Below, one piece after another: positions 1-64,000 of a stretch of 64,000 nucleotides of DNA; the first letter of the stretch is position 1, and every line of letters starts with the position of its first letter. The position numbers and the translations under genes were made by a program. Source of the DNA: an uncultured Gemmatimonadaceae bacterium (lineage in GTDB: Bacteria > Gemmatimonadota > Gemmatimonadetes > Gemmatimonadales > Gemmatimonadaceae); contig CAVUDW010000002.1 in NCBI GenBank assembly GCA_963740355.1, forward strand, positions 192,001 to 256,000. The letters are read 5' to 3'. The notes beneath the pieces are model-generated. The model was not told the origin of the DNA. It did not search any database and worked only from the letters and a program-made list of their open reading frames with translations.

Positions 1-686
1 GCCTGCACCTGCGGATCGATGCGCTTGGGCAGATCGCGCGGGCCTGGCTGCGGTGCGGCCGGCGGCAGGGTGCGAATGCCGGGTTGTGTGTTCGCCTGTG
101 TATTGGGAGCCGTCGTCGGCCCGGTGGTGCGCGCGGGCGTGGCAGTGGTTGGCGCCGGGCGTGCCGGTGCCTGTTGTGCGGACAGCGTGGTGGCACCGAT
201 CGCGCCAAGCATCACGATCAGTGCGCGAAGCACCGAACCGCGAAGTGCATCGCCGAGCACCTTTCGGAAGCTGGAACCGATGGTCACGTCACTTGGCGTT
301 TCGCGCGCGTCACCGAAGATGCTCGAGGCGGCGATGCCGGGGAATTGGAGCGAGCCGTTGGATGACACGCCGACCTGCTGCTCGTGCTGCGCATGCTCGA
401 CATCGACTGCGTCGACGGTCGCGTCGGTTGACTGCGCGGGCATCGTGAACAAGGTGCGCACGCCACCATCACCGACACTGACGCCGATCAACAGGTCGCC
501 GCGCTGTACGATGGCGATGCCCTGTCGTTGACCGAGCGGAATACGCTGCACCACGGAGAACGCCTCGTTGCCTGCTGCGCGCGTCGCGCCCGGCATGAAT
601 CGCTTCGCGAGCTTGGCGACCAGCAGCACCAGGCCGAGCACGAAGGCCAGCGTGGCGAGCATGCCGAGGTACCCGGCAACCGTCAT
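1..686 (-). CDS. fliO: FliO-like flagellar export protein with a long C-terminal continuation (possible FliO-FliP fusion); runs off the left window edge
   Basis: Not in the ORF track. ATG at 686-684 overlaps the fliN stop (ATGA). Manual translation MTVAGYLGMLATLAFVLGLVLLVAKLAKRF...VVQRIPLGQRQGIAIVQRGDLLIGVSVGDGGVRTL matches the FliO pattern of one TM helix plus a beta-rich domain. The frame stays open to position 1. Confidence 0.75.
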   Translation of the reverse strand, partial: MTVAGYLGMLATLAFVLGLVLLVAKLAKRFMPGATRAAGNEAFSVVQRIPLGQRQGIAIVQRGDLLIGVSVGDGGVRTLFTMPAQSTDATVDAVDVEHAQHEQQVGVSSNGSLQFPGIAASSIFGDARETPSDVTIGSSFRKVLGDALRGSVLRALIVMLGAIGATTLSAQQAPARPAPTTATPARTTGPTTAPNTQANTQPGIRTLPPAAPQPGPRDLPKRIDPQVQ

Positions 687-1078
687 CCGACCAACTCCGC
701 ACCGGCGCCGCGGCTGATGATGCGCGTCACGCGCACGCCGAAGTTTTCACCCAGCACCACGACTTCACCCTCGGCGAAGCGACGATCACCGACATAGATG
801 TCGATCGGCTCGCCGGCGAGGCGTTCCAGCTGCACCACTGATCCACGACCGAGCTGCAGGATTTCCTGCACCGACATCGTGGTGCGCCCGAGTTCGATCG
901 CGACGGGCAGCGTGAGGTCCATCAACATGCTCATCGGCACTTCGCCGTTGGCACCGATGGCTGCATCGAGCTCGGAGTAGTCGGAGCCGAATTCCTCGGA
1001 CGCGGCTGCGCTGGCGTCCTGCAGCGGCAGGCCGGCGTTCTTGGCAGCGATCAGTGCTGCAATCTCGTCCTGATTCAT
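683..1078 (-). CDS. fliN: Flagellar motor switch protein FliN
   Basis: SpoA domain (LMDLTLPVAIELGRTTMSVQEILQLGRGSVVQL...GEVVVLGENFGVRVT); follows fliM. Confidence 0.95.
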   Translation of the reverse strand: MNQDEIAALIAAKNAGLPLQDASAAASEEFGSDYSELDAAIGANGEVPMSMLMDLTLPVAIELGRTTMSVQEILQLGRGSVVQLERLAGEPIDIYVGDRRFAEGEVVVLGENFGVRVTRIISRGAGAELVG

Positions 1079-2115
1079 GGCGTTTCCTGGTCCGCGGTGG
1101 TGAGTGTGCCGATGATGCGATTTTCAGGGATGCGACCTTCCGTGATGCGTGCCGCGAGCTTGCCGCCGGTGCGTCCAGCCGTCGCCACCAATCGCGGCTG
1201 GCCCGAGACCGTGACGGAGAGCAGCGAGTTGGCACTGAGCCCGGTATTGATCACGGAGCCTGGCGCGAGTTGCGAGAGGTCCTTCATGCTGAGGCGGAAC
1301 TCCGGCAGGCGGGCGGCCACTGGGACATTCGTCACGCGCAGTGATGCTTCGGTCTGGCGACGTTGCGTGCGCAGTTCTGCCTCGCTGCGTGCGGTGCTCG
1401 AAACTCGACGGGTGTCGGCGCTGGTGAAGTATTCCTCGAGCGAGGCAAAGGGCAGGCAGATCATCATCAGCGACGAGATGTTCGTGGCTGAGATCTCCAC
1501 GTTCGCCACCAGCACGGGGTCTTCACGTGCGCAGACCTGCAGGATTTCCGGCGCGGCCTCGAAGCCGCTGATCTGCAACTCGATCGGCATCACTTCGTGC
1601 CACACGTCGCGCACGATAGACGATGCGCGGTCGGCGACGATGCGCACCGCGTCCTGCTCGAGCGCTGTCAGTGGACGATTCATGACGGTTGGCGCACTGC
1701 CACCGCCGAAGAGTCGATCGACGAGGAAGAAGGCGAAGTCGGTGCCAAAATCGATGACACCCTGGAGGCCGTTCTTGCCGTTGATGTCCATCACGTAGCT
1801 GCAGCAGGGCGTCGGCAGCGAGAGCGTGAACTCGCCGAAGCTGAATTGCTCGACACTCTGCAGGCGGACTTCCACCTGGCCGCGCACGCGTGACATCAGG
1901 TAGCTCTCGAGATTCTTCACCATCCGTTCGTACATCGCCTCGATGGTGCGCAGGCGCTCCTTCGAGATGCGATGTGGCCGGCGGAAGTCGTAGCGCTGCA
2001 CTTCATGCTGCACCGGTGCGGCCTTGCGACCGGTGGCGGCGAGGTCGAGGGCACTGCCGGCGGCGCCGCCAAGAAGGCGGTCGATCTCGCTCTGGTTGAG
2101 GGTATCGTTCGCCAT
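1075..2115 (-). CDS. fliM: Flagellar motor switch protein FliM
   Basis: N-terminal LNQSEIDRLL CheY-binding peptide, YDFRRP motif, VDRLFGG, C-terminal SpoA-like domain. Confidence 0.95.
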   Translation of the reverse strand: MANDTLNQSEIDRLLGGAAGSALDLAATGRKAAPVQHEVQRYDFRRPHRISKERLRTIEAMYERMVKNLESYLMSRVRGQVEVRLQSVEQFSFGEFTLSLPTPCCSYVMDINGKNGLQGVIDFGTDFAFFLVDRLFGGGSAPTVMNRPLTALEQDAVRIVADRASSIVRDVWHEVMPIELQISGFEAAPEILQVCAREDPVLVANVEISATNISSLMMICLPFASLEEYFTSADTRRVSSTARSEAELRTQRRQTEASLRVTNVPVAARLPEFRLSMKDLSQLAPGSVINTGLSANSLLSVTVSGQPRLVATAGRTGGKLAARITEGRIPENRIIGTLTTADQETP

Positions 2116-2125
2116 CGTCAGCGCA

Positions 2126-2722
2126 TCACTGGATCACGAACTGCGGGAAGCTCACTCGCTTGATGAGCTTCGGCTTCTTCGCGATCTTGCTGACGAGCGC
2201 CATGATCTCGACCTTGAGCGGCTCGCGCGCAGAGACTTCGGCGAGTTGCTCGACGGTCTTGGCGCCGACGAGTGCGAGGACTGCGTCCTTGATTTCGGCA
2301 TCACGCGCCTTCAGTGTCTCGACGCCGGCTGAGTCCTTCATGTCGAAGGCCACCGACAACATCAGGAATCGGGTGCCGCCGCTACCGGCTGGATTGAGAA
2401 CCAGGTCACTGATCGAATAGACCGGCGGTGGTGCAGCAGGCCCATGCTCCCCGCCGCCTGCCGGCGCTTCATGCTCGCCTTCGGCCGCCGCAGCGTCCTC
2501 GCCGGTGCTGTCGGCTGAATGCTTCGGCGTGTGGGCGGCGAGCTCAGCGGGGGTGAGATTGGCGATCAGTCCGGCAGTGAGCTTGGGGCCCACGACCTTG
2601 GCACCGACAAAGCCGCCGGCGCCCACGCCTACCAGGGCGAGAACGAGGGGCATCACGAAGGGTGGAAGTCCCTTCTTTTTCGGTTCGGTGCCTTCTTCGG
2701 TACCAGTCTCTTCTTCGGCCAT
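2126..2722 (-). CDS. fliL: Flagellar basal-body-associated protein FliL
   Basis: KKKG followed by a single TM helix, LVLNPAGSGGTRFL and a C-terminal FPQFVIQ; upstream of fliM. Confidence 0.92.
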   Translation of the reverse strand: MAEEETGTEEGTEPKKKGLPPFVMPLVLALVGVGAGGFVGAKVVGPKLTAGLIANLTPAELAAHTPKHSADSTGEDAAAAEGEHEAPAGGGEHGPAAPPPVYSISDLVLNPAGSGGTRFLMLSVAFDMKDSAGVETLKARDAEIKDAVLALVGAKTVEQLAEVSAREPLKVEIMALVSKIAKKPKLIKRVSFPQFVIQ

Positions 2723-2771
2723 GGGGCGATCCTGATGAACGTGTGGACGGAGTGCGTCTGTCCTCGTTCAA

Positions 2772-2787
2772 AGCAGTGACCATGCCG
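2772..2787 (-). promoter_or_regulatory. Putative sigma54 (-24/-12) promoter of fliL-M-N-O
   Basis: Minus strand CGGCATGGTCACTGCT, i.e. GG-N10-GC, about 50 bp upstream of the fliL start. Confidence 0.65.
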
Positions 2788-2813
2788 GACCAGCCTGAAG
2801 CGGCTGGATGTAC

Positions 2814-2840
2814 CTAAGGCGTTGTTGTGTAGAGACTTAG
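2814..2840. promoter_or_regulatory. IHF-like dyad upstream of the fliL sigma54 promoter
   Basis: TAAGGCGTTG-N5-TAGAGACTTA. The minus strand reads CAACAACGCCTTA, resembling the IHF core WATCAANNNNTTR. Confidence 0.5.
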
Positions 2841-2883
2841 CAAACTCTGGCCGTCAGCCGCTGAGGCGGCGGATCCGGCTGGG

Positions 2884-2922
2884 CGGCAATCTGTGCCGGG
2901 AAACGGATGCCCAATCTTGCCG
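2884..2922. promoter_or_regulatory. Putative enhancer (UAS) pair for a sigma54 activator
   Basis: CGGCAATCTGTGCCG followed by CTTGCCG ending 24 bp later; the same motif and spacing occur at 15128-15166. Confidence 0.6.
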
Positions 2923-2995
2923 AGTGGGGGCGGTTGGGGCGGCGGGGTGGCGCCGGTGAGGGTGGCGAGCTGCCCATGCAGCCCGCCGCCCTCGC

Positions 2996-3276
2996 GATCG
3001 AGATCTCTGACCCCTTGATCGGGCGCCAACCGCTTGGCTACCAACACGTTAGGCCAGAAACGCCGTGATCAAGATCTCTGACCCCTTGATCGGGAGCCAA
3101 GCATTTCGATCGAGATCTCTGACCCCTTGATCGGGGGCCAACCGCTTGGCCACCAACAGGTTAGGCCAGAAATGCCGCGTTCCAGATCTCTGACCCCTTG
3201 ATCGGGAGCCAACCACTTGGCCACCAACGAGTTAGGCCAGGAAAGATGCGTTCGAGATCTCCGACCCCTTGATCGG
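2996..3276. repeat. Tandem REP/BIME-like repeat array with 5 copies of a 23-bp core
   Basis: AGATCTCTGACCCCTTGATCGGG starts at 3001, 3072, 3113, 3184 and 3255 (last copy variant). Periods are 71/41/71/71 bp, and the three long linkers are similar to one another. Confidence 0.9.
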
Positions 3277-3288
3277 CCTACCTAGCTA

Positions 3289-4704
3289 CTACCGCTTCAG
3301 GTTCACCAGCTCTTCCAGCATCGAGTCGCTGGTGGTGATCATGCGGCTGTTGGCCTGGAAGCCGCGCTGGGCGACGATCAGGTTGGTGAATTCCTGCGCC
3401 AGGTCGACGTTCGACATTTCGAGCGCGCCGCTGGTCATGAAGCTCTGGCTCCCCTGCAGGGCGTAGCCGAGCACCGCGCCGCCCGAGTTGCCGCTGGTGG
3501 CGTACATGTTGTCGCCCGTGCGGAGCAGGCCGGCCGGGTTGTTGAAGTCGGCGAGCACGATCTGGCCCAGCGTCTGGTTGACGCCGTTGGTGAAGGCGCC
3601 GCTGATCACGCCGGTGCGGTCGATGCTGAAGTTCTGCAGCTGGCCGCTGGTGTAGCCGTCCTGGTCGCGGAGCACCGCGGTGCCGTTGCCGGCGAACTGC
3701 GTGATGCCGCCGAGGGTGCCGGTCACGCCGGTGCCGCTGACTGACGCGCCGAGGTTCATCGAGACCGACATCTGCGCGCCGCCTGGGCCGTTGATCGTCA
3801 GCGTCGGGCTGGCGACTGCCGTGCCGGCCGACGGACCACCGACGATCTCCGACTGCACCAGCAGTGCGGTGGACGGATCGAAGGTGAACTGGCCGGTGAC
3901 GGTGCCACCGCCGGCGATCGCTGCACCGGGCGTGTCGGCGCCGAGCGTGTAGCCGGGCGGCAACGACGTTTCGTCCATCTGCCAATCCCACTGGTTGGCA
4001 CCGGTCTTCCACATCCACATCTTGGCGTCGATTTTGTTGCCAAGTGCGTCGAAAATGCCGATGGTCCCGTTGGTGAAGGTGCCCGAGTTGGCCGTGACCG
4101 AGCGCGTGTCGGGACCGAAGCCGCCGACCAGCGGTCCGGCGCCGTCCGGATCGGCGGCGTTGAAGATGCCAGCCGACGAATTCAGGTTGCCTGCGACCGT
4201 GACCTTGGTGGTGGCGTGTGCGGCAACCTTCTGGCCGAACGGCAACACGATGTCGGTGATGGTGTCGTTGAGGATTCCGTCTTCGGCCATGCGACCCTGC
4301 ACGATGAAGCCGTTCGTCGGCGACACCATGCGGCCTTCAGCGTCAGGCTGGAAGTTGCCGGAGCGCGTGTAGTACGTCTCGCTGCCCTTTCGCACGACGA
4401 AGAAGGCATCACCCTGCATGGCGAGGTCGGTGTTGACGCCGGTGGTCTCGACGTTGCCCTGCGTGAAGAGCTGGTCCACGGAACCGATCAGCGAGCCGAG
4501 GCCGATCTGCACCGGGTTCACACCGCCCTGGTCACCAGGCGGACGGCTGGCGCCGGAGAGCAGCTGCGCGAAGCCTTCCTTGAAGGTCACGCGGCCGCTC
4601 TTGAAGCCGACGGTGTTCACGTTTGCGATGTTGTTGCCGATGACGTCCATGCGAACCTGGTGGTTCCGAAGACCCGAGACGCCGGCGAAAAGAGAGCGAA
4701 GCAT
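3289..4704 (-). CDS. flgE: Flagellar hook protein FlgE
   Basis: True start is MLRSLFAGVSGL (ATG 4704), followed by DVIGNNIANVNTVGFK; C-terminal LEMSNVDLAQEFTNLIVAQRGFQAN. Confidence 0.96.
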   Translation of the reverse strand: MLRSLFAGVSGLRNHQVRMDVIGNNIANVNTVGFKSGRVTFKEGFAQLLSGASRPPGDQGGVNPVQIGLGSLIGSVDQLFTQGNVETTGVNTDLAMQGDAFFVVRKGSETYYTRSGNFQPDAEGRMVSPTNGFIVQGRMAEDGILNDTITDIVLPFGQKVAAHATTKVTVAGNLNSSAGIFNAADPDGAGPLVGGFGPDTRSVTANSGTFTNGTIGIFDALGNKIDAKMWMWKTGANQWDWQMDETSLPPGYTLGADTPGAAIAGGGTVTGQFTFDPSTALLVQSEIVGGPSAGTAVASPTLTINGPGGAQMSVSMNLGASVSGTGVTGTLGGITQFAGNGTAVLRDQDGYTSGQLQNFSIDRTGVISGAFTNGVNQTLGQIVLADFNNPAGLLRTGDNMYATSGNSGGAVLGYALQGSQSFMTSGALEMSNVDLAQEFTNLIVAQRGFQANSRMITTSDSMLEELVNLKR

Positions 4705-4825
4705 GTGCGAGGAGGGATGGAGGTGGACTACAGCGTGCGAAAGTGTGTCAGTGGGAGCCAGAGCTCCACGGGAGCATCGATTGCGGCGGACACGTCGTGT
4801 GACGCGCGACCTGCGTTGCAGCCTG

Positions 4826-5497
4826 CTACTTGGTGCTGACTTCGGTGACGGACGTGAGCGGGATGTAGAGGCGGCCGACCACGTACTGCAAACCATCGGC
4901 GGTGGACTGCACACCGGTCACGGTGCCGCGCACGGAGGTGGTGTAGTCCACGGCCTTCGTCGCATCCGACGACACGACCGAGACGCGATACACACCCGGC
5001 GGCAGTTCCTTGAGCGCCTGGCCGACGACGATGTTGTTGTCACCGCTGGCAAGGGAACCCATGTTCTTCGATGCCACGATCGAGCCGGTCTTCGGGTCGT
5101 AGACATTGAGCGTGGCCGGTCCGCCAAGGCCGCTCACCGTCAGCGTTTCGTTGCCGCTGCCATCGAGTTGCAACAGGTCGCTCCTGGCCGTGACCACGCG
5201 ACCGATGTTGCTGCTCATCGCACCCGCGGCGACCTGTGAGATCAGTGCGGCCTGCGACGACGACTGCGCACTCAACGTCTCGTTGATGTTCGTGAGCTGT
5301 TCGACGCTCGAGAACTGCGCCAGCTGCGCGGCCATCTGGCTGCTGTCAGCCGGATTCTGGGGATCCTGGTTCTTCAGCTGCGCGACCAGCAGTTTGAGGA
5401 AGGCATCCTTGCCGAGTGAGTTCTTCGAGTTCATGGCCGACAGTACGCCGGCAGAATTCGACGCGGTGGTGCTGGTACTCGATCCGACGGTACTCAT
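4826..5497 (-). CDS. flgD: Flagellar hook-capping protein FlgD
   Basis: [22 protein letters not shown]...[12 protein letters not shown]. Confidence 0.95.
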
Positions 5498-7698
5498 CGA
5501 CGATCCTCCGGCTGCTCGCGGCGCGAGCGTTGACGCGCGTCGTCGGTCGACGGGCGCGGTGTGTGACGTGAGTGATCACGCGCGAACGCTTCGCGCTGTG
5601 CCTGGTCACGTGATGACTGATCGCGCGTGTTGCCCTGGGACTGGGCGTCGGCAGCGGCGCGCATGGCGGCCAGCTCGAGGCTCGGTGCCGAGGCGCGCGA
5701 GAAGGTGGCGGTGTCGGTATTGCGGGTGGCGGTGGTGGCCTGCACGCGCACACCATCGGCGGTCAGTCCACGACGCTCGAGCGCTTCGCGCAATTCACCG
5801 AGTCGATCGGTGAGTGCGGCGGCCTGCTGTGCGTTGCCGAGTCCCAGGCGCGCGTCGACCGACGTGCCGCGGGTATCGATGCGGATCTGGTCCTCGATGC
5901 CGTTCGCGTTGTCCATGCGCAGCAACACGCTGCTGAGCGGCTTGGCGGCCTGCGTCGCCTGCAAGTCCATCAGCTGCGAGATCCGATCGGCCATGTTGAC
6001 CGCCGACGCTGGCGTGACTACGCGCATCGAGCCCGCGAGATCGGTGGCACCGGCCATCGGCGCCGGTCCGCTGACGGCCAGCGGCGAGATCGCGTCGTTG
6101 CCGGAGTTGCCAGCGCGTGCGGACTCGCCGGGTCGCGCGACGTCGGCAACCTTCGCGACGGACGACACCGTGGCGACGCGCGCGACCTGCGCTACGTTCG
6201 CCACCCGGGCCATCGCCGACGCGCGAGACTCGGCATCAGCACCAGCGTTCACATCGGCGCGCATCTGGCGCGCAGGATCGCCGGCTTCACCCTGCAGGTC
6301 ACTCAGCAGGTTGCCCAGTGTCTCACCTGACACGCCGCCTTCCACCGGCAATTCCACGTGGCCTGGATCGCGTGCACCCAGCGTGCGCAGGCCTTCCTGC
6401 TTTGCCAATTCGGCGAGACGTGCGTAGCCGGCTGGATTCTGCCACTGTCCATCGACCACCAGGTCAGCGGCCAGTCCCTTGCCATGCTTGGAATTCTTCG
6501 TCCAGGTCACCACTGGGCCGGGCGCCGTACGCCCCTGCGCAAAGAGCGCGTCCTGGCGTGCCTGTGAGCGCACCGTCTCGACGATCGCGACGGTGTGCCC
6601 GAACTCCTGGCGCATGCGATCCATCACGCGCTCGAGACGATCGCGGAACTCGGGGTCGAGCCTGGCGACATCGCGTTCCACGCTAGCGGCATCGGCGTTG
6701 CGCATGGTCGTGGTGGGCTTGGTCGGGGCGGAGCCGGTCGAGGCAGTGCTGGCCGGCGCTCCGCCTGCGGTCGTCGATGCACTTGGCGTGGCCGCCGCTG
6801 CATTCGACGTGGTCGAGTCGGTTGCAGGCTGCGCAGCTGCGCCGCTGACATCGGCCTGCGGTGCACCGGCTGCTGATGCCGGCGCGTCGAAGTGATCTTC
6901 GACCAGCGCGGTCGCATCGTTCGAAGCCACCGTAGCAGCTGAAGCAGATGCAGCCAGACCTGACGCGACAGAGGTGCGCGCTGCGGCATCCATGACATCG
7001 GCGCCCAAAGCAACATCCGCACTATTGCTCGTTGACACCGTCTTCGGCTCGGCGGCATTCTCGGGGGCGTCGGCCAGCTCAACCTGCGCTGCAACCAATG
7101 GCAGCGTCGCCACCAGCTGCATCGCCGCCGCAGTCGCGGCATTCGTCATCGCACTGTCGACCATCGGCACGACGTCGGTGGTCGCGGCCTGTTCCTCGAC
7201 TGAAGCACTCACCAGATCCGGCATCGACTGCGCAGCCGAAACATCCAGCGCGACGGCAACCGGCGGAGCACTCTCCGAAGTCTCGCCAGCGACCGGCGCG
7301 GTGGTCGAGGCAGCATTGAGCGTCGGCGCGACACATGCAGCCGTCACGGCCGGAACGTTGGCGTCTTCAACACTGGCGCCTGACAACTCTGAAGCAGGCT
7401 GCGACGCCACGACATCAGCCGGCACCTGCGTCACCGCAGGCGCATCGTTGCGTGTGGCTGCAAATCGCATCGCGCCGTTGAGGAGCGCTGATTGCACATG
7501 CGCACGCTGCTGCTGCGACGCGAGTCGGGCCTTGTTCGCTGCATACTCTGCCGACGACGCGCGGGTGTCATCAGCGCGTGCCGATGCCAGCGACGTAGCA
7601 AACGTTCCTGCGTTATCACTCGCCTGGCGATCTGGCGTGTTGTTCGAGACATCCGTGCGCGCACGCGGCGGCTGCACGGTGACGGGAAGCAGGCTCAT
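5494..7698 (-). CDS. fliK: Hook-length control protein FliK with an internal M15-family Zn-peptidase domain
   Basis: Canonical position before flgD; long Ala/Pro/Thr/Ser low-complexity N-terminal half; FliK_C-like C-terminus (SVLLRMD...[14 protein letters not shown]...[13 protein letters not shown]). The internal segment carries [10 protein letters not shown] and DPGHVEL. Confidence 0.8.
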
Positions 7699-8333
7699 TC
7701 GGTGCCCCCGCCTCGACGCGGCTGCACGTTGCTCAGCGCCGCGGCGCGTGGCGCCGGCAAGCTGGTGAGAATCGCTGCCGCCTGGCGATCGCTGAGCAGG
7801 CCGAGGATGATGCTGACGTCGTGGTCGTTCATCTGGGTCAGCACGCGCGCCGCGTCCTTCGCACCCATGGTCGAGAAGATCTTTGCGAGGCGGCGCTGAT
7901 GGGCCGCCGTCTCGGCGGCGGTCGGAGCGCCATCGCTGCTTGTCGCTGCCGATGCTGCCGGTGCGGAAACGGCGACGGTCGGCGTCGCGGCGGGCTTCGC
8001 CGTCGCTGCGCCATGCGCGTCAGGTGTTGCGGCGTGTGCGGCGTCGGGGGCGCGGGCTCCTTCAGCCGCAGGCTTGGTTGCCGCAGCGACCGTCGCCGGC
8101 GCCGTCGTGTCATGCGCGGCATCGGCCACATGCTCGGGCGCGGCATGCGCACTGCTGTCGTTGGCGGCAGTGCTGTCGCCTTCGGCATGTGTGGAGTCTG
8201 GCTTCAAGCCATGCTTCTTCGCTTCCACCACGGCGGCTGCATGCACCTTGGAGGCCTGGTAGACGGAGAAGAACCCGCCGCCACTCAGCCCCATCAACAG
8301 GCCGATGATCAGTGGCACGATGAGCTTACCCAT
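7695..8333 (-). CDS. MotE/YlxF(FlbB)-like flagellar protein with an N-terminal TM and an MgtE_N-like helical domain
   Basis: RRLAKIFSTMGAKDAARVLTQMNDHDVSIILGLLSDRQAAAILTSL; lies between fliJ and fliK. Confidence 0.75.
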   Translation of the reverse strand: MGKLIVPLIIGLLMGLSGGGFFSVYQASKVHAAAVVEAKKHGLKPDSTHAEGDSTAANDSSAHAAPEHVADAAHDTTAPATVAAATKPAAEGARAPDAAHAATPDAHGAATAKPAATPTVAVSAPAASAATSSDGAPTAAETAAHQRRLAKIFSTMGAKDAARVLTQMNDHDVSIILGLLSDRQAAAILTSLPAPRAAALSNVQPRRGGGTE

Positions 8334-8805
8334 TGGTGGAGCGCTCCGAATCGGTGGAAGTATTGCCTGCGTTGTGGAAGCGCGTGAGCGCGATTTCGTC
8401 CATCAGGGCGCGGTCGGCACCCTGCTCGGCAGCGTGATGCGCCTCTGCCTGCTTTTCCCGCAGCGTGTCGAGCGCGTGGCGCGCCTTGAACGCTTCGTGC
8501 AACTCATCCTGTGCGCGACGCACCAGGCTCTCTGCGGTGATGACACTGCTGTTTGCGAACTGCAGCCGCACATCGAGGGCGCCCAGCACATACTGCAGCT
8601 GCTGCAGGGTGCCGACGGTGGTACCGGCATTGCTGGCGGTGGTCAGCGACTCGTGACCGGCCGCGCGCACCTCTTCGATCGCATCGCGCGTCTCGCGTGC
8701 AGCGCTGGCCTGCCCCTGCGCGTCGGCCAGTGCCACCGAGCGCACACGCTCGGCTTCCTCGCGCAACTCGAGCACGCGCTGCAGGCGGAACTTGAAGCGG
8801 CTCAT
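8326..8805 (-). CDS. fliJ: Flagellar export protein FliJ
   Basis: MSRFKFRLQRVLELRE start, coiled-coil character, EQ..D..LMDE near the end; follows fliI. Confidence 0.9.
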   Translation of the reverse strand: MSRFKFRLQRVLELREEAERVRSVALADAQGQASAARETRDAIEEVRAAGHESLTTASNAGTTVGTLQQLQYVLGALDVRLQFANSSVITAESLVRRAQDELHEAFKARHALDTLREKQAEAHHAAEQGADRALMDEIALTRFHNAGNTSTDSERSTNG

Positions 8806-10154
8806 GCCGCCACTCGCTGCATCATCAGGTGGTCATACCGCGCCTGCAACTGGCGCAACCGTGCCACCGAATCATCCATGCCGGTGCTTTCGCTGGGCGG
8901 CTGCCGAAGGAATGCCAGCAGCTGGTCGCGCAACGCCACGGCGGCATCCACCAACGGATCACTGCCCTTCTGGTAGGCGCCGACGAGGATCAGGTCTTCC
9001 TTCTCGCGCCACGATGCCTCGAGGCGCAGCAACAGGTTGGCGGCGTTGCGATGGGTATCGGTGATCAGCAGGTCGCGCACACGACTCTTCGAGTCGAGTA
9101 CGTCGATCGCGGGGAAGTGTCCCGATGCGGCCAGCTTGCGGGTCAGCACGATGTGCCCGTCGAGAATCGAGCGCGCGGCGTCAGCGATCGGCTCGTTGAA
9201 GTCGTCGCCGTCCACCAGCACGGTGTACACGCCGGTGATGCCTCCGACGCGCGCATTGCCGGCGCGTTCCAGCAGGCGCGGGAGCGCGGCGAACACTGAC
9301 GGCGGATAGCCCTTGGTTGTCGGCGGCTCACCAACGGCGAGGCCGATTTCGCGCCATGCCATCGCGACGCGCGTGATCGAGTCCACCATCAGCAGCACCT
9401 GCTTGCCCTGATCGCGGAAGTACTCGGCGATGGCAGTCGCCACGAGGGCACCGCGCGCGCGCACCAGCGCCGCCTGGTCGCCAGTGGCGACGATGATCAC
9501 GCTGCGCTTGAGCCCTTCCTCACCGAGCGAGTTCTCGATGAACTCGCGCACTTCACGACCACGCTCGCCGAGCAGCGCGATCACGTTCACGTCGGCCTGT
9601 GCCTGACGCGCCACCATGCCGAGCAGCGTGCTCTTGCCCACGCCGCTGCCGGAGAAGATGCCGATACGCTGACCGTGTCCGATGGTCAGCAGGCCGTCGA
9701 TCGCACGGACACCTGTGGCCATCGTGCTGCCGATCACTTCACGATGCAACGGATTGGGCGGCTCTGCCTGCAGCGGTGCGCGCTCTTCGACATCCAGCTT
9801 GCCCTTGTCGTCGATCGGATGACCGAGGCCATTGAGGATGCGACCGAGCAAGCCAGGACCGACGTCCACACCGAACGACCGGCCCAGTGCCACCACGCTG
9901 GCGCCTGGGGCAATGCCGTCCAGCTCACCGAGCGGCATCAGCAAGCAGCCGTTCTGGTGAAAGCCGACCACTTCGGCCAGCACGGAGCGCGCATCGTGAT
10001 TGTTGGTGATGCGCGCCAGCTCGCCGAGGCCCATCTCGAGGCCACTGACCTCGATGGCCAGTCCGACGATGCGTGCAACGCGACCAAACGTCTGCAGCCG
10101 CGGCATCTCGGAGATCCGGCGCGTCATTTCGCGCGCAACCATGGTCTCAGGCAT
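8802..10154 (-). CDS. fliI: Flagellum-specific ATPase FliI
   Basis: GQRIGIFSGSGVGKST Walker A, GERGRE, DSITR, GEPPTTKGYPPS. Confidence 0.97.
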   Translation of the reverse strand: MPETMVAREMTRRISEMPRLQTFGRVARIVGLAIEVSGLEMGLGELARITNNHDARSVLAEVVGFHQNGCLLMPLGELDGIAPGASVVALGRSFGVDVGPGLLGRILNGLGHPIDDKGKLDVEERAPLQAEPPNPLHREVIGSTMATGVRAIDGLLTIGHGQRIGIFSGSGVGKSTLLGMVARQAQADVNVIALLGERGREVREFIENSLGEEGLKRSVIIVATGDQAALVRARGALVATAIAEYFRDQGKQVLLMVDSITRVAMAWREIGLAVGEPPTTKGYPPSVFAALPRLLERAGNARVGGITGVYTVLVDGDDFNEPIADAARSILDGHIVLTRKLAASGHFPAIDVLDSKSRVRDLLITDTHRNAANLLLRLEASWREKEDLILVGAYQKGSDPLVDAAVALRDQLLAFLRQPPSESTGMDDSVARLRQLQARYDHLMMQRVAA

Positions 10155-10878
10155 TGGTGTGGGTCAGTCGGCGGTAGAGGCGCTCGAGCGCCGTATCCAC
10201 ACGCCCGTCCACGATCCGCTCGCGCCCTTCCACCACGCAGCCACCCTTCTCGATGCGGGCATCGCTCGTCCAGCGCACTTCGCGACCCTTGGTGATCGCG
10301 GTCGGCTCGTCGCCCGAGACACGCTCGGCCGACATGAGCGACTCGAGGTCACCTGGGTTCACTCGGATCGAGAGCGCCTGATCGAGCCCGAACTCCTGCA
10401 CGGCGCGGGACACGACATCCACCACGACGTCGGAGGAGATTGAGACTTCGCGGGTCAGCACCTGCTGCGCCACGCCGACGGAGATCGCCGCAATGTTCTC
10501 CTCGATGTTTGCCAACCAGCGCGCTTCGCCAGCGCGCAGGTCATCGAGTGCACTTTCGGCCGCCATCATCGCGCCGCGCAGGCGGGCGCGCTCGGCCTGC
10601 TCGCCCTGGTCGCGACCTTCCTGCACACCGCGCAGGTACGCGGCATCGAGTTCGGCCTGACGGGCCTGGATCAGCGCCGCTTCGGCCGCGACACGTGCGG
10701 CGGCTTCTGCGACTTCCTGTGGATCTTCGACTTCTTCCTCGAAGATCGACGCCACGCGTGGCGCGCTGGTTTCGACCAGCCGCGGCATCCAGGCGCGCGA
10801 GGCAGCGATCGGGGTGACGACACGCGGTGTGATGCGCGTGGCGCCAACCACTCCGAACAGCGGCTCAAATGAGGACAT
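10147..10878 (-). CDS. fliH: Flagellar assembly protein FliH
   Basis: AYLRGVQEGRDQG (GxxxG repeats), IRVNPGD, GGCVVE; GGAGG Shine-Dalgarno before ATG 10878. Confidence 0.9.
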   Translation of the reverse strand: MSSFEPLFGVVGATRITPRVVTPIAASRAWMPRLVETSAPRVASIFEEEVEDPQEVAEAAARVAAEAALIQARQAELDAAYLRGVQEGRDQGEQAERARLRGAMMAAESALDDLRAGEARWLANIEENIAAISVGVAQQVLTREVSISSDVVVDVVSRAVQEFGLDQALSIRVNPGDLESLMSAERVSGDEPTAITKGREVRWTSDARIEKGGCVVEGRERIVDGRVDTALERLYRRLTHTNA

Positions 10879-11905
10879 CGTCGCCTCCCTTGCCACCGAT
10901 CACGATCTCGCCCAACTCCTCGAGGCGACGGACCTGTGCCACGAATGCCGTCTGTGCCGCTTCGACATCCTTCATGCGCGCCGGGCCCATCATCTCCATC
11001 TCTTCCTGCAGCGCGGCCACCGCACGCTGCGACATGCAGCCGAGGATCTTCGCCTTGAGTTCCGGGCTGGCCGCCTTGAGGGCCAGTGCGAGACTCTTCG
11101 CTTCCACTTCACGCAGTACGCGCTGGATTGCCTTGTCGTCGAGCGAGGAGAGATCCTCGAACACGAACATGAGGTTCTTGATGACTTCGCAGAGCTCGGG
11201 ATCGCGCTCCTCGACGCCTTCCAGCAGCTCCTTCTCGAGTGCGCCGGAGATGAAGTTCATCACCTCGGCCACTGCCTTCGGACCACCGGATACCGTGCCT
11301 TCGGCCATGATCGACGAGGCTTCGGAGCCGATGTGCTTCTCGATCAGCATCAGCATCTCGGGCTGCACCTTCTCCATGCCCGCCATGCGATAGACCACTT
11401 CACCGCCCTTCGCCGCCGGAATCTCCTTCAGGATTGCTGCCGTGTGCTGCGGATCCAGGTGTGCGAGCACCAGCGCGATCGTCTGCGGATGTTCGTTGCG
11501 CAGCGTGTTGCCCAGCTGCTGCGGGTCGGCGCGGCGCAGGCGCGTGAGGCCAGCGGTGTCCGCCAGCTGCCCCTGCACACGACGCAGGATGCTGGAGGCC
11601 TTGGCCGGACCGAAGGCCTTTTCGAGCACTTCGCGGGCGTATTCCACGCCACCGTTCGACAACGAGCCGATCCCGATCGCCGACTCGATCCACTCCTCGA
11701 GCACCTGGTCGATGACGGGGCCAGCCACTTCATCCATGCGCGCGATCTCGAACGAGAGCATGTCCACCTCGTCGGTGGACAGTTTCTGCGTCACCTTCGC
11801 GGCGGCATCGGTGCCAAGTGCAAGGCACAACAACGCCGCCTTCTGGCGTCCGTTGAGCGACTCGAACGTGACTTCACGTGGCATACGTGCGACTGCGCTA
11901 GGCAT
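10865..11905 (-). CDS. fliG: Flagellar motor switch protein FliG
   Basis: GRQKAALL, GGVEYA, EHPQTIALVL, MFVFEDL; the likely start overlaps the end of fliF. Confidence 0.96.
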   Translation of the reverse strand: MPSAVARMPREVTFESLNGRQKAALLCLALGTDAAAKVTQKLSTDEVDMLSFEIARMDEVAGPVIDQVLEEWIESAIGIGSLSNGGVEYAREVLEKAFGPAKASSILRRVQGQLADTAGLTRLRRADPQQLGNTLRNEHPQTIALVLAHLDPQHTAAILKEIPAAKGGEVVYRMAGMEKVQPEMLMLIEKHIGSEASSIMAEGTVSGGPKAVAEVMNFISGALEKELLEGVEERDPELCEVIKNLMFVFEDLSSLDDKAIQRVLREVEAKSLALALKAASPELKAKILGCMSQRAVAALQEEMEMMGPARMKDVEAAQTAFVAQVRRLEELGEIVIGGKGGDDVLI

Positions 11906-13418
11906 TCCGCATCCAGTTGCGAAGGATCTTGGCTGACACGTCGGGATAGGCTTCGGCCGTCGCCACGACACGTTCCTTGAGCGGATTCACCGGCATCTGA
12001 AGCGCCTGATAGACGACCGGCGAATTCGCGTCTTCATCGCTGTTCGCTGAGAGCTGTCCCGCGGGCTGGCCAGCGGAGTTGAGAGCCGGCTGGCGTGCGG
12101 CGGCCAGTGCCATCGCGCGTGCATCAGCCGACTGCGCCTTCAGTGACTTCATCATGATCATCGCGATCAGCACGGCGAGGGCGAGGCCCACCAGGCCAAG
12201 CGCCGGGCGCTGGATCTGCTGAATCGTGCGCATCGCCTTCTCACCTGTGGTCTCGGCGGGGATGGCGGTGATGCCTTCGAACGGCGTGCTGACGACCTTC
12301 ACCAGGTCGCCGCGCGTCGAGTCGAAGCCGACCGCGTTGCGAACGAGCGCATTGATCTGGTCGAGTTCTGCCTGTGGACGCGTCGTGTTGACGCCCTTGG
12401 CATCGACGCGGTCCTTCACCAGCACCGCGACCGTAAGGCGCTTCACGACGCCGGTGGCCGACTTGACCGTTTCCACGGTGCGCGAGTTGTCGTAGCTGCT
12501 GGCGACGTTGGTCGAGCCTGCGCCACCGTCGGTGCCGGGCGTGATCTCGGCCTTCTGTTCGGTGCTCAGTGCCTGCTTCTCCGGATCGACGAGCTGTGAC
12601 ATGCGCTCGACCTGGTCGAAGCTGAGGTCAGCGGCCACAGTCACCGTTGCATTGCCGTTGCCCACGATCTGGTTCACCATCGCATTCGCCTTCTCGGCGA
12701 GATGGTCTTCCACGGCGCGCTGCTGCTCGAGCTGCGCACTGCTCAGTGATGCCGGGTCGTTTGCATCGAGCATGCGGGACAACAGGCGACCACCATCATC
12801 GAGCACGGCGACGCGCTGCGCTTCGAGGTTGTCGATGCTGCTGGCGACGAGCTGCGAGATGCCGCGCACCACATCGGCTTCCGGACGCTGCCCATTCCGC
12901 AGCTTGACGACGACGCTCGCCTCGGCGGGAGTATCACCCGAGCGGCGGAAGGCCTGCGTTTCCTTGATCGCGAGGTGCACCTGTGCACGCTCGATGCCCT
13001 TCATGGTGCTGATCGTGCGCTCCAGTTCACCCTCGAGTGCGCGACGATAGTTGATCTTCTGTGCGAAGTCGGTCATGCCCCAGCTGGGCTGATCGAACAG
13101 CTCCATGCCTGGGCGACCCTGTGACGGCAGGCCTGACGATGCGAGCACGACGCGGGCACGCGCGAGATCGGTGGTCGAGACCATGATGTCGGTACCGCCA
13201 CGCTCCAGCTTGTACACGACGCCAGCGGCATCGAGGGCATCGGTCATCTTGCCGACATTTTCCAGCGGCACGCCGGTGAACGCCGGCACCATGTCGGGCT
13301 GGGTGGCCCAGCGCGACACACCGAGGATCGCGACGAGGGCGACGACACCGACGCCCAGCATCGCGACGCGACGGGCGCCGCCAATCCGTTCGAACAACTG
13401 CTCGATTGCGGGAGGCAT
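11898..13418 (-). CDS. fliF: Flagellar MS-ring protein FliF
   Basis: GMELFD...GMTDFAQKINYRRALEGELERTI, AVGFDSTRGD, two TM segments, ILRNW C-terminus. Confidence 0.96.
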   Translation of the reverse strand: MPPAIEQLFERIGGARRVAMLGVGVVALVAILGVSRWATQPDMVPAFTGVPLENVGKMTDALDAAGVVYKLERGGTDIMVSTTDLARARVVLASSGLPSQGRPGMELFDQPSWGMTDFAQKINYRRALEGELERTISTMKGIERAQVHLAIKETQAFRRSGDTPAEASVVVKLRNGQRPEADVVRGISQLVASSIDNLEAQRVAVLDDGGRLLSRMLDANDPASLSSAQLEQQRAVEDHLAEKANAMVNQIVGNGNATVTVAADLSFDQVERMSQLVDPEKQALSTEQKAEITPGTDGGAGSTNVASSYDNSRTVETVKSATGVVKRLTVAVLVKDRVDAKGVNTTRPQAELDQINALVRNAVGFDSTRGDLVKVVSTPFEGITAIPAETTGEKAMRTIQQIQRPALGLVGLALAVLIAMIMMKSLKAQSADARAMALAAARQPALNSAGQPAGQLSANSDEDANSPVVYQALQMPVNPLKERVVATAEAYPDVSAKILRNWMRNA

Positions 13419-13423
13419 CGTGA

Positions 13424-13747
13424 TCAGTTCTGCATGGACATCACTGTCCGGTAGGCGTCAACGACCTTGTTGCGGAGCTCGATCATCGTGTCGAGCGCGA
13501 TGCCGGCTTCGCTGGCGGCAGCCATCACCTGGTGCAGCTCGACCTGTTCACCATTGAGGAAGCGACGCGTCGTCTCGCCGCTGACATCCTGCGCGGCACT
13601 GACTTCGTTCACGGCCTTGGTGAGCACATCGCCGAAGCCACCGCCTGGCTGTCCTTCCGGCAGCACGGGAACGGAGCGGCCACCTTCACCCGGCAAGCCG
13701 AAGTCGGCGACGCGTTGTGCAAAGGCACCGAATCGATCAATCGTCAT
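13424..13747 (-). CDS. fliE: Hook-basal body protein FliE
   Basis: LHQVMAA...ELRNKVVDAYRTVMSMQ. Confidence 0.93.
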   Translation of the reverse strand: MTIDRFGAFAQRVADFGLPGEGGRSVPVLPEGQPGGGFGDVLTKAVNEVSAAQDVSGETTRRFLNGEQVELHQVMAAASEAGIALDTMIELRNKVVDAYRTVMSMQN

Positions 13748-13752
13748 GTGAA

Positions 13753-14061
13753 TCAGCCTCGAACATCGAGATGAGCACCGCGCATGCCGATCGGTGCGGC
13801 AGCGGGAGCATCGGCCGTCATCATGCGACGGCCGTACGTCAGCGGACCGAGTGCGGCGCGACGCGCCAGCAACCGGGTCGTGTCTTCGGAGGTGCGGGCA
13901 GACAGGGCACGCTGCTCGTCGTTGGTGGACGCATCGGCCGCCGTGTTGGGCTGCTGCGCGGGCTCATCACCACGAACCGTTGCGCCATCGTTGCGGCGGA
14001 ACAGGTCGGGGAGAGCACCGGCGAGTGCCGGCAACTGTGCGGTGAGCGGCGAGACAGACAT
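13753..14061 (-). CDS. Hypothetical protein between flgC and fliE
   Basis: Fills the gap exactly (2 bp after the flgC stop, 5 bp before fliE) on the same strand; ends RGAHLDVRG. Confidence 0.7.
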   Translation of the reverse strand: MSVSPLTAQLPALAGALPDLFRRNDGATVRGDEPAQQPNTAADASTNDEQRALSARTSEDTTRLLARRAALGPLTYGRRMMTADAPAAAPIGMRGAHLDVRG

Positions 14062-14063
14062 GA

Positions 14064-14624
14064 TCAGAGCTCCAGCGACTTGCGGAGGAGCGCTTTCGCC
14101 GACTGGAAGACGGTGGCGTTGGCTTCGAACACGCGGCGCGCATCGAGCAGGTCGACGAGTTCGTCGGTGCGGCTGACGTTCGACAGCGTCACGTAACCTT
14201 CGGCATCCGCATCGGGATGCCCGGGCATGTGGACGCGTGCGCCAGGCGTGGTGTCTTCCTGGATGCTTTCGACCGTGACGCCGTAGCTCGGGTCGTCGAC
14301 CTGCTTCGGCGATGATGACGCAGCGCCAGCGGGCACATCGAACTGCGAGGTGCCGAACGGCGCCGAGGTGAACGGCAGCTGGTTCGGGAAGCGGAAGCTG
14401 GCTTCTTGTTCACCCTTCGTGGCGGTGCCCAACTGCACGATGCGACGGTTGTATGCCTTGCCGTCAGCGCCACGCGTGACATCGGCATTGGCGAGGTTGC
14501 TGGCGGCGACTTCGATGCGCGTGCGCTGCGCCGACATGCCGCTGGCGGCGATGCCCAGCGCGCGGAACATCGGGCGAATCGCTGGTCCGCCGACGAAGGG
14601 CAGAAGTCCGGGAAGCTTTGGCAT
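14064..14624 (-). CDS. flgC: Basal-body rod protein FlgC
   Basis: IAASGMSAQRTRIEVAASNLANA, PGHPDADAEGYV, FEANATV. Confidence 0.95.
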   Translation of the reverse strand: MPKLPGLLPFVGGPAIRPMFRALGIAASGMSAQRTRIEVAASNLANADVTRGADGKAYNRRIVQLGTATKGEQEASFRFPNQLPFTSAPFGTSQFDVPAGAASSSPKQVDDPSYGVTVESIQEDTTPGARVHMPGHPDADAEGYVTLSNVSRTDELVDLLDARRVFEANATVFQSAKALLRKSLEL

Positions 14625-14629
14625 CGGCT

Positions 14630-14935
14630 TCAGCGATCCTGCAGCGCGCGGCGGATCGAGTCGTAGGTGCCCTTGAGGCGCGTGGCCGCGGTCTCGAAGT
14701 ACATCTGCTCGTTGGCTAGGGCGGCCATTTCCTGTTCGGTGTCAACCGGTCCGCGCTCACCCGAGACAGCGCTGGCGGCGGTCTTGCCGGCCGGCAGGGC
14801 AAAGCCGTCCTTGTTCACCATTGTGGCGTTCGCCACGCGATCGGCGATCTGACGATGCCGAATCGCACTCTGGTCGAGAGCGTCTCGCAGTGAGCCGGCC
14901 GACGAGACCCGATTGATGAAGTTGAAGAGCGCCAT
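14630..14935 (-). CDS. flgB: Basal-body rod protein FlgB (short, divergent)
   Basis: RHRQIADRVANA and VDTEQEMAALANEQMYF; first gene before flgC. Confidence 0.8.
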   Translation of the reverse strand: MALFNFINRVSSAGSLRDALDQSAIRHRQIADRVANATMVNKDGFALPAGKTAASAVSGERGPVDTEQEMAALANEQMYFETAATRLKGTYDSIRRALQDR

Positions 14936-14979
14936 GATCCGGAACCGAGGTGAGAGGACACGCGTCGGGGTCATGGAAA

Positions 14980-14996
14980 AGCACGGCCGGTGCCAG
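14980..14996 (-). promoter_or_regulatory. Putative sigma54 promoter of the flgB operon
   Basis: Minus strand CTGGCACCGGCCGTGCT, close to the TGGCAC-N5-TTGC consensus. Confidence 0.75.
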
Positions 14997-15033
14997 CTGA
15001 GGACGGAGCGTAGATTTTGTCACGCTGATCCGT

Positions 15034-15061
15034 GCAACTCGTTGTTTCGTATTGGTTTACG
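15034..15061. promoter_or_regulatory. IHF-like dyad upstream of the flgB sigma54 promoter
   Basis: Minus strand AAACAACGAGTTG is one mismatch from WATCAANNNNTTR and lies in an AT-rich patch. Confidence 0.55.
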
Positions 15062-15127
15062 TTATTTTATGAGGTCGTTCGCTCCGACCGCCCGGCACTC
15101 CATCAGGTGCGGCAGAGCTGGCTGGTG

Positions 15128-15166
15128 CGGCAAGTTGTGCCGCTGTCGGTGTGGCGACTCTTGCCG
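15128..15166. promoter_or_regulatory. Putative enhancer (UAS) pair for a sigma54 activator
   Basis: CGGCAAGTTGTGCCG followed by CTTGCCG ending 24 bp later; matches 2884-2922. Confidence 0.6.
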
Positions 15167-15381
15167 CCTGCCGGTCGTCATGGGACCGTCGTGGGAATGG
15201 AACGTGTCCCTGACGTTGTGGTTGTAGATGTGGTTGTACGTCAGCGATGCACAGGCGGTAGTTTCGCCGGTGCGTGACGGGGCGCAGCGGCGAGAGTCCT
15301 TCGCAGTGCAGTGCGACCCGCGCCGCTTCAGCAGTCTCCACCCACTCGTGAAACGCCTGCTCGCGCGCAGGAATGCAGAAC

Positions 15382-16749
15382 ATGGCTACTGAGATTTTGT
15401 CGCAGACCGACCTGTTGACGCCGATGGATCCCCGCGTCGCTGCCGTGGTCGCCCAGCTGAGTGACCGTCCTGAACTGGCAAGCGTGGTCGAGCAGCTGCT
15501 GAAGATGGACGGGCCTGCCCTGGCCCGAGCGAAACGATCGATTGCCAAGGCGAAGGTGGCGGCCCCGGCCGCACCTGAGATCGACATCGACTTCCTGCAC
15601 CTGCTGAAAGACCTGCCGCGCGATGTGGAGTCGGCCAGGTTGCGGGCGCGCGAGTTCATGGAGCGCGAAGTCGAGCCGATCGCGAACGCCTACTGGGAGC
15701 GGGCGGAGTTCCCGCACCACCTGATTCCGGAATTCGCCGCGCTCGACCTGTTGGCCTCGATCTTCCCCGAAGCACCCGATGGATCAGTCCGCCACGACTC
15801 GGTGGCGGAAGGGATCCTGACGATGGAGCTGGCGCGGGTAGACTGCTCGTTCGCGACCTTCCTTGGCGTGCACGCGGGACTGGCCTTTGGGTCAATCCTG
15901 CTCTGCGGCTCGAAGGAGCAGCAGGAGGAGTGGCTGCCTCGGATGCGGAAGTGGGAGATCCTGGGAGCTTTCGGGCTCACTGAGCCCGATGTGGGATCAG
16001 GGGTTGCTGGCGGTATAACGACAACTTGCCGGCGCGATGGTGATACATGGATCATCGACGGCGAGAAGCGTTGGATCGGAAATTCGACGTTCGGCGACAT
16101 CGTCGTGGTCTGGGCGCGCGACGTGGCTGACCAACAGGTCAAGGGCTTCATCGTCGAAACGTCCCTGCCTGGCTACTCGGCCAGAAAGATGGAAGGCAAG
16201 ATCGCCCAGCGGACTCTGCAGAACGGGCACATTACGCTCGACCATGTGCGGGTCAGTGAGCGCAATCGCCTCCAACGCGCCCACGGCTTCAAGGACGTGG
16301 CACGGGTGCTGGGCATGACGCGCGTCGGGGTGGCATGGATCGCCGTGGGCTGCGCGGCCGGCGCTTACGAGCGCGCCCTCGCCTACACGCAGCGCCGGAC
16401 GCAGTTCGGCCGCCCGCTGGGCAGCTTCCAGCTGATCCAGTCGATGCTGGCCAAGATGGTGAGCAAGCTGGCCTCGATGCAGGCGCTGGCCCTGCAGGTC
16501 AGCCGGCTCCAGAACGCCGGCACCTGCGAAGAGCACCACTCCGCCCTCGCCAAGCAGTTCTGTGCTGCCCAGTGTCGCGAGGTCGTCGCGCTGGCCCGCG
16601 AATCGATGGGAGGCAATGGCATCCTCCTCGACCACTCCGTCGCCCGCTTCTTCGCGGATGCTGAAGCCATTTACTCCTACGAAGGCTCGAACGAGATCAA
16701 CACCCTGATCATCGGCCGAGCCCTGACCGGCCACGGGGCGTTCGTCTAA
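15382..16749 (+). CDS. Acyl-CoA dehydrogenase (glutaryl-CoA dehydrogenase-like group)
   Basis: GAFGLTEPDVGS, GEKRWIGN, RTQFGRPLGSFQLIQ, GGNG, YSYEGSNEI. Confidence 0.92.
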   Translation: MATEILSQTDLLTPMDPRVAAVVAQLSDRPELASVVEQLLKMDGPALARAKRSIAKAKVAAPAAPEIDIDFLHLLKDLPRDVESARLRAREFMEREVEPIANAYWERAEFPHHLIPEFAALDLLASIFPEAPDGSVRHDSVAEGILTMELARVDCSFATFLGVHAGLAFGSILLCGSKEQQEEWLPRMRKWEILGAFGLTEPDVGSGVAGGITTTCRRDGDTWIIDGEKRWIGNSTFGDIVVVWARDVADQQVKGFIVETSLPGYSARKMEGKIAQRTLQNGHITLDHVRVSERNRLQRAHGFKDVARVLGMTRVGVAWIAVGCAAGAYERALAYTQRRTQFGRPLGSFQLIQSMLAKMVSKLASMQALALQVSRLQNAGTCEEHHSALAKQFCAAQCREVVALARESMGGNGILLDHSVARFFADAEAIYSYEGSNEINTLIIGRALTGHGAFV

Positions 16750-16972
16750 CCTGAGAACGTGGTGCCGGATTTCTGCTGCATGCCGTTCCGGCTCCTCGAT
16801 CCATACGGTTGAACACGCGGAGCTGCGTGAGGAAGTGTGGACGGTCAGGCGACGGACACTGCCGAACGGGGCTCCCTGGCGGTCCCGACGGCCCGGAAGC
16901 TGCTACAGATTGGAGGACGCGGCGCGCGTCCCGACGAGGGGAGGCGCGCACTGCCTCGAGTTAAGCCCTGCC

Positions 16973-19324
16973 ATGCTGCTGCCGACCATCCGTTTCCGCC
17001 TGATGCCTGCGCGATCCACCGCGCTGCTCGGCTTTGCACTCCTTGCCTGTCGCCCGCAGGGCGGTGGGACCGTCGAAGGCTCCGAAGGCGCACGCATTCG
17101 GTCCACGCCTGCCACCTTGCCCGTGGCCATGGCTGAACCGGCGCCGCCAGTCGATGCGCCGCCATCCACGGGCGACACCGTCGAATATTCGGTGATGATG
17201 TCCGGACGAACCGCGGGCCGACTGCGGCAGTGGCCCGACAGTGGTGGCACCGTCACCACGAACTACAGCTATAACGATCGCGGACGCGGCCCCTCGCTGA
17301 CCCAGACGTTGAAGGTCGACAAGGCCGGTTTGCCCGTCGGCATGATGCTCGCCGGAACCACCTACCTGAAGGCCCTCATCCGCGAGCAGGTCGCCATCGC
17401 TGGGCCGCTGCTCACCTGGCGCAACGAAAACGCCGCCGGACGCACCATTCCGGGGAGCGGCTACTACCTGCCGCTCGAGACCCTGCCGTCCGACATCGCG
17501 GCGCTCACCAGGGCGCTGCTGCTCACCAAGACCAAGTCGCTCAGCATCCTGCCCGAAGGCACGGTGACGCTTTCGACCGGCGAGACGCGCACCGTCACCG
17601 CCGGCGGTCGCACCATGCGGGTGACACAGTACCAGATCCACGGCCTCGGCCTGACGCCTGAACCAGTCTGGCTCGATAGCGATGGTCGCCTCTTCGCGAG
17701 CGGCAATTCGTGGATGATGGTCATCCGCCGAGGCTTCGAGTCTGCGCAGCCGGAGATCGTGAATGGGCAGCTCGTCGCATCGCGTGCGCGCGACTCCGTC
17801 TCGGCACGTCGGTTGTCGCGAAAGCCAACGCGAGCGGTGGCCATCATTCACGCCAATCTGTTCGACGCCGCCAGCAAGCAGATGAAGCCGTCGCAAACGG
17901 TGATCGTGCGCGGCGAGCGCATCGAGGCCGTCGGTGACGATGGCTCGGTGTCGTTGCCGGCGGATGTGGAGATCATCGATGCCGGAGGCAAGGCGCTGCT
18001 CCCCGGCTTGTGGGACATGCATGTGCATGTGCAGGATGACGATGGCTTGCTGCATCTCGCCGCCGGTGTGACCACGGTGCGCGACCTGGCCAACGACACC
18101 GATGAACTCACGGCACGCAAGGCACGCTTCAATGGCGGCACCTTGCTTGGTCCGCGTGTGATCACGGCCGGCTTCATCGATGGTCCCGGCCCGTTTGCTG
18201 GTCCGTCGAAAGTGCTCGTCTCGACGCGTGATGCCGCACGCGCGGCAGTCGAAGCCTACGCCAATCAGGGCTACGAGCAGGTGAAGGTCTACTCGTCTCT
18301 CGATCCGCAGCTCTTCCCGACCATCGTGCGCACGGCGCACGCGCGTGGTTTACGCGTGAGTGGTCATGTGCCGTACGGCATGACGGCGGAGCAGATGGTG
18401 CGAGCCGGCGCCGACGAATTACAGCACGCGAACTTCCTCTTCCTCAATTTCCTCGCCGACTCCAACATCGACACGCGCACACCGGCGCGTTTCACGTCAG
18501 TTGCGAAGCTGGCCGGTTCGGTCGACTTGCGCGGCGACAAGGTCGCGCGATTCATCGCACTGTTGAAGGAACGCGACATCGTCGTCGACCCGACGCTGAA
18601 CGTCTTCGAGCAGATGTTCACGGCCAAGTCGGGCACACTCGACATGGGTTCACTGCCGGTCGCGACGCGCCTGCCACCGATTGCACGTCGTGGATTGCTG
18701 GCGGGTGGCCTGCCGTTCACTGCCGCGCAGGAGCCGGTCTATCGCACCAGCTTCATCGCGATGGAGCGCATGGTGAAGAAGTTGAACGAGGCGGGTGTTC
18801 GCCTCGTGGCAGGCACCGACGCTGCCGCCGGTTTCTCCTTGCATCGTGAACTCGAGCTCTACTCGGAAGCCGGCCTGCCGAATACCGACATCCTTTACAT
18901 CGCCACACTCGGCGCCGCCCGCGTGATGAAGCACGATGCCGATTGGGGCAGCATCGAGGCCGGCAAGCTGGCCGACCTGGTGCTGGTGGATGGCGATCCG
19001 TCACGTCGCATGCGCGACATTCGCCGCGCCGAACTGGTGATGAAGGGCGGTGTGATGTACGTGCCCGATTCGCTCTACGCGTCAGTCGGCGTGAAGCCAG
19101 CGCCAAGGAAGGGCGCGATCCCGACGCGCGAAGTGCGCGCCGAGGATGTGGTGTGTCGCGGGCCGGCCGTTGCGGTGAAGAAAGGCAGCACGGGGCCGGT
19201 GCCGCTCAATTGTGCGGTGGTCGATTCGAGCACGGCAGCGGGGCGGAATCGTCGGCCAGCCGCGCGATCGACCACGCGTACACGCCGCGCGACCACACCA
19301 GCGAAACCGAAACCAAAGCCCTGA
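16973..19324 (+). CDS. Exported (probable lipoprotein) amidohydrolase-family protein
   Basis: LLGFALLAC lipobox-like; PGLWDMHVH, GVTTVRD, AGTD, GKLADLVLV; basic C-terminal tail. Start is uncertain (16973 or 17003). Confidence 0.85.
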   Translation: MLLPTIRFRLMPARSTALLGFALLACRPQGGGTVEGSEGARIRSTPATLPVAMAEPAPPVDAPPSTGDTVEYSVMMSGRTAGRLRQWPDSGGTVTTNYSYNDRGRGPSLTQTLKVDKAGLPVGMMLAGTTYLKALIREQVAIAGPLLTWRNENAAGRTIPGSGYYLPLETLPSDIAALTRALLLTKTKSLSILPEGTVTLSTGETRTVTAGGRTMRVTQYQIHGLGLTPEPVWLDSDGRLFASGNSWMMVIRRGFESAQPEIVNGQLVASRARDSVSARRLSRKPTRAVAIIHANLFDAASKQMKPSQTVIVRGERIEAVGDDGSVSLPADVEIIDAGGKALLPGLWDMHVHVQDDDGLLHLAAGVTTVRDLANDTDELTARKARFNGGTLLGPRVITAGFIDGPGPFAGPSKVLVSTRDAARAAVEAYANQGYEQVKVYSSLDPQLFPTIVRTAHARGLRVSGHVPYGMTAEQMVRAGADELQHANFLFLNFLADSNIDTRTPARFTSVAKLAGSVDLRGDKVARFIALLKERDIVVDPTLNVFEQMFTAKSGTLDMGSLPVATRLPPIARRGLLAGGLPFTAAQEPVYRTSFIAMERMVKKLNEAGVRLVAGTDAAAGFSLHRELELYSEAGLPNTDILYIATLGAARVMKHDADWGSIEAGKLADLVLVDGDPSRRMRDIRRAELVMKGGVMYVPDSLYASVGVKPAPRKGAIPTREVRAEDVVCRGPAVAVKKGSTGPVPLNCAVVDSSTAAGRNRRPAARSTTRTRRATTPAKPKPKP

Positions 19325-19342
19325 TCGCCGAACGACGAGGAG

Positions 19343-20815
<1,473 letters not shown>

Positions 20816-20891
20816 GCAGGTCAGCTTCGAGAAGGTAGGCGACGAGCCGTGCCGAGCCTCGTGGGGCAGGCGCTTCGGGCACCAGATCGCC

Positions 20892-20950
20892 GGGCCAATG
20901 CACACCCAGTGCACCACCCAGTGCAGCAGCCACTGCACTAGCCAGTGCAC
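20892..20950. repeat. 12-bp tandem repeat (4-5 copies) upstream of the sigma54 regulator
   Basis: CACCCAGTGCAC, CACCCAGTGCAG, CAGCCACTGCAC, TAGCCAGTGCAC at 20903-20950, plus a degenerate copy at 20892. Confidence 0.75.
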
Positions 20951-20968
20951 AAATGTTCACGCCGGCGT

Positions 20969-20996
20969 TCAAGCGGCAAAACGTTCCGTCCGATAC
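20969..20996 (+). promoter_or_regulatory. Putative sigma28 promoter of flgL-fliW
   Basis: TCAAG-N15-TCCGATAC. Confidence 0.5.
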
Positions 20997-21095
20997 CTCA
21001 CAAGAGTAGAACCGCGATTCGCGGGTGCAAGGCACGGTGGGCAGGAGATTTCCCGCCGGCCGTTGGAAAGTTCTCATCCTCAGGGGGCGAGGTAG

Positions 21096-21989
21096 ATGCG
21101 GGTCACCACCTCACAGGCGCAGCGATCGCAGCTGGACTACATCCAGGGCAATCTCCAGCGCCTGGTGAAGGCGCAGGATCAGGCGGCCACGGGCAAGCGG
21201 TTCCAGCGCGGCTCGGAGGATCCGGCCGCGACGGCTGACGTGCTCCGGGCGGACGGGACACTGGCCGCCTACACGCAGTATGCCCGTAATGGCGACCTCG
21301 CGATCTCGCGGGCCAGCGAGGAGGACCGTGTCCTCGGCAACCTGCAGTTGATCACCGAGCGGGCCCGCGAACTGGCCTCGGCGCAGATCGGCTCCAACTC
21401 GGATGCCAGCACGCGCCTCATCGCGAAGGCCGAAATCGACCAGCTGATCGAGTCGGCGGTCGGGTTGGGCAACACGCGGTTCAACAACGGCTACCTCTTT
21501 GGCGCCTCGCGCTCCACCGAGGAGCCGATGGCGAATACGCCAAACTCCACGCCGCCCTACGCGACGAATGCGGCGGCACTGACCAATCCCTCGTTCGAGA
21601 TCCAGTCCGGTGTGGTCACCACGCCGAACCACAACGCGCACGAAATCTTCATCGACAGCAACACCATGGTGGCGCTGCGCGATCTCTCGACTGCCCTCGG
21701 CGCCAACAACGTGGCTGGCATCCAGGCCGCCATGCCGGCGCTCGCCACCGCCAGCGACAATCTGGGACAGTTGCTCGGCGAGACGGGCGCCCGGGTGAAC
21801 CAGTACGAAACCATCAAGTCGCAGATGCTCTCGGCGACGGTCGACACCAAGTCGCGCCGGTCGATGCTCTACGACATCGACCTGACCGACGCCGCCGCGA
21901 ACTTCGCGCAGGCGCAATCCGCCTATCAGGCCGCCCTCTCGGCGGCCAACAAGGTGCTCAACCTCAACGTGCTGGATTACCTGCGATGA
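21096..21989 (+). CDS. flgL: Hook-associated protein 3, FlgL
   Basis: MRVT...ATGKRFQRGSEDPA, NTRFNNGYLFG, GARVN, YQAAL...LNVLDYLR. Confidence 0.92.
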   Translation: MRVTTSQAQRSQLDYIQGNLQRLVKAQDQAATGKRFQRGSEDPAATADVLRADGTLAAYTQYARNGDLAISRASEEDRVLGNLQLITERARELASAQIGSNSDASTRLIAKAEIDQLIESAVGLGNTRFNNGYLFGASRSTEEPMANTPNSTPPYATNAAALTNPSFEIQSGVVTTPNHNAHEIFIDSNTMVALRDLSTALGANNVAGIQAAMPALATASDNLGQLLGETGARVNQYETIKSQMLSATVDTKSRRSMLYDIDLTDAAANFAQAQSAYQAALSAANKVLNLNVLDYLR

Positions 21990-22438
21990 GCACTGTGCTG
22001 GCTCCCGTCGACCTGGTGCACCTGTCGTCGGTGCTGCTGGGCCCTCTCGAAATTCGTCCCGAGACGATCATCACGTTCCCCGCAGGAATCCCGGGCTTCG
22101 TTACGCTGCGCAACTTCGCGCTGGTGGATACGGAGCGCGACGACCTGGTCTGGATGCAGAGCGTCGACGATCCCGAGCTGACGTTCCTGCTCGCCGATCC
22201 GTTCACCATCGTCCCTGGCTTCGAAGTGGACATTCCATCGCCTGACCTGGCGGCGATCGGTGCCACGGGCGCCCAGGATGCGCTGCTGGTACTGGCCGTG
22301 GTACAACTCGAAGGCGGATTCCCGGTCGCCGCCAACCTGCAGAGCCCGATCATCATCGACCGCGAGCGACGTCAGGGGCGGCAGATCGTGCTGCCGGATT
22401 CACGCTACGGCATGCACCACCCGATTTCGATCAGCTGA
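21986..22438 (+). CDS. fliW: Flagellar assembly factor / CsrA antagonist FliW
   Basis: ITFPAGIPGF, WMQSVDDPELTF, ANLQSPIII, GRQIVL. Confidence 0.93.
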   Translation: MSTVLAPVDLVHLSSVLLGPLEIRPETIITFPAGIPGFVTLRNFALVDTERDDLVWMQSVDDPELTFLLADPFTIVPGFEVDIPSPDLAAIGATGAQDALLVLAVVQLEGGFPVAANLQSPIIIDRERRQGRQIVLPDSRYGMHHPISIS

Positions 22439-22468
22439 GCGACACGGCAAAGAAGGAAGACGACAAGA

Positions 22469-22505
22469 AAATGGCCCGCACCTGAGATCAGGGTGCGGGC
22501 CATTT
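22469..22505. terminator. Bidirectional intrinsic terminator between the convergent fliW and glycosyltransferase genes
   Basis: 14-bp stem AAATGGCCCGCACC / GGTGCGGGCCATTT with A/T flanks. Confidence 0.8.
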
Positions 22506-22580
22506 GTTTCTGTGAGCCGTCGTGTCGCCGTGTCGTCGCCGTCGTCTCGAGGCCGACGACGACTCGCGTGATGGCAGCGC

Positions 22581-24005
22581 TCAGGCGACTTCAGCTGCGC
22601 TCAGCGCCGCGCTCACGTTCGTCACGACGCGCGCCCAGTCGCCGCGCGACGGCTGACGGAACAGTCGCGCTCGCGGATACCAGGGCGTGGTGTTGCCGGC
22701 GGTGCCCCAGCGCCAGTCGGGCACATGTGGAATGAGAATCCAGACCGGCACACCAAGGGCGCCAGCGAGATGCGCGATGCCGGTATCGACGGTGATCAAC
22801 AGGTCGAGCGTGCAGAGTTGTCGAGCCGTCGCCAGCCAATCGCCAGGCTCGGGTCGTTCCCACGTTGCCGATGGGATGTCCTGCTCGCTGGCGCCATGTT
22901 GCAGGCAGACGAATTGCAGGTTGGGATGTGTGTGTCGCAGTCCTTGAAGCACCGTGGCCGGAATCGAACGCACCGCGTCATTCCGATGCGCGGGATTGCC
23001 TGCCCAGACCATTCCCACGCGACGCATCTGATGCGGGATTTGCGGCTTTGCGTCTGGTAGCCGGAGGTACGCATCCCCGCCACCACGCCACTCGGCGCCG
23101 ACGCCAAGCACCACCGGCAGGGAGAGCAGTGGCACATAGAAATCAGTGTCGACGATGGTCTCACGATCGACCGCGTCGAAACCCGCGGCGCGCAACAGCC
23201 CAACGGCGTCCGCCTGGCACGCCACAACGACTCGCTCCGCCGCCTGTACGAGCGGATGCAACACGAATCGCAGGAACTGGAACTGATCACCAACACCCTG
23301 TTCACCGATCACCACCAGTGACCGACCGCGCAACGGTTCGCCGCGCCAGATTCGCGCCGATGTCCCCGGTTCCGGGAGCGCACGCGCCTCGAAGTCACGC
23401 CACCCCGCACGCGTGTCGCCAAGCAGGTGCCGCAGGTAGCCTCGAGTGACACGAGCGCCTGACGAGTCCGGCCGCACCTTCAGGCTCCGCTCGCACCAGG
23501 CGAGCGCGCCGGTGTAGTCGGACAGGTCGTGTCGAATGAGCGACGCCGTGAGCAGGAGCACTGGATCGTCCGGGGCCAGCTCCAGCGCCGCCTCGATCTC
23601 GGTCCACGCCGCATCGGGCTGTTGCGCATCGCGCAGCGCGGCGGCCAGTGCGCCTGCCGCTGCCGCATCGTTCGGTGATTCGGCGCGCACGCGTCGAAAG
23701 CAGGGCACGGCGTCCGCTCCAGCCCCGGCATCCACCAGTGCCTTGCCGAGCATGAACTCGGCGGCCACGTCGGGGCGATAGGCCAGTCGTACGGCGCGCC
23801 GCAGCGCCGCGCGGGCGCCGATGATGTCGCCGCTCAGATGCAATGCGTTCGACAGAATGACATGCAGCGCCAGCAATGACGGTGCGAGTTCAACCGCGCG
23901 GCGGTAGTACTCGATTGCGCCGGCGCTGTCGCCGGCATCCGCCAGCACGGCCCCTTCCGCGCAGAGCGTGATGGCGGCCGTCTCGCCCGAGAAGGTGGTG
24001 GTCAT
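22581..24005 (-). CDS. TPR + GT-B (GT9-like) glycosyltransferase, FlmG-like
   Basis: TPR helices, then W.GEPL.G...GEQGVGDQFQF, VGMVWAGNP.H.ND, ITVDTGIAHLAGALG, DWRW, TPWYP; ATG overlaps the upstream stop. Confidence 0.85.
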   Translation of the reverse strand: MTTTFSGETAAITLCAEGAVLADAGDSAGAIEYYRRAVELAPSLLALHVILSNALHLSGDIIGARAALRRAVRLAYRPDVAAEFMLGKALVDAGAGADAVPCFRRVRAESPNDAAAAGALAAALRDAQQPDAAWTEIEAALELAPDDPVLLLTASLIRHDLSDYTGALAWCERSLKVRPDSSGARVTRGYLRHLLGDTRAGWRDFEARALPEPGTSARIWRGEPLRGRSLVVIGEQGVGDQFQFLRFVLHPLVQAAERVVVACQADAVGLLRAAGFDAVDRETIVDTDFYVPLLSLPVVLGVGAEWRGGGDAYLRLPDAKPQIPHQMRRVGMVWAGNPAHRNDAVRSIPATVLQGLRHTHPNLQFVCLQHGASEQDIPSATWERPEPGDWLATARQLCTLDLLITVDTGIAHLAGALGVPVWILIPHVPDWRWGTAGNTTPWYPRARLFRQPSRGDWARVVTNVSAALSAAEVA

Positions 24006-25303
24006 GTCGACGCCCGGCTGCGTGACTCGATGCGTGTTGCCACCTGCTGCATCACGGACTCCCACTCGAAGAGCGTGGATTGGCGGATCAGTTGCACCGA
24101 GGTGTACCACGGTGTGTCGGTGCGGTTGGTCATCCAGCGCCAGTCCGGCACGAATGGCACCAGCAGCAACGTCGGCACACCCAACGCGCCTGCCAGGTGC
24201 GCCACCGCCGTGTCGACGGTCACGAGGAGGTCGAGCTGCGTCAGCGCGTGCGCCGTGTCGTTGAACGTGTGGAGTGCGGTGCCGAGGTCACCTACCTGAT
24301 CGCGCAGTGGCTCCGCAACCAACTGCTTCGTTTCGCGACGTTGCAGTGACACGAAATCGACATCTGCGTCGCGTACGATCGGTACCAGCAACGTTGGCGG
24401 CAGCGAGCGGCGAGCATCATTGCGGTGTTGCGGATTCCCAGCCCACACGAGTCCTACGCGCGGTCGCGTGGAGAAAGCGTCGCGGTGCAGTGCCGCAGGA
24501 CATTCCCCCACCGGATGCAGGTATGGAGCACCGCTCACGTCCCCGGGCGATGAGAGGTGCAGCAACGCTGGCAGCGACATCAGGCTCGCGTGAACATCGT
24601 GTGGCGGTACCTCGGTCCCCTCGACGCTGATCGACTCGACTCCCTCGAGCGACGAGAACAGGATCTCGAGCGCGGGGCTGCAGCGAATGGTGACCCGACC
24701 GCCACGGCGTGCAACATCGGCCGCGAAACGAGCGAACATGATCTGGTCGCCGAGCCCCTGTTCATGATCGAGCAGGATACGACGGCCTTCGAGCGGCGAG
24801 CCGTCCCAGACCGGCGAGTGCAGTGGCGTGCGGCGCAGCGGCAGGTCGGCCACCAGCGCGCGCTGTTCGTGCTCCTGCCAGCCCTCGGCCCATTGGCCGA
24901 GCATCAGCAGGTGGAGTGCGCGCGCAAAGCGAATCGCCGAGGAATCAGGCGATAGCGCGAGTGCCGCATCGTACGTGGCGGACACGGTCTGCCAGTCGCC
25001 GAAATCCTTGAGGATTTCCGCCGAGTTGAGCAACGCTGACACATTGGCTGGATCGAGCTCGATCGCTCGTGACGCCGCTTGCAAGGCCGGCATCGGATGG
25101 CCGGTAGCCTGCAGCATGGCAGCGAGGTTGCTGAATGCATCGCTGCGTTGCGGATACTGCAGCGTCAGTGCATGAAAGGCGTGCAGCGCCTCGGTGTATG
25201 CGCCGCGTCGGCGCAAGGCGTCGGCGCGCGACACCGCCAGATCATAGGTGACGGTGGCCGGTGAGCCGATACGGCGTGCGGGGATCACGTGTGTCGTGCT
25301 CAC
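24002..25303 (-). CDS. TPR + GT-B (GT9-like) glycosyltransferase, FlmG-like
   Basis: HEQGLGDQIMFARF, VGLVWAGNP, VTVDTAVAHLAGALG, PDWRW; GTG start overlaps the upstream stop (GTGA). Confidence 0.85.
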   Translation of the reverse strand: MSTTHVIPARRIGSPATVTYDLAVSRADALRRRGAYTEALHAFHALTLQYPQRSDAFSNLAAMLQATGHPMPALQAASRAIELDPANVSALLNSAEILKDFGDWQTVSATYDAALALSPDSSAIRFARALHLLMLGQWAEGWQEHEQRALVADLPLRRTPLHSPVWDGSPLEGRRILLDHEQGLGDQIMFARFAADVARRGGRVTIRCSPALEILFSSLEGVESISVEGTEVPPHDVHASLMSLPALLHLSSPGDVSGAPYLHPVGECPAALHRDAFSTRPRVGLVWAGNPQHRNDARRSLPPTLLVPIVRDADVDFVSLQRRETKQLVAEPLRDQVGDLGTALHTFNDTAHALTQLDLLVTVDTAVAHLAGALGVPTLLLVPFVPDWRWMTNRTDTPWYTSVQLIRQSTLFEWESVMQQVATRIESRSRAST

Positions 25304-26832
25304 GAGAGCCGGTGCTCGAGCATGCGCTCGATCGCGTGCTCGACAGCGTCCGTCACGCTGCTCCAGTCGCCAGCCTCGCGCTGCCGGAACACCCGTGCGG
25401 TGGGATAGAAGATGCTGTCGCTGCGAGTCCGACCCCAGCGCCATTCCGCCGGTTCAGCGACCATCACCCACACGGGAATGCCCAGTGCGCCCGCGACATG
25501 TGCAACGGCGGTATCCACACTCAGTACCACGTCGCAGCGGGCGATCACGTGTGCCGTGTCACCCATCTCGGCGCACTGCGGCGCGACATCCAGCAATCGT
25601 GCCCGGAGCGCTGGCTCGAGCTGGTCGAGCTGGGCGCGCGCCGGTCCCTGTTGCAACACGACCATCTGCACGTCGTCGCGTGCGATCAGGTGGCGCAATG
25701 CGGCGAGCGGCATGGAACGCGATGCATCATCCGCGTGATGCGGCGTTCCGGCCCAGGCCAGTCCAATGCGCAGCGCAAACGCAGGCTTTGCAGGCAGCCC
25801 CTGCGCCACATCGGGCGCAATCCCTGGTGGGGCGAGGTACGGTACGAGGCCGGTGTGCATGTCGTTGCCACTCCGCAGCAGGTGCGGAAGCGACATCAGG
25901 TCGACGTGCACGTGGTGTGGTGGGGCGGGGAGGTCGGACGCGACGATGGCATCGATGTGTGGTGTCGTCTTCAGCAGGCGCACCAGCGGCGGCGCGGCCT
26001 GCACGATGATGCGAGCGGCACCGTGGGCACGTAGCAGGCACGCCCAGCGGACGAACTGCACCTGATCGCCCAGGCCCTGTTCGGCGCGCACGAGGATGTT
26101 GCGCCCGGCCAGTGAATTCCCATTCCAGCGCGGTGTCGACGGCGGGTGCGGGCGCTGCAGCAGGTCAGGGAGCTCGAGACGTCGCTCATAGAGGGCCCAC
26201 CCATCGTCGTACCGCTCGAAGGTGCGCAGCAGCATGGCGTGTGTGAGTGCGAGGTGCACATCGTGCGGCGCCAGGGCGCGCGCGCGTTGGCAGAGCGCGA
26301 GTGCGTCGTCCACGTGTCCGGCACGAAACAGCAGCAGTGCCTTGGTGTTGGCGATCGAGGGATCGGCCGGATCGAGCTCCGTGCCATGCCGTGCGGCCTC
26401 GAGGCCTTCGTCGAGGCGACCGGCCAGGCGCAGCGATTCCGCTGCATCACGCCAGGCGATGGAATCCCTCGGTCGCAGCAGCGCTGCAGCGAGAAAGGCC
26501 TGTGCCGCCTGCGCGCGATCCCCTGCCATGCGATACGTCTGCGCCAGCTGCGTGAAGCTGTCGGCGCGGGTCTGATCGAGACCGATCGCGCGAATCAGTT
26601 CACGTTGTGCGTCGCCGAGTCGGGCCACGCTGCGCAGTGCGACGCCATGCAGCGCGGCCACATCGGCGTCATTTGGTGCCAATGCGACACCAGCGGCGTA
26701 TCGCTTGAGCGCGATCTCCGTCTTCCCCATCTGGAGCGCGTGTGCGCCGGCGACGCACTCGGCCAGGGCACGATCGCGGCGCGTCGACGGAGTCGGGCGC
26801 AGAGGGGATAGGAGAGGGGGGCGCGGCGGCAT
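25300..26832 (-). CDS. TPR + GT-B (GT9-like) glycosyltransferase, FlmG-like
   Basis: Several TPRs, AEQGLGDQVQF, IGLAWAGTP, SVDTAVAHVAGALG, AEWRW; divergent from fliC. Confidence 0.85.
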   Translation of the reverse strand: MPPRPPLLSPLRPTPSTRRDRALAECVAGAHALQMGKTEIALKRYAAGVALAPNDADVAALHGVALRSVARLGDAQRELIRAIGLDQTRADSFTQLAQTYRMAGDRAQAAQAFLAAALLRPRDSIAWRDAAESLRLAGRLDEGLEAARHGTELDPADPSIANTKALLLFRAGHVDDALALCQRARALAPHDVHLALTHAMLLRTFERYDDGWALYERRLELPDLLQRPHPPSTPRWNGNSLAGRNILVRAEQGLGDQVQFVRWACLLRAHGAARIIVQAAPPLVRLLKTTPHIDAIVASDLPAPPHHVHVDLMSLPHLLRSGNDMHTGLVPYLAPPGIAPDVAQGLPAKPAFALRIGLAWAGTPHHADDASRSMPLAALRHLIARDDVQMVVLQQGPARAQLDQLEPALRARLLDVAPQCAEMGDTAHVIARCDVVLSVDTAVAHVAGALGIPVWVMVAEPAEWRWGRTRSDSIFYPTARVFRQREAGDWSSVTDAVEHAIERMLEHRLS

Positions 26833-26889
26833 GTCCCCCTGAGGATCGGCAGGGAAACAGATGCCGCTGAAGCAGGCCCGGCCATTAGC

Positions 26890-26916
26890 TCAAGTTCAGC
26901 GGGCTCGTGACGAGAC
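26890..26916 (+). promoter_or_regulatory. Putative sigma28 promoter of fliC
   Basis: TCAAG-N14-GACGAGAC; a near-identical variant precedes cheY. Confidence 0.5.
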
Positions 26917-26953
26917 TCGGGGGGGAGCCGGACACCGATTCGCGGTCCCGGGG

Positions 26954-26987
26954 GGAGCACGGAAGCTCCACTAGTCAATCACGGAGG
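26954..26987 (+). promoter_or_regulatory. Two putative CsrA/RsmA sites in the flagellin leader
   Basis: Hairpin GGAGC-ACGGAA-GCTCC with GGA in the loop; a second CACGGAGG overlaps the Shine-Dalgarno. Confidence 0.65.
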
Positions 26988-26996
26988 ATTTGTCCC

Positions 26997-27770
26997 ATGC
27001 GTATTAACACGAACGTTGGCGCGTTGAACTCGGCCAAGAACGCCTTCATCAACACGATGTCGACGGAAAGTTCAATGCGGAAGCTGTCATCTGGTCTTCG
27101 GATCAGCCGCGCAGCTGACGACGCCGCCGGTCTCTCCATCGCCAACAAGCTGCGCGCGCAGAGCCGCTCGCTGACGGTTGCGGCGGCGAACTCGGAGCAG
27201 GGCAACGCGATGCTGCAGATCGCGGAAGGTTCGGCCTCGACGATCCAGAAGATCCTCGAGCGTCAGAAGGAACTGATCATCCAGCGCGAATCGACGGGCA
27301 ACAACAGCTCGGTGACCTCGACGCTGAACACCGAAATCGGCACGTTGAGCGCAGAAGTGGACCGTATCATCTCGTCCACGAACTTCCAGGGCTCGACGGT
27401 CTTCACCAGCCTGGCCTTCCAGGTCTCGGATGGCACGACGGGTGGAACGGTGACGGTGGACGCAACGCTGGCTGCTTCGTCGGTGACGCTGGCCTCGACG
27501 GCCTCGATCTCGACGGTGGACACTGCGCTGACGGCAATCAACAGCGTGCTGGCCAACATCGGTGCCGGTCAGAACCGCCTCGACTACACGGTGCAGAACC
27601 TGAAGTCGGCAGTGGTGAACGTGAAGGCTGCGGAATCGACCATCCGCGATGTGGACATGGCTGAGGAAATGGCCAACTACACCAAGAACAACATCCTCAC
27701 CCAGGCGGCACAGGCCATGCTCGCCCAGGCGAACCAGAGCTCACAGAGCGTCTTGAGCCTCCTGCGCTAA
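26997..27770 (+). CDS. fliC: Flagellin (257 aa, essentially D0/D1 only)
   Basis: MRINTN...KLSSGLRISRAADDAAGLSIA; GAGQNRL; AESTIRDVDMAEE; AQAN...VLSLLR. Confidence 0.97.
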   Translation: MRINTNVGALNSAKNAFINTMSTESSMRKLSSGLRISRAADDAAGLSIANKLRAQSRSLTVAAANSEQGNAMLQIAEGSASTIQKILERQKELIIQRESTGNNSSVTSTLNTEIGTLSAEVDRIISSTNFQGSTVFTSLAFQVSDGTTGGTVTVDATLAASSVTLASTASISTVDTALTAINSVLANIGAGQNRLDYTVQNLKSAVVNVKAAESTIRDVDMAEEMANYTKNNILTQAAQAMLAQANQSSQSVLSLLR

Positions 27771-27798
27771 TCCTGAGCGACACGTAGCATGACGCTGT

Positions 27799-27829
27799 CC
27801 GGCCGTGGTGCAGGCATGACCACGGCCGG
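27799..27829 (+). terminator. Stem-loop after fliC (terminator or 3' mRNA stabiliser)
   Basis: 11-bp stem CCGGCCGTGGT / ACCACGGCCGG; no U-tract. Confidence 0.5.
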
Positions 27830-27853
27830 CCAGCGCACCTGGAGTAACCCAAC

Positions 27854-29944
27854 ATGACGACGAGCGCGACTTCAAGCACGACCGGCACGATCAACATCGG
27901 TGGCCTGGCCTCGGGAGTGCAGTGGCAGGACCTGGTGACGCAGCTGGCGGCGGCAGAAACCGCCAAGAGCGTGACACCGCTGCAGACACGAATCTCCGAC
28001 GCCGAGAAGGAGAAGACCGCGTGGACGACACTCGCGGGCCTCGTCGGGAAATTGCAGGACACAGGCAACGCCCTCAAACTCGGCAGCGCCTTCACGAGCT
28101 TCGCGGCCAATGTCTCGCCCAGCTCGCAGACCAATCGCACGCTGCTCTCGTCCAGCGCGACCGCCGCCGCCCAGCCGGGATCCTACCGGGTGGAAGTGGT
28201 CGACCTGGCACGAGCTGAAAAGCTCAGCGGATCGGTCGTCAGTGACTCCGCCGCCGCCCTTGGCGTCGCCGGCTCATTCACCATCGCCGGGCAGACCGTC
28301 ACGGTCGCCGCCACCGATGCACTGAACGACGTCCGAGACAAGATCAACGCGCTCAACGGCGGCGCGACACCGAGCAAGGTGTCGGCGTCGATCCTCACCA
28401 GTGCCACCGGCCAGCAGCGCCTCGTCCTCTCGGCGGATTCCGCCGGCAGCACCGGCACGGGCCTCGTGGATGGAGCGGAAGGGGTGCTGCGCGACCTCGG
28501 CTTCGTCGACACACAGTCGCGCGCCGTGCCGTCGTCGGGCCTCGCGATCGCAGCGGCGCTTGGCGTCACCATGCCGCCGCCGAGCAGCATCAAGGTCGGT
28601 GACCGCACGATCAACGTCGACCTTTCGGTCGACTCCATTGCCAGCATCGTGGCCAAGATCCGCGCCGCGGGTGGCCAGGCCGAAGTGCAGCAGCAGTTGG
28701 TTGGCGGTGTCGCGTCGTACCGGTTGAGCGTTGGCGGCAACGTCACGGCAACCGCAGATGCCGGCAGCGCCGACACGATCGCGGCCCTCGGCTTCGCTGC
28801 CGGTGCACAGTCGTCGGTGCAGCAGGTGCTGGCCTCAGGGCTCGCGTTCCAGGATGCATCGAACAACGTCGCCGATGGCAACACGCGCCTGACCGACCTT
28901 CGTGCGGGTGGTGTGTCACTCGGCGTGAATGTCGGCGACACGCTGACCTTCAGCGGCATGCGCGGCGATGGCACCACGGTCACGACGTCGTTCGTGGTCG
29001 GTGGCGCCGATACGCTGCAGACGCTGCTCTCGAAGCTGAACGACAGCACCAGCGGCTTCGGTGGTGGTACGCGACCGGCATCGGCGAGCATCGACCCCGA
29101 TGGCAAGCTGCGGCTGAACGATACCACCGGCGGCGATTCCCGCCTGCGGTTGTCGATGTCGTTGTCGCCTGCGGCCGGCGGCGCTCCCGCATCGCTGCTG
29201 GGCTCCTTCGGCACGGAAACCGTGGGGCGTTCACGCGCCATGGTGAAGGGCAGCGACGCACAGGTGAAGGTCGATGGCGTGCTGATCACGCGGTCATCCA
29301 ACACCATCAGCGATGCCCTGGCCGGTGTCACGCTCAACCTGCTGCAGTCGGAGCCAGGCAGCGAAGTCGATCTCACGGTGACGCGCGATACGGACGCGGC
29401 CGCGAAGGCGATCAAGGATTTCGCCACCGCCTACAACGACGTCGTCACGTTCAACGCCGGCCAGCAGCTCACGGGCCAGCCGCTGGCGTACAACAGCACG
29501 CTGCGTCGTGTGATGAGCTCCTTCACGCAGGCCTTGCGTGTGGAAGTGCCAGAGGGCGGCGACTACAGTCGCGGCGCGCTCGCTGGCTTCACGCTCACGC
29601 GTGGCGGCACGATCGAAGTCGACGATGCCAAGCTGCGGGCCGCCATGGGCGCGAACCTCTCCGGCGTCCGTGCGCTGTTCGGTAGCGCCGGCCTGGGCAA
29701 CGCCATGGTCACCGCCACCTCGTTCGCCTCGCGCGCCGTGGATGGCACGATCCCGCAGACCGTGACCACCATCACGCAAGCGAACATGCGCCTCACCAAG
29801 CGCATGAAGGACATGCAGGATCGCGTGGAAGCACGCCGCGTGGCGATGATGGCGCGCTTCACCTCGATGGAACTGGCGATCAGCCGGCTGCAGCAGCAGG
29901 GCACCGCGCTCACGAATGCGGTCGCCGGCATGTCGGGCAAGTAA
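27854..29944 (+). CDS. fliD: Filament cap protein FliD
   Basis: GLASG...GSYRVEVVDLARA; DAQVKVDGVLITRSSNTISDALAGVTLNL; RFTSME. Confidence 0.93.
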   Translation: MTTSATSSTTGTINIGGLASGVQWQDLVTQLAAAETAKSVTPLQTRISDAEKEKTAWTTLAGLVGKLQDTGNALKLGSAFTSFAANVSPSSQTNRTLLSSSATAAAQPGSYRVEVVDLARAEKLSGSVVSDSAAALGVAGSFTIAGQTVTVAATDALNDVRDKINALNGGATPSKVSASILTSATGQQRLVLSADSAGSTGTGLVDGAEGVLRDLGFVDTQSRAVPSSGLAIAAALGVTMPPPSSIKVGDRTINVDLSVDSIASIVAKIRAAGGQAEVQQQLVGGVASYRLSVGGNVTATADAGSADTIAALGFAAGAQSSVQQVLASGLAFQDASNNVADGNTRLTDLRAGGVSLGVNVGDTLTFSGMRGDGTTVTTSFVVGGADTLQTLLSKLNDSTSGFGGGTRPASASIDPDGKLRLNDTTGGDSRLRLSMSLSPAAGGAPASLLGSFGTETVGRSRAMVKGSDAQVKVDGVLITRSSNTISDALAGVTLNLLQSEPGSEVDLTVTRDTDAAAKAIKDFATAYNDVVTFNAGQQLTGQPLAYNSTLRRVMSSFTQALRVEVPEGGDYSRGALAGFTLTRGGTIEVDDAKLRAAMGANLSGVRALFGSAGLGNAMVTATSFASRAVDGTIPQTVTTITQANMRLTKRMKDMQDRVEARRVAMMARFTSMELAISRLQQQGTALTNAVAGMSGK

Positions 29945-30059
29945 GTCATCGCGTCGGCACAGTCGCGGCGCGCTTGAACGCGCCGCTGATGCCGATACTG
30001 AACACGCAGTGAACGACGCACGAGTCTCACCCCACTTCACTCCCAGCATCCACGTACAC

Positions 30060-30473
30060 GTGACCTACCCATCACGCGCCACGCAGTACCGCGAACTGCA
30101 GGTCCTGTCGGCCTCGCCGGCGCGCCTCACGGTTCTCCTCTACGAGCACCTCGAAGTGGTGTTGCGTCGCGCCCAGACCGCGATGAAGAACAACCAGATC
30201 GAGCAGCGCGTGGAGAACCTCGGGAAGGCGCGGGAGATCGTCAGTGAGCTGCTCGGAACCCTCGACATCGAGCGTGGCGGAGAAATCGCCCTCGAACTGT
30301 CGATGCTGCACGGCTACATGCTGTCGGAGCTGGTCGATGTCGGCATGCGTCGCGACGTGGCGCATCTCGGTCGCCTGATCGGTATCGTGCACACGCTCAG
30401 CACGGCATTCGCCGAGGCCTCGAAGCAGCTCGACGAGTCGGCAGGCGCCCGTCCACTGGCCGCCTCGGCCTGA
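30060..30473 (+). CDS. fliS: Flagellin chaperone FliS
   Basis: YRELQVLSASPARLTVLLYE...KAREIVSEL..TLD...GGEIA; GTG start at 30060. Confidence 0.92.
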   Translation: MTYPSRATQYRELQVLSASPARLTVLLYEHLEVVLRRAQTAMKNNQIEQRVENLGKAREIVSELLGTLDIERGGEIALELSMLHGYMLSELVDVGMRRDVAHLGRLIGIVHTLSTAFAEASKQLDESAGARPLAASA

Positions 30474-30480
30474 GCCTGCG

Positions 30481-30864
30481 ATGCGTCCGGATGCCCCGTC
30501 ACCTTCGCTCGCTGTCCTCGACCTGCTCGCTCGCGCCGACGCACTCGCATTGACGGCCTCGGCGGCCATCGGAGCCGGTGATGACGAGGCCCTGTCCGCC
30601 GTGCTCGAGGATCGGGGCGTGATCGTCGAAGCGGCGCTGGCTGCCTGGGGGGATGTGCTGCCGGCCGACCGAACGCCGTCGCTGGTCGCACGCGTCCGGG
30701 CTGCCGCCCAAACCGCGGTTCAGAGTGGTGCCGAGGCTCGCTTGGTGGCCGTTCGCGCGCGCGACTTGGTGGTGGCGGAGTTGTCCGTGCTGGATGCCCG
30801 ACAGCAGGCCTCGCATGGCTATCAATCGGGCTCAGCATTGGGCTCGATCAACGTCGTGCTCTAG
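30481..30864 (+). CDS. Probable FliT-like chaperone
   Basis: Helical 127-aa protein directly after fliS; GDDEALSAVLEDR resembles the FliT core. Call rests mainly on position. Confidence 0.5.
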   Translation: MRPDAPSPSLAVLDLLARADALALTASAAIGAGDDEALSAVLEDRGVIVEAALAAWGDVLPADRTPSLVARVRAAAQTAVQSGAEARLVAVRARDLVVAELSVLDARQQASHGYQSGSALGSINVVL

Positions 30865-30948
30865 GCAGCGACTCGCTGGACGGGCTGCGCGACTGGCGAG
30901 CCCATCCGGTCAATGTTGCTCCCAGCGCCGTCACGCGTCGACACAACG

Positions 30949-31272
30949 ATGTCACAGACTTCTCAGATCTCCAGCCATGTGCTGACGCCGCGCTGGACCC
31001 ACGCGATCGATGTGCGCGCGGAGTCCCGGCGTGAGGATACCGTCTCGCTGGTCACCGTCGGCCTCTCCCTGCTCGCCGTGTTGCGTGATCAGGCAGTGCC
31101 GCTGGCGCCTGTGCCGCGCGCCGACCTGCCGCGCCGCCTGACCCCGCGACCCCAGAAGTCCGTGCCCCTCAAGGGCCCGACGCCCCTCAATGTGCCGCAG
31201 GAAATCGAGTCGATTCCCGAGCAGCAGGATGCGTCGCCGCTCCCATCCGGCGCTTCGGCGTCAGATTACTAA
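30949..31272 (+). CDS. Hypothetical Pro-rich protein
   Basis: Fills the gap before flgM; no recognisable motif; start uncertain. Confidence 0.45.
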   Translation: MSQTSQISSHVLTPRWTHAIDVRAESRREDTVSLVTVGLSLLAVLRDQAVPLAPVPRADLPRRLTPRPQKSVPLKGPTPLNVPQEIESIPEQQDASPLPSGASASDY

Positions 31273-31296
31273 AGTTTCATACGTTTCCGCCGATAC
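31270..31296 (+). promoter_or_regulatory. Sigma28 (FliA) promoter of flgM
   Basis: TAAA-N15-GCCGATAC, near consensus; GGAGG Shine-Dalgarno at 31306. Confidence 0.85.
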
Positions 31297-31319
31297 CCTC
31301 CCTACGGAGGTAGACAACT

Positions 31320-31625
31320 ATGCAGATCAATGGAAAGGGCAGGATCGATCCGAACGCGTTGAACGGCGTCAAGCCAGGTGCAGCCGACCGCACCGCGCCG
31401 ACGCGCCGCACCGAGGCTGCGTCATCGGCACCGGAGCGCGTGAAGCAAGACACGGTCACGTTCAGCGACGAAGCTCGCGCCCTCGCGAGTGGCACGTCGA
31501 CCAAGGCCGCGGCCAGCTCGGAGCGCGTCGAGGACGTGAAGAAGCGGATCATGATGGGCGCGTACAACACCGCAGAAATGGCGGGCGAAGTCGCGAAGCG
31601 CATCCTGCAGCGCGGCGAACTCTGA
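31320..31625 (+). CDS. flgM: Anti-sigma28 factor FlgM
   Basis: DTVTFSDEARAL...ERVEDVKKRIMMGAY...VAKRIL. Confidence 0.9.
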   Translation: MQINGKGRIDPNALNGVKPGAADRTAPTRRTEAASSAPERVKQDTVTFSDEARALASGTSTKAAASSERVEDVKKRIMMGAYNTAEMAGEVAKRILQRGEL

Positions 31626-31671
31626 TCGATCGCAGGCACAGCTCGAACAATTGAACGTGCTCTGACAACCT

Positions 31672-31711
31672 GACGAACGGTCGTGCGGCTCTTCCCGCAC
31701 GACCGTTCGTC
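31672..31711 (+). terminator. Strong stem-loop after flgM
   Basis: Perfect 17-bp stem GACGAACGGTCGTGCGG-CTCTTC-CCGCACGACCGTTCGTC. Confidence 0.75.
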
Positions 31712-31766
31712 GTTGTGGCGTATAGGCGACGTGCGATGCTTGCAATATCACATCGCCGTCGTGCAC

Positions 31767-31793
31767 TCAAGCCGCGCGCGCACCGGACGACAC
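31767..31793 (+). promoter_or_regulatory. Putative sigma28 promoter of the che operon
   Basis: TCAAG-N14-GACGACAC, matching the fliC variant. Confidence 0.45.
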
Positions 31794-31909
31794 TTGTACG
31801 CGGGAAGACTCCTCCCCCGCATACCGAACGGCACTGCTGCCGTTCCCTTCGACCGGGATGTGCGCGCCACCGTGCACATCCTCCACTCGCCAACGGCAGA
31901 GACGCGACA

Positions 31910-32281
31910 ATGAAGTTCCTGGTTGTGGATGATTCAGCAACGATGCGCCGGATTGTGGTGAACTCCCTCCAGCGCATCGGGTTCACGAACTGTGTCGAGG
32001 CAGCGGATGGTGTCGAAGCCCTTGCCCGATTCGACAGCTCCATCGCGTTCGTCATCACCGACTGGAACATGCCGAACATGTCGGGCACTGAACTGGTGCA
32101 GGCCCTGCGCCAGCGCGATGACGGTCGCACCGTGCCGGTGTTGATGGTGACTGCGCGCAGTGTGCGCGAGGACATCATCACGGCGCTCGAAGCCGGCGTC
32201 AACAACTACATCGTGAAGCCCTTCACGCCACAGGTGCTGAAGGAAAAGATCGACAGTCTCATCGTCACACCGGCGGCGTGA
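31910..32281 (+). CDS. cheY: Chemotaxis response regulator CheY
   Basis: MKFLVVDDSATMRRI, TDWNMP, YIVKPF. Confidence 0.95.
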   Translation: MKFLVVDDSATMRRIVVNSLQRIGFTNCVEAADGVEALARFDSSIAFVITDWNMPNMSGTELVQALRQRDDGRTVPVLMVTARSVREDIITALEAGVNNYIVKPFTPQVLKEKIDSLIVTPAA

Positions 32282-33006
32282 ACATGTCGAAAGAACGGGC
32301 CTCAGAACTGATGTACGACACGGCCTCCACGCTGCGCCTGCTCGATGCCGAGCTGGGCGAGCTGGCGCCGCGCCGTGCACCCGAATCACAGAGTACGACG
32401 ACCGCAGAAGCGGCCGCTGCAATCGGCTCCACTGATCGCGTCCTGCCGCTGCTGCCCGCCCTCTTCGTGCGAGCGATGGGTGAAGTGCATGCGATGCTGG
32501 CCTCGATTCGCACCGGACGCGAGCACATTCGCGCTGCCGCCACCGAGCGCCTCGCACACACCAACGAAAAGCTCGACGAGGTGTCGTCGGCCACCGCCAC
32601 CGCAGCCATCGACATCATGGACGCGCTCGATCGCGCCGTGGCCAAGGTCGATGAACTCGAGACACCGGAAGTCCTGGCCGACGCCGACAAGGGCGTCGCG
32701 ATTCGCGGTGACTTGCGCGATGAGCTCTTCGCCGTGATGGGCCACATGCAATTCCAGGACATCACGTCGCAGCAGATCATGCACGTGCAGTCACTGCTGG
32801 CCGAGATGGAGGGGCGACTGACCGACATCGCGAACCTCTTCGATCATCAATCTGGTGACAGTGGCAGCGGCGCACCGGCACCGGTGCTCGCACCGCGTCA
32901 GCAGAAGGATGCACACTCCTTCGACCCGAACGCGACCCTCGCCGATGCCGATGCCCGTCAGGCCCTGGCCGATGCGCTGGTTGAACGTGGTGCTGCCGGT
33001 GGCTGA
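32278..33006 (+). CDS. cheZ: CheZ-family phosphatase
   Basis: FQDITSQQI (DxxxQ catalytic motif); C-terminal QALADAL CheY-binding helix; between cheY and cheA. Confidence 0.85.
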   Translation: MNMSKERASELMYDTASTLRLLDAELGELAPRRAPESQSTTTAEAAAAIGSTDRVLPLLPALFVRAMGEVHAMLASIRTGREHIRAAATERLAHTNEKLDEVSSATATAAIDIMDALDRAVAKVDELETPEVLADADKGVAIRGDLRDELFAVMGHMQFQDITSQQIMHVQSLLAEMEGRLTDIANLFDHQSGDSGSGAPAPVLAPRQQKDAHSFDPNATLADADARQALADALVERGAAGG

Positions 33007-33042
33007 CTGGAACCGCTGCGTCCCCATGTCACTGATCCTGCG

Positions 33043-35388
33043 ATGATTCCGTCGGAACTCAACGACGCCGCGTTCATCGTCATGCAGCTCGAGCCGAGCG
33101 AGCACGATGACATCAAGGCGTTACGCGACACGTTGCGACACTTCGCGGTGTTCGACGCCACGGCCAGCACGCAGGTCCGTGCCCACGCCCAGCAGGCGGC
33201 GACCTATCTCAACCTGATCCTGCTCGGTGGCTCGGCGGATGACGCCGGGCTGCTGGTACAGGCCAGCGAAGCCATTGATTCCGCGATCAAGACCGCGGAA
33301 GCCTCCTCGATCGGCGCGCCGCGCGTGACCGAGGCGGACCTGGTCGCCATCGTGCACGACGCCGGCGATGCAGACGCGCTCAGCGAATCGATGGAGGCGA
33401 CGGCGGCAGCCGCGCCGAAGAAGCGAAAGACGACGCCCGCCGCATCCACCAAGGCGACGCCGGCCGTGCCAGTGCCAGTTTCTGCGCCAGTGCAGGCCGC
33501 CGTTCCGGCGCCCGCGCCGACAGTCGTGCAACACGTGCCACAGCCTGCGGTGTCGATTGCAGCCGCGTCGGTGCCTTCGGCACCCGCCGTCGAGGTGCAC
33601 CCCACCGCGGTGGATGGTGGCACGATTCCCGATGACGCCGACCTCGCGCTGCTGGGGGACTTCATTGCGGAAAGCCGCGAAGGCATGGCAGGCGCCGAAG
33701 CTGCACTCCTCGAGCTCGAAGCCAATCCGGAAGATCTGGAAGCGATCAACACCGTCTTCCGCGCCTTCCATACGGTCAAGGGCACCGCAGCCTTCATGGG
33801 TCTCGATCGCCTGGCCGAATTCGCACACCACGCCGAGTCGCTGCTGAGCCGCGTGCGTGATCGCGAACTGCCGTATACGCAGGCGGTCGCCAACCTGTCG
33901 TTGCGCTCCAACGACGTGCTGGGCGAGTTCCTCGATGCGATCGAGAAGTCCGTGCATGCGCACGAACCGATCGCGTTGCCGCGGGACTACGCAGACCTGA
34001 TGCATGACCTGCTCAACGTCGATGCCGTGCTGGCTGGGATCGCGACGCGGACCGTCGCCGCCGCTGCACCGACGTCCGAGTCCGCCGCGCCAGTCGCCAC
34101 GACTGCTGCTGCTGCCAGTGCGTCGAGCTCGGCGCCGGTGCTCGTACAGCGCGCCGCTGATGCGGTGCGTGGTGGCGTGAAGACGGAAGCGGACCTGTCG
34201 GTTCGCGTGCGAACCGACCGCCTCGATCGCCTCATCGACATGGTCGGTGAGCTGGTCATCGCACAGTCGATGATTGCCGCCGATCCGGCCGTGACGGCGA
34301 TCGGTCAGCACGACCTGGTGAAGAAGGTCTCGCATGCCGGCAAGATCATGCGCGAGCTGCAGGACCTGAGCATGTCGATGCGCATGGTGCCGCTCAAGTC
34401 GACCTTCCAGAAGCTGACACGCCTCGTGCGTGACGTGGCCCTCAAGGCTGGCAAGGTCGTCGAGCTGGTGACCGACGGTGAAGAGACGGAGCTCGATCGC
34501 AACATGGTCGATGCGATCGCCGATCCACTGGTGCACATGGTGCGCAATGCCGTCGACCATGGGGTCGAAGGGCCGGCCGATCGTGAACGCGCGGGCAAGC
34601 CCCGCGCTGGGCGCGTCAAGCTGGCCGCCTTCCAGCAGGGCGGCAGCGTGATCGTCGAACTGCGCGACGACGGCCGCGGCCTCAATCGTGACCGCATCCT
34701 CGCGAAGGCGATCGAGAAGGGACTGGTGTCGGCGAATCACTCGCTCACCGATTCCGAGATCAACGCCCTCATCTTCGCACCTGGCTTCAGTACCGCCGAG
34801 ACGGTGACCGACATCTCTGGCCGCGGAGTCGGCATGGATGTGGTGCGCCGCAACATCGAGTCGATTCGCGGGCGCATCGACATCCAGTCGGTGCTCGGGC
34901 AGGGCACGACCTTCCAGATTCGCCTGCCGCTCACCCTCGCGGTGACCGATGGCATGCTGGTGCGCGTTGCCGATGAACGCTACATCGTGCCGCTGACCAG
35001 CATCTCGCTCAGCTTCCGTCCTGAGCCCGACATGCTCTCGACGATTCCGCCGAACGGCGAAGTCGTGATGCTGCGTGGAGAAGTGCTGCCGGTGGTTCGC
35101 CTGCACCAGATGTTCGGCATCCCGAACGCGGTCACCAACCCGAGCGAGGCGATCCTGATGATCGTCGGCGACGGCGCGCAGCGTGTGGCGCTGCTGGTGG
35201 ACCAGTTGCTCGGACAGCAGCAGGTGGTGGCGAAGGCGCTCGGTGATGGTGTGGGTGAAATCCCCGGCATCTCCGGCGGCGCAATCCTCAGCGATGGTCG
35301 TGTGGGCCTGATCATCGACGTCGCCCGCATGACATCACTCGCTCGCACCGGCGATGCACGGCCGCGCGGCCTGTCGCACGCAGCCTGA
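33043..35388 (+). CDS. cheA: Chemotaxis histidine kinase CheA with an N-terminal extension
   Basis: Hpt FRAFHTVKG, LDRLIDMVGELVI, HMVRNAVDHG, DDGRG, GRGVGMDVV, CheW-like domain. Confidence 0.96.
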   Translation: MIPSELNDAAFIVMQLEPSEHDDIKALRDTLRHFAVFDATASTQVRAHAQQAATYLNLILLGGSADDAGLLVQASEAIDSAIKTAEASSIGAPRVTEADLVAIVHDAGDADALSESMEATAAAAPKKRKTTPAASTKATPAVPVPVSAPVQAAVPAPAPTVVQHVPQPAVSIAAASVPSAPAVEVHPTAVDGGTIPDDADLALLGDFIAESREGMAGAEAALLELEANPEDLEAINTVFRAFHTVKGTAAFMGLDRLAEFAHHAESLLSRVRDRELPYTQAVANLSLRSNDVLGEFLDAIEKSVHAHEPIALPRDYADLMHDLLNVDAVLAGIATRTVAAAAPTSESAAPVATTAAAASASSSAPVLVQRAADAVRGGVKTEADLSVRVRTDRLDRLIDMVGELVIAQSMIAADPAVTAIGQHDLVKKVSHAGKIMRELQDLSMSMRMVPLKSTFQKLTRLVRDVALKAGKVVELVTDGEETELDRNMVDAIADPLVHMVRNAVDHGVEGPADRERAGKPRAGRVKLAAFQQGGSVIVELRDDGRGLNRDRILAKAIEKGLVSANHSLTDSEINALIFAPGFSTAETVTDISGRGVGMDVVRRNIESIRGRIDIQSVLGQGTTFQIRLPLTLAVTDGMLVRVADERYIVPLTSISLSFRPEPDMLSTIPPNGEVVMLRGEVLPVVRLHQMFGIPNAVTNPSEAILMIVGDGAQRVALLVDQLLGQQQVVAKALGDGVGEIPGISGGAILSDGRVGLIIDVARMTSLARTGDARPRGLSHAA

Positions 35389-35397
35389 CCTGATATC

Positions 35398-35425
35398 TCA
35401 AGCCTGACGCACGCTTTGTCGATAC
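35398..35425 (+). promoter_or_regulatory. Putative internal sigma28 promoter before cheW
   Basis: TCAAG-N15-GTCGATAC in the cheA-cheW gap. Confidence 0.45.
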
Positions 35426-35495
35426 TCACCAGGGATGCGCCGCTGTCGGCGCAGCCCATTGCGATTCCGCCCTCGCACGACTCCTTGGAGATGGC

Positions 35496-35993
35496 ATGAC
35501 CAGCACCGTTGACCGCACCGCCGCATCGCTCGGTGGCAAGTACCTGACGTTCTTCCTCGCGGGCGAGGAGTACGGTGTCGAGATCCTGCGCGTGCAGGAA
35601 ATCATCAGCATGATGCCTGTGACCCGTGTGCCGCGCACCCCGCCGTACATCCGGGGCGTGATCAACCTGCGTGGCAAGGTGATCCCGATCATGGATCTGC
35701 GCGAGAAGTTCGGCATGCCCGCGTCCACCGAGCCGGAACAGGTGATGATCGTGGTGCAGGTGGATGGTGTGCAGATCGGCGTGGTGGCTGACAAGGTCTC
35801 CGAGGTGGCGAGCATCGCCTCCGAGGACATCGACCCGACACCGGATTTCGGCGCCGAGTTCCACACCGAATTCCTGCTCGGCCTCGGCAAGTCGAATGGT
35901 CGCTTGCGCCTGCTGCTCGACATCGAGCGTGTGCTGTCGACCGACGAAGTGACGGCGATCGCCTCGATTCCGGCGCTCAACCAGGCCGACTGA
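35496..35993 (+). CDS. cheW: Coupling protein CheW
   Basis: YLTFFL..EEYG, GVINLRGKVIP. Confidence 0.95.
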   Translation: MTSTVDRTAASLGGKYLTFFLAGEEYGVEILRVQEIISMMPVTRVPRTPPYIRGVINLRGKVIPIMDLREKFGMPASTEPEQVMIVVQVDGVQIGVVADKVSEVASIASEDIDPTPDFGAEFHTEFLLGLGKSNGRLRLLLDIERVLSTDEVTAIASIPALNQAD

Positions 35994-36151
35994 TCGACGC
36001 GCTTCGGCGCACGTTCGACGTTCCCACCCGCTCGTCGGCCACTCGAGGCACCGGATCACCCAGGCTTCCCGCAGACCATCCGTGGTTGCCTGGGTGATCT
36101 GCGTCTCCGGCCTCGCGCCGCCGACTGACCGCTCCCCGCCATCCCCGCCGC

Positions 36152-36982
36152 ATGTCGTCCATCAGTAGCCCAGACACGTTCATGAGTGCGCCCGAGCTCT
36201 CGGCGGAAGACTTCCGCCGCGTGCGTCGGATCGCGTACGAACGTGCCGGCCTCGCGATTCCTGCGGGCAAGGAAGGACTGGTGCGCTCGCGCGTCTCGAA
36301 GCGCCTCCGTGAACGCCGCATCCCATCGTTCAACGCCTACCTCGACACCGTCGAGGCCGAGAAGAATGGCGAGGAGTTGGTGAAGCTGATCGACCTGCTC
36401 ACCACCAACAAGACGGACTTCTTCCGCGAGCCCGCGCACTTCGACTTCCTGCTCAACCACGTCGTTCCCTCGGTGGTTGCCGCCGGCACGCCGCTGCGCA
36501 TCTGGAGCGCCGGTTGCTCATCCGGCGAGGAACCGTACACGCTGTCGATGGTGCTGCGTGAAGCGCTGCCGCCGCGTTACGACTTCCGGATCCTCGCCAC
36601 CGACATCGGGACGCACGTGGTCGCCGCAGCCAAGCGCGGCAACTACACGGCGCAACAGCTCTCCGACGTCTCGGTCGCGCGCCGTCAGCGCTGGTTCACC
36701 TCGGGCGAGGATGGCAGCGGTACCGTCATTCCGGAATTGAAGGCGCCGATCAGCTTCGCGCACCTGAACCTGATGGCGAAGTGGCCGATGAATGGTCCGT
36801 TCGACGTCATCTTCTGTCGCAACGTGATGATCTACTTCGACAAGCCGACCGTCACCCGGCTGGTCGGACGGTTCCATGAGTTGCTGGCGCCTGGTGGACA
36901 CCTGTTCATCGGTCACTCGGAGAGCCTGACGGCGATCGAGCACAAGTACCGTTACGTGCAGCCGGCGGTGTACGCGAAATGA
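36152..36982 (+). CDS. cheR: MCP methyltransferase CheR
   Basis: TTNKTDFFRE, WSAGCSSGEEPY, IFCRNVMIYF, GHSES. Confidence 0.96.
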   Translation: MSSISSPDTFMSAPELSAEDFRRVRRIAYERAGLAIPAGKEGLVRSRVSKRLRERRIPSFNAYLDTVEAEKNGEELVKLIDLLTTNKTDFFREPAHFDFLLNHVVPSVVAAGTPLRIWSAGCSSGEEPYTLSMVLREALPPRYDFRILATDIGTHVVAAAKRGNYTAQQLSDVSVARRQRWFTSGEDGSGTVIPELKAPISFAHLNLMAKWPMNGPFDVIFCRNVMIYFDKPTVTRLVGRFHELLAPGGHLFIGHSESLTAIEHKYRYVQPAVYAK

Positions 36983-37545
36983 GTCCCATCGAATCCGCCG
37001 CACCACCGCGCCCGGTGATCATCGGCATGGCCGACGTGAAGGTGTCCGACAAGCCGGACGAGACACTCATCACCTACGCGCTCGGCAGTTGCCTGGGCAT
37101 CGTGGTGCACGACCCGGTGGCACGCGTGGCCGGCCTGCTGCACGTGATGTTGCCCAGCTCGCAGATCGATGAGGCAAAGGCGAAGGCGCAGCCGGCGATG
37201 TTCGTGGACACCGGCGTGCCGCTGCTGTTCAAGGAGTGTTATCGCCTTGGCGCCCGGAAGGAACGCATGACCGTCAGTGTGGCGGGCGGCTCGTTCTCCG
37301 GACGGTCAGACGCCGATGACACCTTCCAGATCGGCAAGCGCAACATGCTCACGCTGCGCAAGCTACTGTGGAAAAACGGTGTCCTGATTCACGTCGACGA
37401 CACCGGCGGCGTGCAGCAGTCCCGCACCATGTCGGTGAATGTGTCCACCGGACTCGTACAGTTGCGCACCAACGGCACGCTGCGCGTGCTCTCGCCCGAG
37501 ACGCCGTCCTTCCCGTCGGCGCCTGCCGTCGCTTCCCCGAGGTAG
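36979..37545 (+). CDS. cheD: Chemoreceptor glutamine deamidase CheD
   Basis: LGSCLGI, GLLHVMLP, IGKRN, DTGG. Confidence 0.93.
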   Translation: MSPIESAAPPRPVIIGMADVKVSDKPDETLITYALGSCLGIVVHDPVARVAGLLHVMLPSSQIDEAKAKAQPAMFVDTGVPLLFKECYRLGARKERMTVSVAGGSFSGRSDADDTFQIGKRNMLTLRKLLWKNGVLIHVDDTGGVQQSRTMSVNVSTGLVQLRTNGTLRVLSPETPSFPSAPAVASPR

Positions 37546-37925
37546 GGTCATGAATCTGAATGTGCTGATCGTCGACGACAGTGCCGTGATGCGCGCGATG
37601 ATTCGCCGCACGCTGTCGCTCTGTGGAATCCCGCTCGGCGAGGTCTACGAAGCCGCCAACGGCGTCGAGGCGCTCGAGCGGCTTGGTGAGCACTGGGTCG
37701 ATCTGGCCCTGCTCGATGTCAACATGCCGGTGATGGACGGCGAAGAGTTGCTCACGCGCATCCGGGCCAGCGAGGAATGGCGCGCGCTGGCCGTGATCAT
37801 CGTCAGCACCGAAAGCAGTGATACCCGACTGGCACGCCTGCGCGCACACAGCGTCGAAATCGTGCACAAGCCGTTCACTCCCGAACAGCTTCGCAATACC
37901 ATCCTCCAGGTCACCGGACTGACGC

Positions 37926-39478
<1,553 letters not shown>

Positions 39479-39485
39479 TCCGTGG

Positions 39486-39517
39486 CTGACGCCGCGCCCG
39501 TTGGTGCGCGGCGTCAG
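39486..39517 (+). terminator. Stem-loop ending the che operon
   Basis: 12-bp stem CTGACGCCGCGC / GCGCGGCGTCAG. Confidence 0.6.
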
Positions 39518-39550
39518 GAGTGCGGTTCGGGTGGGTGCTAGATTTGGCCC

Positions 39551-40120
39551 ATGTCCGAACTCTCCCTCGAAGGCCACCTGCACCGCCGTTGCGGCGGGCA
39601 CTACGCGCTGGCCGTTGAAGAAGTCACGATCCGCCTCAGCGGCATGACCGCGCGGGTCGATCGCAGCATGTACAAGTGCGACAAGTGCGGCGACAAGCAG
39701 CACACCGTGGAGCAGCGTGAGGAAGCCGAACGCGAGGCGATCCTCACCATGCGCACCGAGCACACCCTGCTGACCGGCAAGGAGATCAAGCATTTCCGCG
39801 AGTCGGTCGGTCTCACCACGGCGCAGCTGGGCGAATTGCTGCACGGGCTGCCGAAAGGCATCGTGGAAGGGTGGGAGAAGGGCCGGTACCTGCAGAGCCC
39901 GGCCGTCGACGCGATGCTGCGTTCGCTGACCGATCGCGAAGAGCGCGAGCGCCGCGCGGTCCGCGCCGGATTCGTGTTGCCGCCGATCCCTGGAGAAGTG
40001 GTGCCTGAGGTGGCGCCGGACGTCGTCGATGGGGCGCCAGCGGCCGATGCAGTTCTGGAAGGACACGAACCGACCGGGGCGACTGAACCCGATCAGGCTG
40101 CGGCCAGCGTTCAGGTCTAG
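39551..40120 (+). CDS. MqsA/YgiT-type Zn-finger + XRE-HTH protein
   Basis: HRRCGG...YKCDKCG Zn ribbon; LLTGKEIKHFRESVGLTTAQLGELL...WEKG HTH. Confidence 0.75.
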   Translation: MSELSLEGHLHRRCGGHYALAVEEVTIRLSGMTARVDRSMYKCDKCGDKQHTVEQREEAEREAILTMRTEHTLLTGKEIKHFRESVGLTTAQLGELLHGLPKGIVEGWEKGRYLQSPAVDAMLRSLTDREERERRAVRAGFVLPPIPGEVVPEVAPDVVDGAPAADAVLEGHEPTGATEPDQAAASVQV

Positions 40121-40177
40121 GTACAGCGCGCGCGGTTTCACCGCGCCGTCGATCATCCTTTTCCGCTGAGTGTCGCC

Positions 40178-41551
40178 GTGCCGCAGTTCGTTCGCCGAAG
40201 CCCGATGCCCGTCTCTGCACGGGCACTGTTCGACTGGCATGAACAGCCCGGCGCGTTCGAACGCCTGAGCCCGGGGTGGCAGCAGGCAAAGGTGCTTTCG
40301 CGCACTGGCGGCATCACCGACGGCAGTCGCGTCGAGGTCGAGGTCCCGATCCTGGGTGGGTTGGTGCACCAGCGGATGCTGATGGAGCACAGCGGGTACG
40401 TGGCTGGCTCGCGCTTCGTGGATACGCAGATGGAAGGCCCGTTCGCCCGCTGGCAGCACACACACACCATGGAGCCGGCGGCCGACGGCTCCAGCGTGCT
40501 GGTCGATCAGATCGACTACGAGCTGCCGATGTCGCCCTTCGGTGACCTCGTGGCCGGCGGGTTCGTGGACCACCAGCTCAACCAGCTGTTCGACTTCCGA
40601 CATGCCCGCACGCGCACGGACCTGCTGCGGCACCTGGAGTTCGCGAGCCAGCCGCGTTTGACCGTCGCGATCACCGGCGGCACCGGGATGATCGGGACCG
40701 CTCTCACCTGGCTGCTGCGCACGGGCGGTCATACGGTGCGCTGGATCACCCGTCGGCCCGACGCTGCGCGTGGCGACATTGGCTGGAACCCTGACGCCGG
40801 AGTGCTCGACTCGGCTTCGCTGCAGGGCGTGGACGCGGTGATCCACCTTGCCGGTGCCAACGTCGGCGAGCGCTGGACCCCCGAGCACAAGCGAGACATC
40901 CGCTCGAGCCGAGAGCTCGGAACGCGGACGCTGGCGGCAGCGATCCTGAGGATGGACACTCCTCCGCAGTGTCTCGTTTCGACGTCAGCGATCGGCTACT
41001 ATGGCGATACTGGCTCGATGATGATTGAAGAAAGCGCGGGAAAAGGCTCCGGATTCCTCGCCGATGTGTGCGAGATCTGGGAGAACGAGACCCAGTCGGT
41101 GGCGGCCGCCGGTATCCGCGTTGCCATCGCCCGGACCGGTATCGTTCTCTCGCCACTGGGCGGGGCACTGGCCAAGATGCTCCCCGCCTTTCAGTTCGGG
41201 GTCGGCGGACCACTCGGTTCAGGCAAGCAATGGATGAGCTGGATCTCGCTCGATGACCAGGTCGGCGCCTTGCACCACCTGTTGATGAATGCGCGCTGCC
41301 GCGGCGTCTTCAACCTCACGGCGCCCAACCCCGTCCCGAACGTCGATTTCGTCCACACGCTCGGTCGCGTGCTGCAGCGTCCGGCCATCCTGCCGGTGCC
41401 GGGATTCGTGCTCAGCACCATTTTCGGCGAGATGGCGCAGGCCACGATCCTCGATGGCCAGCGAGTGCTGCCGTCGCGCCTGCGTGAAACGGAGTTCCAG
41501 TTCCAGCTCCCCTCGCTCGAGGAAGCATTACGCTTCGAGCTGGGGCGCTGA
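40178..41551 (+). CDS. SRPBCC domain fused to a TIGR01777-type epimerase/oxidoreductase
   Basis: FVDTQMEGPFARWQHTH; ITGGTGMIG, HLAG, GSGKQWMSWISLDD. Confidence 0.88.
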   Translation: MPQFVRRSPMPVSARALFDWHEQPGAFERLSPGWQQAKVLSRTGGITDGSRVEVEVPILGGLVHQRMLMEHSGYVAGSRFVDTQMEGPFARWQHTHTMEPAADGSSVLVDQIDYELPMSPFGDLVAGGFVDHQLNQLFDFRHARTRTDLLRHLEFASQPRLTVAITGGTGMIGTALTWLLRTGGHTVRWITRRPDAARGDIGWNPDAGVLDSASLQGVDAVIHLAGANVGERWTPEHKRDIRSSRELGTRTLAAAILRMDTPPQCLVSTSAIGYYGDTGSMMIEESAGKGSGFLADVCEIWENETQSVAAAGIRVAIARTGIVLSPLGGALAKMLPAFQFGVGGPLGSGKQWMSWISLDDQVGALHHLLMNARCRGVFNLTAPNPVPNVDFVHTLGRVLQRPAILPVPGFVLSTIFGEMAQATILDGQRVLPSRLRETEFQFQLPSLEEALRFELGR

Positions 41552-41644
41552 CCTGAAACCTTTTGACACACCCCATCGTCTTTCCGCTGTCACTGAGTCG
41601 GCCGCGCGGTCGCGCGTCACCGCATTCGGACGGAGACTGAAACC

Positions 41645-41911
41645 GTGGTCGCAATCATCATCGAAGGCGTGTTGTTCGTCGCGGCAATCGTGGCGTTCAC
41701 CGCCTTTTTGTTTTGGGGAGTCAAGGCGTTCACACCGCTCGGCACCCGCTGGAGGCAGGCAGAAAATCGCCGGCTGATCGACCAGCATGCCGCACTCACC
41801 TGCCCCATTCATGGATGGCAGGCGCCGGACTCCCTCGTGCGGCTCCCCAGCGGAGAGCCGCTCTGTTCAAAGTGCTACCAGGAGACTCTATATGGGCAGC
41901 TCGATCGGTGA
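41645..41911 (+). CDS. Small membrane protein with a C-terminal Zn-ribbon-like motif
   Basis: N-terminal TM helix; CPIHG...CSKC; GGAG Shine-Dalgarno; overlaps the SPFH gene. Confidence 0.65.
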   Translation: MVAIIIEGVLFVAAIVAFTAFLFWGVKAFTPLGTRWRQAENRRLIDQHAALTCPIHGWQAPDSLVRLPSGEPLCSKCYQETLYGQLDR

Positions 41912-42821
41912 TCGCATCTCGCAGATGGGCGCTGCGGCGGCCGGAGGCGGGGGCGGAGCCAAGAAGGCCGTCCTTGCAATCGGTGTCGGCATCGCCGCGA
42001 TATGGCTTGCCAGCAGTTCGGTGTCCTACATCTCGCCCGGCCATGTCGGCATCGTCATTCATCGCGCGGGCGGTGGCGTGGACAAGACGCCGCTTGGGCC
42101 GGGCATCCACGGACGCAACCCGTTGCTGACGCAGATCGTCGAGTACCCGACGTTCATGCAGACGCTGGTGCTGACGCGCGGATCCACCGAAGGCTCGGTC
42201 AACAACGACGAGATCAACGTCAACTCGCAGGAGGGGCAGCCCCTCTCGGTCGATGTCTCGATGTCCTTCGAGCTCGACGCCGCGCGCGTTCCGCAGCTCT
42301 ACCAGACCTTCCGTACCGACATCGCCACGATCCAGCATGGCTATGTCAAGCAGACCATCCGGCAGGCGTTGCAGGAAGTGATCGGCAGTGAGCAGATCGC
42401 CGACATCATCGGCCCCAAGAAGGCCGAGGCGGTGGGGCGGGCGCAAACGCTCATCTCGAAGCGGTTGTCGGTGTACGGCATCGAGGTGAAGCAGTTCACG
42501 CTCAACGAACTGCGGGCGCCGGAAACCGTCATGTCGGCCATCAACACCAAGAACGTGATGCAGCAGCAGGCGCTGACGGCGCAGAACGAATTGCAGAAGA
42601 ACACCTTCCAGGCGCAGGGCGACAGCATCAAGGCTGTTGGGCGAGCGAAGGCGATCCTCGCGGAGGCGCAGGCACAGGCGCAGGCCAACGAGCTGCTCGC
42701 CAAGAGCATCTCGGGAAGCCTCGTGCAATACGAAATGGCGAAGAAGTGGAATGGCGTGATGCCGCAGGTCAGCGGTGCGGCGATGCCGATGATCCAGATG
42801 CCGGGCACCGCGAAGCCATAG
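41892..42821 (+). CDS. SPFH/prohibitin-family membrane protein
   Basis: TM helix, SPGHVGI, SQEGQ.LSVDVS, coiled-coil AEAQAQA, KWNG.MP; GGAGA Shine-Dalgarno before ATG 41892. Confidence 0.88.
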   Translation: MGSSIGDRISQMGAAAAGGGGGAKKAVLAIGVGIAAIWLASSSVSYISPGHVGIVIHRAGGGVDKTPLGPGIHGRNPLLTQIVEYPTFMQTLVLTRGSTEGSVNNDEINVNSQEGQPLSVDVSMSFELDAARVPQLYQTFRTDIATIQHGYVKQTIRQALQEVIGSEQIADIIGPKKAEAVGRAQTLISKRLSVYGIEVKQFTLNELRAPETVMSAINTKNVMQQQALTAQNELQKNTFQAQGDSIKAVGRAKAILAEAQAQAQANELLAKSISGSLVQYEMAKKWNGVMPQVSGAAMPMIQMPGTAKP

Positions 42822-42867
42822 GTTGACGCATAAAGGCTCAGTTCGGCGAGGTCAACGGGACGGTCAG

Positions 42868-42920
42868 CAGGGGTCGGTGCGATCTGAATGCGTGACGCAT
42901 TCGATTCGCAGCGGCCCCTG
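42868..42920. other. Long intergenic hairpin
   Basis: CAGGGGTCG..TGCGA..GAATGCGT-G-ACGCATTC..TCGCA..CGGCCCCTG. Confidence 0.6.
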
Positions 42921-43036
42921 TTACGTTGGTATTACAAGGATCTAAGCTTTAGACATCGGGGTACCTGCGGCGACTATCGCCGTGTCCGTTACCGACCCCG
43001 TTTCAGTTCTGCCTCTTCACCATCGAGGATCGACTT

Positions 43037-43420
43037 GTGGGCATTTTCAGCGCATTGAAGGACAAACTGTTCGGGACCAAGGTTCCAGACGCCGCGGCCG
43101 CACCGGCACCTGCCGCCGCACCAGTGGCCGTTGATCCCGCCGCGCCGGCGCCGGTCATTCCGCTGCTCGACGTCGAGGCCGTGCTGACGTTCATGGCGTC
43201 GCAGGACAAGCGTGAGTTGAACTGGAAGACGTCGATCGTCGACCTGATGAAGCTGCTCGGCATGGAAAGCAGCCTCGCCGAACGTCGTGAGCTGGCCGAT
43301 GAACTGGGCTTCACGGGTGACAAGCATGACACGGCCACGATGAACATCTGGCTGCACAAGGAAGTGATGAAACAGTTCGCCGCCAACGGTGGACATGTTC
43401 CGGCTTCGATGCTCGACTGA
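43037..43420 (+). CDS. DUF3597-family protein
   Basis: LNWKTSIVDLMKLLGMESSL...GDKHDTATMNIWLHKEVMKQFAANGG. Confidence 0.85.
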   Translation: MGIFSALKDKLFGTKVPDAAAAPAPAAAPVAVDPAAPAPVIPLLDVEAVLTFMASQDKRELNWKTSIVDLMKLLGMESSLAERRELADELGFTGDKHDTATMNIWLHKEVMKQFAANGGHVPASMLD

Positions 43421-43512
43421 TGTAAACCGCGGCACAGTTCGCCGGTGTATCATCCGCTCGGAGCGACCCGTCGCTCCGAGCGGATTGTCTTTTCTCCCCT
43501 CTGCTGCTCTTG

Positions 43513-45423
43513 ATGCCGCCACATGCCGCACTGATTGCCACGGTTGCCGTCAGCCTCGGCATCGCCTTCGTCTTCGGCCTGATTGCCGCGCGCCTCAAGC
43601 TGCCGCCGATTGTCGGCTATCTGCTGGCAGGCGTCGCCGTTGGCCCGTTCACACCCGGCTACGTCGTCGACAGCGGCATCATTGCGCAGGCATCCGAACT
43701 GGGCGTGATCCTGCTCATGTTCGGCGTGGGTCTTCACTTCTCGTTCCGCGACCTGATGACCGTCCGGCGCGTCGTGGTGCCGGGGGCGTTGCTGCAGATC
43801 CTGGTGACGGGCAGCATCGGAACCACCATCGGTCGCCTGTGGGGCGTGAGCTGGGGCGGCGCACTGGTGATCGGCATCTCGCTGGCGGTCGCGAGTACGG
43901 TGGTGCTTCTGAAAGGGCTCGAGGCACAGGACCGGCTCGACTCCCCCGAAGGCCGACTGGCGGTGGGGTGGCTGGTCGTGGAGGACCTCGCGATGGTGGT
44001 GATGCTGGTTGTTCTGCCCGCCGTGGCACCGATGCTGGGTGGCAACGCCGACCCAGCGGCCGCCGCTGGCAACGGACTGCTGGCCGCACTCGGCATTGCG
44101 CTCGTGAAGGTGGCGGCGTTTGGCGTCCTGATGGGAGTCGTTGGCCGACGCGCCGTGCCGTGGCTGCTGGAACACGTGGCGCGCGTCGGTTCGCGCGAAC
44201 TTTTCACACTCGCGGTGCTGGTGACCGCACTCGGCATCGCCACACTGGCCTCCGAAGTCTTCGGCGTCTCGCTTGCACTGGGTGCCTTCTTCGCCGGTGC
44301 CGTGGTGAGCGAGTCGGAACTCAGCCATCGTGCGGCGACGGATGCCCTGCCGTTGCAGGATGCGTTTGCCGTCCTGTTTTTCCTCTCGGTCGGCATCCTC
44401 TTCAATCCGCTGGTGGTCGTGCAGTCGCCGATGCAGGTACTCGCGTTGGTGGCGGTGATCGTGCTGGGCAAGTTCGCGGTCTCCTTCGCCCTGATGCGCC
44501 TGCTCAGGCAACCGAAGCGGGCCTCGCTGACGATCGGTGCCAGCCTCGCGCAGATCGGCGAGTTCTCGTTCATCGTCGCCGGTCTTGGTGTGACCCTCGG
44601 CCTGATCACGCGCGATCTGCAGGCCGTGATCGTGGCCGCCGCGCTGATCGCGATCACCGTCAATCAGCCACTCCTCGCCGGTGTGAAGCTCTTCCAGAAG
44701 CGGGCGCTCACTGGCGCGGCACGCGAGCGCATGGGTCATGCCCCAGAAGTGCGCGCAGGCGCCTCGGTGCCCAGTGGTGTGGTGCCGCAGACGGCGCAGG
44801 CCACCCGCGCACCGATCGATGAGGTGGAGGATCCGTTCGATTTTTCAAGGTTCCGCGATCATGTGATCGTCATCGGTCACGGTCGCGTGGGCACGACCAT
44901 CACCGAGGCGTTGCAGCGTGACTCGGCGCGATACGTGATCGTGGACGAGCAGGAACGCATCGTCGCCGGACTTCGTGTGCGCGGCGAGCGCGCGGTCTTC
45001 GGTGATGCAACACGGATCGATGTCTTGCGGCGAGCAGGCATCGAACACGCGCGCTTGATCGTGGTCACGGCGCCGGAGCCGATTCGGTCGCGGCGCATCG
45101 TGGAAGTGGCGCGTGAGGTGAATCCGCAGATTGCGATTGCGGTGCGTACGCACAGTGCTGTCGAACAGGCATTCTTCGAGGAGCTGGTGAACGCACCTGG
45201 CACCACCGGTCGCGCCGTGTATGCTGAACGCGAGGCCGCACTGAGCCTCGCGCACTTCACGCTGCAGACGCTTGGCCGCACCGATGATGAAGCCGATGTC
45301 GTGATCGACTCGTTGCGTGGATCGAAGCTGCTTCCCACCGAGACGTTCGCGGCGCTGCACACGCGCGAATTCCGCGCAATGATGGCCCCGGACCCCAACC
45401 ACCCGGCGGAAAAGAGTCCGTAA
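43513..45423 (+). CDS. CPA2 cation:proton antiporter with a TrkA-N (KTN) domain, YbaL/RosB-like
   Basis: ELGVILLMFGVGLHFS, GWLVVEDL, LAQIGEFSF, VIGHGRVG. Confidence 0.9.
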   Translation: MPPHAALIATVAVSLGIAFVFGLIAARLKLPPIVGYLLAGVAVGPFTPGYVVDSGIIAQASELGVILLMFGVGLHFSFRDLMTVRRVVVPGALLQILVTGSIGTTIGRLWGVSWGGALVIGISLAVASTVVLLKGLEAQDRLDSPEGRLAVGWLVVEDLAMVVMLVVLPAVAPMLGGNADPAAAAGNGLLAALGIALVKVAAFGVLMGVVGRRAVPWLLEHVARVGSRELFTLAVLVTALGIATLASEVFGVSLALGAFFAGAVVSESELSHRAATDALPLQDAFAVLFFLSVGILFNPLVVVQSPMQVLALVAVIVLGKFAVSFALMRLLRQPKRASLTIGASLAQIGEFSFIVAGLGVTLGLITRDLQAVIVAAALIAITVNQPLLAGVKLFQKRALTGAARERMGHAPEVRAGASVPSGVVPQTAQATRAPIDEVEDPFDFSRFRDHVIVIGHGRVGTTITEALQRDSARYVIVDEQERIVAGLRVRGERAVFGDATRIDVLRRAGIEHARLIVVTAPEPIRSRRIVEVAREVNPQIAIAVRTHSAVEQAFFEELVNAPGTTGRAVYAEREAALSLAHFTLQTLGRTDDEADVVIDSLRGSKLLPTETFAALHTREFRAMMAPDPNHPAEKSP

Positions 45424-45432
45424 AGGGTGACG

Positions 45433-47592
45433 TCAGTGCGTCTGCCTGCTGGTGGCCGATTCCACCGTCACTGGCACACCGCTGAATCCAGCATTGCCGG
45501 TCAACGTGTCGATGCGCTGGTCGTCGGTGAGGTCGTTGATGCTCACACCGGCGTGCGTGTTCGCGATGGCGAGCTGGGTGCCGCTCCGACCATGCCCCCA
45601 GCCGTGCGGCAGGCTCACCACACCGGGCATGACGCTGTTGGTGACCTCGAGTGGCACCACCACATCGCCGACACGTGACGTCACGCGCACCTCGTCACCG
45701 TCGGATAGGCGGCGCGCCGCTGCATCGGACGGATGCATCTGCAGCGAACAGCGATTCTTGCCACGGACCAGCCGTTCGCTGTTGTGCATCCAGGAGTTGT
45801 TCGAGCGCAGCGCGCGGCGACCGATCAGCGCCAGCGAGCCATCTGGTGTCGGCGCAGCGGCAAGCGCGGCGTCGAGGCGCGCCAGGTCGGACACGAACAG
45901 CTCGGGCGCGAGGTGCAGGCGACGATCCGGCGTCCGGAGCCGCGCAGGCAGCGCCGGCAGCAGCGGGCCAAGGTCGATGCCGTGCGGTTGCGCATCCAGC
46001 GCCGCGAGGCGAAGGCCACTCTTGAATGGCACGAATCCGTCGCCGTACGGGCCTCGACGCAGCCCGATGTCGAGCATGCCACGGGGCGTGAGCACCGAGA
46101 GTGCCAATGCTTTCGCGCGTGCCGACGCCGTTCCCTTCATCCGCCACGTGAGCGCGTTGAGGATTTCCCAGTCGTGGCGGGCATCGGCCGGGCGCTGAAA
46201 AACCGGCGCCGAATATTTCGTCGTGTTGCGCACCGCGAGGGTATGGAAGACGAGGTCGTAGTGATCTCGCTCGAGGGCGAACGTCGGCGGCAGGATGATG
46301 TTCGCGTGGCGCGTGGTTTCGTTGCGGTAGAAGTCGATCGCCACGTAGAACTCCAGCCCTTCGATCGCGCGCTCGAGGCGTCGGCCGTTGGGTGTCGACA
46401 ACACCGGATTTCCGGCGTGCGTGACCAGTGCTCGCACCTGGCCCGGTCCAGGCGTCTCCATCTCCTCCGCCAGCGCCGACACTGGAAGCTCGCCGGCAAA
46501 TTCCGGTAGTCCGCGCACCCGGCTCTTCCAGCGTCCGAAGCGCACGCTGCTGCCGCGTCGCTGGTCTGCGTGCAGGATGTCGATGGCCGGTTTGGTGAAC
46601 ATCGCGCCGCCAGCCACATCGAGCCGCCCGGTGACCACGTTGAGCGCCGAGATCAGCCAACAGGCCAACCCGCCGAACTCTTGCATCGACACACCGACGC
46701 GTCCGTAGGCCACGGCGCTCGGCGCTGTGGCGAAATCGCGCGCGAGAAAACGAATGGTGGTGGCGTCCATGCCCGTTGCTGCGGCCACACGCTCCGGCGC
46801 GAAGCGCAGTGCCACCGTGCGCAGTGTGTCGAGGCCCGAGAGGTAGGGCGCGTAGCGCTCGGTGTGGGCGAGGCCTTCGGTGAAGATCACGTGCAGCATG
46901 CCCAGGACCAGCAGCGCATCACTGCCAGGCCGCACGAAGTAGTGCGCGTCCACCAGCCCGGCGGTTTCGGTGCGACGGGGGTCGATCAGCACCACGCGTC
47001 CGCCACGATCACGAATCGCCCGAAGCCGATCCGTGATGCCCGGGGCGGTCATCAGGCTCCCGTTCGACGCCGCCGGGTTCGCGCCGAACATCAGCAGGTG
47101 CTGGGTGCGATCCACATCCGGAATCGGGATCAGGAGCGCGTGCCCGAACATCAGCAGGGCGGCCACATGGTGCGGCAGCTGATCGACGGAAGTCGCCGAA
47201 TATCGGTTCCTGGAGCCGAGCGCCCGCAGCAGGTCCGGGGCAAACAGCATGGCCCCCGACGAATGCACGGTCGGGTTGCCGTAGTAGGCGGCCACCGCGT
47301 CGCGGCCATGGGCGGCCTGCACCGCCTTCAGCCGAGAGGCGACTTCATCGAGGGCTTCATCCCACGGGATCTCGGTCCATTCGTGCCCCACGCGCCGCAC
47401 CGGCCGACGCAGGCGGTCCGGGTCCTCATGCACGTCCTGCAACGCCACAGCCTTGGGGCAGATGTGTCCCTTGCTGAAGGGGTCGTCGGGATCGCCCCGG
47501 ATGCCGGTGACACGGGGACCGTCAGTCGTGACCACGATCCCGCACATTGCCTCGCAGAGCGTGCAGGTCCGGAAGTGGCGATGTTCGGGCAT
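45433..47592 (-). CDS. Molybdopterin-dependent oxidoreductase (4Fe-4S + bis-MGD family)
   Basis: CTLCEAMCG...GHICPK, GANPAASNGS, IDPRRTET, PHGWG; no Tat motif seen. Confidence 0.9.
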   Translation of the reverse strand: MPEHRHFRTCTLCEAMCGIVVTTDGPRVTGIRGDPDDPFSKGHICPKAVALQDVHEDPDRLRRPVRRVGHEWTEIPWDEALDEVASRLKAVQAAHGRDAVAAYYGNPTVHSSGAMLFAPDLLRALGSRNRYSATSVDQLPHHVAALLMFGHALLIPIPDVDRTQHLLMFGANPAASNGSLMTAPGITDRLRAIRDRGGRVVLIDPRRTETAGLVDAHYFVRPGSDALLVLGMLHVIFTEGLAHTERYAPYLSGLDTLRTVALRFAPERVAAATGMDATTIRFLARDFATAPSAVAYGRVGVSMQEFGGLACWLISALNVVTGRLDVAGGAMFTKPAIDILHADQRRGSSVRFGRWKSRVRGLPEFAGELPVSALAEEMETPGPGQVRALVTHAGNPVLSTPNGRRLERAIEGLEFYVAIDFYRNETTRHANIILPPTFALERDHYDLVFHTLAVRNTTKYSAPVFQRPADARHDWEILNALTWRMKGTASARAKALALSVLTPRGMLDIGLRRGPYGDGFVPFKSGLRLAALDAQPHGIDLGPLLPALPARLRTPDRRLHLAPELFVSDLARLDAALAAAPTPDGSLALIGRRALRSNNSWMHNSERLVRGKNRCSLQMHPSDAAARRLSDGDEVRVTSRVGDVVVPLEVTNSVMPGVVSLPHGWGHGRSGTQLAIANTHAGVSINDLTDDQRIDTLTGNAGFSGVPVTVESATSRQTH

Positions 47593-47718
47593 ACGGACGG
47601 CGGGTTCGGGACAGGGGCAGGCTTTGGATGCTAGCACCCTCCCGTCTATTTCACCTACCGTCCGGTTCGCCTTCCTCCGACTTGTCGTCAAATGCCTGAC
47701 CGCGTGGCGCCCATGTCC

Positions 47719-47753
47719 GGGTTCATAGTGGGTTCATCCGGCCAGCCTACTGT
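47719..47753 (+). promoter_or_regulatory. OmpR/PhoB-type direct-repeat operator and -10 box of the two-component operon
   Basis: GGGTTCAT repeated at an 11-bp period (47719, 47730); TACTGT ends 6 nt before ATG 47760. Confidence 0.55.
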
Positions 47754-47759
47754 GGGAGC

Positions 47760-48455
47760 ATGCGAGTCTTACTTGTCGAGGACGATCCCGAGATGTCCCG
47801 TACCGCCGCGGAGTATCTCCGGCGGACCGGATTCTCCGTCGATGTTGCGATGGATGGCGCCACCGCCATGCGTGCGCTGCGGATGAACACCTACGATGCC
47901 GTCGTGCTCGACGTGCGATTGCCGGATGCCAGCGGCTTCGACATCTGTCGGCAGCTGCGGCAAATGGGATCGGAGGCGCGCGTGCTGATGGCGACGGCGC
48001 GCGATGCGATCGAGGATCGCGTCGAGGGTCTCGACCTCGGTGCCGATGACTACCTGGTGAAGCCGTACGCGATGGCCGAGTTGGCGGCGCGCATCCGCGC
48101 CCTGTTGCGGCGTCCGTCGCGTGCGGTCGGCACCGTGCTCGCCGTGAGTGACCTGGAACTCGATACCGCCACCCGCACGGCGCGACGCGGCGATCGGGTG
48201 ATCGACCTCACCACGAAGGAGTTTTCGGTGCTGGAAGTGCTGCTGCGCCACGCCGGCGAGGTGGTCACGCGTGAAGCGATCAGCGCCAGCGCCTGGGATG
48301 AGAACTACGATCCGTTCAGCAACGTGATCGATGTCTACGTGAGCCGGCTCCGCCGCAAGATTGACCTCGCAGGCGAGGTGCCGTTGGTGGCATCGGTGCG
48401 TGGGGCAGGGTATCGCCTTGGCCCGCCCATCGTCGACGGCCGGTCACGCGCATGA
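47760..48455 (+). CDS. OmpR-family response regulator (CzcR/CusR-like)
   Basis: LLVEDD, GADDYLVKP, LTTKEF, NVIDVYVSRLRRKID, VRGAGY. Confidence 0.93.
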   Translation: MRVLLVEDDPEMSRTAAEYLRRTGFSVDVAMDGATAMRALRMNTYDAVVLDVRLPDASGFDICRQLRQMGSEARVLMATARDAIEDRVEGLDLGADDYLVKPYAMAELAARIRALLRRPSRAVGTVLAVSDLELDTATRTARRGDRVIDLTTKEFSVLEVLLRHAGEVVTREAISASAWDENYDPFSNVIDVYVSRLRRKIDLAGEVPLVASVRGAGYRLGPPIVDGRSRA

Positions 48456-49903
48456 CTGCCCTGTTGGCGCGCAGCGGACTGTCGATCCGGGCGCGACTGG
48501 CCGTGTGGTATGCGTCCTCGGTGCTGATGGTCTTCCTCGTCTTCGCCTTTGCGCTGCGCGTCACGGTGCGCACGGCCTTGCGAAACGAATTCAGCTCCGG
48601 TGTCCGCAGTTCCTCCGCCGCCATCCAGTCGTTCTTTCGACTCGAGTACGCTGAATATCGCGACGTCAACGCGACCATCACGCACATCGCCAATGAAGTG
48701 GTCTTTCCTGACCGGATCGTGGAGTTCGTGCGACCCGACGGCGCGGTGGCCTTTCGCGTCGGCCCATATCGCAAGGCTGCCACTGCGCCGTCGGCCGGTG
48801 TCGGCGACAGCGTCGGGACGCTGGCGGCGCCGGTGCGCCGCGAGGTGGCGCCACTCGATCGTACGATTGCGCCTGGTTGGGAGTTGGTCGTCTTCGCCAG
48901 CGCTGCGGCACTGGAACGGTCACTGTCGCTGATCGATCGCTGGCTGCTGATCGGCATTCCGCTCGGCTTCGTCTTTGCGGGTGCCATGGGGTGGTGGCTC
49001 GCCGGTCGCACGCTGCGTCCCGTAGGGGCGATGGCAGAAGCCGCGACACAGATGGCCACTGATCGGCGCGACGTAACGCGCAATGGTGCCCCGAAGGGTC
49101 CGCAACGGCTTCCCATCGACAACCCGTCAGACGAGTTGGGCCGGCTCGGCACACGCTTCAATGCCTTGCTCGATCAACTGGATGGGGTGCTCGCGCAGCA
49201 GCGGCGCTTTCTCGCCGACGCCGCGCATGAGCTACGCACGCCGGTGGCGCGCATGATGGGCAACGTGGACCTCGCCCTGCTCGACCCGCACGACGCGGCA
49301 GCGCAAAGTGGCGCCCTCGTCCGCGTGCGTGGTGACCTCGATCGCACGTCGCGGCTGGTGGATGAATTGCTGCAGCTGGCACGCGCCGATGCGGCCGGTG
49401 ACATCGCTCCGCGTGCCGGCTACGTGGACGACGTGGTGATGGACGCCGTGCATACGTGGCAACCAGTCGCTGAGCGGAAGGGCGTGAGCCTCGTGGTGCA
49501 GACGCTCGAGGAGGCACCGGCCGCCATCGATCCAATTTATCTGGAACGCATGATCGGCATCCTGCTCGACAATGCGATCCGATACACGCAGGCTGAGGGC
49601 ACGGTCACGATTGCGGTCTCGATGTCCAACGCGATTGCGACGCTTACTGTAAGCGATACGGGGATCGGCATCGCACCTGATGAACGAAACCGGGTCTTCG
49701 AACGCTTCTATCGGGGCACCGGCGCCCGTGCCATGTCGCCTGAGGGGAGTGGCCTTGGCCTGCCGATCGCGCGCTGGATTGCACAGGCGCACGGGGCGTC
49801 GCTGGAACTGATATCGCCACCGGAAGGTGGCACGATCGCGAGGGTCACCTTTCCCTCGACCGCCCATCTGCCGTTGCGGGTCACCGACGCGCGTGTTGGT
49901 TGA
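48452..49903 (+). CDS. Sensor histidine kinase with HAMP domain
   Basis: Two TM segments, ADAAHELRTP, LLDNAIRY, DTGIG, GSGLGL. Confidence 0.93.
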   Translation: MTALLARSGLSIRARLAVWYASSVLMVFLVFAFALRVTVRTALRNEFSSGVRSSSAAIQSFFRLEYAEYRDVNATITHIANEVVFPDRIVEFVRPDGAVAFRVGPYRKAATAPSAGVGDSVGTLAAPVRREVAPLDRTIAPGWELVVFASAAALERSLSLIDRWLLIGIPLGFVFAGAMGWWLAGRTLRPVGAMAEAATQMATDRRDVTRNGAPKGPQRLPIDNPSDELGRLGTRFNALLDQLDGVLAQQRRFLADAAHELRTPVARMMGNVDLALLDPHDAAAQSGALVRVRGDLDRTSRLVDELLQLARADAAGDIAPRAGYVDDVVMDAVHTWQPVAERKGVSLVVQTLEEAPAAIDPIYLERMIGILLDNAIRYTQAEGTVTIAVSMSNAIATLTVSDTGIGIAPDERNRVFERFYRGTGARAMSPEGSGLGLPIARWIAQAHGASLELISPPEGGTIARVTFPSTAHLPLRVTDARVG

Positions 49904-49941
49904 CGTCTCACTGATTCACCTTTCTGTCCACGCGTTGCCGC

Positions 49942-51273
49942 ATGCGATTCACTGTTCGAGAACTTCGTACGCTCACCGACCGCATCGCCGTCGCCGGCGC
50001 CGTGCTGTCGGTGTTGCATGGCCCGCTCGCAGCGCAAGGCGCGCCGCCAGCGTCGGCCATCACACGTGGCCCTGCCTTCACACTGGCGGATGCCGCGGCA
50101 CTGGCGCGTTCGAACCATCCGCTGCTGTCTGCAGCAGGGGGGCGGCGTCGGTCAGTGACAGGCACCGCGCGCCAGGAGGCCGCACTCCAGAATCCCACGC
50201 TCGAGTGGCGCAAGGAGAATCTTGGTAGTCCATTGGCGCGCGACGAATTCCTGACCGCCGGACTTCCCGTCGATCTCTACGGCCGCCGACTGGCATTGCG
50301 CTCAGCGAGCGGCTTCACCGCGAAGCGCGCGCTGGCTGATTCCTCCACCACCGCGCGTCAGGTGGAGTATGACGTCGCCCGTGCCTATTGGCGCACAGCG
50401 CTCGCGATGGCGCTCCACGACGGTGCCGTGGTGCAGCGCCTGGCGGTGGACACGATCGCACGCATCGAATCGGATCGCGCCAGGCAGGGAGCGGTGCCCG
50501 CGGGTGCGGCCCTGCGGGCACGGCTCGAGGCCGACCGCGCACGACTCCTCGAAGCCAGCGCGAGGGCGGAGCTGGAACGCGCGCGCGGTGACCTCGCGCG
50601 CGCGCTCGCACTGCCCATCGACAGCGTCCCGCAACCCACCGAGTTGCTGCGCGTTGATGCCGGTACCGGGATTCCTTCACGTGACGCACTGCTGGTGGTC
50701 GCCCGTGCGCGTCGCTCCGATCTGCTCGCGGCTCGTGCACGTGTCGACGAAGCCTCGAAGCGCCAGCTGGCCGAGCGCCTTGGGACGCTGCCTGCCCTCG
50801 GGGTGCAAGTCGGCAGCAAGCGCACCTCCGGCTACCAGACCGGCACCGTGCAGATTGGCGTCGCGATTCCGTTTCTCGATCGCAATGGTGGCAATCGTGA
50901 GCGGGCGCGCGGCGATGTGCTGATCGCAGCAGGTGACCTGCGCGCCGTCGAGTCGGCGGTAGATGCTGAAGTCACCTCCGCGCTGCGCGCCTATTCCACG
51001 CTCCTCGAGGAATACGAGCGCAACACCGGCGCCGATGGGGATGGCGTTCGCGATCTCGAGACACGCGGCGCCACCGTGGCGGCCATTGCGGCCACGGCCT
51101 ATCGCGAAGGGGCGATCCAGCTCTTCGAATTGCTCGATGCCGAACGTGTGCGCGCCGAGGTTCGTGCTGCCGCGTTGCGTGCCGCCGCCGATGTACACCT
51201 GGCACGACTTGACCTGCTTCGCGCGCTCGGCTTGCCGATAGACAGCGCACGATTTCTTCCGACCGCGCAATGA
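49942..51273 (+). CDS. TolC/CzcC-type outer-membrane factor
   Basis: Signal peptide, helical repeats, AYREGAIQLFELLDAER; first gene of the RND trio. Confidence 0.85.
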   Translation: MRFTVRELRTLTDRIAVAGAVLSVLHGPLAAQGAPPASAITRGPAFTLADAAALARSNHPLLSAAGGRRRSVTGTARQEAALQNPTLEWRKENLGSPLARDEFLTAGLPVDLYGRRLALRSASGFTAKRALADSSTTARQVEYDVARAYWRTALAMALHDGAVVQRLAVDTIARIESDRARQGAVPAGAALRARLEADRARLLEASARAELERARGDLARALALPIDSVPQPTELLRVDAGTGIPSRDALLVVARARRSDLLAARARVDEASKRQLAERLGTLPALGVQVGSKRTSGYQTGTVQIGVAIPFLDRNGGNRERARGDVLIAAGDLRAVESAVDAEVTSALRAYSTLLEEYERNTGADGDGVRDLETRGATVAAIAATAYREGAIQLFELLDAERVRAEVRAAALRAAADVHLARLDLLRALGLPIDSARFLPTAQ

Positions 51274-52529
51274 TCATGGCTTCCACAATTTCCCTTCGCG
51301 CCGCATGCGCCACGCTGACCGTGTTTGGTGGGGCATGCCTCATCGCTGCCTGCGGCGGCAGTGACAAGGCGGCCGCGGCGACCGCCGCCACCGCCGCGCC
51401 GGCGACACCACCCCGCGACACGGCCTTCCTCACCACCGAGGCGTTGTCGGTTGCCGGTGTCACTATCGCGCCGGCCTCGCGTGTGGCGTGGCGTGACGTG
51501 TGGCAGCTGCCGGCACGCCTGGTGCTGGATCCGACATCGACGCAGTCGCTTGGTTCGATCGTCGAGGGGCGTGTGACACAAGTGCGGGCGCAACCAGGCG
51601 ATCGGGTGCGACGCGGCCAGGTGCTGGTCACGATTCACAGTCACGAGCTGACGTCCGCCAGCAATGAATTGGCGCAGGCGTCGGCAGGCCGCGCCGAGGC
51701 AGACAACGCAGCTCAACTGGCGGCCACTGCGGCGGCCCGCGCGGAACGGCTGTATGCAGCGCAGGCGGGTTCCCTGGCCGATCTCGAACGCGCGCGCGCC
51801 GCACGCACCGCGGCCGAGGCGGGGCAGCGTCGTGCCGCCGCCGAGTATTTGCGTGCGCATGAAATGGTTTCGCACCTGAGGCCACCGGGTGCCCTGCAGG
51901 CCGGCATCGATCCGGAAGATGTGCTCGTGCGTGCGCCGTTCGATGGCGTGGTGGTCGCGCGTGACGTGGCGCCCGGCGCCGTCGTGACGCCCGGTGCACC
52001 ACTGGTCACCGTCAGTCGTACCGGCTCGATCCTGCTTGCGCTTCGTGTGCCGGAAGCGGCGCTCGGTGCCGCAAAGCTCGGCTCCGATGTGCAGTTCGCC
52101 GTGCCTGCCTTCCCAGGCCGTACGTTCACCGCCCGCGTGACCCGTGTGTCGCCGACGCTCGATTCACTCTCGCGTACCGCCGAGGTGTTCGCCGCCGTCG
52201 ACAATCGCAGTGGGGAGTTGCGTGGCGAGATGACGGCGGCAGCGGAAGTGTTCGGGCCGGCGCGTGACAGCGTGACCGCGGTGCCGATCGGCGCCATTCA
52301 GGATTTCGAAGGCGACACGGTGGTCGTCACCGGCGTGAAACGCGATGGCGGCATGCTGCTCGAAGCCGTTCGCGTGCGTGTGGGTCGCCGTGCGGCGGGG
52401 ATGGCAGAACTGAAGGCCGGACTACCGACCGGTGCGACAGTCGTGGGCACTGGCGCCGCAGTCGCGAAGGCCGAAGTCCTGCGGCAGCGCGACACACGTG
52501 CCGCCAACGCCGAAGGCACGCCGCAGTGA
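51270..52529 (+). CDS. RND membrane-fusion protein (CzcB-like lipoprotein)
   Basis: LIAAC lipobox, GDRVRRGQVL, VRAPFDGVV, FPGRTF. Confidence 0.88.
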   Translation: MIMASTISLRAACATLTVFGGACLIAACGGSDKAAAATAATAAPATPPRDTAFLTTEALSVAGVTIAPASRVAWRDVWQLPARLVLDPTSTQSLGSIVEGRVTQVRAQPGDRVRRGQVLVTIHSHELTSASNELAQASAGRAEADNAAQLAATAAARAERLYAAQAGSLADLERARAARTAAEAGQRRAAAEYLRAHEMVSHLRPPGALQAGIDPEDVLVRAPFDGVVVARDVAPGAVVTPGAPLVTVSRTGSILLALRVPEAALGAAKLGSDVQFAVPAFPGRTFTARVTRVSPTLDSLSRTAEVFAAVDNRSGELRGEMTAAAEVFGPARDSVTAVPIGAIQDFEGDTVVVTGVKRDGGMLLEAVRVRVGRRAAGMAELKAGLPTGATVVGTGAAVAKAEVLRQRDTRAANAEGTPQ

Positions 52530-55500
52530 AGCGCCTCATCGAGTTTGCACTCAAACAGCGCGGAGCCGTCACGCTCGGCGTTGGTGCACTGCTGCTGTTC
52601 GGACTCTTCTCACTGTCACGCATTCCGTTCGACGCATTTCCCGACCTGACCGGCGTGCGTGTCGATGTTGCGACTTCGGCACCGGGACTGGCTCCAGAAG
52701 AAGTCGAACAGCTGGTGACGTACCCGCTCGAATCAGCGCTGATGGGTTTGCCCGGAGTCACCGGAGTTCGATCGGTGTCGAAGTCGGGCCTCGCGTTGAT
52801 CACGGTGCCCTTCCCCGACGGCACGGACATCTACTTCGCGCGCACGCTGGTGCAGCAGACGCCTGGCTGAAGCGAAGGGTGCGCTGCCACCCGGCGTCGA
52901 GCCGCAGATGGGACCCGTCTCCACGCCGATGGGTGAGCTGTACCAGTACACGGTGACCAGCGACTCCATGTCGCTGAGCGAGCTGAAGGCCCTTCACGAC
53001 TACACCATTCGCCCGCGCCTGCGCACTGTCGCCGGCGTCAGTGATGTGAATTCATGGGGCGGCCGCATCGAGCAGGTGCAGGTCGTGGTCGACCCGGCGC
53101 GCCTCGCCGCGCGTAACCTCACCCTGGCCGATGTGCATGCCGCGCTGGCCTCGAACAACCTGTCATTCGGCGGCGCGTACCTCGAGAACGAGGGTACCCG
53201 CTACACCGTGCGCGGCGTGGGCCGGCTGACGCAGCCCTCACGAGATCCTGCAGGTCGCGATCGCATCGCCCGGCGGTGTGCCAGTGCGCGTCGGTGACGT
53301 GGCCGAGGTGGTGGACGGTGGCATGCCGCGCTTCGGCGCCGTGACGGAAAACGGCACGCATGAAGTGGTCGCCGGCATGGTGCTGAAGCTGAAGGGTGAA
53401 GACTCGAAGAAGGTGATCGACGCCGTGCTGGTGCGACTGAACGAGATTCGCGCCGCGCTTCCGAAGCATGTGAAGATCACGCCGTTCTACGACCAGACGG
53501 AACTGGTTGGCCGCACCACACACACGATCACCAAGAACCTGATCGAGGGCGGCTTGCTGGTGATCGTGGTGCTGTTCGCGTTCCTCCGCAACGTGCGCGC
53601 ATCGTTGATCGTCGCGTCGGTGATCCCGTTGTCGATGCTGGTGGCCTTCGGTGGCATGTACCTCTTCGGGTATTCGGCCAACCTGATGTCGCTCGGCGCA
53701 CTGGACTTCGGCCTGATCGTCGACGGAGCGATCGTGATGGTCGAGAACTTCGTCCATCGACTCGAAAAGGCTGAGCACGACAGCGGCCACGACGTGACTG
53801 GCCACGCGAGTCGCTTTGCGCTGTTCCGTGATGCAGCGATCGAGGTCGGCCGACCGATCCTCTTCGGCATCGCCATCATCGTTGCCGTCTACATCCCGAT
53901 CTTCGCGCTGGAAGGCATGGAAGGTCGGATGTTCAAGCCGATGGCGTTCACGGTGGTGTGCGCGGTGCTCGGCTCACTGCTGCTGGCGTTGGTCTACGTG
54001 CCGGCGGTCTCGTTGACGCTGCTGAAGCACGTCCACGCAAAGCCGCTGGCGGCCGAGGAGAAGCTGCGCGACCGATACGCGCGCCTGCTCGGCTGGACAT
54101 TCCAGCACGGAAAGCCAATCGTGATCACGGCAATCGTGATGGTGATCGTCTCGGTGGCGTCGCTGTCACACATCGGCAGCGAGTTCATGCCGAAGCTCGA
54201 TGAAGGTGCCATCCTGATCAACACCCGTCGGACACCGAGTGTCTCGCTGGCTGATGCCACCACGCTCTCCCTGCAGGCGGAAAAGGTGGTGAAGAAGTTT
54301 CCCGAGGTGTTGACCGTCGTGACCAAGGAAGGGCGTCCCGATCTCGCCACCGAGGCGATGGGACTGTACGAAGGTGACCTCTACGTCATCCTCAAGCCGC
54401 GTGACGAATGGACCACCGCGAAGAATCCTGAAGGCCTCGTCGCAGCCTTCGATTCGGCGCTGAAGGCGGTGCCAGGGCTGTGGGTGTCGTTCACGCAGCC
54501 GCTCGCCATGCGCCTCGACGAAGCGGAGAGCGGTATCCGCACCGATCTGGGTATCAAGGTCGTGGGCCCAGACCTCGAGAAGAATGGCCAGATCGCGGCG
54601 CGCATTCGGCGCGTGCTGGCCTCGACGGCGGGCAGTGCGGACGTGGCCGTTGAAGTGAGCGAAGGGACCGGCCAGGTGAAGGTCACGCCGCGGCGTGATG
54701 CGCTGGCGCAGTACGGCTTGTCGGTGGCGGATGTGCGTGACGCGGTGAACCTCTCGCTCGGCGCCGAGACCGCGACCGAAATCGTGAAAGGCCCGCGACG
54801 CATTGGTGTGGCCGTGCGTTATCCCGACGCGCAGCGCAACGACCTCACCGCACTCTCGCGGCTCACCGTACGATCGTCGCAGGGCGCGCTGGTGCCGTTG
54901 TCATCGGTGGCCGACGTGGAGCCGGGCACGGGACCAGAGCTGATCGGTCATGAGGATGCGCAGCGTCGCACACTCGTGCTCTCCAACGTGCGTGGTCGCG
55001 ACCTGGGTGGATTCGTGGCCGAAGTTCAGGCTCGCGTCGCCCGCGACATCGAACTGCCCGCCGGGACGTTCCTCGAGTGGGGTGGGCAGTTCGAGAACCA
55101 GCAACGCGCCATGAAGCGCCTGAAGTTGGTGGTGCCCGTGGCGTTGCTGCTGATCGTGGGCCTGCTCTATGCGTCGTTCCGCAATGGATGGTTGACGGCG
55201 CTGATCCTGACCAACGTGCCGTTCGCGCTCGTCGGAGGCGTCGCCGCACTCTGGATCCGTGGGCTCAACCTCAGTCTCTCGGCCAGCGTCGGTTTCATCG
55301 CGCTGTTCGGCATTGCCGTGCTGAATGGCGTGGTGCTGATCTCAGCCATCAATGCACTGCGGGCGTCGGGCAAGAGTGTCGATGAAGCGGTGCGCCTCGG
55401 CGCCGCTGACCGCTTGCGGCCGGTGATCATGACCGCGCTGGTGGCGAGCCTTGGGTTCGTGCCGATGGCGCTGTCGACCTCACCGGGCAGCGAAGTGCAG

Positions 55501-55662
55501 CGACCGCTGGCCAGCGTCGTCATCGGCGGGCTGGTGACGTCCACGGCACTCACCCTGTTCGTGCTGCCACTGCTCTACCGTGCGCTTGGCCTGTGGCGCG
55601 AGAAGAAGGTGCCACAAGCCCGCCGTGCGCCGGCCGTCGCGGCCTCGCCGCTGACGACCTGA
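52526..55662 (+). pseudogene. CzcA/CusA-family heavy-metal RND transporter with two +1 frameshifts (pseudogene or sequencing error)
   Basis: Three consecutive ORF pieces. Removing one base at about 52859 and one at about 53240 restores a 1044-aa frame. TM4 motif LGALDFGLIVDGAIVMVEN; RLRPVIMTA. Confidence 0.85.
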
Positions 55663-55750
55663 GGATCGGCCGCTGGTGGATCGGCCGCGTGCGTGCCTCC
55701 GGTGCCTTGTCCGGCAGGCGCGCTCGACGGCCGATGTGATGCGAGGAGCG

Positions 55751-56299
55751 TTATGGCGTCGGCCGGTCCTTGACCACCGCCCAGGTGGGGCATTGCGGCG
55801 TCGGACCGCGCTGTGGGGCGGATTCGGCGTGGGTCAGCGTGTCACTGACCGCCATCACTTCGAGATCAAAGACGAGCTCGGCACGCTCCGGAATCACCGG
55901 CGGCCGGCCAGACTCGCCGTAGGCGAGGGGATACGGGATGAACAGGCGCCGCTGGCCACCCACCTTCATCCCGTCGAAGCCAAGGTCCCAGCCCGCGATC
56001 ACACGCCTGACGCCCAGCGGAAAGCCGATCGGTGTGCGCGGGGTCCCATTCGGCATCGTGTCGCGCGACGAATCGAATTTCGTGCCGTTGCGGAGCCACC
56101 CCGTGTAGTGCACGAAGACGCACTGGCGTGGCCCGACGGCCGCGCCGGTGCCGGGCACCACGTCGATGAACTTGAGCGCGAGAATGATCTGCTCCTTGCC
56201 AGCCACCGCAGGAATGGGGCTGGGTGGGCTGACAGGGATCTGTTTTGTGTGGCACGCGCCGAGCGCGACCGTACTGGCTAGAACGAGGGGAATCCGCAT
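55751..56299 (-). CDS. FKBP-type peptidyl-prolyl isomerase (lipoprotein)
   Basis: ALGAC lipobox; VHYTGWL..GTKFDSS, VIAGWD, IPYPLAYG. Confidence 0.92.
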   Translation of the reverse strand: MRIPLVLASTVALGACHTKQIPVSPPSPIPAVAGKEQIILALKFIDVVPGTGAAVGPRQCVFVHYTGWLRNGTKFDSSRDTMPNGTPRTPIGFPLGVRRVIAGWDLGFDGMKVGGQRRLFIPYPLAYGESGRPPVIPERAELVFDLEVMAVSDTLTHAESAPQRGPTPQCPTWAVVKDRPTP

Positions 56300-56526
56300 C
56301 GGGGCCAACGTAGACGGTCACTGACACAGCGTCCATGCCAGAGGACAATCACGACGCACGGTCGCGAGCACCGATCCCATCCGTTTCACATGGCGATTGT
56401 CTCGTGAGCGCCGCCTCTGCGAAAATGGGACGTCTCCATGGCTCCGGTCGTCATACCATCGAGAAGCGGGCCCAGCGCTCCGCGATTTCGATTGCCAAGT
56501 AAGTTGCCGCTTCCCTTTCCGACACG

Positions 56527-57405
56527 ATGACGACGCCGACCCTGGTGGACGCGCCGGCCACTGGCGTGCTGCACGACTTGAAGGAAGTCGTGCATGACAT
56601 CCGACATTCCCGCGGCCTGATCTACCAGCTCACGCTGCGCGATATCCGCGTCCGCTACAAGCAGGCGCTGATGGGCTTCGCGTGGGCGATCCTGTCGCCA
56701 CTGCTGATCGTGGCGGCTGGCGTGGTGGTGCGCGTCGCGCTGCTGCACATGGCAGGACAGCGCTTCGAGATTGCCACGGCCACCGCGATCATAGTGAAAG
56801 GTCTGGCCTGGGGCTTCTTCGCCGCCGCGATCGGCTTCGCGACCTCGGCGCTGACCGGCAATGCGCCGCTGATCTCCAAGGTCTACTTCCCGCGCGAAAC
56901 ACTCCCGCTCTCGGTCATCCTCGCGTCGACCTTCGATTCGATGATCGGCATCGTCGCGATGTCGGTGGCGTTGCCATTCTTCGGCTGGCGCCCGCACTGG
57001 GCCGTGCTCTGGGCGCCGCTGCTGGCGCTGGTGCTCTTCACGTTCACACTGGCGTCCGGCCTGCTCATCAGCTGTGCCAACCTGTTCTACCGCGACGTGA
57101 AGTACATCACACAGCTGCTGGTCACCTTCGGCATCTTCTTTACGCCGGTGTTTTACGAACCGAGCGTGCTCGGCGGAAAGTGGATCGCCTGGCAGATGCT
57201 CAATCCGCTGTCGCCGATTCTCGAGGGGCTTCGCCTGTCGGTGGTGGATGGCCACAACCTGCTCACCACATTGACGCAGGCGGACGGCAGCGTGATCTGG
57301 AGCCCGATGTATCTCGCGTACAGCATGGTGTGGGCGTTTGGTGGGCTGGTCGTGAGCGCCCTCATCTTCCATCGCGCACAGTTCCGCTTCGCGGAGTACG
57401 TCTGA
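56527..57405 (+). CDS. wzm: ABC-2 polysaccharide exporter permease (Wzm/TagG/KpsM type)
   Basis: RDIRVRYKQALMGFAWAILSPL, LISKVYFPRE, YRDV, TPVFY, LNP, FAEYV. Confidence 0.9.
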   Translation: MTTPTLVDAPATGVLHDLKEVVHDIRHSRGLIYQLTLRDIRVRYKQALMGFAWAILSPLLIVAAGVVVRVALLHMAGQRFEIATATAIIVKGLAWGFFAAAIGFATSALTGNAPLISKVYFPRETLPLSVILASTFDSMIGIVAMSVALPFFGWRPHWAVLWAPLLALVLFTFTLASGLLISCANLFYRDVKYITQLLVTFGIFFTPVFYEPSVLGGKWIAWQMLNPLSPILEGLRLSVVDGHNLLTTLTQADGSVIWSPMYLAYSMVWAFGGLVVSALIFHRAQFRFAEYV

Positions 57406-58619
57406 TGGCAGGTGTGACACCAGGAATTCAGTTCGATGGTGTGTGGAAGAAGTTCCGGCGCGGGGAAGTGCACGACTCGTTGCGCGACCTCATTCCAGCG
57501 CTCGCGCGCCGCATGGTCGGTGGCGGCCGCACCGCACCGGAGCTCGCCCGCGATGAATTCTGGGCGCTGCATGATGTGTCGTTTCGCGTTGAACCGGGGC
57601 AGACGCTCGGCGTGATCGGCCACAACGGCGCCGGCAAGTCCACGATCCTGAAGATTCTCACGCGCATCCTCCGGCCGTCGAAAGGCGCCTATGTGGTGCG
57701 CGGTCGCATCGGCGCACTGATCGAGGTGGCAGCGGGATTCCATCCCGATCTCACCGGTCGCGAGAACATCTTCCTGCAGGGCGCGATCATGGGCATGGGG
57801 CGCACGCAGACCCAGCGCAAGCTGGACGAGATCATCGCGTTCTCCGAGATCGAGCAGTTCATCGACACGCCGGTGAAGCGCTACTCGTCGGGCATGAATG
57901 CGCGGCTTGGGTTCTCGGTCGCGGCGCATCTCGATCCGGACGTGCTGATCATCGACGAAGTGCTCGCCGTCGGTGACTACGCGTTCCAGCGCAAGGCGTT
58001 CGGGCGCATCCGAGAGCTCGCTGGCAGCGGCATGCCGGTGGTCGTCGTATCACACCAACTGGATCGGATCGCCGAGCTGTGCACCGATGCCATCCTGTTG
58101 TCACACGGCACGATGGTGGCACAGGGCACGCCGGCCGACGTGATCGGAGCGTACATGCGCGGCGATGGCATGACGGGGAAGCAACTGGCCGACGATTCGC
58201 CCGTGTCTCTCACCTCGGCCGAACTGCTGGATGGCAACGAGGTCCGTTCTGGTGGCGCCATTCGGATCCGGGTAAGTGGGCAGACGCTCGGTCCCATCGG
58301 GCAGCATGTGGAGCCTGTCGGTGTGATCGTGCGCAGCGCGCAGACCGGTGAGATCATCTACGCCACCGGCAGTTCGATTCATAACCTCGACTTTGGCCGC
58401 GGCTCGTTCACGCTCGATGTCGAGTTGCAGATGAACGTGCAGCCCGGCATCTACCTCGCCGATATCGGTGTCTGGGATCGCGCCGACGAAAAGCAGCTGG
58501 CTGCTGGCCCGAGCCTGAACATTCGTGTGACAGAAGGCAGCCTGTTCCTCGGCCCGATCAACCTCAACGGCAGCATGGAAATGTTGCAGGCAGAGGCCCG
58601 CGTGAGGCTCGAGGGGTGA
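57405..58619 (+). CDS. wzt: ABC polysaccharide exporter ATPase with a C-terminal Wzt_C-like domain
   Basis: ATG overlaps the wzm stop; FWALHDVSF, GHNGAGKST, GFHPDLTGREN, YSSGM, IDEVLAVGD; beta-rich C-terminal extension. Confidence 0.92.
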   Translation: MAGVTPGIQFDGVWKKFRRGEVHDSLRDLIPALARRMVGGGRTAPELARDEFWALHDVSFRVEPGQTLGVIGHNGAGKSTILKILTRILRPSKGAYVVRGRIGALIEVAAGFHPDLTGRENIFLQGAIMGMGRTQTQRKLDEIIAFSEIEQFIDTPVKRYSSGMNARLGFSVAAHLDPDVLIIDEVLAVGDYAFQRKAFGRIRELAGSGMPVVVVSHQLDRIAELCTDAILLSHGTMVAQGTPADVIGAYMRGDGMTGKQLADDSPVSLTSAELLDGNEVRSGGAIRIRVSGQTLGPIGQHVEPVGVIVRSAQTGEIIYATGSSIHNLDFGRGSFTLDVELQMNVQPGIYLADIGVWDRADEKQLAAGPSLNIRVTEGSLFLGPINLNGSMEMLQAEARVRLEG

Positions 58620-59365
58620 TCGCCGTGCCGTCGGTTGCTCCGGCGGACGGTGTCACTGTCACCCTGCTCCGTCTGCCCGAGGTGCCCGCGACCGCTGACT
58701 TCGCCCTGCTCTCGACGGTCGAGCGCGAGCGGGCAGCGCGCTTTCAGTTCGAGCGCGATCAGGCGTCGTTCGTCACCACGCGCGCCGCATTGCGCCGCCT
58801 GCTGGGCGCCGCCATTGGATGCGAGCCCGCACAGGTCCGGATTGGCGTCGGCGAATACGACCGACCGATGCTCGCGCCGGACCACGCGGCTTCGCTGGAC
58901 TTCAATGTCTCGCATTCCGGCCGTTTGGCTGCCATCGCGCTCTCGTCGGCGGTCCGCGTTGGCGTCGATGTCGAATGGCATGCGCGCAAGCGGTCACTGC
59001 GCGAACTGGTGCCGCAGGTGATGGGGCGCGCCGAGCGTGAACTACTCGATGGCCTGGAAGACCCTGCACTCTTCGAGCGCGCGTTTTACGCCTGCTGGAC
59101 GCGAAAGGAAGCCATCGTGAAAGGCATCGGTGTCGGTATTTCCCACCCGCTGACATCGATCGACGTTCCTGTCGTGCCCGCTGACAATGTCGTGATCGTC
59201 GACGGTACGCCGCCATCGCCGTGGTACTTGGTGACTGACGAGCCGATCGCGGGCTACACCGTATCGGTCGCGCTCGCTGGAACGAGTGGTCTGGTCAGAA
59301 TTTCCCTGTTCGAAAACACCGCGTGTGCCGAGCTCGGCGAAGAATCGGGTCGTGATGCTGTCTGA
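58616..59365 (+). CDS. Sfp-type 4'-phosphopantetheinyl transferase
   Basis: FNVSHSG, VGVDVE, WTRKEAIVKGIGVG; GTG overlaps the wzt stop. Confidence 0.93.
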   Translation: MIAVPSVAPADGVTVTLLRLPEVPATADFALLSTVERERAARFQFERDQASFVTTRAALRRLLGAAIGCEPAQVRIGVGEYDRPMLAPDHAASLDFNVSHSGRLAAIALSSAVRVGVDVEWHARKRSLRELVPQVMGRAERELLDGLEDPALFERAFYACWTRKEAIVKGIGVGISHPLTSIDVPVVPADNVVIVDGTPPSPWYLVTDEPIAGYTVSVALAGTSGLVRISLFENTACAELGEESGRDAV

Positions 59366-59550
59366 TGCATCGCCTCGCCTCGACGGCGTGCGTAGATTGC
59401 GAATCCATTCTCCACTGGCGTCGGCGTTGTGAAACACCGACGCGACGTGGTGGGCAGAATCGATCATGTTGCAGCGGCGGTCTCCAGTGAGCCCGCTGCC
59501 TTTGTGTTGGGCGTCGTCCGACGTCGGATCATGAACGAATCCGGGTTCCA

Positions 59551-62500
59551 GTGAACGTTGCCGAACTGCTGTCGAGTGTAGCCAACACCGGCGTTGAACT
59601 GTGGTTCGAGGGCTCACGCCTTCGTTTCAGGGGTCCGCGGGGCGCGCTCACAGGTGAGCAGCGTGCGGCGCTGTCGTCGAATCGCGCGGCCGTTGTCGAG
59701 CACCTGCGCGCGGTCGCCTCGGAGCAGCTCCACTCGTTCCCGCTGTCGTACAATCAGCGTGCGCTCTGGTTCATCCACCAGGAAGCGCCGACGAATGTGG
59801 CGTACCATGTCGCCCAAGGCATTCGCATCACGTCGGTGGTCCAGCGTGACGCGGTGCGTGAGGCATTGCAGGGAGTGTCGGACCGGCATCCCATGCTGCG
59901 GACGACCTACGCCCTCTCGGACGAGGGCCAGCTGCTGCAGCAGACGCGGGGCGCGGTGGATGTGGCCTTCGATTGCGTCGATGCCACCGGCAGCACCGAG
60001 GACGAGCTGCGCGCACTGGTGGATGCCGACTACGCGCGTCCCTTCGATCTCGAAGACGGTCCGGTGTTCCGTTGCACGCTGTTCTCGCGCGCTGAGGCCG
60101 ACCATGTCCTGGTCATCTACATGCACCACATCGCGGGCGACGCCTGGTCGCTGATGATGGTGCTGGACGATTTCCAGAAGTTGTACGCGGAAGCCTGCGG
60201 ACAGCCGACTTCGCTGCCGGCACGCGTGGAGACGGCGTACGAGTCGTTCGTGACGTGGCAGGAGTCGTGGCTGGCCAGCGACGATGGACAGCGGACCGGC
60301 GCCGCCTGGCAGGCCGTGCTGGCAGCCCCTCGTGCCCAGGTCGAGCTGCCGCCAGACCGGGCGCGCCCGGAACGCAAGACATTTCGCGGGGCGACGATCT
60401 CGTTTTCGCTGGAGGTCGAGACCGTGACCCGGCTGCGACAGGTGGCGCGCGAGCAGCATACCACCCTGTTCGTCGTGTTGCTCGCCGGCTACGTGGCGAT
60501 GCTGCATCGACTCACCGGTGAGACCGACGTGATCGTCGGCACGCCAACATTTGGTCGTACCGATAGTGCGTACTCCCGTGTGGTCGGGCACTTCGTGAAT
60601 CCTGTGCCGCTGCGGACACGCGTCGAATCGACCATCAGCTTCGCGGAACTGGTGGCGCGCGTCGGTCGCACGGTGCGAGCCGCTCTCGATGGACAGGAAT
60701 ATCCGTTCCAGCTGATCGTGCAGCATGCGCATGTGGTGCGCGATCCCAGCAGGTCGCCGCTGTTCGAGGCCTTCTTCGGATTGCTGGCGTTCGATCAGGT
60801 GCGGCATGGTGCCGATCCCGTTCCGCCGGCCGATGGGCCGCGCGATTTCGGTGGCCTGCGCGCCGAGCCGTATTCGCTTCGACAGCAGGAAGGCCAGTTC
60901 GATCTCTCGTTGCAGCTGAGCGAGCATGACGGCGGGCTCGATGGCTGGCTGATTTTCAATCCGGACATTCATGATGCCGACACCATCCAGCAGGTGGCCG
61001 CTCACTACACCGCACTCCTGGGCGGCGCGCTGGTGAGCATGGAGTCAACCGTTGCCGAGTTGCCGCCGCACGCCGATCGTCTGGGTGCCGATCACACGTC
61101 GGCGCACGCGGGGCCGCCGGCGCACGTGCAGCAATTGCTCGATGAACTGGCCGCGCGCGACGTGCGCCTGACGCTCGACGGGGAGAAGCTCAAGGTCAAC
61201 GCGCCGGTGGGCGCGCTGGACGACAGCCTGAAGGCACGCCTGTCACAGGCGAAGGCTGAGATCATCACGGCGCTGCGGGCCGCACCCGAGCCCCGTTCGG
61301 TGTTGCGGCGTGTGCCACGCACGGCGCCGCTGCCGATCTCGTATGCCCAGCAGCGCCTCTGGTTTCTCGACCGCATGGATCCGGGGAACTCGCATTACAA
61401 CATCTCGCTGCCGCTGCGGATCACCGGGCCGCTTGACGTTGCGGTGATGACGCAGGTGCTGGATGCGATTCCGCATCGCCACGAGGCGCTCCGGATCCGC
61501 ATCCGTGACATCGACGGCAACCCGCGCGCTGAATTGATGGAGTCGGTGGGCAGTGTGGTGCGGCTGGTGGACATCAGCGGCCTTGCGCCCGAGGCGCGTG
61601 CGGCCGAGTCGCATCGCCTGCTGCTGCAACAGATGGTCGTGCCTTTCGATCTCGCGACCGGTCCCCTGATCTCGTGCCTGCTCGTGCGTCACTCGGACGA
61701 CGAGTTCGTGCTGATGATCAGCATGCACCACATCGCGTCCGACGGCTGGTCGTTGAGCGTGGTCGTCGGCGAAATCTGCGCGGCGTATGAGGCGGCGATG
61801 GCCGGCCTGCCGTCACCGCTCGCGCCGCTGGAGGTGCAGTACGTGGACTTCGCCGCCTGGCAGCGCGAGCAGATGAATTCCGGCATGCTGGTGCAGCAGC
61901 TGGGTTATTGGCAGCGGGAGCTGGCTGGGGCACCGGTGCTGCTGGAACTGCCGACGGACCGTCCACGCCCCGCGGTGCAGACCTACCGCGGCACCCGCCG
62001 GAAGTACCGGATGGAGCCGGAACTGCTGGCTGGCCTCAAGGCCGTCAGCCGCGCCAGCGACGCCACACTCTACATGACGTTGCTGGCCGGGTGGCAGGTG
62101 CTGCTGCATCGCTATTCGGGGCAGGACGACATCGTGGTCGGCTCGCCGATGGCGAACCGTGATGACCCGGCGCTCGAGCCGCTGGTCGGCTGCTTCGTGA
62201 ACAACGTGGTGATGCGTGGCCGTCTGGAGGGTAACCCCACCTTCCGCGAGTTTCTCGGTCGCACGGCGACGACGGTCCTCGGCGCATTCGATCATCGTGA
62301 GTTGCCGTTCGATCGGCTCGTCGAAGGGCTGCGGCCGGAGCGGAGTACGAGCCACGCGCCGGTGTTTCAGGTGCTCTTCACGCTGCAGTCGTTCCCGGTG
62401 GACAACCGACACCCGGCGGGCCTGCATCTGGAATTGCTGAACATCGAAGACGACGAGCGCGGAACCGCCCGTTTCGACCTCACACTCGAAATGGACGAGC

Positions 62501-64000
62501 ACGAGGGCGGCCTGCGGATGTTCTACGAATACGCCACCGACCTCTTCGACGAGTCGACGGTGGCGCGGATGCACGGGCAGTATCTGGCCTTGCTGGCCGG
62601 GATCGTGGAGTCACTCGATGTGCGGGTGACCGACATCCCGATCCTCACCGCAGCGGACGAACGGACCCTGCTCGACGAGGTGAACGCCACCGCGTTCGAG
62701 CACGATCGATCGGTCTGCGTGCACGAGATGGTGCGGGCGATGGCCATCGCCACGCCGGATGCGGTGGCGGTGCAGGCACCCGACGAGACGCTGACCTACG
62801 GCCAGCTCGAGCGGCGCTCGAACCAGATGGCGCAGCTGCTTCGCGAACGTGGCGTGGGCGATGGTGCGCTGGTGGGCGTCTGCCTGGACCGGATCGCGGA
62901 TCTTCCGGTGGCGCTGTTGGCGGTCCACAAGGCTGGCGCAGCCTACGTGCCGGTGGATCCGGCGCATCCGGCGGAACGGCTGGTCTACACACTGACGGAC
63001 GCGAAGGTCTCGTGCGTGATCACGGAGGAGCGCTTCGCTGGTCTGGTGGAAGCAGCGCAGGCTCCACTGTTGCTTGTTGATGCGGATGCTGGCGCGATTG
63101 TGGCGCAGTCAACGCAGCCCCCGCAGACGAATGTGCGACCGGACGATCTCGCCTACGTGATCTACACCTCCGGCTCCACCGGACGGCCCAAGGGGGTCGA
63201 GGTCGAGCATCGGAACGTGGTGAATTTCCTCCGCTGCATGCAGCGCGAGCCGGGCTTCTCGCGCGACGACGTCGTGCTGGCCGTGACCACCCCGTCCTTC
63301 GACATCGCGGGCCTCGAGATCTTTCTGCCACTCGTGAGCGGGGCTCGCACGGTGATCGCGTCCCGCGGCGACGTGCTGGATGGTGAGCGGCTGATCGCCC
63401 TCGCCAACGAGTGCCACGCCACCGTGATGCAGGCCACCCCGGCGACCTGGCGGCTGATGATCGATGCGGGGTGGACCGGCAAGCAGGACCTGCGCGTGCT
63501 ATGTGGTGGCGAAGCGATGCCGCGCGACCTCGCGCGAGAACTGCTCACGCGCACCAACGTCATCTGGAACATGTACGGGCCGACCGAAACCACGATCTGG
63601 TCGACGACGCATCGCGTCACCGACGCCAGTCAGGAAATCCCCATCGGTCACCCCATCGGGAATACGACGGTCTACGTGCTCGATGCCGCCGGCCGGCCGG
63701 CACCCGTCGGCGTTGCTGGCGAGCTCTGCATTGGCGGTGAAGGTGTGGCCCGTGGCTACCGCGACCGCCCCGAACTCACCGCCGAGAAATTCGTCTCAGT
63801 TTCCCTGGCCGGACGCCCCGCCGAACGGGTCTATCGCACCGGCGACGTGGTTCGCCTCCGCAGCGATTTGACACTCGAGTTCGTCGGTCGACGCGACCAT
63901 CAGGTGAAGGTCCGCGGCTACCGTATCGAACTGGGTGAGATCGAATCGGTGCTGGTCGAGGACACAACCGTCAAGCGCGCGGTCGTGATCGTGCGCGAAG
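59551..64000 (+). CDS. Non-ribosomal peptide synthetase: TubC_N-C-TubC_N-C-A(Gly), running off the right edge
   Basis: Not in the ORF track. Frame open from GTG 59551 in the stretches translated. Motifs: LSYNQRALWF, HHIAGDA (60124), ISYAQQRLWF, HHIASDG (61726), LAYVIYTSGSTGRPKG, NMYGPTE, YRTGD, GRRDHQVKVRGYRIELGEIE. Confidence 0.93.
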   Translation, partial: MNVAELLSSVANTGVELWFEGSRLRFRGPRGALTGEQRAALSSNRAAVVEHLRAVASEQLHSFPLSYNQRALWFIHQEAPTNVAYHVAQGIRITSVVQRDAVREALQGVSDRHPMLRTTYALSDEGQLLQQTRGAVDVAFDCVDATGSTEDELRALVDADYARPFDLEDGPVFRCTLFSRAEADHVLVIYMHHIAGDAWSLMMVLDDFQKLYAEACGQPTSLPARVETAYESFVTWQESWLASDDGQRTGAAWQAVLAAPRAQVELPPDRARPERKTFRGATISFSLEVETVTRLRQVAREQHTTLFVVLLAGYVAMLHRLTGETDVIVGTPTFGRTDSAYSRVVGHFVNPVPLRTRVESTISFAELVARVGRTVRAALDGQEYPFQLIVQHAHVVRDPSRSPLFEAFFGLLAFDQVRHGADPVPPADGPRDFGGLRAEPYSLRQQEGQFDLSLQLSEHDGGLDGWLIFNPDIHDADTIQQVAAHYTALLGGALVSMESTVAELPPHADRLGADHTSAHAGPPAHVQQLLDELAARDVRLTLDGEKLKVNAPVGALDDSLKARLSQAKAEIITALRAAPEPRSVLRRVPRTAPLPISYAQQRLWFLDRMDPGNSHYNISLPLRITGPLDVAVMTQVLDAIPHRHEALRIRIRDIDGNPRAELMESVGSVVRLVDISGLAPEARAAESHRLLLQQMVVPFDLATGPLISCLLVRHSDDEFVLMISMHHIASDGWSLSVVVGEICAAYEAAMAGLPSPLAPLEVQYVDFAAWQREQMNSGMLVQQLGYWQRELAGAPVLLELPTDRPRPAVQTYRGTRRKYRMEPELLAGLKAVSRASDATLYMTLLAGWQVLLHRYSGQDDIVVGSPMANRDDPALEPLVGCFVNNVVMRGRLEGNPTFREFLGRTATTVLGAFDHRELPFDRLVEGLRPERSTSHAPVFQVLFTLQSFPVDNRHPAGLHLELLNIEDDERGTARFDLTLEMDEHEGGLRMFYEYATDLFDESTVARMHGQYLALLAGIVESLDVRVTDIPILTAADERTLLDEVNATAFEHDRSVCVHEMVRAMAIATPDAVAVQAPDETLTYGQLERRSNQMAQLLRERGVGDGALVGVCLDRIADLPVALLAVHKAGAAYVPVDPAHPAERLVYTLTDAKVSCVITEERFAGLVEAAQAPLLLVDADAGAIVAQSTQPPQTNVRPDDLAYVIYTSGSTGRPKGVEVEHRNVVNFLRCMQREPGFSRDDVVLAVTTPSFDIAGLEIFLPLVSGARTVIASRGDVLDGERLIALANECHATVMQATPATWRLMIDAGWTGKQDLRVLCGGEAMPRDLARELLTRTNVIWNMYGPTETTIWSTTHRVTDASQEIPIGHPIGNTTVYVLDAAGRPAPVGVAGELCIGGEGVARGYRDRPELTAEKFVSVSLAGRPAERVYRTGDVVRLRSDLTLEFVGRRDHQVKVRGYRIELGEIESVLVEDTTVKRAVVIVRE

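Follow-up and report, generated by a model that had tools for sequence, protein, structure and literature searches.

The gene in the fliK position of the window, a stretch of 64,000 nucleotides from an uncultured Gemmatimonadaceae bacterium, is an ORF of 734 amino acids at positions 5494..7698 (minus strand, as are all features described here) that begins with an ATG codon. We read it as the gene for a hook-length ruler with an embedded M15 peptidase, which we refer to as M15-FliK. When the neighbouring genes are typed by Pfam, the order is fliJ, a ylxF/motE-like gene, the M15-FliK gene, flgD and flgE. The ylxF/motE-like gene directly upstream (7695..8333) carries an MgtE_N domain (E = 2e-5), flgD (4826..5497; Pfam FlgD, E = 1.1e-22) encodes the hook cap, and flgE (3289..4914; Pfam) encodes the hook. 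The M15-FliK ORF overlaps by 4 nt at each end, with the stop of the MgtE_N gene on one side and the start of flgD on the other. The listed start of flgE overlaps flgD, and the true start probably lies further downstream; when relatives are aligned by BLAST, the matching part sets in at about aa 63-71. The GC content at codon position 3 is 0.73 for the M15-FliK gene, 0.75 for its M15 part and 0.78-0.85 for the neighbours, a gap too small to serve as an argument for recent transfer.

The encoded protein can be divided into six sections. The N-terminal 40 amino acids (7579..7698) hold candidate early-substrate signals for the flagellum's type III secretion system (fT3SS), read from the sequence as a small hydrophobic LLPVTV segment (aa 3-8) followed by F33-x-x-x-L37, in which F33 and L37 are nearly invariant among 64 homologues. 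A study of Salmonella FlgD and FliK describes two N-terminal signals in the same layout (PMC8983047). Inspection of the M15-FliK N terminus revealed no Sec- or Tat-like hydrophobic signal, and the protein sequence has no hydrophobic stretch that could span a membrane. A ruler region rich in Ala, Thr, Ser and Pro follows (aa 41-335; 6694..7578), recognized by its poor conservation and by a length that differs between homologues. Next come the LAS/peptidase M15 domain (aa 340-452; 6343..6681), a (polar-Val-Ala) triplet repeat (aa 498-521; 6136..6207) beneath which there is no DNA tandem repeat, and a FliK_C/T3S4 domain (aa 565-656; 5731..6006). The protein ends, on the basis of sequence and alignment, in a disordered basic tail (5497..5730) with a conserved terminal R-S-R-R-E-Q-P-E motif.

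The C-terminal domain identifies the protein as a FliK. The Pfam Flg_hook model (PF02120) scores 22.3 bits with the whole protein and 24.0 bits with the C-terminal part, both below the cut-off of 29.8, and some M15-FliK homologues carry a precomputed PF02120 match. In the AF2 model this part reaches pLDDT values of 85-91, and its predicted fold matches Salmonella FliK_C (2rrl; VIA Z 9.1, rmsd 2.5, 82 residues aligned) and the T3S4 domain of PscP (5cuk; VIA Z 8.6). The FliK_C-like C terminus put forward in a preliminary description of this DNA thus stands at the level of fold. That description had also named a normal fliK elsewhere as something that would count against it, and such a separate copy was rejected, since the sole other Flg_hook match in the genome (E = 0.89) is noise. 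As judged from its sequence, ORF 5494-7698 is the organism's FliK, a secreted ruler predicted to be exported and to end hook growth by way of the export-gate switch.

FliK of Salmonella and E. coli, as well as YscP/PscP, share with M15-FliK the slot before flgD/flgE, a disordered ruler, the T3S4 fold, a disordered tail and the layout of N-terminal signals. M15-FliK differs in carrying a conserved M15 peptidase and a Val-Ala repeat between ruler and T3S4 domain. To our knowledge, the known rulers have no enzymatic domain, and none turned up in the literature. Likewise, no paper was found that describes a FliK-M15 fusion, in agreement with the preliminary description.

The embedded domain lies below the thresholds of the family databases. 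With the whole protein as query, Pfam returned no M15 family match and no NCBIfam model matched, whereas the domain alone gave VanY at E = 0.025 (14.8 bits, compared with a cut-off of 25). Among 43 relatives, Pfam M15 models yielded only weak matches, on 17, 14 and 4 of them, and 36 of 47 short relatives carry PF13539 and/or PF02557. A phmmer search of the PDB found Ply500 (2vo9; E = 2.6e-7) and LysB4 (6akv; E = 2.9e-7), and a profile built from 43 sequences brought these values to 4.3e-11 and 1.6e-10, respectively. The HMMER alignments to Ply500 end short of the third Zn ligand; a stand-alone PF13539 protein has 40% identity to the domain over 115 aa with the D-x-x-H-x-E motif aligned. The phage matches are endolysins.

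Structure prediction points in the same direction. The AF2 model has pLDDT values of about 90-98 across the M15 domain, and Foldseek with this model retrieved Ply500 at E = 6.7e-7. By VIA, the best matches are LysECD7 (Z 11.7), Ply500 (11.5), LysB4 (11.4) and ChiX (11.2), all four of which are L-Ala-D-Glu endopeptidases, and the VanX/VanY group falls about 2 Z units below them (VanX-type Z 8.4). Ply500, LysB4, LysECD7, ChiX and CwlK have in common with the M15-FliK domain both the fold and the motifs R-S/T-x-x-x-Q, S-x-H-x-x-G-x-A-x-D and D-x-x-H-x-E. Identity is 28-32% to Ply500, LysB4 and LysECD7 and 22-23% to ChiX. The M15-FliK domain differs in its smaller size of about 113 aa, to which a shortened loop ahead of the last motif belongs, in staying under the Pfam gathering score, and in sitting within a flagellar protein, whereas the members of the Ply500 group are endolysins or Sec-exported autolysins.

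The residues expected of an active site are in place. Five of them are invariant in alignments A1, A2 and A3: R377 (6568..6570) of the R-S-x-x-x-Q motif; H405 (6484..6486) of S-x-H, which aligns with S-N-H of Ply500 and which we take to be the first Zn ligand; D412 (6463..6465) of A-x-D, the second ligand, aligned to V-A-V-D of Ply500; D444 (6367..6369) of D-x-G-H, a candidate general base aligned to D-R-P-H-F-E of the PF13539 protein; and H447 (6358..6360), the third ligand. These residues form the zinc triad pattern of His-x6-Asp plus a distal His, with an Asp three residues before the latter. The ligand codons lie exactly where the preliminary description had put them, and the peptide it quoted is present. 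A role for H405 in metal binding is drawn from a comparison with TagX and Ply500 in PMC5061870. The domain is, as far as comparison and modelling can define it, a LAS/M15 zinc peptidase of the CwlK/Ply500 type, and it is predicted to be catalytically competent. The proposal that this FliK contains an intact M15 domain is borne out by the PDB sequence, profile and fold matches and by the conserved ligands. Specificity for the L-Ala-D-Glu bond would be expected by analogy with the nearest relatives.

The M15 domain is also the best-conserved section of the protein. Mean pairwise identity falls from 66% in M15 through 58% in the triplet repeat and 50% in FliK_C to 34% in the tail and 23% in the N-terminal part. 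Of 120 homologues, 119 have the S-x-H..A-x-D and D-x-x-H motifs, as do all 115 new cluster representatives and 83 of 84 independent loci; three of these 83 have a Gly-to-Ala change inside the motif that leaves the ligands intact. Spacing between the S-x-H motif and H447 is 41 residues in 79 of the 80 loci that match a strict pattern. Both domains reside in a single open frame in 81 of the 84 loci and the remaining three are cut by contig ends, so an assembly chimera or a pair of adjacent genes can be rejected, and the fusion is kept in relatives from three families, as the preliminary description required. A total of 454 cluster representatives were recovered at E <= 1e-30. FliK_C accompanies M15 in 101 of the 115 newly listed representatives; among the 14 without it, all but two are short fragments.

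The triplet repeat follows the M15 domain closely. It was found in 116 of 120 M15-FliK homologues and is absent from five FliKs that lack M15 and from a degenerate copy (G140, described below). It is modelled with pLDDT below 50. The Val-Ala repeat may be part of the M15 module, for example by holding or regulating the enzyme.

Two facts could also be read without catalysis: the domain is set within the ruler segment, which it lengthens by about 113 residues, and the conserved repeat travels with it. The module might then be a peptidoglycan-binding or folding element of the ruler, such as a spacer, a ratchet that folds on exit or an anchor that sets length, and Hedgehog N-terminal domains demonstrate that proteins with the same fold need not be wall peptidases. 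However, hundreds of sequences show little or no variation at the three metal ligands, at the candidate general base or at the R/Q/S residues of the substrate site, a degree of constraint that a mere spacer would not need. Moreover, the one clearly degenerate copy lost ligands and repeat together. We consider a non-catalytic module improbable.

The genome offers few other candidates for opening the wall. Its FlgJ is a rod-binding protein of only 123 aa, no glucosaminidase domain was found in the genome, and its three SLT genes are all more than 900 kb away. A second M15 of this kind was not found in the genome, and no wall-hydrolase domain was detected among the 75 ORFs scanned across the flagellar and chemotaxis region of roughly 98 kb. 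Pfam reports no Rod-binding domain in M15-FliK, and the genome's copy sits in the separate 123-aa FlgJ. M15-FliK is therefore not a FlgJ, although it may work like the enzyme half of one.

To place the fusion in its phylum, 401 Gemmatimonadota genomes were surveyed, 99 of which carry FliG. The M15 part was matched in the frame of the fliK slot in 53 of 54 flagellated genomes from three families, one match being degenerate. In family f1, genome G089 encodes a 645-aa FliK that lacks the M15 domain, and G140 holds the degenerate copy, in which His is changed to Gln, Asp to Glu, and D-x-G-H is missing. This loss and this decay indicate that the domain is dispensable at least within family f1.

Two further families use other arrangements. 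In family f10, all 13 of 13 genomes have an SLT transglycosylase fused to FlgJ; none of the 13 gave an M15 match, and the two FliKs examined carry Flg_hook only, which suggests that within this phylum FlgJ-SLT is a complementary solution. Family f2 is represented by 32 flagellated genomes, in which the FlgJ frames are short. In the four genomes read, FliK lacks M15 and no SLT resides near the flagellar genes; the rest gave no M15 match. Because family f2 shows neither M15-FliK nor FlgJ-SLT, flagellated members of the phylum do not in general require a dedicated exported hydrolase. The link between M15 in FliK and a FlgJ without hydrolase that had been proposed is only partial, in that family f10 fits it and family f2 does not, and a strict rule by which either always implies the other is rejected. 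Nine genomes of families f1, f4 and f7 have long FlgJ frames, near which no SLT was found; GC-rich DNA that happens to lack stop codons probably accounts for their length.

Beyond this survey, 481 loci were confirmed among 185,579 species genomes. The labels of the best 80 read Gemmatimonad-, Longimicrob- or simply 'bacterium' in every case, and the remaining 401, like the 454 cluster representatives, come without taxonomy labels. The Atlas clusters are Gemmatimonadota.

Known systems provide precedents for the parts of such an arrangement. In FlgJ (with a glucosaminidase in Salmonella, and here with an SLT domain in family f10), a wall-cutter sits on an early type III substrate and travels through the structure as it grows (PMC8517470), as is proposed for M15-FliK; there the rod cap carries a glycan-cutter, whereas here the ruler carries a zinc peptidase expected to cut stems. 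The same paper describes SltF of Rhodobacter and LTaseBb of Borrelia as lytic transglycosylases that bind single-domain FlgJ and solve the same problem. Both are stand-alone glycan-cutters, in contrast to the candidate peptidase fused to FliK. TagX of the Acinetobacter type VI secretion system (T6SS) is a Ply500-like PF13539 enzyme and, like M15-FliK, is encoded together with the components of a machine that spans the envelope (PMC5061870). However, TagX resides in the inner membrane by means of transmembrane segments and serves a T6SS, whereas M15-FliK has no such segment, is encoded in a flagellar operon and is proposed to be delivered by the flagellar channel. SltF, for its part, is exported by Sec.

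We favour the interpretation, with a probability of about 0.55, that the gene encodes a FliK with an L-Ala-D-Glu-type peptidase embedded between ruler and switch domain that opens the wall for the rod. Its likely function would be to cut peptide stems where the rod is growing, after export by the fT3SS. Since M15-FliK has neither a Sec nor a Tat signal, its only way to the peptidoglycan would be to pass the flagellar export channel in unfolded form, as one of the early substrates. Copies that emerge before the rod has left the periplasm would fold there, bind zinc and cut stems beside the rod tip, and the loosened mesh would let the rod pass. Once the hook extends beyond the outer membrane, later copies would exit the cell, such that peptidase activity would be self-limiting and the cell's own wall would be accessible only to the copies exported before that point. 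A more specific version, in which FliK is both ruler and drill, with the export gate dosing a stem-cutting peptidase only while the rod is periplasmic and assembly itself ending the cutting, is offered tentatively, at somewhat under even odds.

Observations in Salmonella and Acinetobacter fit this interpretation. In Salmonella, secretion of FliK goes on throughout the assembly of rod and hook, and FliK fused to beta-lactamase, with no Sec signal, reaches the periplasm and is active there, which provides an engineered precedent (PMC13344023). As an L,D-endopeptidase of the PF13539 family, like Ply500, TagX is needed for T6SS passage through the wall and is a precedent for the chemistry (PMC5061870). 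One finding weighs against the interpretation: flagellum assembly in Salmonella benefits from the hydrolase activity of FlgJ but can do without it (PMC13584718). The peptidase activity of M15-FliK probably likewise raises the efficiency of assembly and is not essential.

The same evidence for activity and export would equally serve an exported peptidase with another job, such as remodelling for P-ring or stator anchoring, trimming stems around the finished basal body or attacking other cells. Flagellated relatives manage without the domain, and FliK exported after outer-membrane penetration ends up outside the cell (PMC13344023). However, the hydrolase-free FlgJ and the FlgJ-SLT alternative of family f10 indicate the wall-passage step. 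An attack role would, we infer, need more protein than an intermittently exported ruler supplies, and a peptidase outside the cell could not reach the wall of a diderm target. We regard such another job as unlikely, though it is the best of the alternatives. A cytoplasmic role, either as a VanX-like dipeptidase acting on wall precursors or as a folded plug by which FliK export would be slowed and the switch timed, would suit the absent Sec signal and the VanX-type enzymes among the fold matches, which are cytoplasmic, but is made improbable by wall-acting L-Ala-D-Glu endopeptidases as the nearest sequence and fold matches, by the endolysins among phage matches, and by the N-terminal features of an exported ruler and the T3S4 domain.

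Many bacteria have a FlgJ that is free of enzyme, and the question of how their flagella get through the wall has been answered in part by separate lytic transglycosylases that bind FlgJ. If wall opening by M15-FliK is correct, a ruler with its own peptidase would constitute a third solution, one that cuts stems instead of glycan, and a natural counterpart of the laboratory FliK-enzyme fusions used as reporters of periplasmic secretion. If FliK is ruler and drill in one, the wall-cutting domain would have been reassigned among early substrates, residing on FliK as M15 in three families, on FlgJ as SLT in one, and on neither in a fifth. The phylum forms a natural comparison set in which the fusion is present, lost, decayed, replaced by FlgJ-SLT or without either, and these five states make the question testable. 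Public databases annotate M15-FliK genes only as 'M15 family metallopeptidase' or 'hypothetical', and because these names do not include FliK, Gemmatimonadota flagellar gene sets seem to be missing fliK.

The first 15 kb of the window hold a flagellar operon on the (-) strand with the gene order flgB, flgC, fliE, fliF, fliG, fliH, fliI, fliJ, an MgtE_N (ylxF/motE-like) gene, the fliK-position gene, flgD, flgE, fliL, fliM, fliN and fliO. The fliK-position gene (5494-7698 (-)) encodes 734 amino acids, overlaps each neighbour by 4 nt, and has a third-position GC of 0.73 (0.68 in its N-terminal part) versus 0.78-0.85 for its neighbours. Its closest homologues are labelled Gemmatimonadaceae, and the source genome is a 5.45-Mb Gemmatimonadota assembly. 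Public annotation never labels the homologues FliK; the names in use are 'M15 family metallopeptidase', 'YcbK (DUF882 family)' and 'D-alanyl-D-alanine dipeptidase', and others are hypothetical. No NCBIfam model matches the protein when searched whole. As read from the sequence, its N-terminus lacks a Sec-like signal. Positions 3-8 include small hydrophobic residues, and an F-x-x-x-L motif at 33-37 hardly varies among homologues; this arrangement reproduces the layout of the two Salmonella early-substrate export signals described in PMC8983047.

The presence of a wall-peptidase domain within this FliK, as proposed in the preliminary description, is confirmed by several comparisons. Pfam alone does not reveal it: the whole protein yields no M15 family match and a sub-threshold Flg_hook match (aa 604-657, 22.3 bits versus a cut-off of 29.8), and the excised middle part gives only weak matches to VanY (E 0.025) and Peptidase_M15_3 (E 0.041). 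However, a phmmer search of PDB sequences with the M15 domain recovers the endopeptidases Ply500 (2vo9, E 2.6e-7) and LysB4 (6akv, 2.9e-7), the other 11 of the 13 matches listed being unrelated with E values of at least 0.1, and a 43-sequence domain profile improves these values to 4.3e-11 and 1.6e-10, respectively. The entire domain, including D-x-x-H-x-E, is also 40% identical to a stand-alone PF13539 protein. Among phages, tblastn returned 71 records; the 12 listed share 30-42% identity with the domain, and for eight of these the annotation reads L-Ala-D-Glu endopeptidase or endolysin; a ninth is the PlyA006 gene.

Structure prediction agrees with these assignments. For aa 327-734, an AlphaFold2 model based on an alignment of 64 sequences has pLDDT values of about 90-98 at aa ~342-452 and 85-91 at aa ~569-654, with low values elsewhere. 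Foldseek ranks Ply500 first for the M15 model (E 6.7e-7), and VIA-align gives Z scores of 11.7 for LysECD7, 11.5 for Ply500, 11.4 for LysB4 and 11.2 for ChiX, all L-Ala-D-Glu endopeptidases, which lie about 2 Z units above Hedgehog-N, LdcB, VanY and VanX. The modelled C-terminal domain matches Salmonella FliK_C (2rrl; Z 9.1, with 82 residues aligned at rmsd 2.5) as well as the switch domain of PscP (5cuk, Z 8.6). Of 84 loci, 81 have a single open frame that spans both domains, and the remaining three run off their contigs. A second fliK elsewhere was ruled out, with no other credible Flg_hook match in the genome.

The codons named in the preliminary description as zinc ligands are correct and correspond to H405, D412 and H447; D444 occupies the position expected of the general base. 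Of the 120 homologues listed, all but P0111 have both S-x-H-x-x-G-x-A-x-D and D-x-x-H (119 of 120). These motifs are also intact in all 115 further cluster representatives and in 83 of 84 loci from public genomes, where the copy in genome G140 is degenerate. Three of the 83 intact loci carry a Gly-to-Ala change within the motif but retain the ligands. Mean pairwise identity is 66% for the M15 domain, 58% for the repeat that follows it, 50% for FliK_C, 34% for the tail and 23% for the N-terminal part. Because of this highest identity and the near-universal motifs, the predicted enzyme is, by sequence comparison, under tighter constraint than any other part of the ruler.

The repeat comprises about eight conserved (polar-Val-Ala) triplets (6136-6207 (-), aa 498-521) located ~95 aa past the S-x-H motif; no DNA tandem repeat underlies it, and model confidence is low across it. 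Of 120 M15-bearing homologues, 116 have the repeat; five M15-less FliKs and the degenerate G140 copy lack it, and it seems to be inherited together with the peptidase domain. Two other FliKs (L063:491-2635 (+) and L076:412-3486 (+)) carry a second M15 copy, degenerate and reduced to the first helix and one later helix, ~200-250 aa upstream of the intact domain, an arrangement that suggests internal duplication.

We surveyed 401 Gemmatimonadota genomes, of which 99 encode FliG_C (48 in family f1, 32 in f2, two in f4, four in f7 and 13 in f10, G000 included). A query of aa 327-734 matches 58 genomes. All flagellated members of f1 (48/48), f4 (2/2) and f7 (4/4) are included, G089 through its FliK_C part only and G140 with a weak M15 match, as are four non-flagellated genomes (two f2, two f8) with small M15-only frames. 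The fusion is conserved in these three families. No match was obtained in the 32 flagellated f2 or 13 f10 genomes, and FliKs read directly from four f2 (481-838 aa) and two f10 genomes (954 and 1028 aa) contain Flg_hook only. Two natural losses occur inside f1: G089 (L008:1420-3357 (+)) encodes a 645-aa FliK without any M15 domain, and G140 (L092:1334-3055 (-)) a decayed one in which Gln replaces His, Glu replaces Asp and the final motif is missing, and which has also lost the Val-Ala repeat. In a 50%-identity cluster library, the domain profile picks out 454 representatives (E <= 1e-30); 115 of the best 150 are new, and 101 of these also carry FliK_C, 12 of the other 14 being short fragments. 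None was seen outside Gemmatimonadota among the best 80 of 481 confirmed loci (one genome per species), which are labelled Gemmatimonadota or plain 'bacterium'.

The FlgJ of the source genome, encoded ~14 kb before the window, is a 123-aa protein with a Rod-binding domain only. Neither a glucosaminidase domain nor a second copy of the M15 domain was found in the genome, and its three SLT genes each lie >900 kb from flagellar genes. Pfam scans of 39 further window ORFs and 26 ORFs in the preceding 34 kb revealed flagellar, chemotaxis and unrelated genes and no wall hydrolase. A Rod-binding domain was found in all 80 of the 99 flagellated genomes searched for it (29 of 48 f1 and every genome of the other families). 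In all 13 f10 genomes, SLT directly follows Rod-binding, with 12 of them having the two in frame, to form a FlgJ lytic-transglycosylase fusion of about 292-306 aa (confirmed in G002, L009:984-1862 (-), 292 aa) alongside an M15-less FliK (954-1028 aa in the two read). Textbook FlgJ carries a glucosaminidase, not SLT. No SLT lies near nine long FlgJ frames of f1, f4 and f7 genomes, nor close to the flagellar genes of G089 and four f2 genomes. These four (G045, G122, G165 and G127; L004, L005, L010 and L011) share the same operon order, short FlgJ frames and M15-less FliKs of 481-838 aa, and their FlgE proteins are ~150-190 aa longer (690-728 versus 541 aa). With FliK-M15 in f1, f4 and f7, FlgJ-SLT in f10 and neither in f2, the phylum therefore exhibits three states, and this distribution is informative. 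The anticipated association between the fusion and a FlgJ without a hydrolase holds for f10 and for the source genome, but not for the four f2 genomes.

A growing rod has to cross a mesh whose pores are far smaller than the rod itself. The Salmonella rod cap FlgJ carries its hydrolase via the export channel, and single-domain FlgJ proteins are bound by separate lytic transglycosylases (PMC8517470). FliK is secreted continuously through rod and hook assembly, and beta-lactamase fused to FliK, with no Sec signal, is delivered to the periplasm in active form, at wild-type-like levels too (PMC13344023). TagX, a Ply500-like L,D-endopeptidase, is required for passage of the T6SS across the wall (PMC5061870). 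From FlgJ hydrolase delivery, FliK secretion, the beta-lactamase fusion and TagX, we infer that FliK-M15 copies released in the periplasmic phase of rod growth would fold, bind zinc and cut peptide stems beside the rod tip. This proposed role in rod passage is plausible. The role is expected to be one of efficiency and not essential, because Salmonella FlgJ activity boosts assembly without being required (PMC13584718) and relatives without the domain exist. A wall-cutting domain on an early flagellar export substrate is a known principle; the new element is a different carrier, FliK, whose chemistry probably differs from that of known wall-cutting carriers. Full-text literature searches, which covered journals outside subscription, yielded no description of the fusion.

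Elsewhere in the motility region (19343-20950 (-), 21096-22438 (+), 26907-30473 (+) and 33043-39478 (+)) lie a gene for a sigma-54 activator that bears a receiver domain, a flagellin-N-only gene with fliW after it, next the flagellin, fliD and fliS genes, and lastly cheA, cheR, cheD and cheB. Just before the window, csrA adjoins flgK (L104:359-670), which together with fliW suggests that flagellin is under FliW-CsrA control. Finally, a large NRPS frame (59551-64000 (+)), cut by the window end, encodes two TubC_N docking domains, condensation domains and an AMP-binding domain.
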